This document shows positions 1 to 43,904 of a stretch of DNA of 43,904 bases, piece by piece (the first letter of the stretch is position 1; each line of letters opens with the position of its first letter). The notes beneath the pieces are model-generated. The model ran no database searches and had not been told where the DNA came from. It worked only from the letters and a program-made list of their open reading frames with translations. The stretch comes from Chrysochromulina tobinii (lineage: Eukaryota): assembly GCA_001275005.1 (NCBI GenBank), contig JWZX01003311.1:1-43904 (forward strand). The letters run 5' to 3'. Both the position numbers and the translations under genes were made by a program.

Positions 1-85
1 CATCCCGCGCGCCGCCTCCAACCCGCGCCCGCGCCCGTCGACTGCCGACGTTGAGCGCGAGCGGCGGGGCGGCGGCAAGCAGCAT
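1..85 (-). CDS. Possible 5' end of a divergent gene (MLLAAAPPLALNVGSRRARAR...), truncated by the window edge
   Basis: ATG at 85 on the minus strand, open to the window edge. The N-terminus is hydrophobic then Arg-rich, like a targeting peptide. It lies head-to-head with the kinesin across an AT-rich tract (~140-230). Confidence 0.3.
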   Translation of the reverse strand, partial: MLLAAAPPLALNVGSRRARARVGGGARD

Positions 86-240
86 CTGTGAGATCTCGAA
101 TCGGCCAGTGCGCGCAGGACCCCTGGCCCTGGCGCGCTCATTACAAGTGTAATGATTTCTTTTTGGGAAATAACAAATTTCACTGTGAACTTCACAGACC
201 CCTGGACGCCTTTTTTGAGTTCAACTCCTGCGCTCCCTCC

Positions 241-3200
241 ATGCAGCAGGCCCAGGCCAAGCGCCCGCCTCGTGCACCCTCACCGGCAGCAAACGTCTCG
301 CCGCTGCGCCGTGTGACGAGCGCCCCAACCAAGGCGGGCTCGAAGCTGCGCCCGCCGGCCTCGCGGAGCCGCAGCCCGGGTGGCGCGGCCGATGTGATGG
401 CCTCTGGCGACTTCAGCGGCGAAAACCGGCGGCGGAGCAGCTCGTTTGGATCGCGCTCCGGTTCGCCATCGGCGGGAGGATTCGGCGTCACTCCTGGACG
501 CCCGCGGCGCAGCAACAGTCCCGAGAGCACCGGTCAGCCGCTGGCGCGATCTCGCAGCCCCGTCGCGTCGCCCCTGGCGCTCCTCGATGAGAGCGGCGGC
601 GCAAGTGCACCTCGGACGGCGTCGCGCGCGTCGTCGCCGCCGGCATCTTGCGGCTTTCGCCAGTCATCGGTGCGCGTCGCCGTGCGCGTCCGTCCGTCGG
701 GCAACGCGCACGAGAGCGCGGCCGTCAGCGTGTCAGGCAGGACCGTGACCTTGACCGGAGGGCCTCTGACCCACCACTACGGCAAGCCGGGCGAAGGCAA
801 GGACGACGCCCAGGTGTTCGCGTACGACCACGCGTTCGGGCCGAGCGCGGACCAGCTGTCCGTCTTCGCCGCCTGCGGCGCGCCCCTCGTCAAGGAGATC
901 CTCGAGGGTTTCAACGCGACGATCTTTGCCTATGGGCAGACCGGCAGTGGGAAGACCCACACCATGCTCGGCACGGCGCTCGAGCCGGGGCTGGTGCCGC
1001 GGAGTGCGTACTTCCTCTTCGAGAGGCTGCAGGCCATGCGTGCCCGCGACGCCTCCAAGGTGCGTGCCGACGAGGCCGCCACACCGCGTGCCGCCAAGAG
1101 CAGCGACGACGAGGGGGACGAGGAGGAGGACGCGGGCGGCGGCGAGGGCGGCGGCGAGGAGGCGGCGGTCGAGGGGGACGGCAGCAGCAGGAGCAGCAGC
1201 AGCAGCGGCAGCAGCGGCGGTGACAGCGGCGAGAGCGGCCGGAGCGCTGGGCAGCCTGCCAAGGGCGGCCGGCGACGCTCCTTCAAGCTCACCGCCACGT
1301 ACCTGCAGATCTACAACGAGACCCTGATAGACCTTCTAGCAGAGCCCGGGGCGAGCGGCAGCGGAGGCGGCGGCGGCACGGCGGAGGTGAGGTCGGCGCC
1401 GGAGCTGCGCATCCGCACCTCGGCGCAGCTCGGGGTCTTTGTCTCCGGGTTGACGGAACACGCCATACGTTCCCCACAGGACGTCATCGACCTCATCAGC
1501 CGCGGCAACGGCCAGCGCGCCACTGCCGCGACCAAGATGAACGCCGCCTCGAGCCGATCGCACGCGGTCTTCACGCTCGTGCTCGAGCAGCAGGTGCCAG
1601 TCGACGAGGACGAGGCCGGCGAGGCCGGCGAGGCGCTCGCGGCGGACGCGGACGAGGACGCGGACACGGCAGCGACGGACGAAGGCATCGTGCCGACCGA
1701 GGAGTCCGAGGCGGGAGCGACGCTCTCCTCGGGCGGCTCCTCGGCCACTGCCTCGCGCCGTCGCGCACGCCGCTCGATGCGCACGCTGCGCTCGAAGCTC
1801 AATCTCGTCGATCTCGCCGGCTCGGAGCGCGCGAAGCTCTCGGGCGCGGATGAGGACAAGAAGATGATGAGTGAGTGCGTCGCGATCAACAAGAGCCTGG
1901 CGGCGCTCGGCAACGTGATCGCGGCCCTATCCGGCGGGAGGGCGACGCATGTGCCCTACCGCGAATCGAAGCTTACGCAGCTGCTCGAGGAGAGCCTGGG
2001 CGGGAACGCGCAGACCGTCATGATCAACGCGGTCTCTCCCCACAGCTCCCACTACGCCGAGACCCTCTCGACGCTGCAGTGGGCCAAGCGCGCGCAGAGC
2101 ATTGTCAACGTGTCGGTGCAGGGCGAGGCGGTGGATGCATCGGCCGCGTCCGAGCAGATGGCCGCGATGGCGAAGCTGCAGAAGCAGGCGCTCGCGGAGG
2201 CCGCTCAGCAATCTCGCGAGCGCCAGATCGAGATGCAATCCGAGCTCGACCAGATGCGGGCGGAGGTGCAGCGCGCGACCGCCGATGCGGCCGCCGCGCG
2301 CGAAGAGGCCAAGGCGGCGCGCAAGCAGTTGAAGCAGCAGGTGGAGGAGGTGCGGCGCGCAGCCCGCGAGCAATCCGAGCACGAGCTCGCGATCTCCAAG
2401 GGCGAGATGCATGCGGAGCAGCAGCAGGCGATCGCCCAGGCCATCGCCGCCAAGGAGTTGGAATGGAAGCGACAGCTTGCTGAGGCGGAGAGCGCGAGCA
2501 CGCACCTCGCCTCCGCGCGCGCCAACCAGCTGCACATTGCGTCCGAGCTCGCCGCCGCCGCTGAACGCGAGACGAAGCTGCAGCTGAGCCTCAAGACGCT
2601 CGTGGCGTCGCACACGGCTGTGAAGGCGACGCTCGAGAGCGAGCGTGAGAAGCGAAAGGAAGCCGAGGCGCACGCGAAGCAGGCGCGCGACGCGGCGCGG
2701 GCGGCGAGCGAGGCGGAGGCGAGCGAGCTCGATGCGGCCATGGCGAAGGCGAGGGAGGCGGCCAATGAGCGCGTTGAGGCGCTCAAGGCGGAGACCGAGA
2801 AGCGCATCTCGCAGGTTCGCCAAAAGGCGGAGGCGCGCGTGGCCGAGGCGGAGGCGCGCGTGGCGGCCGCGGCCGAGGCGGCGCTCAACACTGCGCGCGC
2901 CGAGATGCGCGAGGCGGTGGAGGCGGCGGAGGCGGCGGCGGCGGAGCTCGGGATGGCGCTCGCCGCCCGGGACGGCGCGCTCGAGGAGCTTCGTTGGCGG
3001 TTAGGGCAGGCGGAGGAGAGGCAGGCGGAGGCGAGGGCGGAGGCGGAGGAGGCGGCGAGTGCCTATGAGGAGGCCGAGGCGGCGCGCGAGGAGGCGGTGC
3101 GCGCCCAGGCGGCGGCGGAGGGCGCGGTCGAGGCGGCGGCGGCGGCGCATCGAGGCGCTATCGAGGCGTTGCAGGCTGATGTGGCGGCGGCCAAGGCGGA

Positions 3201-5316
3201 GGCAGCGGAGGCGGCGGCAGAGGCGGCAGAGGCGGCGGCGGCGGCGGAGGCGGCGGAGGCGGCTGTTGAGGCGGCAGAGGCGGCGGCGGCGACAGAGGCG
3301 GCGGCGGCGGAGGCGGCGAGGGCGGAGGCGGAGGCGGCGAGGGCGGAGGCGGAGGCCGCTAGGGCGGAGGCGGAGGCGGCGAGGGAGGAGGCGGAGGAGG
3401 CGGCGAAAGCATTCGCGGAGGCGGAGGAGGCACACGAGGCGGAGACAGCGCAGAGGGAGGAGGAGTCCCTAATTAGGGAGGAGGAGCACTCTGCCGAGGT
3501 GGCGACTTTGAAGGCACAGCTCATGGCGGCGACTGAGGCGGCGACGGCGGCGCAGGCAGCCATGCGGTCCGTCGAGGCACAGAAAGCGCGCGCGGCGGCG
3601 GAGGAAGCGGCTGCCCTCGCTGCCAAGCAAGAGGCGCTCGCAACGGTGGCTGCGGCCGAGGCGCGTTCGGCGGTTAGCTCGCAGCACAGGCAGGCGCTCG
3701 AGGCGCAGGTGCTGCAGGCGGCGGCCGCAGCGGACGGTCTCAAGGTCGAGGCGGCCGCGTCGAAGGCGCAGGCCGCCTCCCTCGCCGCGACCAATACGGC
3801 GCTTGCCGCCGCGAACCAAGCGCTCGAGGCGCAGCAAGAGGCGGCGAGGGCCGCTCGGGACGACGCCCTCGACGCGGCAGCTGCGGCGACGGCGAGCAAG
3901 GAGGATCTCCAGGCGGAGATTTCGAATCTGCGCGCGGAGGTCTCGCGTTCACGCGACGCGGTCGCGCAGGCGATGATGTCGGTCCAGTCGGAGATGAATA
4001 GCCGGCAGGCGGCGTGGGCGGCCGAGAGGCGCCAGCTGGTTGAGAGCCTCGCGTTGCTCAGCGGGACGCCGCTCGGGACGACGCCGCTCGGGACGACGCC
4101 GCTCGGGACGACGCCGGTAGGGGTGATACCGGTAGGGATGCCTCCGGGGCCTCCCGGCCTCCCCCCGGTGCCCTCCGCCCACATGCTGGCCAGCCGCCCT
4201 GCCGCGGCGGCGCCTCGCCACCACGCACCCTCGACGCCGCCAGCACCACCGGCGCCCACAGCGAGCAGCGCCAGCAGCAGCCGCGCCAGCAGCAGCCGCG
4301 CCAGCAACAGCCGTAGCCCACGGGCAGACTCCGTGCCTGGCACCTCCCCCGGCGGCGCCTCTGAGCCCTCTATGCTCGCAACGGGCGGCGGCATGGGCCC
4401 CTCTTCACGCCCCTCTTCACGCCCCTCTTCACGCCGCTCCGACCTCCTCAGCGTCACGTCCGAGGCCGAGGCCGAAAGCGCCCGCCACAGCGCGCAGCAC
4501 GGCGGCAGGGGCGGCAAGGGCAGCGAGGAGCCTGGCAAGGACAGCCCCAACTTGCTCTCGAATGTGTTCCGGTATGGGGCCAAGGGGCTCGATCACCTCG
4601 GCAAGGAGGTGGGCAAAGGGCTTGGTGACGTGTCCCGAAGCCTCAACGACGCCGTCGCGGGCGCCATCGATGACGTGGGCAAAGGTTTGGGCGCGCTGCT
4701 GCCGAAAACGCCTCATGGGACGCTCGAGGGCGATGAGCGCCGTGGGGAGCGCCAGGCTGAGCGCGAGCATCATCGCACTCCCCAGCGCGAGCATCATCGC
4801 ACGCCGCCGGCTTCTCGTGACCAGCGCGACCAGCGCGACGAAGCGCGCGAACGGCGGCGCGAGTCCCGAGGCGAGCGTGAACGTGAACGTGAACGTGGCG
4901 AGCGTGAACGTGAACGTGGCGAGCGTGAACGTGAACGTGGCGAGCGGCGCCATTCGCCGCGCGATCGGCCGCACAGCCCCCGCGCCGTGTCGTCCGCCGC
5001 CGTCGCCGTCGCCGCGTCCGCGTACACTGCAGTGCCGCCAACGGAAGGGGCGCTCGCCGCCGCCGCTGCTTCCGCCGCCGCCGCCGCTGCCGGCCCGCTC
5101 GTACCTCCGGTGTCGCATGCGAAGACGCATCCAAACGCCGTCGCGAGCGCCTCGTCGGAGTGCATGCCCTCGGCTTGCATGTCGCCTCTCAAGAAGCCGA
5201 CAGCGTATGCGCTGCGGCTAGGAGAGAATGGCGCTATGCCAGGCGGCTTCGGCCCGCGCGCCCCCTCGAACCGCAAGGAACGGCCGCCGCTGGCGACCCT
5301 GCCAAGGGCGGCGTGA
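241..5316 (+). CDS. Kinesin motor protein with long Ala/Glu coiled-coil stalk and low-complexity tail (~1690 aa, apparently intronless)
   Basis: Motor motifs VAVRVRP, FAYDHAF, P-loop GQTGSGKT, switch I NAASSRSH, switch II LVDLAGSE and HVPYRESKLT. The first ATG after the AT-rich upstream tract is at 241; the ORF-track start at 88 is a GTG. Confidence 0.93.
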   Translation: MQQAQAKRPPRAPSPAANVSPLRRVTSAPTKAGSKLRPPASRSRSPGGAADVMASGDFSGENRRRSSSFGSRSGSPSAGGFGVTPGRPRRSNSPESTGQPLARSRSPVASPLALLDESGGASAPRTASRASSPPASCGFRQSSVRVAVRVRPSGNAHESAAVSVSGRTVTLTGGPLTHHYGKPGEGKDDAQVFAYDHAFGPSADQLSVFAACGAPLVKEILEGFNATIFAYGQTGSGKTHTMLGTALEPGLVPRSAYFLFERLQAMRARDASKVRADEAATPRAAKSSDDEGDEEEDAGGGEGGGEEAAVEGDGSSRSSSSSGSSGGDSGESGRSAGQPAKGGRRRSFKLTATYLQIYNETLIDLLAEPGASGSGGGGGTAEVRSAPELRIRTSAQLGVFVSGLTEHAIRSPQDVIDLISRGNGQRATAATKMNAASSRSHAVFTLVLEQQVPVDEDEAGEAGEALAADADEDADTAATDEGIVPTEESEAGATLSSGGSSATASRRRARRSMRTLRSKLNLVDLAGSERAKLSGADEDKKMMSECVAINKSLAALGNVIAALSGGRATHVPYRESKLTQLLEESLGGNAQTVMINAVSPHSSHYAETLSTLQWAKRAQSIVNVSVQGEAVDASAASEQMAAMAKLQKQALAEAAQQSRERQIEMQSELDQMRAEVQRATADAAAAREEAKAARKQLKQQVEEVRRAAREQSEHELAISKGEMHAEQQQAIAQAIAAKELEWKRQLAEAESASTHLASARANQLHIASELAAAAERETKLQLSLKTLVASHTAVKATLESEREKRKEAEAHAKQARDAARAASEAEASELDAAMAKAREAANERVEALKAETEKRISQVRQKAEARVAEAEARVAAAAEAALNTARAEMREAVEAAEAAAAELGMALAARDGALEELRWRLGQAEERQAEARAEAEEAASAYEEAEAAREEAVRAQAAAEGAVEAAAAAHRGAIEALQADVAAAKAEAAEAAAEAAEAAAAAEAAEAAVEAAEAAAATEAAAAEAARAEAEAARAEAEAARAEAEAAREEAEEAAKAFAEAEEAHEAETAQREEESLIREEEHSAEVATLKAQLMAATEAATAAQAAMRSVEAQKARAAAEEAAALAAKQEALATVAAAEARSAVSSQHRQALEAQVLQAAAAADGLKVEAAASKAQAASLAATNTALAAANQALEAQQEAARAARDDALDAAAAATASKEDLQAEISNLRAEVSRSRDAVAQAMMSVQSEMNSRQAAWAAERRQLVESLALLSGTPLGTTPLGTTPLGTTPVGVIPVGMPPGPPGLPPVPSAHMLASRPAAAAPRHHAPSTPPAPPAPTASSASSSRASSSRASNSRSPRADSVPGTSPGGASEPSMLATGGGMGPSSRPSSRPSSRRSDLLSVTSEAEAESARHSAQHGGRGGKGSEEPGKDSPNLLSNVFRYGAKGLDHLGKEVGKGLGDVSRSLNDAVAGAIDDVGKGLGALLPKTPHGTLEGDERRGERQAEREHHRTPQREHHRTPPASRDQRDQRDEARERRRESRGERERERERGERERERGERERERGERRHSPRDRPHSPRAVSSAAVAVAASAYTAVPPTEGALAAAAASAAAAAAGPLVPPVSHAKTHPNAVASASSECMPSACMSPLKKPTAYALRLGENGAMPGGFGPRAPSNRKERPPLATLPRAA

Positions 5317-5821
5317 TCTAGCGCCGGTACACAGTAGAATCTCGCTGTCTCAGGGGGAGCCACTTTTGTCACCCAGTGACGCGGCGCTTTAGCCGGACAT
5401 CATAGCGTACACTCACAGCCGTAGCTCGGTCGTAACTCGTATTACGTATACTGTTTATACAGCGAGTGTTGAGTCGTAATCTGAACAAGCTACCCAACAA
5501 GCAACATTGGGCGGCGGTGGGCGCATTGCGTTGGGTGGGCGGTGGGGGAATTTACTGGTCGAGGGTGCTGCATGTGGTGCATGCTGCATTGGTGCTCCCT
5601 GCTGGGTCGGTCTTGGGCTCTTGCGTCTTGGTCGGTCGTGTGATCGTTCATCGTATACATCAATACATGTAGTTAGGATCTGTTCGCGTTCTTTGTCGAC
5701 CTGTAATGGGCCACTGTTCTGGGAACGTGCGCGCGTGCTTCGATAGGCTACGGGGAAAATGTGTGGCTGTGGGAACTTATCTGTCGCGCGAAACGAGCCG
5801 GGCGTCCGCGAGCTCGGAGCA

Positions 5822-7905
5822 CAAGGGGCTGGGAGAGGGAGGGTCGTCCGTAAGTCTTCGACGGAGCCAGAATGTGACCCTAGTCCCTTTGCTCCGCGCA
5901 CGAACCTATCATACCGGATCGCGCATATCGGCACATATCACGATTCTAAATCAGCCATATCCTCGGCCTGCCCTGGCTACATATGCCTGTCTTGATCGCG
6001 TCGCTGCATCGCGCTGCTGACGCGTGCCCTGGCTCTTCTTTTATTCGCAGGAGAGCTGCAGAGGGCTCATCCGCTGGCCTGGGCGAAAGCCCAAGTATGG
6101 CCACGCCTGCGCCGGAGACCCAGCACCACATCTCCTCCTGCATGACCACGGACGAGATCAAGGCGCGCTGTGCCGACGCGTCCATCGACTTCATTCAGCC
6201 CGGCCCAGGGTGCTACCCGCACGCTTGGACCCTAGCCTGAGGTTCCAAAGAAGCACCGGCACGACTGGCTTGCGGCGCTGCGAGCGCGGATGCAGGAGAA
6301 GAACAAGAAGGCATCCCTCGCCGCAGCCGCTTCGGCCGCCGCGCACGCCATGATCTCCGCTGAACCTCTATTCGCTGATGCGGTCGCGCTGGCACCGGCA
6401 GAGCCTTTAGATGTGTCGGACGGCGCCATAGCTAATTGCGTCGCTGAGCTCGAGACCCTGCGTGCCGTGGTCAGAGAGCTGCGGGCGTTCAAGGCTTCGC
6501 TCACGGTCGCGGAGCCCATCGCGTTTGCCGATGGCCGAGCCGCTCGTGCTCACCTTCGTAGCGCCCGTCGTGCCCATCCTGGCTGAGCCCTTCGTGATGG
6601 CGCCAGCTCCCGCGCCTGGGGAGCTGCCAATTGGGAGCTGCGCAAGCAAGCGAGGCGCAAGCAGGCACGCCGTGGCACGGCGGCCGCCAAGGTGAAGAAG
6701 GAGGCGGTCTGGATGGGCTTCGCCGCGTTGCTCGCCGCCAACGTGGACGACCTCCCCGCCGAGCATGCTCTACCTACGGCCCTTGCTCATGAACCAGCAC
6801 GCGGTGCTCAAGAGCAAGGGCAAGAAGCGGTGTGTGTGGCACCAGGGGGTCATCGAGGCTGCCTCCGCTATGTTCCTCACGAGCCGTGCGGCGTACGCCT
6901 CGACGTACGCCCAGCTGCTCGAGTCCTGCTGTGGCGCCTGGCCCGCGCGTACGAGGAACGAGCGCGCGCGGGGACGTTAAGTTGAGTAAATAAATTTGGA
7001 ATGCCGGCTCGATGATGCCCCACAGTCGGACCGATTATTGAAACCAAGTACGTCCTGGGCGATAAGATCTAAACACATGTAGTTCTGCAACTAATACAAA
7101 TTCTAAATAGCTGGTTCTAGCTTGATCCACTGCGAGCTGCTGTTGTATGCTTGCAGTTGCACACTCAGGTCGCTCGACGGCGCTGCTGCTGGAGCTCGCT
7201 TGCTGTTGCTCGTGCACCTGCTTCGTGCCGTGCGCCAGCGGCTCGAGAAGGCCGTAGCCGCCCGTCTGCGCAGGGGGCAGCAGCGGCATCCGGCCAGCGC
7301 TGCAGCCGCGGCGGAGCCAGCGCCGCCTCAACCGGCCGGGGCGGCAGCAGCTTTGAGCTCGGATCGGCAGATCGGATGCCATCGGCGGTGACAGCAAACT
7401 GCGCCTCCCCGGGCCCGCCACCTTTGGAGAGGGCGGCGAGGCGGACGCCATCGCACCCTTCGAGGCTCACCTGCATGTTGCACAAGTGCGCCCACGCCTC
7501 GCCCAGCGCGGGCACCAGCCCACTAGTTGGCGCGGGTGGTCACCTGGTTGATGAGCACGACGACGCACGGTGCGCGCGGCGCGCGGCATGGCTGAGGAGC
7601 TGTGCCATCTGCCCGACGAGCTGTTACCCAAGGGGCTGCGCGCGCGCGCTTCCTTGTGGCACCAGCTCCTGCTTAGCAGTCTGCCTCTGATTGGGCCTGC
7701 AAGGCGCGAGCTCAAGGGGCTGATGGCGAAGGCCTGGCGCGAACGTCTTCCGCGGCCAGCGCAGCCAGCGGGGAGCGCACGGCACCGCCAGCCTGTCGCA
7801 CGGCAAAAAAGGGCGAACCAGGGCCCGAGAGAGGCGCATGAACGAGGGGAGCCATGATCGGGCTCCCCATTTTCACGCGACGACCCTCCCTCTCCCAGCC
7901 CCTTG
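5822..7905. mobile_element. Putative non-autonomous DNA transposon with 27-bp terminal inverted repeats and decayed coding cargo
   Basis: CAAGGGGCTGGGAGAGGGAGGGTCGTC at 5822-5848 and its exact reverse complement at 7879-7905. The interior has only broken ORFs. No clear target-site duplication and no recognisable transposase. Confidence 0.6.
6097..6980 (+). pseudogene. Frameshifted/stop-interrupted coding remnant inside the inverted-repeat element
   Basis: Protein-like segments continue across different frames (MATPAPETQH..., MQEKNKKAS..., MAEPLVLTF..., KKEAVWMGF..., LYLRPLLMNQ...). No splice sites were found that join them. Confidence 0.45.
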
Positions 7906-8100
7906 GTGTAGGGCACTGTTACTGGTGCCCGCTCAGAATACACACTCCTTACATGACCCTTTCCTTGCGTCGGAAAAGGTCCAGTTTCGTCGTTTTTTGC
8001 GCGATGTGTACAAGTCGAAGTGCAGGGTGGTCTCAGCAGCAGCAGTTAGCAGCAGCAGCACTTGCGGTCTCCTTATCTTTGCCGACTCGAACCTACGAGT

Positions 8101-11100
8101 ATGGGCGGCGCAGCCACGAAGGTGGCGCCAAATCCTGACGGAGGCGTCGAGGTGCGCACGCCCGACACGCTCCAGTGGCAAGACCCGACGAGGATCTTCA
8201 AGGAGGTTGACGTTGACAGCAACCAGAGCATCTCTTCCGATGAGTTGAAGAGCGCATTGCAAAAGCAAGGCTACGACGACGTGGTTTTCGCAACCCTGAT
8301 GGGCGAGCTCGACGTCGACTCGGATGGCTGCATTGCATTCGACGAGTGGCGCAAAGGTTTCTATGCGAGTAGCTTTGTCCACGTCAGGGCGCCGGCCGCC
8401 GAGGACTTTGCCGACCTGCACATGCGAACATACGGCGGTGGGGCGGCTGCACCATACCCACATGGTACTGTGCAGTGGGGCGGCTGCACCATCGCGGAGA
8501 CTGCCAAACGGGCCATCACTGTCGCACAGCTGGAGCGCGTGTACTCGCACATTGATCGGCGGTGCAAGCCCGAGGGGTGGGCCGACAAGAGTGGCAACCA
8601 AAGGACACCCGGCACCGTCACCCTCTACGACGCGGCGCGCTTCGTCATCAAGCCGGCGACGTACGTCAAGCAGTGCTCCTTCGTGGAGCTCATCGCCTTC
8701 GGAGAGCAGGTGCCGCTCTACTTTGTGAGCCACTGGTGGGGCGAATCAGTTCTCGATTTTGTGAAGTGCCTCAAGCAGCACGCTGTCGATCGCGTATTGG
8801 GCGTCGACAGCCCCTACTGGGTCTGCGCGTACGCCAACAACCAGTGGAAGCTCGACGATGAGATTGGGGGCTCACTTGAGGAGTCCTCGTTCCGCAAGGC
8901 GATGAAGCTCTCGTTCGGCACCGTCACCGTCCTTGATGAGGGTGGCATCACCTTCTCTCGAATCTGGTGTGGCTATGAAATCTTTACGAGCCTTGCTGGC
9001 GACAGTCACAAGACGTACGACGTGTACACGTGCCCCAAGCAGGGCGGGGCTGTCGGCCTCGTTGAAGGTCTGAGCGCTGGAGATAAGGACGCGGGCGCCA
9101 AGCAGAAGCGCGAGTCTGCTTTTCCGCTCGAGCGTGTGCGCCTCGACATCCAGCTGCAGTCGGCGCAGGCCTCTGTGGAGGCAGACCGCAAGGCCATCCT
9201 CAACGCGATTGTCGGCGCGGCTGCCGACGCGGAGCCGCCCAAAGAGCATGCGAGCTATACACGGCTGAACAACATGCTCGCTGGCCGATTTGCCGCAGGC
9301 ATGGTACGCACCGTCATCGCACGAGGCAAGAAGCTTGACCCGTACTTTGCTGCCATCAAGGCGTCCGCGGCCACGTCTCTTGTCATCGATCTCTCAAATC
9401 TGATAAAGTGCACCGACAAGGAGCTGAAACTGCTCACGGCGGCACTGCCCAATTCACTCGAGTCGCTCAACTTGCAACTCAAGGGCTCTAAGGCCACGGA
9501 GGAGGGCGTCACAGCTCTCTTCAAGCACGTGTGCAACCTCCCGCGGATGCGACGCCTCGAATCGGATGCTCTCACTTCGACGCACATGCCGCTCGTGATG
9601 AAGATGGCCATGCTTGAGGAGTTCCCAGCTAGGGGGCGTTTGTTTCCTTGTGCGATGGCTCTCATCAATGCGGCAGCAAAATGTGCAGCTACTCTCAAGT
9701 TTCTCGACGTATCTCTCGACTCTCGTTTCAGAGACGGCGCTCCTGCTGGTCCAGCGGGTGCTGCGGCTCTTGCTCTTGGGCTCGCTGCTAATAGCGCGCT
9801 GACGAAGCTGTCCCTGGCGTCGACCTTTTTGGGGGAGGAGGGCACCAAGGCCATCTGCGAGGCTCTCAAACAGAACAAGACGCTCAAGGAGCTCGATATG
9901 TCTGGTTGCGACAACATTGGACGGGCAGCAGGCGCTAAGCATGTGGCAGACATGCTTGGCGTCAACGGCGCGCTGACGGAGGTGTGCTGGGCTCTAGCCC
10001 AGATGTGCTCCCACTTGCACTGACATCTGGAGGTCCCTCATGCATAGGTGAACTTGGATGGGTTTGCTCTTCCTGTCAAGAAGCTCCAGGGCACCGATCC
10101 CGTGGAGACGCTCGACCTCTCGGGCAAGAAGCTTGGCGTTGCCTCTGCGGTTGTGATCGCCTCCTTGATTTGCGCCAACGGCGGGCTGATGAGCCTGGAC
10201 CTCTCCCACAACGATCTCTGCAACACCTTCGGCGGCACCTACACTGCAGAGGGCATCACAGCGATTGCCGACGCTCTGGGTGCATTGACGTCCGTCGACC
10301 TGAGGGGCAACTGGCTCGGGGACGAGGGTTGGGGCGCCATCTTTGCCGCCATCTGCGGCAACAAGGACAGCAAGATCATTTCTATGGATGTGTCCGGCGA
10401 GAACATCGGCCCGGCTGGTGTCAAGCTGATCGCCGAGGCGCTCCGCACGAGCGTCACAGGCGCATTGACGTCCGTCGAGCTCAAGGGCAACAAGCTCGGG
10501 GACGAGGGATGGGGCGCCATCTTTGCTGCCATCTGCGGCAACAAGGACAGCAAGATCATGTCTATGGACGTGTCCGGCGAGAACATCGGCCCGGCTGGTG
10601 TCAAGCTGATCGCCGAGGCGCTCCGCACGAGCGTCACAGGAGCGCTGATGAAGGTACGCTGAGCTTGCAGCTCAGGTGTGCTCCCACTTGCACTGACATC
10701 TGGATGTCTTCTTGTGCACAGGTGAACTTGGATGGGGTGAACTTGGATGGGTTTGCTCTCCCTGTCAAGAAGCTCAAGGGCACCGATCCCGTGGAGACGC
10801 TCGACCTCTCGGTCAAGAAGCTTGGCGTTGCCTCTGCGGTTGTGATCGCCTTCTTGATCGGTGTCAATGGCGGGCTGACAAGCATCGACCTCTCCGGAAA
10901 CGAGCTGTGTGGCATCTGGACTGACGGCTACAGCAAACAACAAGGCACCTACACCGCAGAGGGCATCACTGCAATCGCCGACGCCCTGCGTGTTAATGGT
11001 GGGCTGACGAGCCTCAACCTCAGCTACAACCAGCTGTGCGGCCTCGATCGTGATGGGCGTGGAACTTACACTGCAGAGGGGATCACAGCAATTGCTGACA

Positions 11101-14100
11101 CTCTGCGTGTCAATGGCTCATTGACGTCCGTCATGATCAGGGGCAACAAGCTCGGGGACGAGGGCTGGGGTGCCATCTTTGCCGCCATCTGCGGCAACAA
11201 GGACAGCAAGATCATGTCTATGGACGCGTCCTCCGAGAACATCGGCCCGGCTGGTGTCAAGCTGATCGCCGAGGCGCTCCGCACGAGCGTCACAGGCGGG
11301 CTGACGGTGGCCAACCTCATGCGCAATCATCTTGATGTGGAGTCCGCCAAGATGCTCGCTGAGGTCGCCAAGCAGAAGGGTATCTCGCTCTGCGGCATCC
11401 GGCACGACCAGACCACCGCTGACTTCAGCGGGAAGTTCCTCAAGCTGCCCGATGCAATCCTGCTGGCGTCAGACCTGTCACAGGCCGTTGTCACAGGCGC
11501 GCTGACGAAAATCGAGTAAGTTTGACGCCCAAAACCCAACAAACTTGATTCGTAACCGCGACGTGCCTTGCTCAAGGGCCAGTTGCATGCTCTCGTTTGT
11601 TGCGCAGTCTCAGCGGCAACCGTCTTGGTGCAGAGGGGGCAGCAGCTCTAGCTCCAGCACTCGCTGCTAATGGCGCGCTGACAAAGCTGTCCCTGGCGTG
11701 GAACAAGTTGGAGGAGGAGGGCACCAAGGCCATCTGCGAGGCTCTCAAACAGAACAAGACGCTCAAGGAGCTCGATCTGTCTGGTCACAACAATATTGGC
11801 GGGGAAGCAGGCGCTAAGCATGTGGCAGACATGCTTCACGTCAACGGCGGGCTGAAGGAGCTCAATATTGCGGGCAACTCAATCAAGGACGAGGGCATCA
11901 CGGCGATCTGTAACGCAGTGCAGGGCAATAAGGAAGGCAAGCTCGCAAAGCTCAACGTTGCGGGCAACAACATGAGCCCAGTTGGGGCGACAGCTGTGGC
12001 GGCTATGGTAGCCGTCACAGGCGCGCTGACGGTGACCAACCTCCTGCAAAATAATCTTGATGTGGAGTCAGCCAAGATGCTCGCTGAGGTCGCCAAGCAG
12101 AAGGGTATCTCGCTTTGCGGTATCCAGCGCGACCAGACCACCGCTGACTTCTCCAACCAGGACCTCAAGCCGCCTGATGCGATCCTGCTGGCATCGGACC
12201 TGTCCCAGGCTGGTGTCACAGGCGGGCTGACAAGCATCGACCTCTCCAAAAACCGTCTGTGTGGCATCTGGGAATCTAGAGACGGCCAACAAGGCACCTA
12301 CACCGCAGAGGGCATCACTGCAATCGCCGACGCCCTGCGCGTTAATGGCGCCCTGACACGCGTCGACGTCCGCAGCAACAACATCGCGGGCGACGGCGCT
12401 GAGCAGCTCGCAGCCGCTGTCCTTGGAAACCTCAAGATCGAGATGTTCAACAAGATCCCGATCAAGGAGATGCGTGCCGACTCGTTCACGGAGCTGGACC
12501 TGAAGGGGAAGGGTGTCGGAGTCGAGGGAGTCATGGTCGTTGCGGGTCTCATTCCTGCCATGAGCGCGCTGACGAAGGTACGCTGAGCTCAGCTGTGCTC
12601 CCTCAGCCCAGATGTGCTCCCTCTTGCACTGACATCTGGAGGTCCCTCATGCATAGGTGAACTTGGATGGGTTTGCTCTCCCTGTCAAGAAGCTCAAAGG
12701 CACCGACCCCGTCGAGATGCTCGACCTCTCGGGCAAGAATCTTGGCGTTGCCTCTGCGGTTGTGATTGCCTCCTTGATCAGCGTCAATGGCACATTGACG
12801 TCCGTCAAGCTAAGGTTGAACAAGCTCGGAGAAGAGGGCTGGGGTGCCATCTTTGCCGCCATCTGCGGCAACAAGGACAGCAAGATCATGTCTATAGACG
12901 CGTATTTCGAGAACATCGGCCCTGCTGGTGTCGAGCTGATCGCAGCGGCGCTCCGCACGAGTGTCACAGGCGCGCTGACACGTGTCGACGTCCGTCTCAA
13001 CAACATCGTGGGCGACGGCGCTGTGCAGCTCTCAGCCGCTGTCCTCGGCAACCTCAAGATCGAGATGTTCAACGAGATCCCGATCAAGGAGATGCGCGCC
13101 GATTCGTTCACGGAGCTGGACCTGAATGGGAAGGGCGTCGGAGTCGAAGGAGGCATGGTCGTGGCAGGACTCATACCCGTCATGGGCGCGCTGACGGTGG
13201 CCAACCTCCTGGGCAATCAGCTTGATGCGGAGTCCGCCAAGATGCTCGCTGAAGTTGCCAAGCAGAAGGGCGTTTCGCTCTGCGGTATCCAGCGTGACCA
13301 GACCACCGCTGACTTGTCCGGTCTTGCCCTCCAACCGCCCGATGCGATCCTGCTGGCGTCGGACCTGTCACAGGCCGTTGTCACAGGCGGGCTGACGAGC
13401 CTGGACCTCTCCAACAATTTACTCTGCGGAGTGACCACCTTCGGCGGCGGCACCTACACTGCAGAAGGCATCACTGCAATCGCCGAGGCCCTGCGCGTTA
13501 ATGACGGGCTGACCAAAATATCACTCGCCAACAACGAGTTGGGGGAGGAGGGCACCAAGGCCATCTGTGAGGCTCTCGAACAGAACAAGATGCTCAAGGA
13601 GCTTGACATCAGCAACATCGGAGGGACAGCAGGAGTCAAGCACGTGGCCAAGATGCTTGGCGTTAATGGCGGGCTGACGAGCATCAACCTCTCCGACAAC
13701 CAGCTCTGCGGCGTCTGGACTGACTACGCCGGCCAACATGGCGCCTACACTGCAGAGGGCATCACTGCAATTGCCGACGCTCTGCGCGTTAATGGCGGGC
13801 TGACGGCCCTAGATGTGTCCAACAACTGCCTCGAGGATGAGGGCGTAAGCGCAGTCTGCGAGGCCATCCAGAGCAACAAGGAGACCAAGCTCGCGTCGCT
13901 CAACTTCAGGAACAACGATATCGGGCCAGTTGGAGCAAACGCTGTGGCGGCTATGGTGGCCGTCACAGGCGCGCTGACGAGTCTCAATCTCTCGTCCAAC
14001 AATCTCTGTTCGGTGACTGAGACTGGCTACATCAAGGCAAGCCAGGTCCTGGGCTCTTCCTTCAATGAGGGCGACAAAGTGGTTTATCTGGGCAAGGAAA

Positions 14101-14309
14101 TGATCGTCTCTAAGTCCATAGATAGAGATGGCGACATCAAAATGACCCATTTGCCACTCATGTCTGGTCTCAATGCTCTTGCAAATGCCTTGCGCGTTAA
14201 TGGCGCACTGACCATGTGCGACCTCAGGGACAACTACGTGGGCGAGGAAGGCAAGGCTTTGATTTGTAACGCAGCAGAAGGTAAGGCTGGCTTTAAGCTG
14301 CATCTGTGA
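8101..14309 (+). CDS. EF-hand + HET/TIR-like domain + RI-like leucine-rich-repeat protein (~1967 aa; exons 8101-9981, 10048-10653, 10722-11515, 11608-12577, 12657-14309)
   Basis: MGGAATK N-terminus. Two EF loops (DVDSNQSISSDE, DVDSDGCIAFDE). Motifs FVSHWWG, YWVCAYANNQ and FSRIWCGYE. Many LxxLxLxxNxL/I repeats of the RI/NLRC3-LRR type. GT-AG introns 9982-10047, 10654-10721, 11516-11607 and 12578-12656 keep one frame through to TGA at 14309. Confidence 0.85.
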
Positions 14310-14916
14310 GATGCGTGTGCGCATGCTCGATGATCTACTAGGTATTTCACCTTTCAAAGTAGAGTCGACAGTAGAGAGTAGACGGCTACGTCCGGTCCGG
14401 TCGGAGCGGGTTCAGCCCCTGCAGCCGAGTGAGCTCAGAGGGCAGCAGTTGGGAGCAGTAGAGGACATCTGAGGACATCTGGGCGTCGGGGTTCACAGAT
14501 CACACACGAATTGCTACGCCACAGCTGTACTGCAACACTTCATACACTTCATAAGGGAGAAGAAGCCGGAACGCAGTACGTTGTGCGCACGCCGCCACAC
14601 GCGCACGCGGTCGCGGCGGCCGGCGCGTGATCGTGATGAGCAATGTGGATTTTGATCAAACAGGCGGAGAGTGCCCAAAGACTGTATTTCGGAGCGTCGA
14701 AGTCCGAAGTACGGCGCATCTCACGTTTTCTCGACCATGGTTTCGCTCCTATTGTGGTTTTCTCACGTTTGGGGTTATTTCTCAGACCGCAGCCGCACGC
14801 ACCCGACCCGAGCCTCATCCGACCGGACGCGAGACGCGTCCACGGGTGTCGAGCGGAGTGTCGTGTGTACTAGGTCGGGTGTGTCTGTACCTCGATGATC
14901 GCGCGCTATAGGACCG

Positions 14917-15928
14917 CTATCGAGCAGTGGTCGGTGCCTGGCAGATGGGCACCGGCGGGAAGGGATCCGCCTCGGGGTCCTCTATCCCGAGAGCCTCCTG
15001 GAAGAAGTTGAACGTCGACTTATGCGCCTGCACGGCGGCCCGGCCGTTGTAGACAGGTGTGCCCGGTTCCGTCCACCCGTGTTCGCATTTGCTGTACTTG
15101 ATGGTCTCCCAGATGGCATCTGAGTTGGTGACGCCCACCTTCATCTCGGCCTCGAGCTTGGCGAGGCCCGCATCTCCCTGGAAGTCGAGCTCCGCGTGAT
15201 GAGCCTGGATGCGAGATTGTATCTCGCCCTCGGAGCTCGGCGTGTCGTACGGCGAGAGGGAGCCGTGGATTGACGAAACTGCCTTGAAGGTGAGGCCTAG
15301 GCTCGCGCCCCTGGTGGGGTGGCGCGCTAGGTCGAGCACCATGCCGCCGCCGAAGCAGTCTGCAGCACCGGCGAGACGCGAAGCGGGCGGGGGTTGAGAG
15401 GCGGGGATGGAGGAGAGGGATTGGGGCACGAGGAAGTGGATGACGAGAGTCGCGTTCGAGCGTCGCCGTCGTACAGCCCATGGCCACGAGCTTGGTCGGG
15501 TCCGCGCCGGTGCCCCACTCGTGCAGGAGTTGGTTCGCGCCCGCGTTGATGAGCGAGCGCAGCTTGGGGAGGTCGGAGAGCGCCTTGTTCATCGTGGCCT
15601 TCGCGCAGTCGGTCGTGTTGCATCGCACGCCCTTTCCGTACACGTCGAGCGCAAAGACGCCGTAGCCCGAGGCCGCAAACTCCTCTGCCCGCGACTTTTC
15701 GTAGTCAATGAGCCCCATGTATTGGTGCGCGATGAGCAGGCCCGCCTTGGGAGCGACGCCCTTTGGAACGGACCAGAAGCCCTCGTAGGTCGTGTTGCCA
15801 ACGACGTAGTCGACGTCGCGGCTGACAACGTCGGCCGAGCGGTCGGGGCGCACAAAGTGGCCGCCGTCCGCGCGGCCGTGGAGAGCGCGACCGTGCGAGA
15901 GGACCAGCGTCGTCAGGAGTGAGAGCAT
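14917..15928 (-). CDS. Dienelactone hydrolase family protein with signal peptide (intron 15360-15474)
   Basis: Removing the GT-AG intron creates the nucleophile motif MG-Y-C-FGGG. Other motifs: HQYMGL, GYGVFALDVYG, SIHG and EHGWT. Hydrophobic N-terminus MLSLLTTLVLS. Confidence 0.88.
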
Positions 15929-16345
15929 CTCGACCTTCTGAAGTCCCGCCGGCGACGCGGTGTGAACGACGTAAACTTGAGACGATGATTTTTTGCACCC
16001 CTCTCTCACTATCCCATACGATAGGGGAGTCGGAGCCTGGGGATAAGGGGCTGGGAGGGAGGGGGCTGGTGGGAGCCCCTTGCTGTTATGCTGGGGAGTT
16101 GGAGCCTGGCCCTGGGGACAAGTCTCAAATGGGGCTCTCCTGGGACCCCCCCGCCCTTACTGTTGTATTACTGGGGACAAGGGGCTCTCCTGGGACCCCC
16201 TTGCTGGGGACGCCGATCTCAGATCTCATCTGACGTGAGATCGCCGATCTCGGATTATGTGTTTATGTCGGAGGCGGAGCAAGCGGCACACCACCACCCC
16301 CACATTGCGAAATTCCATTCTCAATCCACAAATTTGGCGATTCGA

Positions 16346-19300
16346 TTACGGCAGCCTCGTCTGCACGAGGGAGACGCCGGCGTTCGACGAGGACAGGGTG
16401 CCTTCACACCACGCCCAGCATCCCTTGCTCAGCGACGGCGCCGTACGCTCACCATGGGGGAACGCGTAACGGCACTGCTCGAGACCTCCCTCAGGCGGAC
16501 CAGCCTCGCTTCCAAACCGAAGGGCACACGGCGCGGCTGGGGCGTCGGCCGCTCGCAGCCCAGCGCTCAGCACAGCGCCCTCGGCCGGTACACGTACCGG
16601 CAGTTGGAACTTGGCGCTCGCCCTCCAGAATTGGTGCAGCTGCACGCGACGCGCCACCTCCGCCGCCTTGCCCTTTCGACGGTCGGCCCCTACCCATGGA
16701 AACGGTTCGAGGCAAAAGGACACGTCGTTCGTCCTCAAGACGGCGCCCGAGGCAGCGCCCGACGACGTGCCCGTGCCCGCCACGGCGCCACGCGTGGTCC
16801 AGCCGAGCCCGGGGGGCAGCTCAAAGTCCACAAGCTCCTGGTGCAGCAGGCCGTTATCATTTGAGCTCGCTGCGAGCACGACGGTCTGATGGGCCGGCGA
16901 TGGCAGAGGGGGGTAGATGAGATCAGGGCCAATCTGAGGCAATCTGAGGCAATCAGTGGCACTCAGTGACAATCAGATGGGGGGAGATGCGATCAGGGCC
17001 AATCTGAGGCAATCAGAGAGAGACTCTGAGGCACTCTGAGGCATTCCCACCTGATGGCCCAGGATGCATGCGAGGCACTCCGATGCATGCGAGGCACTCC
17101 GATGCATGCGAGGCATTCCCACCTGATGGCCCAGGATGCATGCGAGGGCCGCGATCAGACGGTCCCACCCGAGCCCATTGCCAATCCCACACACTCCCCA
17201 GATCCAAAACAGGGCATAGCGCTGCGCGCTGCTCAGTCGAGGGCGCTTGCCGACATGGTGAGTCCGGTTGGTGCCGCCGCGGCTGGCCTCGCGTGTGGCC
17301 GTTGGCTTGTACGTGGCCGGTGACGTGGCCGGTCGAGGCACGAGGGAGAGGAAGGCAGCGAGCACCTGATGAGGGATGCAATCATCAGCATCAGCATACA
17401 ATCATCAGCATGCAACCACGCGCATGCAACCACGCGCATGCAACCACGCGCATGCAACCACGCGCACCTCATCCACCGCAGCCTCGCGAGCAAAGCTGGT
17501 CCAGTAATCAAGCAGCTTGTGGAATCGATGAGCGCCGCCCGTCCGCCCGCAAGGGTTGCTCGCGAGCAGTGCGGCAGCGAGGTTGGCTCCGGGATTGACG
17601 CTCGTCGACTGTGGAGAGCGCTGTGGGGAATGGCCTGCCACAGCGGCCGCGCTGAGCCCGAGGCGTGCAAAGAGAGGGTGGCGGCTGAGGATGGTAATGG
17701 CGCTCGCGTTGCGCTCGCCTGATGAGGGAGATCATCAGAGGCCATCAGAGGCCATCAGAGGCCATCAGAGGCCATCAGAGGTCATCAGAGGTCATCAGAG
17801 GTCATCAGAGGCCATCAGAGGTCATCAGAGGCCATCAGAGGTCATCAGAGGCCATGAGGGCGCTCGCCGAGGACAGTGATGAGGGAGATCATCAGAGGTC
17901 ATCAGAGGTCATCAGAGGTCATCAGGGCGCTCGCCGAGGACAGTGATGAGGGAGATCATCAGAGGCCATCAGAGGCCATCGACAGGCCATCAGGGCGCTC
18001 GCCGAGGACAGTGAGCATCTCCACGATGGCGGTGCCCTTGTTCATGGAGGCGAAGGGGGCCGTGGCCCGCAGTGCAACCCCCGTGCCGCGCCATACGTTG
18101 GCAAAGAGCCCACAGATGGGAGGGCATTGGTCGGCGTTGAGGACGCCTCCCCACTGCTCGATCTCGACCAGATCTCCGTCGGCGACCTCGAGCAATCTCG
18201 CCAGGGAGCTCTCGGCTCGTCGGGATGCATGCACGTGGACGCGAGAGGGCGAGCTGGCGCGAGTGGAGGAGGGGGGCGCGTCCGTGGGCAGGTCGGTGAT
18301 GGAGAGCACGCGATGCGGCAACCAGATCGTCTTGCCTGCCCACGACGACGCGTACGCCCACGACGGCGCCGAAGGGGACGTCACGACGGAGGGAGTGTCC
18401 GATACAGCGCTCGCGCCCGATACAGCGCTCGCGCCCGAGACGGCGCCGTCGACGAGGGGTGCGCTCTCGACGGCCAGTCCGATCGGGTACAGGGGATAGC
18501 GCACCAGCGCAAGAGGAGAGGTCCACGAGGGTGTCGGCCCGGTACGGGCTCCATAACTGGAGTGTAACAACGGCGCGCCGAGGACATCGGTACTGTCGGC
18601 TGAGCGCTGAAGGAACACAGCCACCGGCTGCGGATAACGGAAGAAATGGCTGCCGCTGAACGTATGCAGCGCGGCACCGGCACCAGCACCAGCACCAGCA
18701 CCGGTCCCATTTTGTGCTCCGATGGCGTAGAAGGCACCGGCGGGCCTGTGGGGAAGTTGGGGGCAGGGGCTAGTGCGACCCACCTGTGGGGAGACGCAAG
18801 TGGGCGCCGTGGTGAGCACTTGCATGCGGGCGGGCCTGTGGGGAAGTTGGGGGCAGGGGCTGCACCGGTAGCGGAGGGCGAAGCCCGGCCGTGTCGCAGG
18901 CGTACCTGATGAGGGAGGCAATCATGGGTCATCAGAGGCAATCATGGGAGTTCGGCCGTGTCGCAGGCATACCTGATGAGGGAGGCAATCGGTCGTCCTC
19001 AGTCAGTAGAGGCAATCGGTGGTCCTCAGGGCAGGCAGAGGCCATCAGAGGCCATCAGAGGCCATCAGAGGCCAGCAGAGGCCAACTGTGTCAGCTGTGC
19101 TGGCCGCATGCATACCAATAATCCAATTGCTCATAGATGCGCGAGAGGGTCGTTGACGAAACCTCGGCCAATTGCATGCGGGCGGCCGGATACGTGGCGA
19201 CGAGGTACCGGTAGTGCTTGGTTGCATGCGCCGAGGGACTGGTTGCATGCGCCGAGGGACTGGTTGCATGCGCGGCCTCAGAGAGGCGACGAGCCGTGGC

Positions 19301-22300
19301 GGAAGCTTGACGAACCGCGTCGGAAGCTTGACGAACCGCGTCGGGCGTCGACGGGTGGGCGCCGTGTTGGGCGGGGCTCCCACGGGCGCCGTAACGGGCG
19401 CGCGCGCCTCGTCGAGGATTGCGGGGCTTCTTGGGCGGAGGGGCGCCCATTACGGCGCCGCCCACGACGGCGCCGCCCGCGACGGCGCCGCCACTCAAGG
19501 TGCCCAGGGCGACGCGCGGCGCACGACGGCCGCTCACGTTGAGCAGACGCGACGGCAGGGGCGGTGCGGCCTCGATGGGCTCGTCAGATGAGCGGCCAGA
19601 TTGCAATCTGGGTCCAGATCGCAATCTGGTCGGGTAGAGGCGGAGATCGTGCATCTCGAGCACCGAGATGTAATCTGCCCAGTCCGCCGCCCATCCGGCC
19701 GTTGTGGGCCACAGGCGGCGCGGGAACGGGCGGACGAGTGAGCCGTTGACGAAACGGCGCGGGCCGTTGACGAAACGGCGCGGGCCGGCCTCGAGTGAGC
19801 CGTTGACGAAACGGCGCGGGCCGTTGACGAAACGGCGCGGGCCGGCCTCGGAGCGCAACGAGATTGTGACGAAATCGAACGGGTCGGGATCCGCATCGAT
19901 GTGGGGAATGATCGGCCGACAGCAGATCGGACCTGTAATGAGAGAGGTCAACAGGGGAGGCCATCAGGGCTGATCAGGGAGGCCATCAGAGAGGCCATCA
20001 GAGGGGCCCTCAGAGAGGCCCTCAGAGCGGCCACCAGATCGAACCTGGGGGCTTGAGCAGCTCCGGGTGCGTTTCGTCAATGAGTTGATGCAGTGCGAGC
20101 AGCCGCACGTCGCACCGCTCATAACAGATGCATGCAAACTTGGCCCACGAGAACGAGGCAAACTTGCACGTGGGACAGGCCGCAGCGCAGTGGCGCTTGC
20201 AATCGGACACGCCTTCGATGGCGGCTCGCAGTCCGTCGGGGGCGATGGCCACCGGGTAGGCGCAGCCGGCAGGCTGCTTGGCAAGGGAGGAAGACGACGG
20301 AGGTCAGTGGCAATCACGGGGTCATCGGAAGTCATCAAGAGGTCATCAGGAGGTCATCAGCAGGCCATCATGAGGTCATCAGCAGGTCATCAGCAGATCA
20401 TCAGCAGGTCATCAGCAGGTCATCAGCAGGTCATCAGCAGGTCATCAGCAGGTCATCAGCAGGTCATCAGCAGGTCATCAGCAGCTCATCAGCAGCTCAT
20501 CACCTGCTTGGCAGGGCAGATCGCGAGCGAGGCCTGTGGATTGCTTATTTTCCCAATCTGCGACGCCATCTTCCTCTGCCAATGCATCGGCGCCACATCG
20601 ACGTCACAACGGCCGTAATAGGTGGCATGGGCCGCCATCTCCGCCGCACGATCGCTCCATCGCTGCGCCGCTCGGAGCGTGCGATCTCCCGCGATCTCCC
20701 ATAGCGTTGTGGTGGGCAGATTTCGCTCCTCCGCGACGGCATGCAGCGCTGTGGGAAGAGGCTTGGAGGATGCATTGGAGGAGGGCGCTGTGGTGGGCAG
20801 CGCTGTGGTGGGCAGCGCTGTGGTGGGCAGCGCTGTGGGAAGAGGCTTGGAGGATGCATTGGAGGAGGAAGGTGCCGATGGTGTAACCTTTGGGCCCAAA
20901 GCCGCCGCCGCACTCGCCTCCGCCTGCGCCGTCGCCGTTACCTCCGCCTGCGCCGTCGCCGTTACCGCCGCCTGCGCCGTCGGCGTCCAATTCGCAACTT
21001 GAGCGCCATGATGAGCACCAAGAGCCCCATGACCATATATGGAAGCACCGTCGGGCGGCCCTTCCACAGCCCCTTCCACAGGCCCTTCCACAGGGGGGAC
21101 GCCTTTCCACGCAGTGAACGCGAAGAGCTTCGCAGCGCCGCAGAGGACGAAGCGCAACTGCACCTTGATCGCCCTCGGCAGCGTCGCACTCGGCGCCGTG
21201 TCGGGCGGCCCCTCCGAGGAGGAGCCTGCGCGCCGTGCTGGGCGCCAGCGGAGCACTGCGGCCGTTGAGTCGTCGACTACCGGTACGGAGCGCAGCAGGG
21301 AGCGCACCGGCGCCCGCGACGGCGCTCGAGAGTGCGTCTGCTCTTGACCGCCGCCGCCGCCGCCGCCGCCGCTGTTGCTGCTGCCGCTGCTGCTGTTGCT
21401 GCTGCTGCTGTTGCTGCTGCCGCTGCTGCCGCCGCTGCTGCTGCTGTTGCTACCGCTGCTGCCACCGCGGCTGCCAGTACATGCCTTGAGCACCTGTGGG
21501 GTGAGAGCGCCGTGGTGAGCACATGCATGCTCGCGCATGCTCGACTCCCAGGACAGGCCCTGAGTCAATCAGAGTCCATCAGAGTCAAGCAGAGGCAAGC
21601 AGAGTCAAGCAGAGGCAAGCAGAGTCAAGCAGAGGCTAGCAGAGGCAAGCAGAGGCAAGCAGAGTCAAGCAGAGGCAAGCAGAGTCAATCAGAGGCCATC
21701 AGCACCTCCGCAAACAGTGCGGACGCTCCATGGGCCGGCGCTGCGCCGCCGGTAGCGTGCGAGGCGCCGTCCTGGGCGGACCCGTGCCCCTCAGCGTGCC
21801 GAGGCTCGTGTCCGAAACCGACGTTCACTGTGAAGTAAAAGGGGCCGTCCGCGCCGAGCTGGGCAAGTTCAAGCGGCTTGGTGAGCACTTCGGTGCACTG
21901 GCGGCCTGGAGCTGCGGCGAGATCGGGCTCATGACGAACCCCCGCGAGCCGATGCCGTTTCCACACGGCGAGCCCGATCGCCATCGGCGCCTTTCGCGTG
22001 TACCTGTGGGGAAGAGGCGAGGGCGCCGTGGTGAGCACTTGCATGCAGGGATCGCCATCGGCGCCTTTCGCGTGTACCGACGCTCGTGATACGTCGCCCG
22101 CCCCTCGTAATAGAGAAGATGCTCACCTGATGAGAGAGGTCATCAGAGGTCATCAGAGCTCATGCAGAGGTCATCAGAGGTCATCAGAGCTCACCGCCCT
22201 CCGTCAGCAACGTCGAGGCCGGGATCACAATCCCGTGGTCGAAAGGGCAGCAAAGCTCGTCCAACGGCAACAGCTCGGGCAACGGCGCGTCAGAGGAGCC

Positions 22301-24692
22301 GCAGACTGCCAGCCTCGCTTCTGGCCGTGCCGCCATGCGTGGCGCCGACATCTGCGCCCAAGTCTCACAATCCAGGCAGTACGGCCTCTTGCGGCACTCG
22401 CCGTGTGGGATTAGCTCGCTGCCCGAGTACACGAAGTCGGTGTCGAAGTGGACGCCATCGCGCGAGGTCGCGAGGTAGGTACGCATCACATCGTACGCGT
22501 AGGGTGGTCTCTCCTCCCTCGGGTTCATCAGCTTGGGCCACTCGAGTACGTTCAGCACGCCCACGTACAGCTTCTCCGTGGCCATCGGGGTCACCTGATG
22601 AAGGATGCAATCGGGGCGTCATCAGGGCGTCATGAGGGCGTCATGAGGGCATCATCAGGGCGTGGCCATCGGGGTCACCTGCAGAGAGTAAACTTGCCGT
22701 CGCAGGTGCTCGGCTTTGCCTTCCTTGTCAAAGATCCACCGAACGTCCTCCCGCAGACCGTTGACGAAATCCGCCGCCCGATGGAGCGACGCAATTGACG
22801 AGACCCGCACCCCACGCACCTCGCGCCACCAGTTCGGGTTTGGGTTTGGCGTGCCCGCCACGCCCGGCGGTACGGCCGCTGCCCACCGGTTGACGATGCG
22901 GTGAGCTCCCGTGACGAGATCGCGGTAGATGGCGTTGGCCGTGTCGCTGCCTGATGAGTGAGGCAATCAGGCGCTCTCAGGCGCGCTCAGGCGCACTCAG
23001 ACGCACTCAGTGGCACACGCACCTAATCGGAGGGGCTCCGGCCCACTTGCATGCTGATGACAGGCGCACTCAGTCGCAATCAGTGGCACACGCACCTAAT
23101 CGGAGGGGCTCCGGCCCACTTGCATGCTGATGACCCAGGTCGTACTGGATGCGCCATCTCGAGCAGAATGAGCACTCGGTCAGAGGGCATCGATGCCAAT
23201 CAGACCCAATCAGAGCCATTCAGAGCCATTCAGAGCCATCAGACCCAATCAGCCATCGGACCTGGCGCCAGGTAAGTCCATCGGCCGAGTAGCCCAAGCA
23301 CGTGCTCTCCCAAGTATAGGTGCGCTCGCCGTTGAAGAGTGGAGCGGCGACCCAAAGCTGACGTGGCGGCGGCGCACCACGCTTGTACCTGTGGGGAGAG
23401 GGCACGCGGTGGTGAGCACTTGCATGCGACCCAAAGCTGACGTGGCGGCGGCGCACCACGCTTGTACCTGGTGAGAGTTTCAATCCGCATTCAATCAGAC
23501 CTCTCAGAGAGGCCATCAGCGGCCATCAGAGAGGTCATCAGAGAGAGGCCATCAGGGAGGTCATTGGAGGTCATCAGCGGACCATCAGAGGCCATCAGAG
23601 GCCATCAGAGGCCATCAGAGGCCATCAGAGGCCATCAGAGGGTCGTCAGCGGTCATCCACGTACAGCCAAAAGGGCGGCCACGGGGTGTGCCCGAGCCTA
23701 TCGCAAGTGAACGCGGCCTTGTAACGCTCGTCAGGAGGCGCCTGCTCATCCCGCATGACGGTGAGCGTATCCTGAGCGAGCTCGCGCAGCTGCGTCATCA
23801 GCCCTGTCATCTCACCCCAGGGGTACTGGGACGCGTACGGCGGAGACGGAGGCGCTGGTGGCTGACGCCACGTCCTGGATGCTGCCGCGGCTGCGGCGGC
23901 GGCGGCGGCAGCGGCGGCAGCAGCCCTTTCAGTACGCACCCAAGCCGCGCGAATGAGAGAAGCGTTGGCTTCCGGCGCCCACAGGAGAGGGCGCGGCGGC
24001 GAAAAGTCGAGTCCGTCGGACGACTCCGAGTACAGCGTGCGCGACTGCCCAAGCCACGCTCGGAACTTGCCATTCTCCTTGAGCACGGTCCCAGGCATGC
24101 CGAAGCCTTCGCGTGGCACCGGATGAGCCATGCGTCCAACCTCGGGCTGTGAACGATGAGCCATGCGTCCGACCTCGGGCTGTGAACGGCGATCGCTCGA
24201 GCTGGGCGCGCTGGTGTTGGTGGTGGTGTTGGTGGTGCGCTGGCGCGCTCCGCGCTGCTTGAGCTCCATGCGAAAGCTCGCTCGCGCCTTGCGCGGGCGC
24301 TCGAGCTCGAGCACCACTCCCGGTGCCCACCAGTCGAGAACCGCCTCATCCATGAGCACGTGCGGCGCGCCCGATCGCAGCTCGAGCTCGTGCGAGCGCG
24401 CCGCAGAGCGCGCTGCCTCTTGGTTGATGCACAGGGTGCAATTGGCCATGTGCGACACATCCGGCTCGTACAACATCGGCTGGGGCTTGAGCGCGGCCAT
24501 CTTGCGTGGATCTCGTAGAGGTACCGCGCCGGCCAGCAGCGCCTCGCGAAAGGTCGAGTCGCGCAGCCGTTGCGCGGCGGTTGGCTGCGGATGGCGGATC
24601 AGCGCTACAGGCGTGCGATGGCAGGGTGGGAGCGCGCTCGAGATCGTACGCAGCTCGTCCTGGAAGGTCTTGCTGGCGAGGAGTGCCGACAT
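16346..24692 (-). CDS. Large 15-exon protein (~2037 aa) with an N-terminal glycoside-hydrolase-like beta-propeller region; remainder unknown
   Basis: Exons 24692-23665, 23388-23262, 23144-23096, 22950-22679, 22594-22195, 22126-22078, 22003-21706, 21493-20504, 20273-20045, 19932-19116, 18905-18866, 18783-18003, 17718-17468, 17365-17123 and 16885-16346 join in consistent phase (6114 nt). Asp-box-like repeats SSDGLDF, SADGLTW and SRDGVHF, plus HLLYYEG...IGLAVW, resemble beta-propeller glycosidase-like proteins. It could be more than one gene. Confidence 0.65.
16886..17122 (-). repeat. Repeat-built intron (CTGATTGCCT/GCATGCATC-type arrays) containing a second copy of the exon end and donor
   Basis: CAG|GTGGGA...CCCATCAG boundaries. 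GCCTCGCATGCATCCTGGGCCATCAGGTGGGAATGCCTC recurs inside the intron. Removal joins ILGHQ|TVVLAASS in frame. Confidence 0.7.
17366..17467 (-). repeat. Family A repeat intron with a 15-bp GCGCGTGGTTGCAT-type array
   Basis: GAG|GTGCGC...GATTGCATCCCTCATCAG|GTGCTC. Removal joins AAVDE|VLAAF in frame. Confidence 0.75.
17719..18002 (-). repeat. Family A repeat intron with GC donor and three cassette units
   Basis: G|GCGAGC donor, CTCTGATGRC arrays and CTCCCTCATCAG acceptor. The junction sequence CACTGTCCTCGGCGAGCGCCCT is repeated twice inside the intron. Confidence 0.7.
18784..18865 (-). repeat. Family B cassette intron
   Basis: Contains GCATGCAAGTGCTCACCACGGCGCCC...TCCCCACAG. It is preceded by a copy of AGCCCCTGCCCCCAACTTCCCCACAGGCCCGCC from the downstream exon. 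Confidence 0.65.
18906..19115 (-). repeat. Double Family A intron (internal acceptor at 18973)
   Basis: Two successive GATTGCCTCCCTCATCAG ends, each followed by GTAYGCCTGCGACACGGCCG. Confidence 0.75.
19933..20044 (-). repeat. Family A-like repeat intron
   Basis: Donor side CAG|GTTCGATCTGGTG versus downstream exon CAG|GTCCGATCTGCTG. Degenerate CTGATGGCCT units. Confidence 0.7.
20274..20503 (-). repeat. Intron made of an 11-bp CTGATGACCTG array
   Basis: About a dozen tandem units. The acceptor end TGCCAAGCAG duplicates the end of the upstream exon. Removal joins CPAKQ|PAGCAYP. Confidence 0.7.
21494..21705 (-). repeat. Composite intron: decamer array (CTCTGCTTGM) plus Family B 3' cassette
   Basis: GAG|GTGCTG...GCATGCATGTGCTCACCACGGCGCTCTCACCCCACAG|GTGCTC. 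Confidence 0.72.
22004..22077 (-). repeat. Family B cassette intron with 29-bp flanking duplication
   Basis: GATCGCCATCGGCGCCTTTCGCGTGTACC occurs at 21976-22004 and 22050-22078, either side of the cassette. Confidence 0.8.
22127..22194 (-). repeat. Family A repeat intron
   Basis: G|GTGAGC, (TCTGATGACC)n, then CTCTCATCAG|GTGAGC. Confidence 0.8.
22595..22678 (-). repeat. Family A repeat intron with 21-bp exact flanking duplication
   Basis: CGTGGCCATCGGGGTCACCTG at 22577-22597 and 22661-22681. Confidence 0.8.
22951..23261 (-). repeat. Two repeat-type introns (22951-23095 and 23145-23261) around a 49-bp exon
   Basis: CTGA-containing decamer arrays and a GATTGCCTCACTCATCAG acceptor. The exon YDLGHQHASGPEPLRL restores the phase. 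Confidence 0.6.
23389..23664 (-). repeat. Family A array intron extended by a Family B cassette with a 45-bp duplication
   Basis: 45-bp direct repeat at 23347-23391 and 23426-23470 around a 34-bp Family B insert. An older acceptor CTCACCAG ends at 23468. Confidence 0.75.
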
Positions 24693-24763
24693 GTTCGGGT
24701 TTTGAAGTTGCGAGAAAAGGCACGAAATAGAATTCGGACGGCAAGATTTCCTTGGCGACCAAC

Positions 24764-25605
24764 ATGCCGCTCCTCGTGCCCAGTGCACGCCACAATTGCC
24801 GAGCGCCTTACGTACCCTCCTTCGTTCGCGCCAATGACTGGAAAGTCGCGCCGCCGCGCTCCGTCACGACCGCGCGCCCTCGCCTCTGCACGCCGAGCGA
24901 CCCAGCATCCGACACGCGAGAGCCCACTGCTCTGGTCTCACTCCCACCGTTCTGATCCTTCTCCCAATGCATTGCAGATCAGCCCTTCAAGGTCCCACGG
25001 ATGGATGCCAGCACGCTGCTCAAAGTCAAGCTGTGCGTGCCCGTTGTCGCACTCTCCTTGCCACTGCGGGCGCCCACCGTCACCCACTCGCCTCCCCATC
25101 CCTTTTCGCTCGCGCACGCAGGCTGAGCGAGTTTGCCACCATCCCGGTGCGCGCCACCGCGCGCTCCGCCGGCTACGACCTCTCCGCGGCGCACGACTGC
25201 ATCATCCCCGCTTGCGGCAAGGCCATTGTGAAGACGGATCTGTCGATCGCGTGCCCCGAGGGCACGTACGGGCGCATCGCGCCCCGCTCGGGCCTCGCGG
25301 TCAAGAATTTCATCGATACGGGTGCAGGCGTCATCGACGCCGACTACCGCGGCCCAGTGGGCGTCGTCCTCTTCAATCACGCCAAGGAGGATTTTGCAGT
25401 GAAGCGCGGCGACCGGATCGCGCAGCTGGTGCTCGAGCGGATCGTGACACCCGACGTGGTGGTCTGTGACGACCTGGACGACTCCGAGCGCGGCGCTGGC
25501 GGCTTCGGATCGACGGGCGTCGCTGCGTTGCCCAAGCCGGAGACACCAATTCCCTTGGAGAATGAGCCGGCCAAGTTTGAGACGCCTGCGACGCAGATCC
25601 AGTGA
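24764..25605 (+). CDS. DUT: dUTP diphosphatase (trimeric dUTPase); intron 25033-25121, possible first intron 24783-24977 (alternative start ATG 25001)
   Basis: All five dUTPase motifs: [29 protein letters not shown] and [10 protein letters not shown]. Splicing gives [19 protein letters not shown]. The 5'-most exon is less certain. Confidence 0.93.
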
Positions 25606-26635
25606 GGACTCTAGGAGCGGCGAGGAAGAGGCCGCGCCGCCGCGATGTGCATGTGCACGTGCATCCGAGCTGCTCTCGTCTTGCGTGTGCGTGCGGCCAG
25701 CGCGCGCGCGCTAGAGGGCGAGCGAGCGGAGCAAGACCAAAGTGGCCGCGGCGCGTGTCTGGAGCGGGGAGCACAACGTTGATTACTGCTGATGTAACAG
25801 CCAGTGACTGAAAAAGTGGCGGACAGCAGCGTTCTATACGACTCGTCCCCCCGCACACACAATCAGAGCGCTAGTCCAGTAGTCCTAGAGTGAGGCGGGC
25901 CACGCGCCTGTGGCGGGCATCATGCTGGCGGGTTACTGGCGGGACCGTAAGCGTCTAAGGCGGAAGCCGGAACGGCTCGGGGGGGGCGGCTGCGGGCCGG
26001 GGCCGCCCGCACCCCTGGAGCATGCACCTGGACAGCCGGCAGACCCGTGCACAGTCCGGAGCTCGGTCGTCGCACGTCGGTTCCGCGACCGCCGCGGCAG
26101 TGAACCAGTGTTAAGAACCGTGAAAGTCGTCTACGTACCGGCGCGGTCGAGGGACGGTCGTGCAAATAATTTTAATACACGTCGTCCTACGTATTTTTTT
26201 TGGCTCGAAACCCCCCGTCGATCTTCTTCACCTGTGGTCTCTGTCGCCGCGCGCTGTGGTCTGTCGGCAGTCTGTGACTGTATAATAACGAACTCTGTGT
26301 CTCTCCCGCGACCTTCAGTGACCGAGACAGTGCTCTGTTAGCTGTCTCGCTCGTGACAGATCTCGCCAGGATCTCCTGATCGCCCGCCTGAGACGCGAGT
26401 GCGATGTGCCGCCCTTGATCCGCCCCCACGCCCCTCGGCTGTGGACTCTGTACAGCGAGGAGACCAAGCGCCGTGCCGGGCGCGATCGGCGAGGAGACCA
26501 ACTTCGAGAAGACGCACTCGCCTCCGCGCCTCTGGCGGCTGCGTGGCGAATGCCGGCCACGGCGCCATTGACGAAGCCTCCACGCCCGCCACGGCGCCAT
26601 TGACGAAGCCTCCACGCCTCTGCGGCCGACTGGCC

Positions 26636-27956
<1,321 letters not shown>

Positions 27957-28562
27957 TGGCGTCCGGCTTCGCGGGCACGCACACTCGCTGCGCCGCGTCC
28001 TCTTTTCATGCCGACCTTTCTTGTGAGTTTCATGCGGCACGTTCGATCATGAGCGATGAAACGAAACACGCCACGTACGTGCGTGCTCGCGCTCATGGGG
28101 CCGCTAGTGCGGTCCCGTTTTCAAAACATTCCACAAACACATGTTGCAGACCGTTTACTACCTTCCAAAGTTTACTTGTATACGATGTCATGACCGTGCG
28201 CTTGGAATAGGAGCGGGTCCCTGAACTCGGAAAGAGCACATCGAGCCTTCGAGGTCCACCCTGCCCTACCGTTGTCGTCGAGTTGAGAAAATGAGAAAAG
28301 TGACGTGGCTGTCCGCCACGTCACTCTCCGACTGCCGTACACGTCATCGGTGCGAAGCGATGCAGGCAGCCCCATTTGCGTTGCCTCCGACCCCCCCGGG
28401 GTGGCACGAAGGGGCCTCGCCGGCCGCGCACGCACCCTCGAAAGGCCCTTCGTCGAGCCTGCTAACCGCGTGTCCGCCGCGCGCGTCTGCCGCGCGCCCC
28501 TTCCCGCACGCCGTCGCGCGCGCTCACCCGCATCTCTCCATCCACTCGCATCAGGCTTCAGG

Positions 28563-30058
28563 ATGCAGATTCTCTCGGTGCTTGCGCTGCTGCTTGCGGC
28601 CGTCACGGCCGAGGTCTACTTCGAGGAGAACTTCAGCGGCGACTGGGAGTCGCGCTGGCAGGCGGGCACGCCTCCCGGCAAGGAGATGGGCAAGTTTGCG
28701 GTCACGAGCGGCAAGTGGTTCGTGGATGAGGAGGCGGAGAAGGGCCTCACGTGCACGGAGGACATGCGCTTCTACTCGATCACGAGCAAGATGCCCAAGA
28801 TGGCCTCGTCCAAGGGCAAGCCCCTCGTCGTCCAGTTCTCCGCCAAGGTGCAGAACCACCAGTACGCGTACTGCGGCGGCGGCTACATCAAGCTTCTGCC
28901 CGACAAGGCCGACTACTCCAAGTTCAGCGGCGACGACGAGTACAACGTCATGTTCGGCCCCGACCTGTGCGGGTACGTGGCCGCATGCGCTCGCGCACGC
29001 GCGCCTCGAAGACGTGCCCGGGGTGGAGGAGTGAGGAGGGCCCGACCGTGCTTGCAAGCACGCCGTGCCCCGTCTTGTCCCCTCGTCGCCGCCCTCTTCG
29101 GTCCTTCGGCGGCCCCCCCCTCCCGCTCGTCTTGCGCCGCTCGCTCACCCGCGCCTGTCGCCTGCGCCTCCGGTGCCTCTCGCGTGCGCAGCTACGATGT
29201 GTCGCACATCCACGCCATCTTCAACCACAAGGGGAAGAACCTGCTGAAGTCCGAGAAGGTAAGCCTCGAGTTCTCGAGATGACTGATTGCCACTTCTTGC
29301 CACTGATGACCTCTGATTTGCCACTGATGACCTCTGATTGCCTCCCTCATCAGGTGAGCCTCGAGTACTCGGACAAGAACGAGTACACCCACCTGTACAC
29401 GTTCAGCTTCAAGCCAGACGGCACGTACGAAATCTTCTTCGACCAGAAGTCGAAAGCCTCGGGCAAGATTGTGGAGGACTGGCCGCTGCCCAAGCCCACG
29501 ATTGACGATCCGGAGGACAAGAAGCCTTCCGACTGGGTGGATGAGCCCGAGATGAACGACCCCGAGGCGAAGAAGCCCGACGGGTACGACGACATCCCGG
29601 CGCAGATCCCCGACCCCGACGCGACCAAGCCTGCGGACTGGGACGACGAGGACGATGGAGAGTGGGAGCCCCCCTTGATCGACAACCCGGAGTTCAAGGG
29701 CGAGTGGATTGCCCCCAAGGTCGCGAACCCGGCGTACAAGGGCGAGTGGAAGCCCAAGCAGATCGCGAACAAGGACTACGAGGAGGGCGTGCAGCTGGCC
29801 GCGTATGACTCGACCCACGTTGGCTTCGAGCTCTGGATCGTCAACAACGGCACCATCTTCGACAACATCCTCGTTACAGACGACCTCGACTACGCGATCG
29901 CGCAGGGCACGAAGCTGTGGAAGCCAACGGCCGATGCCGAGAAGGAGAAGAAGGAGGCTTGGGACAAGGCAAACAAGCCGGCCGAGGACGCCCCTGCGGG
30001 CGACGATGATGAGCCGCCGCCCGAGGGCGAGGACGAGGAGGAGAAGGACGAGCTGTAA
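28563..30058 (+). CDS. CALR: Calreticulin (introns 28973-29191 and 29259-29353)
   Basis: Signal peptide, EVYFEENF, CGGGYIKL, MFGPDLCG, P-domain repeats (IDDPEDKKPSDW, GEWKPKQI) and an acidic tail ending KDEL. Confidence 0.96.
29259..29353 (+). repeat. Family A repeat intron inside calreticulin
   Basis: AAG|GTAAGCCTCGAGTTCTCG...CTGATGACCTCTGATTGCCTCCCTCATCAG|GTGAGCCTCGAGTACTCG. Confidence 0.85.
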
Positions 30059-30623
30059 GCGCGCATGCATTGACGAACCCGTGGGCGATTCACGAGCCCG
30101 TGCGAGCGAGGGCAGGGGCAGATACTCGAAAGGGGGAGGATCCTCTCTCAATCGCTCGGGTCGCTCGGGGCGCTCGGGCCGGGCTTTAGGTGAGGTGTGC
30201 GGCCCGTGGGCTGCCGCGCAGTCGGTGTAGATGGCGCCCGGCGAGCGGCGCGCGCGAGGCGCGAGATCACAGTGGGGGGGCGGGGGGCGTGCGTCCGACG
30301 TGGTACGTGCGGAGAGTCTCTGATGGAACTGATGCTGTCTCGTGGAGTGTGTGTGGTGCCGGTGAATCAGCTATGGCCCTATGGCGGTGTGGCTATGCTT
30401 TATGTGTGATCTTGTCATCAAACATCTCCGTCTTCGACATGGTCACTTCGACTCATGCTCATCGTTCGGCTAACATCGTTCATCCGACATTGTTCCGAAT
30501 TGCTTGTTCCCCAGACCTGACACGGCTCACGACGTTTTGGGGCGGAAACGCAGTAATCGTTCTTTATGCAAAGGCAGCGAATCGGCGTTCGGTCAGTTCG
30601 AGGAGCGTTCGTAGTTTTGATAC

Positions 30624-31403
30624 ATGTACGCTACGGGAAAGCCGAGCGGCGCGATGGGGCTTGTTCTGAAAAATCTCCCGCAATTAATGTCGTGTATTAT
30701 GTTGGGCCAACAAGTCCGGTCCCGGTCCCTAGCGCCACCATGCCGCGCAACCATCATCGCGTGCGATGCTAACTCTCCCGTGATAGAGCCTTCCGCTTCC
30801 GTCGAGGAGATGCAACGCTGGGCCAATTTTGAGGAGCAATTTGATGTGCGGTCGCTCGCCGGTGTCTCCGCACCTCTCGGATTCTGGGATCCTGCCGGAT
30901 TCAGTACGTCTGCGTCACAGGGACGGGTCCGATTCTATAGGGAGGTCGAAATCAAGCACGGCCGAGTCGCAATGCTCGCTGCCGTCGGCTTTCCTCTTGC
31001 GGAGCAATTTCATCCGCTCTTTGGCGGCAATATCGACTTGCCTTCTTACATCGCCTTCCAGCAGACGCCGCTGCAAACGTTCTGGCCCCTGGTGCTCGCG
31101 GCAGTGTCGGCCTTTGAGGTGCGAAGCATCTCATCTTTCGACTCACCCATCTCTGCGAAAGGCTTCTACGCGTTACTCGCGGATGACCAAGCGCCACCAC
31201 TCCAAGTCGAGCAGTCCCCGTTCACGATCAAGGCTGACCACATCCCAGGCGACCTGGGCTTCGATCCGCTCGGCCTTCAGCCCCAAAGTAAGACGGAGCT
31301 GTTGGCCATGCAGACCAAAGAGCTGAACAATGGCCGATTGGCGATGATCGCGATGACTGGAATGGTCGTGCAAGAGCTCGTGACGGGGGCCAAGCTTTTC
31401 TGA
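30624..31403 (+). CDS. Chlorophyll a/c light-harvesting protein, Lhcx/LI818-like (start uncertain: 30624, 30654 or 30687)
   Basis: Motifs LGFWDPAG, REVEIKHGRVAMLA, HPLFGGNIDLPSYIAFQQTPLQTFW, PGDLGFDPLG and KELNNGRLAM. Confidence 0.92.
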   Translation: MYATGKPSGAMGLVLKNLPQLMSCIMLGQQVRSRSLAPPCRATIIACDANSPVIEPSASVEEMQRWANFEEQFDVRSLAGVSAPLGFWDPAGFSTSASQGRVRFYREVEIKHGRVAMLAAVGFPLAEQFHPLFGGNIDLPSYIAFQQTPLQTFWPLVLAAVSAFEVRSISSFDSPISAKGFYALLADDQAPPLQVEQSPFTIKADHIPGDLGFDPLGLQPQSKTELLAMQTKELNNGRLAMIAMTGMVVQELVTGAKLF

Positions 31404-31884
31404 GCCAGTCGACACTAGATTATGGGTGATACTTTGGCCGTTTGTTCCGATAAGCCGGCGCGCCCACTAGCACAGCTGGATACTGGTGTGGCGTCACACT
31501 GTATATATTGGGATAACGACGCCCCCTAGCACAGCTGTATACGATAGCGCTGTGTCGTGTGGCGTCTTTTAGACTTTTGAGTTTTGTAGCGTTGTACGTC
31601 GACCTTGCGCGCCCCTCCTCTACTTCGTATACATACGAAAATCGACTCGTCTGCGCTCCGAGTATTTACCTAACGCCTTGATCGTGCTGCGTGTGGAAGC
31701 GTGTGATCAGTGATGAGCTACTCGCTACTACAAGCGTGTGCGTGCCAGAGCAAAGATATCAAACACAAACATATCAAACACAAACTTTAGCCGCGTCCCG
31801 GTGGGACGGACGGTCGCTTCGTGCCTTTGAATTCGATCGGATGTCCGTCGTCCCGACCACGCACCGTCCACCGATCCCCCGGTG

Positions 31885-34443
31885 CTATTCGCACGGGCAC
31901 ATGCACAGCCGCAGGCACAGCGCGTCGCGCATGCCGCAGAGGGAGAGCGGGCCGGCAGTGCACCAGCGCGGCAGCAGGCTCAGCAGGAAGAACGGTAAGC
32001 CGTCGTCGTGTGATGGCAACCGCTCGAGCGGCGGCGCCGTCTCGAGCGGCGGCGCCCAGCACGGCGCTCTCTCGAGCGGCGGCGCCCAACACGGCGTCGA
32101 GCTCGTCGCCGTCGACTTCGTTTGTTCGCGCGCCGCCGCTCGCCTCGCTACCCGCCGTTCAGCCTTCTCTGTCCGATGAGCCCCAAGCGACGTGACAGGC
32201 GACTGTGAATGTGAATGTGAATGAGCCCCAAGCGACGTGACAGGCGACTGTGAATGTGAATGTGAATGAGCCCCAAGCGACGTGACAGGCGACGTGGGCT
32301 TCTGAGGCTCAGCTGGCGCCGCAGTTGGGCGAGAGGCAGGCGGCGCAGCATCGAGCTCCTTACGTGCCTCTGGGATATGGCTCACTGCTCGCCTCTGCTG
32401 CTCGGCTTTGCCTATTCGGGGGGCGGGGAGCTTCTCCCGGGAGCTCTCCCGCCTCTGCCTCTCTGCCTCCCTCGTCTTCGTCTGCCTCTCCGTCTCAAGT
32501 GCGTACGTCGCCGACGCCGGCTGTGCCGAGGCCGGCTGTGACGGCTGTGACGAAGCCGGCAGTGAAGAAGCCGACGGTTGTGACGGCTGTGACGAAGCCG
32601 GCAGCCCCCGCAGATACAAAGGCTGCCCTCCCGGCCGCGGCGGCGGCGGCGGCGGATGGAGCTGCTGCCGCACGCTGGCATACAGCACTGAGCTCCGGAC
32701 GGCGTGAACGACCCACGAGAAGGAGCCGCCGCAATTGACGTGCCGCCATGTAACCGACGCCCACAACGGCGCGTGTACCGGGTCTTCAAAGGGGGGCGCC
32801 ATGGTCTTTCGTGAGACGGCGAGGGCGACGAGCCGACCTGCCGGACGGAGCACGCGCGCGCCCTCGTGCATCGCCGTGTGGTAGAGATGGCGCAGCCCGC
32901 CGCCGCCGCCTCGCACCTTGTGCGTAATCCCAAAGGGGAGGTCCACGATGAGCACATCGACGCAGGCGTGGCGCAGGCCAATCTGGTGCGCCGACCAGAT
33001 GCACGGCAGAACCCCGCCTGCCTGCGCGGTGCCCGTACGGCGCCGTATCGGGCGGTTCGCCGCATGCCACGCAAGCTCGGCGGCGCTCAGCGGCGCGGGG
33101 AGCGCCGTCGCGGGCGGTGGCGGCGCCGTCTCGGGCATCGTGTTACCTAATTTGGGCGGAGGCGTCGTCTCGGGCGGGGCGAGCCCTCGTCGCTCTGCGA
33201 TGGAGGCCAGATCTCCGAGCGCGAGGTACGGCGCGCCGTCCCGAGCGGCATGTGCATGCGCCGTGTGAAGGTGGCGACCGTTGGCGGCAGCTTGCCTCAA
33301 CACGTGCTCGTCGATGTCCCCGGCGATGGCACAGCCGCAGCAGGTTTGGGCGGCGGCCACGAGTGGCACGGTGCCAATCCCACACCTGATGAGGGGCGCA
33401 ATCAGAGGTCATCATAGGTCATCAGAGGCCATCAGAGGCCATCAGAGGCCATCAGAGGCCATCAGAGGCCATCAGAGGCCATCAGAGTGGCACGGTGCCA
33501 ATTCCGCACATCGGATCGAGCACCACGTCCCCCGGCGCCACGCCCGCCAGCCGCAGCATCAGATACGCTGTCGATGAGCGAAGCCGCGCGGTGCAATCCG
33601 CGTAGGGTAGTAGGGGTCGGGGCTCGGGCGCCATGCTGCACTTCATGGACTTACCTGATGAGGGCGACCATCAGAGGTAATCAGCGGTCATCAGAGGTCA
33701 TCAGATGTCATCAGAGGTCATCAGAGGTCATCAGAGGTCATTAGAGGTCATTAGAGGTCATTAGAGGCACTCAGAGGATTGCACTTCATGGACTTGCCGC
33801 TGATGAGATTGATGCCGACGAGCAGCTCGCCCTGCAGCAGGAACGCGACCACCTCCAGGTCGAATCCCGTCAGGTCGACACGTAGGCGACGCTGCAAGTG
33901 CACCGCGGCTCCGATGGCCTGCGCCAGGTCGACCGACTTGAACGCATGCATGCCATCACGCACCGCGTTCGCTCGGAAGCTGAGCGCATCGTCAGCGGGC
34001 GCTGCATGCAGCGGCTCCAGTCGGCAGTGGCGCCACGTGCGTACGGCGCTCGCCCAGCGGTCCGCCGCTGCGCCCATCACCTGCTTCGTCAGCGCGACGG
34101 CTTCCGCAGTAAGCGGCAGCCCTGACGCGAATGCGATCGGCGCCAAGAGTGCGGATATGCACGGGAGCAGCGTGAGCGCCATGCGCTGTGTGCGCCAGCC
34201 GTCGGCGTCCAATGGCCGTGGCAGCGAGAAGAGCAACTTTCCAACACCCGCTTGACCCGGAAAGACATGGCCCGGCACCGAGACGTCGCAGTTGGCACCC
34301 CAATTATCGCTACGCGGCGGAACGCACACGGGCGTGATGCTGGACACAGGTATGCCAAGCTGCTGAGCGATGCACGCGGCTGCCAGATCCTCGAACCCGC
34401 CCGGGACGCAGACGACGTACTCGACCGGGTGCTCGTCGGCCAT
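31885..34443 (-). CDS. THUMP-domain RNA methyltransferase (THUMPD2/3, Trm14-like); exons 34443-33798, 33654-33510, 33385-31885
   Basis: N-terminal VPGGFEDLA and THUMP-like SFRANAVRDGMHAFKSVDLAQAIGAAV...VDLTGFD. Splicing creates the SAM motif VLDPMCGIGT. Also IVDLPFG and RVLRPAG. Low-complexity tail. Confidence 0.87.
33386..33509 (-). repeat. Family A repeat intron with 25-bp flanking duplication
   Basis: AT|GTGCGGAATTGGCACCGTGCCACTC, (TGATGGCCTC)n, then ...CCCCTCATCAG|GTGTGGGATTGGCACCGTGCCACTC. Confidence 0.85.
33655..33797 (-). repeat. Family A repeat intron with GC donor
   Basis: G|GCAAGTCCATGAAGTGCA...CCCTCATCAG|GTAAGTCCATGAAGTGCA. Confidence 0.8.
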
Positions 34444-34600
34444 AGATTTACGTGAATATAAACACGCGAGTTCTGAGCTCGGCGTTTCTGTGAACGTTGT
34501 GAGACGACAACTCTTTCGATTCCGTACAATTGTACCTAGAACGCCGGGCTTCCCCCTTTACTGCTTTTCTTGCTTGCTTCCCCTTTCTTGCATACACATC

Positions 34601-35629
34601 TCACAGCTCCTCATGCCACGCACCAGCCGCCATGAGCACTTTGAACGACTTCTTGTTTTTGTGCTTCGCCGCCAAGTGCAGGGGCGTGGCTTTGTTGATG
34701 TCCTGCGCCTCCGCCGACGCGCCGGCCGCCACCAACGCCTGAATCGACTGCGTATGGTCCATCTCTGCAGCCATGTGCAGCGGCGTGGACTTCTCATCGT
34801 CCCGCGAATGGACCGACGCACCCGCCGCCACCAACGCCCGGATCGACTCTGTATGACCGTAATACGCGGCCAAGTGCAGCGGGGTGGCCTTCTCGTCGGT
34901 CAGTGCGTTCACGAACGCACCCCCTGCCACCAGAGCCTCGATCGAGTCGGTTTGGCCAAACTTGGCGGCCAAATGCAGTGGGGTGATGCTCTCGTGCTCC
35001 TGCGCCTCGATCGCCGCACCCGCCGCTAACAACGCCTTGATCAGTAAAACATGGCCCTTCTCGGCCGCCACGTGAAGCGCTGTGGCGTTGCCGTCGTCCC
35101 GCGCATGAACCGATGCACCCGCTGCTACTAACGTCTGAATCGACTCCGCATGGCCGTTGAACGCTGCCACCTGCAGCGGTGTCGCACCATCTTCGTCCCG
35201 CGCATCGACCGGTGCACCCGCCGCCAGCAGAGCCTCGATGGCCTCCGTCTGGCCCGTACTTGCGGCCATGTGCAGCGGCGTGGATTCATCTTGGTCCTGC
35301 GCATCAATCGCCGCCCCCGCCGCCAACAACGCCTTGATCGACTCCGTACGCCCCCACTCGGCAGCCAAGTGCAGCGGCGTCGACTCATCTTGGTCCCGCG
35401 CATCAACCAATGCACCCGCCGCCAACAATGCCTCAACAGACTCCGTTTGGCCGTTCCTGGCAGCCCAGTGCAGCGGCGTGGCTTGTTTTCGTTCGTCCCG
35501 CGCATCGACCGAATGCCCTTCCGCCATCAATGACTTCAGCTGACTGACGTCGTTTTTCTTCGCGGCATCGTGCAAGTCAGCACACGCTGCGAGCGCGAGT
35601 CCGAGAGCGATTATGGCGAAGAACAGCAT
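34601..35629 (-). CDS. Ankyrin-repeat protein with signal peptide and C-terminal HEEL
   Basis: MLFFAIIALGLALAACA leader, about nine 33-aa repeats of the TPLHLAA..G....I.ALLAAGA type, ending HEEL-stop. Confidence 0.9.
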   Translation of the reverse strand: MLFFAIIALGLALAACADLHDAAKKNDVSQLKSLMAEGHSVDARDERKQATPLHWAARNGQTESVEALLAAGALVDARDQDESTPLHLAAEWGRTESIKALLAAGAAIDAQDQDESTPLHMAASTGQTEAIEALLAAGAPVDARDEDGATPLQVAAFNGHAESIQTLVAAGASVHARDDGNATALHVAAEKGHVLLIKALLAAGAAIEAQEHESITPLHLAAKFGQTDSIEALVAGGAFVNALTDEKATPLHLAAYYGHTESIRALVAAGASVHSRDDEKSTPLHMAAEMDHTQSIQALVAAGASAEAQDINKATPLHLAAKHKNKKSFKVLMAAGAWHEEL

Positions 35630-35776
35630 TGGATGAAAACGCACGCGTGTGACGTTGACGCGCGGACGCATCCAAATATAGGGATTTCGGTACAGGTTTG
35701 CATGCAAAATTTTTGTGTGCCTGCTTGCTGCACCCGACGACGCGTCCGCACCCACATCCTTCTATTCCGCCCTTTT

Positions 35777-36385
35777 TTAAGCCCTTTTAAACCTTCGTGT
35801 GAGGGTCGGCCCACCACCGGCGGCCATGAGCTCGAGGACCATTTCATCATCGGCTCGCAGCGAGCGGCGCCAGTCGTACGCGCTCGGCTGCTGGCGCGTC
35901 AGCAGCAGCGCGCCACCGCTCTCCCAAACCGCCGTGTACCGCTCCTGCGCGCCCGTCGAGGCGGTGGTCACGTGCTCCTTCCCGTCAAGCTCGTGGCTCA
36001 ATGTCACCATGGACGGGTGATTGATCGTCGTCGTGATCCGTGAGGCGTCCATTTTGATCGTGTGTGTGATCCTGTTGAGGCCAAAGTTGATGGCGGCGAA
36101 GCTCTCGATCTCATCCTTGGCGACGCCGATCGCCGCGTAGAATGCCCACGGATCGCCACTGAGGGTGACGTTGAGCCAGACGCCGCTGAAATCGGTCGGA
36201 GGCCGAGAGCGCGCCGACATCTCATTGGGCAGGGTCTTGAGACCGCGTGTGAGCGAGCGGCGGCAGATCAGTGCCACCAAAAGCGAGAGCACAGCAATGA
36301 CGAGGACTGGACGGGCGGATGTGGCGGCCTCTGCCTCGTGCAATCGCAAGCGAAGCTGAAACACCGAGGGCAAGAAGCCTGCCAT
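35777..36385 (-). CDS. Lipocalin/fatty-acid-binding-protein-like protein with an N-terminal membrane segment
   Basis: Hydrophobic stretch VLVIAVLSLLVALIC. DFSGVW (GxW motif) followed by AFYAAIGV and a beta-strand pattern like FABPs. Confidence 0.6.
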   Translation of the reverse strand: MAGFLPSVFQLRLRLHEAEAATSARPVLVIAVLSLLVALICRRSLTRGLKTLPNEMSARSRPPTDFSGVWLNVTLSGDPWAFYAAIGVAKDEIESFAAINFGLNRITHTIKMDASRITTTINHPSMVTLSHELDGKEHVTTASTGAQERYTAVWESGGALLLTRQQPSAYDWRRSLRADDEMVLELMAAGGGPTLTRRFKRA

Positions 36386-36635
36386 CTCGTAATCTGAGCA
36401 GGCTCGTCACGCGCTCCCACCTGCGGGCCTGCTCCACCGTGAGCACCTTCGGCCTCAAACAATATCCCGTCCCTCGGGCTTTAGTACCGGGGTGGCGGCG
36501 TGGCGGGCGCGTGCGTGTGGCGCCGCGTCCTGCACGACGTCAAAATTGCGACTATTTAGGGCAAGTTTGGGATTGCCGAAACTCGACTTTTCACTTACTA
36601 TTCACACGTTTGAAAGCGAGATTCTCACAGCCCTC

Positions 36636-38732
36636 TCAGCTAGACCTCAGCTGGATTGAGGTCTTCCTCCGATGCGCGCGTGCCTCATGGAGTCTCAAGG
36701 CCGCTGCGTCAGCAAACCTCTCCCTGCAGCCTACGGCGAAGCAGACGTGCATTCGAGAGGCCCGCCGCGCCTGCTCGGCTGCCCGCGCCGCCTGATAAGC
36801 TGTTGCAACCTGCCGCTCGCATTCTCTCAAGGCCGCCACTGCCTCGTCGGCCGCCGTAACGGCCGCGATCTCCCTGGTGGCGAGATGTTCCACATGAAGC
36901 GCCACGGCTGCCTCCGTGTGCTTGGCTCGCTCGTCCTCTGCCTCCAACCTCGCCAACTGCCGGCGTGCCTCTCGAGCGGCCTCCGCCTTTGGCCGCGCCA
37001 ACGCCTTTTGACGGCGCGTGCCGGGGACAGATGGCGCCGCCGCCGCCGCCTGTGGGAGGAAGGCTGCGAGGGGCATCGAGCTGCGTCCCTCCCGGGATGG
37101 TGCAAGAGGGGCCAGCCCCAGCTTCCGCTTCAGACCCACCATCGACCGAATCACTTCGCCATCTATCGGGTCCACCATATAAATGTCCCCGCGGCTGCAG
37201 CTGCCAGGAGGGCGTAGGACGTACGCGATGCTCCACTCGTGCACCACCAGGCTGCAGTTGCCGCCTCGCTTCGCCGCCTCGGCCCTCTCCAGCAGCTCCA
37301 TCGCCTTAGCCTCTCCCATGGCCTTGGCGCGCGTCATCACATCGTTCGTTCCATCGATTTCGCCGTGTTGGGCTCCATCTGCGGCAGAGGGCTCTGCCCT
37401 GTCCAGCATGACAGCTGCGGTCGAGGAGCCTTGCGCAGCCTCTTTACCCTCAGGACCAGGGTGCTCCTCTGACTTTGCCGCAGCCTCTTTACCCTCATGA
37501 CCAGGGTGCTCCTCTGACTTTGCCGCAGCCTCTTTAGCCTCAGGACTAGGGTGCTCCTCTGACTTTGCCGCAGCCTCTTTAGCCTCAGGACCAGGGTGCT
37601 CCTCTGACTTTGCCGCAGCCTCTTTAGCCTCAGGACCAGGGTGCTCCTCTGACTTTGCCGCAGCCTCTTTACCCTCATGACCAGGGTGCTCCTCTGACTT
37701 TGCCGCAGCCTCTTTACCCTCATGACCAGGGTGCTCCTCTGACGTTGCCGCAGCCGCCTTCGCTGCAGCCAGCGCGGCGCGCTGGTCGCGCGCCCGAATC
37801 CACGCCGCCGCCGCCGCCGCCGCCTCGGCCTTTGCCGCCTCAATCGCCGCCGCCACGGCAGCCGCCGCTGCCAGCTCCTCCTCCGCGACCGCCGCTGCCT
37901 CGACCTCGGCGTCCGCCTCGGCCTTCTCGAGCGTCGCCTCGCCTCCTCGCACCGCCTCTGCCGCTGCCGTTGACGCCTCCTTGGCTCTCCTGAGCTCCTG
38001 TTGCGCCTGCTCCAGTTCCATTCGAACGCTGAGCACCGCCTTCTGAGCGGCCTCGACAGCAGCAAGCGCCTCGTCGGCGGCGGCCTCGGCGTCGGCGACA
38101 GCAGCGTCCTCTGCTTCGGCTTCGTCGTCGTCCAGCTTCTCCTCCGCCACCTCACAACGGCTGTGCGAGCTGCGCGGATTCATGGCGCAGACCCAATGTT
38201 GGCCCTCGCCCACAGTAGTACCGACCGGGAGGCTCCGCCACTTGGTGCAATCTTCGCACTGGACCCAGAGCTTGGCAACGCCCTCGGGCAACTCTCTCGT
38301 CCTCCTCTTTGTCCTCCTCTCGTCTTCCTCGTCGTCCTCATCGGGATTCTCCTGTGGCGTATTGCAGTTCATGCGTCGGAAGAGGGTGCCCATCATCGAG
38401 CAAGCCCAATAGTCGGTCGACAACAGAGCCGCGTCGGACACCGGCATCCGCCGCCACTTATGGCACGCATCACAGCTCACCCAAGTCATCTTCACGTCCG
38501 ACGCCTCCTTGTTGGCGCTCTCTCTGGCATCACGATGACCTCTGGCATCTCTCTTCTTCTTCTTGGCGGCGCTCTTTCGGTGCATGCTCACATCAGCCTC
38601 GACTTTGACCTCAGGCTCATCGACCTCGACTTCGACCTCTTCGTCTACCTCGTCATCAGCCTCGGCTTCGACCTCCAGAACCTCCTCGTCGTCCTCGGCG
38701 GCGGGCACAAAGGTTGCCACCACAGTAATCAT
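36636..38732 (-). CDS. Chromatin protein: two zf-CW domains, MBD-like domain and C-terminal C2H2 finger
   Basis: zf-CW motifs WVSCDACHKWRR...WACSM..C and WVQCEDCTKWRSLP...WVCAMNP...C. MBD-like WSIAYVLRPPGSCSRGDIYMVDP.DGEVIRSM. C2H2 motif CFAVGCRERF...HEARAH. NLS-like KKKKR. Confidence 0.8.
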   Translation of the reverse strand: MITVVATFVPAAEDDEEVLEVEAEADDEVDEEVEVEVDEPEVKVEADVSMHRKSAAKKKKRDARGHRDARESANKEASDVKMTWVSCDACHKWRRMPVSDAALLSTDYWACSMMGTLFRRMNCNTPQENPDEDDEEDERRTKRRTRELPEGVAKLWVQCEDCTKWRSLPVGTTVGEGQHWVCAMNPRSSHSRCEVAEEKLDDDEAEAEDAAVADAEAAADEALAAVEAAQKAVLSVRMELEQAQQELRRAKEASTAAAEAVRGGEATLEKAEADAEVEAAAVAEEELAAAAAVAAAIEAAKAEAAAAAAAWIRARDQRAALAAAKAAAATSEEHPGHEGKEAAAKSEEHPGHEGKEAAAKSEEHPGPEAKEAAAKSEEHPGPEAKEAAAKSEEHPSPEAKEAAAKSEEHPGHEGKEAAAKSEEHPGPEGKEAAQGSSTAAVMLDRAEPSAADGAQHGEIDGTNDVMTRAKAMGEAKAMELLERAEAAKRGGNCSLVVHEWSIAYVLRPPGSCSRGDIYMVDPIDGEVIRSMVGLKRKLGLAPLAPSREGRSSMPLAAFLPQAAAAAPSVPGTRRQKALARPKAEAAREARRQLARLEAEDERAKHTEAAVALHVEHLATREIAAVTAADEAVAALRECERQVATAYQAARAAEQARRASRMHVCFAVGCRERFADAAALRLHEARAHRRKTSIQLRSS
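37436..37755 (-). repeat. Coding minisatellite, ~7 x 45 bp (SEEHPG[H/P]E[G/A]KEAAAK)
   Basis: Near-identical tandem units in frame within the zf-CW gene. Confidence 0.9.
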
Positions 38733-39014
38733 GGGACCATTTTTCCGTCTTCTGCGCCGGAAATTGCCGTTTCATTTTCGCGGTCGAGACAGACTGGCAA
38801 GAATTCCCGCAGCGCGATGAAACTTGGGATGGCAGGCACCCGGATGTACCCCTCGTTATGTGGAAGCGAAAGTCCAAGTTTGGTGCAATTGTAATTCCTA
38901 TATGAGAGAACGTCCTCCGTCCACACACGTGCGCCAAGGGTCCACTGGTCGCGTCCCTGGATTGCATCTGGGACTGCGTGACGCTGGCGCCTGCGACCTC
39001 CGCGGCCTCGAGCC

Positions 39015-39848
39015 ATGCAAGTGCTGCGCAACGTGAGCTACGGCGCCACGCGGAATTGCTCGACGTGCCCGAGCTGTGAATGCATGGACCTCTACGTGCC
39101 CCCTTACCATCCCATATCTCGCCTTGTGGTCTTTGCTCACGGCGGATTGTGGTGCAGTGGCTCTCGCATCGAAATCGACGAGGTGTGCACCGCTTTGGCC
39201 ACCGAGCAGGCGGTGGCCTGCGCGACGGTGGACTACCCGTACTCGCAAGACCTGGGAGGTTGCTGCATCGAAGATGACCCACGCTGCAACGAGACGGTAA
39301 CGAGGCAGGCGGGCAGCCTCGCGCGCGCCTTTGCCCATGCAACGGCCCTGCTACCCGCCCAAGCCCATCTCCTCGGCGGCCACTCTGCAGGCGGCCATCT
39401 CGCGCTGTTGCTCTCGATGCGCTGGGCAGAGCTCGCGCCCGCGCAGAGCGCGCCGCCCGATGGCTTCGTGGGCGTCGAAGGCATCTACAACGCCTCGCTC
39501 TGGGACGCCTACGACGAGGCGCACTTCAAGGGCCGCTTCAGCTGCCCCACGCGCCAAGCCTTTGGTGAGCCTGCCGAGAACCCCGACTGGCGCGCCAACT
39601 CGCCCACGGCCGTTGCGGCACAGGCGGCGCCGGTGGGCCCGTGTATGCTGCTGCACTCGCCGGGCGACGACTACGTCCAGGTGCAGGAGGCCGTCGCGCT
39701 CTACGAGGTCCTGAAGCCGGCGCCCGGGGGCGTGCCGCACCGTATCGACATCGCGGGTGGTTGCGTGCAAGGCGAGCATGAGGACGTGCTCGAGGGCGCA
39801 AGCGCGCAGTCGCTGGCGCGCTGCATGGCGCAGATGGTTCTGACATAG
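39015..39848 (+). CDS. Alpha/beta hydrolase (HSL-like/kynurenine formamidase-like esterase)
   Basis: HGG oxyanion motif (VFAHGGLW), VDY, nucleophile GHSAG, HSPGDDYV and GEH. Confidence 0.82.
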   Translation: MQVLRNVSYGATRNCSTCPSCECMDLYVPPYHPISRLVVFAHGGLWCSGSRIEIDEVCTALATEQAVACATVDYPYSQDLGGCCIEDDPRCNETVTRQAGSLARAFAHATALLPAQAHLLGGHSAGGHLALLLSMRWAELAPAQSAPPDGFVGVEGIYNASLWDAYDEAHFKGRFSCPTRQAFGEPAENPDWRANSPTAVAAQAAPVGPCMLLHSPGDDYVQVQEAVALYEVLKPAPGGVPHRIDIAGGCVQGEHEDVLEGASAQSLARCMAQMVLT

Positions 39849-40372
39849 GTCTCTCGTTGTCTGTTTCATAGCGTCGTTCACAGATGGTTCTGACATAGGT
39901 CTCTCGGTGGTTCCAAGCAGTCGAGCGAGCGCCATCAAGTGCACCAGAGGTGCGGAGCGACCGAGCGGGCCGCGCTTTCGACGGCTCTACTCGGATCTAC
40001 TCTACTGGTCTGAGTGCACCACACGCTGTGCAAACTCATGCACACTAGCGAGTGCCAGATCGGAAATGAGAACTCTCTGTGTCCAAAGCGGGGCCAATGA
40101 CAGACGCACAGAGCACAAAAGACACCCCCATTTACTAAAGTGTAGTACTATGAGCTTGGATACACCACACATCGCTTTCCCACAGGGCTGCTGTGGCACC
40201 CCAGAATCAGTACGCTACAGTCAAGGCCACACCGGACGCCACACGCGCACACGGATTATCGTCTTATTCGGGCCGGAACGTGTCGAGCCCAGACCAGTGT
40301 ATGGGGGTAAAGCGCCTCACGAAACGCCTCTTAGCTCGCTGCGCCGCGCAGGGCCATCCACCCGTGCTGCCC

Positions 40373-42265
40373 TCAGGCGCGGTGGCGGATGGGCCGCTCT
40401 TTGTGCGTGCTCATGTTGGACTGCACCGAACGACTAAAATCCACCCAGTAGTTCCAGCGGCCGGCGTACAGGAGAGTGCCTTGGCGGCCCGCGCGACGGG
40501 CGAGGGCGATCTGGCCGCAGGCAGACGGATGGTACGCCTTCCAGCTGCTGTCCGTGTCCTGCCACTCCCACGTGCCATCGACGGCCGGATCGGCCGGGAC
40601 CTCGCGACGGACGGGCCGACCGAACTTTGTGCTCATGTTGTATTGCATCATTTCGTCGAAGTTGATGACGTAAGTGGAGCTGTGTTTGCCTGAAACTCTC
40701 GCTCCTGTACTGACGGCGTGCAGGTCCACCGTGACGCGCTTTGCGTCCCCAAAGGCTGCCTCGATGCTCGCGGCCAAGGCGCCCTCGTATGGCTTCCACC
40801 GGTCGCCGTCGTCGAGCCAGGACCAGGCGGCAGGTGAAGAAACAGAAGATGCAGCCCCTTCGAAACTGCAAAAGGCAAAGGCGGCCTTGTGGCTATGTGT
40901 GATGAGCACCTCGTTCGCTTTGGGCTTGCCCTTCTCCGGCGACGTGAGCACCCTGGCTGTCACGTTGGGCGCCTTCTCGCCCACTTTGCTCAGCCCAGCG
41001 CTTGCGTTGCTCGTGAAGATCATGATTGGCACGGATAGCTTCAACCCCCATATCTCACGCGCGAGGATTGCCCCTGCGTGCGTACCCTCCGGCTCCCTTG
41101 GCCGACCCATGTCCGAAATCACACGAAAATGGCCGTTCTTCCTCACTTGCAGCCCAAACCAAGACTCAAGGAACGCGAGAGCGAGGTGCGTCGACGGCTT
41201 CAGAATGTACTTGATCTCGCGGCCAGCTTTGACCATGGCCTCTTCCATCATCGCTTTCATCTCAAACTCCTTGCCAAGGATGTTGTCGTCCACCCACAGC
41301 AGCGGTAAGCCCTTAGTAGTGAGGCCCAGCTCCACTTCGCGCAAGTGGATGACGTAATGGCCATCGGAGTGCTCGCGCTTGATCACCAGCAGCCGAGTGA
41401 AGGGCGTGAAGAGCACCTCATCTTCCTCTGCAGCGTAATTGGAGAAGCGCGCGATGTGCCGCCCTTTGATCGACCAGATGATAAACTTGCAGTTGCGGCC
41501 TCTGAATGAGCTCGCAGCTTCGCTTCCCTTTTTCGTGCTTGAGAACTGCATCCACGTGATGACGCTGCCTGGCTCGTAAATCGCGGCAGTGTCGTCGTTC
41601 AAGGTAATGTAGCGCACGCAGTAGCCCCAGTAGTAAGGCAGGTTGCGAAGTGCCATGGAGAGGAAATAGATGATGTGATTATACTTATCGAGGTACTCGC
41701 TCACCTCACCCTCGTTATTCATCATCATATTGCCTTTGCGCACCTGCAGAGAAGCGCCGCGCGACGCCTGATTGCTGCCCGAACCCGTGTAGAAGGAAAG
41801 CGCAAACACACAGCACTGTGCATCCTCAAGTGCGACGCCAGCATCTGTGAACACCTTGTAGTTGGCCTCGGAGCAAACACCGCGCTTGTGTGGTGGCGTT
41901 GCACCATCCTTGTTCTGCTCCCACGCCGCAGTGATCTGCTGGATCATCTTGACCTTGCGTTTCGCCGGCGTCGGCTCAACGTGGAGGGACTCGCTCGTGT
42001 AGACGTCGACGCACAGTGCTCTGTTGCTCAAGTCCGATTTTGCGATCGCTGTTGGCTCTGCGTACCTGAGGAAGCCCTCCGATTCAGGGTCGTTCAACTG
42101 AAACCCGCGTGCTTCGAAGTCGTCGCGGTGCTTTTTCTTGAGCTTCGACGTTGCGACAGTGAAGAGCGAGTGCTTGAGCTCCTCATCCGACTGGTGATCG
42201 AGGAGATCTCGCTCGTCCTCAGCCAGGAGCTCAGCCAGGAGTTCAGCTTGGCAAGAACCTGGCAT
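40373..42265 (-). CDS. ARTC-type (R-S-E) ADP-ribosyltransferase + receiver-like domain + two WWE domains
   Basis: ART motifs ALSFYT, ALRNLP...CVRY, W.QFSST and EEDEVLF. Receiver-like LLWVDDN...VISDMGR...PIMIFTS. WWE motifs WSWLDDGDRWKPY...YVINFDEMMQYN...RPVRR and WEWQDTDSSWKAY...YWVDF...Q.N...RPIR. The first ATG in frame is at 42265. Confidence 0.82.
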   Translation of the reverse strand: MPGSCQAELLAELLAEDERDLLDHQSDEELKHSLFTVATSKLKKKHRDDFEARGFQLNDPESEGFLRYAEPTAIAKSDLSNRALCVDVYTSESLHVEPTPAKRKVKMIQQITAAWEQNKDGATPPHKRGVCSEANYKVFTDAGVALEDAQCCVFALSFYTGSGSNQASRGASLQVRKGNMMMNNEGEVSEYLDKYNHIIYFLSMALRNLPYYWGYCVRYITLNDDTAAIYEPGSVITWMQFSSTKKGSEAASSFRGRNCKFIIWSIKGRHIARFSNYAAEEDEVLFTPFTRLLVIKREHSDGHYVIHLREVELGLTTKGLPLLWVDDNILGKEFEMKAMMEEAMVKAGREIKYILKPSTHLALAFLESWFGLQVRKNGHFRVISDMGRPREPEGTHAGAILAREIWGLKLSVPIMIFTSNASAGLSKVGEKAPNVTARVLTSPEKGKPKANEVLITHSHKAAFAFCSFEGAASSVSSPAAWSWLDDGDRWKPYEGALAASIEAAFGDAKRVTVDLHAVSTGARVSGKHSSTYVINFDEMMQYNMSTKFGRPVRREVPADPAVDGTWEWQDTDSSWKAYHPSACGQIALARRAGRQGTLLYAGRWNYWVDFSRSVQSNMSTHKERPIRHRA

Positions 42266-42686
42266 CCTGTCCGCAACTCGTCTTGCAAGCTTCCGAGCGC
42301 GAGAGGATGCTCGGAAAAGGGGTCGCTCGTGCACGCGTCCTCCCAAACCACACCCCCCTTTAACCCCCCCCTCCCAAAACCGATAGGAATCCTAGGTCGA
42401 TTTGATGCAGTACAGCACGCCAAGAAAGTGCTGCATCGAGTCCCCCGCCCGCGGCCACTCGGCCCCCATTCTTCTCGCGGCTCAACGTTCTGAGGCCGTC
42501 CATTCTAAAGAGTTAGAGACCACAGCTGTGCCAGCGGCGCTCTCGGCTGCATTCCCCGCGGCAGTGCAGCGCCCCTCGCGGCTGCAGCCCCTTCGGCTGA
42601 AATAGGTCTCTCGTTGGTTCTTTCCGCTAAGGGTCCTTAGTTTCTTGTCTGTCCATGACCAATGTTACCATTTTCGGATTTCATCC

Positions 42687-43904
42687 ATGGACGCGAGTGG
42701 CAGCATCGTGGCGGCCAACGCGATGGTCGACGCGCTCCGTCGCGGCGACGAGGCCAAGGCTGTGGACCTCATCGACAGGGTGACAGGAGCGGCCGATCTC
42801 GGCCTTTGCCTGCTTCGTGCATGTGAGACTGGTCACCCTACGTGCACGAGGCTGCTGCTCGCCGCCCACGCCGCCGTCAACCAGGCAGACCGCAATGGCT
42901 TCACGCCTCTAATCGCCGCCTGCGGCAAAGGCAACGGCGGCTGCGTCCAGCTGCTGCTCGCCGCCCACGCCGCCGTCAACCAGGCAGACCGCAAAGGCGT
43001 CACGCCTCTGATCGTCGCCTGCGTCAAAGGCAACGGCGACTGCGTGCGGCTGCTGCTCGGCGCCCACGCCGTCGTCGACCAGGCAACCAGCACAGGCTCC
43101 ACGCCTCTGATCATGGCTTGCGACAAAGGCCACGGCGACTGCGCACAGCTGCTGCTCGCCGCCCACGCCGCCGTCGACCAGGCAGACAGCGACGGCGTCA
43201 CGCCTCTGTTCGCCGCCTGCATCAAAGGCGACGGCGACTGCGCGAAGCTGCTGCTCAACGCCCACGCCGCCGTCGACCAGGCAGACAGCAACGGCGGCAC
43301 GCCTCTGATGGCCGCCTGCATCAAAGGCCACGGCGACATAGTCAAGCTGCTCGTGCATGCTGGCGCACGCACCGACTTGCGATGCGCTGCGGGCACAGCC
43401 CTCGATCTCGCAGAGGCCCAAGGCCACACCGTCATCGCAAGATTCCTGCGCAGCAGGGGCCGCGCACCTGCGACGATCGCTGCGGGCGCTCCGGTTTCGA
43501 GTGCGGAGCGTGCGGCAGCCGAGCGGGCAGCCGAGCTCGCCGCTGCGGCTCTGCTGGCTGAGGAGGAGGCCGAGGCTGCGCACAAGCAGCAGGCGCACAC
43601 GAAGAAAGCGAGCAAGAAAGCCAAAGCCAAGCAGGCAGGGGCGAGCGAGGCGAGAGCGTCGGTAGCGAGTGCGTCAGCGGCCGCGACTCGCAGTGCCGAG
43701 GCGGACAACGAGGTGGCGGCGGCGGTTGGCGACGACGAGGACGTCGTGTGTCCTCATGCTCCTTCTGCCGCCGCCGACGAGGCGCTACGTGTGGCCATGG
43801 CGGCCGCGCAGTACGAGGGCCTGGTCGGTGCGATCGAGGAGCACCACGCACTCGCGAGCGAGGGTGTGTTGGCGGAGGCGAGGGCGATGCGCGAGCGCTT
43901 GCAC
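42687..43904 (+). CDS. Ankyrin-repeat protein, 3'-truncated by the window edge
   Basis: ATG at 42687 (MDASGSIVAAN...). About five 99-bp repeats encode LLLAAHAAV[N/D]QA..G.TPL..AC.KG. They are followed by AAALLAEEEA...KKA. It is missing from the ORF track, presumably because it has no stop within the window. Confidence 0.85.
   Translation, partial: MDASGSIVAANAMVDALRRGDEAKAVDLIDRVTGAADLGLCLLRACETGHPTCTRLLLAAHAAVNQADRNGFTPLIAACGKGNGGCVQLLLAAHAAVNQADRKGVTPLIVACVKGNGDCVRLLLGAHAVVDQATSTGSTPLIMACDKGHGDCAQLLLAAHAAVDQADSDGVTPLFAACIKGDGDCAKLLLNAHAAVDQADSNGGTPLMAACIKGHGDIVKLLVHAGARTDLRCAAGTALDLAEAQGHTVIARFLRSRGRAPATIAAGAPVSSAERAAAERAAELAAAALLAEEEAEAAHKQQAHTKKASKKAKAKQAGASEARASVASASAAATRSAEADNEVAAAVGDDEDVVCPHAPSAAADEALRVAMAAAQYEGLVGAIEEHHALASEGVLAEARAMRERLH

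Follow-up and report, generated by a model that had tools for sequence, protein, structure and literature searches.

Introns between long duplications of coding DNA suggest recent intron gain in Chrysochromulina tobinii

The window, a 43,904-nt stretch of Chrysochromulina tobinii DNA (contig JWZX01003311.1), holds a long gene (16346..24692, minus strand), a calreticulin gene (28563..30058, plus strand) and a THUMP/methyltransferase gene (31885..34443, minus strand). The original prediction had placed about 17 related introns in these genes (14, one and two, respectively), with exact restoration of the coding sequence upon splicing. Splicing does leave open frames: the 14 introns of the long gene join into one ORF of 2062 aa (a few boundaries have equal alternatives), and the calreticulin (393 aa) and THUMP (763 aa, with the DPMCGIGT motif) products are both open. 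THUMP homologues in the profile library, which could be of DNA or RNA origin, are collinear with the spliced protein; a search for longer THUMP relatives found none, and none of the eight long-gene exons scanned gave a Pfam match above the cut-off. RNA contigs joined at least nine of the 17 introns (at least eight in the long gene plus calreticulin 29259-29353, in the 15 of 47 joints listed). Assembly collapse is an unlikely source of these joints: ambiguity stays below 31 nt, and in the comparison with DNA, which covers calreticulin, both calreticulin joints occur in RNA runs X11 and X15 and neither in DNA run X1. Read depth of X1 across the cassette was very high and was not taken as copy number.

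Many of the introns had been described as opening with a copy of the next exon's start, serving as donor, followed by an insert supplying the acceptor. The five duplications reported match exactly (21/21, 29/29, 45/45, 23/25 and 16/18), but a donor copy of at least 10 nt is found in only 6/17 window introns; five have a copy of 4-9 nt, three repeat the upstream exon end at the acceptor instead, and the remaining three fit neither class clearly. Three ordinary introns of the window show a direct repeat of only 1-2 nt between exon and opposite intron end. We distinguish three layouts, in which the copy provides the donor (layout I), both splice sites (II) or the acceptor (III), and two insert families: family A, whose common parts are only a 20-nt end and repeat units, and family B, a near-fixed unit of ~42-47 nt.

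In the long gene (all minus strand), two introns joined in 4/4 RNA runs have perfect copies: 22595..22678 (18+3 nt, family-A insert), where the upstream exon ends in CAG and the copy itself therefore carries AG|GT, and 22004..22077 (28+1 nt, family-B insert), with no AG before the donor. Also joined in RNA are 22127..22194 (6+1-nt copy, family-A insert), 17366..17467 (4+2-nt copy, family-A end), 17719..18002 (GC donor, 8+1-nt copy, family-A arrays with 67-nt internal repeats), 22951..23095 (family-A end, 73-nt internal duplication, no exon-2 copy) and 23145..23261, a repeat array whose acceptor resembles the upstream exon end (layout III-like, exact back match of 4 nt). Intron 23389..23664 (10-mer repeat array, 4-nt donor copy) is supported by both frame and RNA, which removes its 276 nt as one piece in 3/4 runs. 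Because RNA skips it whole, the 45/45 copy, which had been taken to mark an intron of its own, is a second insert at an existing acceptor; inside, the old acceptor (23468) is followed by 42 nt copied from the exon and by a family-B end. The reading frame predicts five more: 21494..21705 (repeat array, family-B-like end, 5+2-nt copy), 20274..20503 (layout III, acceptor at 20274 or 20277 from a 10-nt copy of the upstream exon end), 19933..20044 (decayed 10/12-nt copy, repeat array), 18906..19115 (two family-A acceptors, 18973 and 18906, and an internal 20-nt exon copy) and 16886..17122 (donor 17050 or 17122; layout III-like, 7-nt back match). The predicted intron region 18746..18865 has family-B ends and uncertain boundaries, with acceptors at 18836, 18784 and 18746.

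Calreticulin intron 2 (29259..29353, plus strand; 16/18-nt copy, family-A insert) is joined in RNA, and the gene's ordinary intron (28973-29191) is common to more distant relatives. Two THUMP introns are predicted on the minus strand. The first, 33655..33797 (GC donor, 17/18-nt copy, family-A insert), is present in 13/13 read-through proteins viewed; the second, 33386..33509 (23/25-nt copy, family-A insert), lies in the DPMCG codon run with no AG before the donor. One RNA piece begins at the 33386-33509 boundary, yet continues into the 33655-33797 intron. The exons upstream of 33509 and 22077 end in AT and CG, respectively, as had been noted in arguing for an acceptor supplied by the insert. 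That argument holds in many cases (AG precedes the donor in only 32/79), but for layout I alone among the three.

Outside the window, a scan of ~700 kb of further loci found an upstream copy of the next exon's start at 94/212 cassette acceptors versus 0.5% in the control. The predicted excess over chance was also borne out for single motifs, with a copy score of at least 12 in 131/331 family-A and 18/32 family-B motifs (swapped controls 3% and 0%, respectively), and direct repeats at this score flank 155/338 clean-flank repeat blocks (control 2.2%). Redundant overlapping loci, L001 and L075 (46% GC, probably unrelated) were left out before counting. Among 166 blocks scoring at least 11, 60 show layout I, 39 layout II and 18 layout III, so that a single cassette always giving the 3' splice site, as first proposed, describes only one layout of three; 49 blocks were left without a layout, giving 117 assigned cases. 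Duplications span 11-56, 15-65 and 11-32 nt in layouts I, II and III (the detection floor is 11 nt; shorter or decayed cases are many), and 49/117 are perfect. Even where both splice sites lie within the copy (39/117), an insert of 8-270 nt separates the two copies. Splicing keeps the frame in 64/74 cases (control 0.45); by layout, frame is consistent in 46/55 (I), 13/23 (II) and 10/14 (III; control 0.42), and some layout-II calls may be wrong because their consistency is weaker than in I and III. Copy and insert lengths are anticorrelated (rho -0.49, n=39; -0.66, n=11), which is expected if introns have a lower size limit. Changes that improve the donor were not clearly in excess in the intron copy. 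Altogether, these introns are flanked by a duplicated coding segment, 10-65 nt long, of their own gene.

The inserts are pieces of genome-wide branch-point repeats, often like a neighbouring intron. Their 5' ends are fixed in no layout (the commonest start accounts for only 3/60); the AG end is fixed in layout I only, and layout II and III inserts stop inside repeats. The lack of fixed ends weakens the case for a mobile cassette of defined extent and for target-primed reverse transcription in its simple form, one of the mechanisms originally suggested; break repair or template switching was the right class. At the 5' junction, inserts match by 1.7 nt on average versus 0.38 expected (n=37). For 14/112 inserts, a match within 2 kb at least equals the best in 1.1 Mb elsewhere, and for 98/112 the local match is no better than the distant one. 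At locus L102, two introns 200 nt apart have a 38-nt insert in common; its best match elsewhere covers 21 nt, and both junctions show matches. Repeat units are more alike at distances of 600-1500 nt (p=0.002) and not farther, the 250-600 nt interval not being significant (p=0.28); the last 40 nt of cassettes are no more alike within a locus (p 0.27-0.30). Family B clusters weakly (21 pairs versus 12.2 expected, p=0.035), and its near-fixed unit looks more like a small element. In the viral contigs scanned, family A had 0 matches and family B one.

These properties bear on mobile elements as a source. A non-LTR or Penelope-like reverse transcriptase (RT) could copy intron RNA (lariat tails, pre-mRNA) into staggered nicks and so leave target-site duplications (TSDs) of varying length, the insert being a SINE-like passenger. 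Such an origin would account for layout I, with its fixed AG end, variable 5' end and short junction matches, and for the near-fixed length of family B; an RNA template also fits the sense-only, gene-only placement. Long variable duplications are typical of non-LTR elements (PMC9977147, in excerpt), which make up ~5% of classified introners (PMC12130899, in excerpt). Nevertheless, we consider it rather unlikely: the one 3' end expected in all copies is lacking in 57/117 assigned cases, and no poly(A) or single tail was found on the inserts. Retro-insertions should also be frequent in intergenic DNA and in both orientations, whereas blocks up to 1.5 kb apart lie on the same strand in 164 cases and on opposite strands in four, and only 7/103 blocks have two non-coding-like flanks (by codon-score proxy, not annotation). 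Finally, no RT, transposase or Rep was found among the 199 longest of 341 ORFs (<1% of the genome). It seems highly improbable to us that the inserts are non-autonomous HUH elements of Replitron or Helitron type, which would combine a single fixed end with duplications of variable length. Replitron-1 insertion is orientation-specific with variable TSDs, C. tobinii has yielded one Replitron protein (both PMC10288648), and the family-A end makes a 7-bp stem; but no terminal direct repeat was seen across inserts, the two insert families are unrelated, layouts II and III lack a fixed end, Replitron insertions avoid coding sequence, and the ORF scan above gave no Rep. The same stem, formed by the repeat-unit start and the cassette end, qualifies the earlier statement that inverted repeats are absent. 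It is not a fixed terminus: insert starts scatter, and a model with fixed terminal inverted repeats (TIRs) was rejected.

Presence/absence between strains appears at four sites in the three genes, as read from read-through proteins. Intron 22595-22678 is missing from alleles P0363 and P0375, and calreticulin intron 2 from allele P0275. Calreticulin site 29699..29700 (plus strand) is empty in the window, where the segment is single-copy, and apparently filled in other strains by a family-A intron of ~47 nt (GC..AG) accompanied by an exon copy of ~14 nt, judging from the read-through ends of P0132/P0133 and the starts of P0127/P0129. THUMP site 32916..32917 (minus strand), also empty, apparently holds a repeat-array insert in one other strain (read-through end of P0357). 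Repeat arrays vary among strains, and some plain 10-70-nt duplications are polymorphic as well; perfect two-copy repeats of this size number 192 in 512 kb (0 after shuffling).

The introns could instead be old, with duplications only remodelling their ends and precise deletion between repeats making the empty alleles. The varying arrays fit this reading, as do second inserts at existing acceptors (30/109, including 23389-23664 in the window). Direct repeats would permit exact loss, so that empty alleles may arise by deletion as well as precede gain, and the diverged allele class at 22595 mixes an empty (P0375) with a probably filled (P0374) allele. We nevertheless find it quite unlikely. Filled alleles are the rarer ones at 29699 (4 versus 11 empty) and 32917 (1 versus 5), and nearly half of the assigned duplications are still perfect, as counted above. 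In the orthologue comparison called for by the original prediction, outgroup calreticulins of genomic type lack both cassette introns, and P0144 keeps the ordinary intron 1 without intron 2. Lake run X17 contained no long matching piece and thus supplied no outgroup DNA, and BLAST of spliced junctions for intron-less paralogues among the loci returned self and array matches only, among the matches listed. Recent intron gain, accompanied by long variable duplications, is supported.

We compared these introns with known intron-gain systems. As in DNA-transposon introners, a splice site is co-opted from the duplication with the mRNA restored, and presence/absence is inferred between relatives at the same four sites; the fixed 3-9-bp TSD and TIRs at two defined ends are absent, which supports the conclusion that a TIR introner with fixed short TSD does not describe them. 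Taking the donor from the duplication while carrying the acceptor is already described for introners with 4-8-nt TSDs, and introners of Symbiodinium and of Polarella classes 4/5/6/8/10 share the splice-site logic of layout I and the spread of a family across unrelated genes (PMC9860276; bioRxiv 2020.10.14.339549). Those introners have fixed 3-9-nt TSDs, often TIRs, and well-defined termini, whereas the present introns come in three layouts and differ among themselves in the length of the duplication, the length of the insert and its 5' end. Introner family 5 of a marine Chrysochromulina MAG shares the genus label and lacks TIRs but, compared by description, has a 4-bp TSD and brings its own donor while co-opting the acceptor (PMC9860276, in excerpt). 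Emiliania huxleyi fam24, also from a haptophyte, is annotated 'co-opt 5' carry 3'' with '10bp terminal direct repeats' (PMC12130899, row 1026), the sole 'direct repeat' note in that table as excerpted; compared by annotation, it has five copies and is classed Unknown. Like Micromonas introner elements and fungal introner-like elements, the introns lie on the coding strand of genes and are polymorphic among strains; those elements are whole near-identical introns, and a long exon duplication is not described in the excerpts of PMC4540971 and PMC3443670.

In partial reverse splicing, the 3' end of an intron would be attached to exon RNA, or to DNA in an R-loop, at a site resembling a donor, with repair copying the chimera into the gene; an R-loop model was put forward for Micromonas (PMC4540971, in excerpt). 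This route would explain why the AG|GT junction is exact in layout I, as well as the restriction to sense strand and genes and the re-insertion at existing junctions. We judge it very unlikely, as it predicts seamless insertion of whole introns, whereas duplications here are long, inserts are partial and layout II/III junctions are not splice sites. Tandem duplication of an AG|GT segment resembles layout II in drawing both splice sites from the copy (PMC3443670, PMC3265369, in excerpt), but here a branch-site-bearing insert separates the copies, and in layouts I and III it must also provide one of the splice sites. The introns also resemble repair introns of the Daphnia type: exon direct repeats occur at the opposite intron end above background, with strain presence/absence and later internal duplications. 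Their repeats are 4-12 bp versus 11-65 nt here, and their insert sources are mostly unknown, whereas here they derive from two families of intron ends spread genome-wide, in part from introns nearby.

Our preferred reading, which we hold to be an even call, is that a piece of exon becomes duplicated during break repair or a template switch in replication, with part of an existing, often nearby, intron being copied in between. A staggered break or slipped fork would produce the duplication; a polymerase would then prime on 2-6-nt matches and copy the 3' part of an intron, from DNA or nascent RNA, as repeat units with or without the AG end. Repair is known to yield templated inserts with re-priming, as well as tandem duplications that originate from breaks (PMC5068794, PMC8355091, in excerpt). 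To persist in exons, a product would presumably need a donor, a branch site, an acceptor and a length of ~50 nt or more. Every new intron could serve as a further template, letting the family amplify without a transposase of its own, and arrays may later grow, shrink and take second inserts. Near-absence from intergenic DNA is hard for untargeted DNA repair to explain and suggests a link to transcription. More tentatively, and somewhat short of even, we propose an ongoing, self-amplifying and transposon-free production of thousands of introns, in which repair-made exon duplications take up branch-point repeats and acceptors from existing introns, to some extent in cis and perhaps via the nascent transcript.

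Where new introns obtain their sequence has long been debated, and introner transposons have been presented as the only mechanism able to explain intron bursts (PMC12130899, in excerpt). If true, our proposal would add a distinct route to genome-wide bursts, one that escapes screens requiring end-to-end intron similarity and is visible as segregating alleles. Target duplication, donor sequence and empty alleles are all readable here, in a culturable freshwater alga with wild populations. A published introner survey screened C. tobinii and scored zero families, so similar systems may be missed elsewhere. Cassette acceptors occur at a rough density of 9 per 100 kb (flanks >5 kb from a seed). Scaled to the C. 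tobinii genome, given as 59 Mb, this suggests copies in the thousands, a substantial fraction in a genome with about one intron per gene.

All five exon-piece duplications quoted in the original prediction are exact and lie where it had placed them, but the 45/45 copy has no intron of its own: an RNA joint and the reading frame put it within a single 276-nt intron (23389-23664). Splicing had also been expected to restore the coding sequence. When introns were removed by coordinates, calreticulin (28563..30058, + strand) was intact, the THUMP methyltransferase (31885..34443, - strand) gave 763 aa with its conserved DPMCG motif, and the long gene was open, with loss of its 14 introns leaving a single 2062-aa frame from 24692 to 16346 (- strand). 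In RNA contigs from four runs, the joints listed (15 of 47) included those of 8 long-gene introns, calreticulin intron 2 and three ordinary introns; the remaining introns are predicted. Junctions were ambiguous by up to 29 nt at cassette introns vs 1-2 nt at ordinary introns, and both calreticulin joints were present in RNA runs X11 and X15 and absent from DNA run X1. The THUMP introns are among those predicted: one RNA piece starts at the 33386-33509 boundary and continues into the GC-donor intron, retaining part of it (33655-33736), which may reflect slow splicing or pre-mRNA. A Pfam scan of 8 exons of the 2062-aa protein (16346-24692) gave nothing above cut-off (weak PAN, E 0.045); its S-x-D-G-x-T-W run is a putative Asp-box. 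At position 28830, all culture runs compared, DNA and RNA, carry A where the window has G, either a strain difference or an assembly error.

Scanning for the 20-nt end of family A recovered at least 136 stretches from cultures and lake metagenomes, about 700 kb including the window and overlaps; the sample, seeded in this way on family A, amounts to ~1% of a genome. In 90% clustering, the window calreticulin joins proteins labelled Chrysochromulina tobinii and C. parva. The anticipated excess of copies over chance was borne out: a copy of the downstream flank was found upstream (score ≥12) at 131/331 family-A and 18/32 family-B motifs, vs 3% and 0% in a control with swapped flanks having identical first three bases. 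GT or GC came next at 185 of 212 terminal acceptors, a copy was present at 109, and 94 reached ≥12 under gapped scoring (control 0.5%). Among the 109, 30 were second inserts at old acceptors and 79 had a copy (8-55 nt) preceded by unique exon sequence, with AG ahead of the donor in only 32 of these 79. Under a codon model built from five genes of the window, intron removal preserved the best frame in 64/74 cases (control 0.45), the reading was sense-coding at 67/74, and the DNA 3' of cassettes was exon-like (score below zero in 13%, vs 10% of exons and 92% of intergenic DNA). Cassette introns are grouped by gene and strand: up to 5 kb from a seed, 42 acceptors share its strand and 0 lie on the other.

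A layout-blind search found flanking repeats at 155/338 blocks (control 2.2%). Among 166 repeat-flanked blocks scoring ≥11, a layout was assigned to 117: the copy supplies the donor in 60 (layout I), both splice sites in 39 (layout II) and the acceptor in 18 (layout III). The proposal of a single cassette supplying the 3' splice site thus describes layout I but not II and III, so the system is broader. One spliced long-gene intron (23145-23261) is layout III-like. Frame was kept in 46/55, 13/23 and 10/14 cases of layouts I, II and III (control 0.42), with predicted introns outside the window for II and III; 49/117 copies were perfect, and the shortest introns measured 50-65 nt in each layout. 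In repeat arrays lacking a family acceptor, the upstream exon end was repeated (score ≥10) in 31/166 (control 0.3%). In family A, units of ~10 nt containing the motif CTGAT form a variable array, which in most cases has CCCTCATCAG as its cap; the family-B unit measures ~42-47 nt and has terminal CCCCACAG. The branch-site consensus is YTRAY, and CTGAT sits 15-19 nt ahead of AG in 42/59 layout-I cases; from consensus and spacing, we take it to be a putative branch site.

Gene callers blind to introns produce read-through proteins, whose ends expose intron positions in other strains and relatives. The calreticulin intron at 29259-29353 is present in 17 such proteins, its copy still perfect in P0265, and is missing from P0275, where intron 1 is read through and recognisable. 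The suggested comparison with calreticulin orthologues agreed: intron 2 is missing from the outgroups P0135/P0137/P0138, P0144 (which retains the ordinary intron 1), P0164 and the P0191 cluster, all recognised as genomic by read-through or by the size of their contig. At 29699|29700, P0132/P0133 stop and P0127/P0129 begin within a family-A cassette, implying a predicted ~47-nt intron with a ~14-nt copy in these strains; the site is empty in the window, in 11 genomic-type proteins and in those outgroups that cover it. In THUMP, P0357 terminates in repeat units at 32917|32916, absent from the window and five other proteins; the 33655-33797 intron is present in 13/13 read-through proteins. On these protein-level alleles, gain would be the simpler reading at 29259-29353, 29699|29700 and 32917|32916. 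The intron at 22595-22678 (21/21 copy) occurs in P0369, P0370 and P0372, whereas P0375 begins in the upstream cassette, stops in the downstream intron and is continuous across the site, as is P0363 (from 8 of the 15 members listed for a cluster of 81); this case has no polarity, because deletion between repeats yields an identical empty allele. Orthologous introns of L003/L005 and L041/L096 (loci from different samples, exons ~97-99% alike) vary in the number of repeat units and of copy-plus-cassette units. The THUMP homologue P0380 (51% identical) has a repetitive read-through end ~8 residues past the window's intron site, which may belong to a different repeat-intron family of another organism.

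Insert 5' ends are variable, and their mean overlap with the copy is 1.7 nt vs 0.38 expected. For 14/112 inserts a match within 2 kb equalled or beat any in 1.1 Mb elsewhere; the other 98 had no local match of that quality, and terminal 40-mers compared within loci were no more alike than otherwise. By inspection, separate adjacent introns have unusual units in common at five loci (L030, L038, L053, L058, L071), and at L102 a 38-nt insert is common to two introns at different exon sites. Plain tandem duplications are very frequent: 512 kb contains 192 perfect two-copy repeats of 10-70 nt, of which 117 have a length divisible by three, and some duplications in THUMP vary between strains.

The intron-gain system is real and active. 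We favour, at roughly an even chance, duplication with templated insertion: repair or template switching would duplicate exon DNA and insert templated sequence between the copies, and splicing would act as a filter on the products. This reading accounts for the three layouts, second inserts, local templates and background duplications. Remodelling and loss of existing introns (unlikely) and partial reverse splicing (quite unlikely) are poorer fits. Repair alone does not explain why cassettes are scarce outside genes. This scarcity suggests coupling to transcription and leaves room for an RNA-templated or retro route, possible though distinctly less probable. The RT-bearing partner once envisaged did not appear: none of the 199 ORFs scanned, out of 341, has an RT, transposase or Rep domain. 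An HUH element, also a poorer fit, is very improbable. The system failed the tests for a TIR introner and for plain TPRT. It works like repair-type intron gain with an introner-like shared source.

The system is apparently undescribed so far. The portions of open-access literature consulted, including PMC3443670, PMC4202315, PMC4540971, PMC4580454, PMC9977147, PMC5068794, PMC8469720, PMC10288648, PMC8355091 and bioRxiv 2020.10.14.339549, contain no account of it. C. tobinii is among the genomes screened in PMC9860276, where the introner rows listed, in the part seen, include only a marine MAG; the introner survey PMC12130899 gives 0 families for it. Annotated gene models mishandle these introns, so annotation-based surveys may have missed the family. 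The calreticulin model P0271 stops within the intron copy and the THUMP model P0343 holds duplicated residues twice.

In-frame coding repeats at 32176-32293 and 4870-4946 consist of a duplicated segment plus a run of GTGAAT/GTGAAC hexamers, also seen within a cassette intron of L019 (near 502), and are possibly a third filler type retained as protein. A viral-collection contig, L001, terminates in a family-B cassette (501-550) with a similar duplicated segment upstream, and is either host DNA or a host-virus junction. Two LRR-gene introns (predicted boundaries 9982-10047 and 10654-10720) resemble each other and are unlike families A and B; an exon-intron unit was probably duplicated here.
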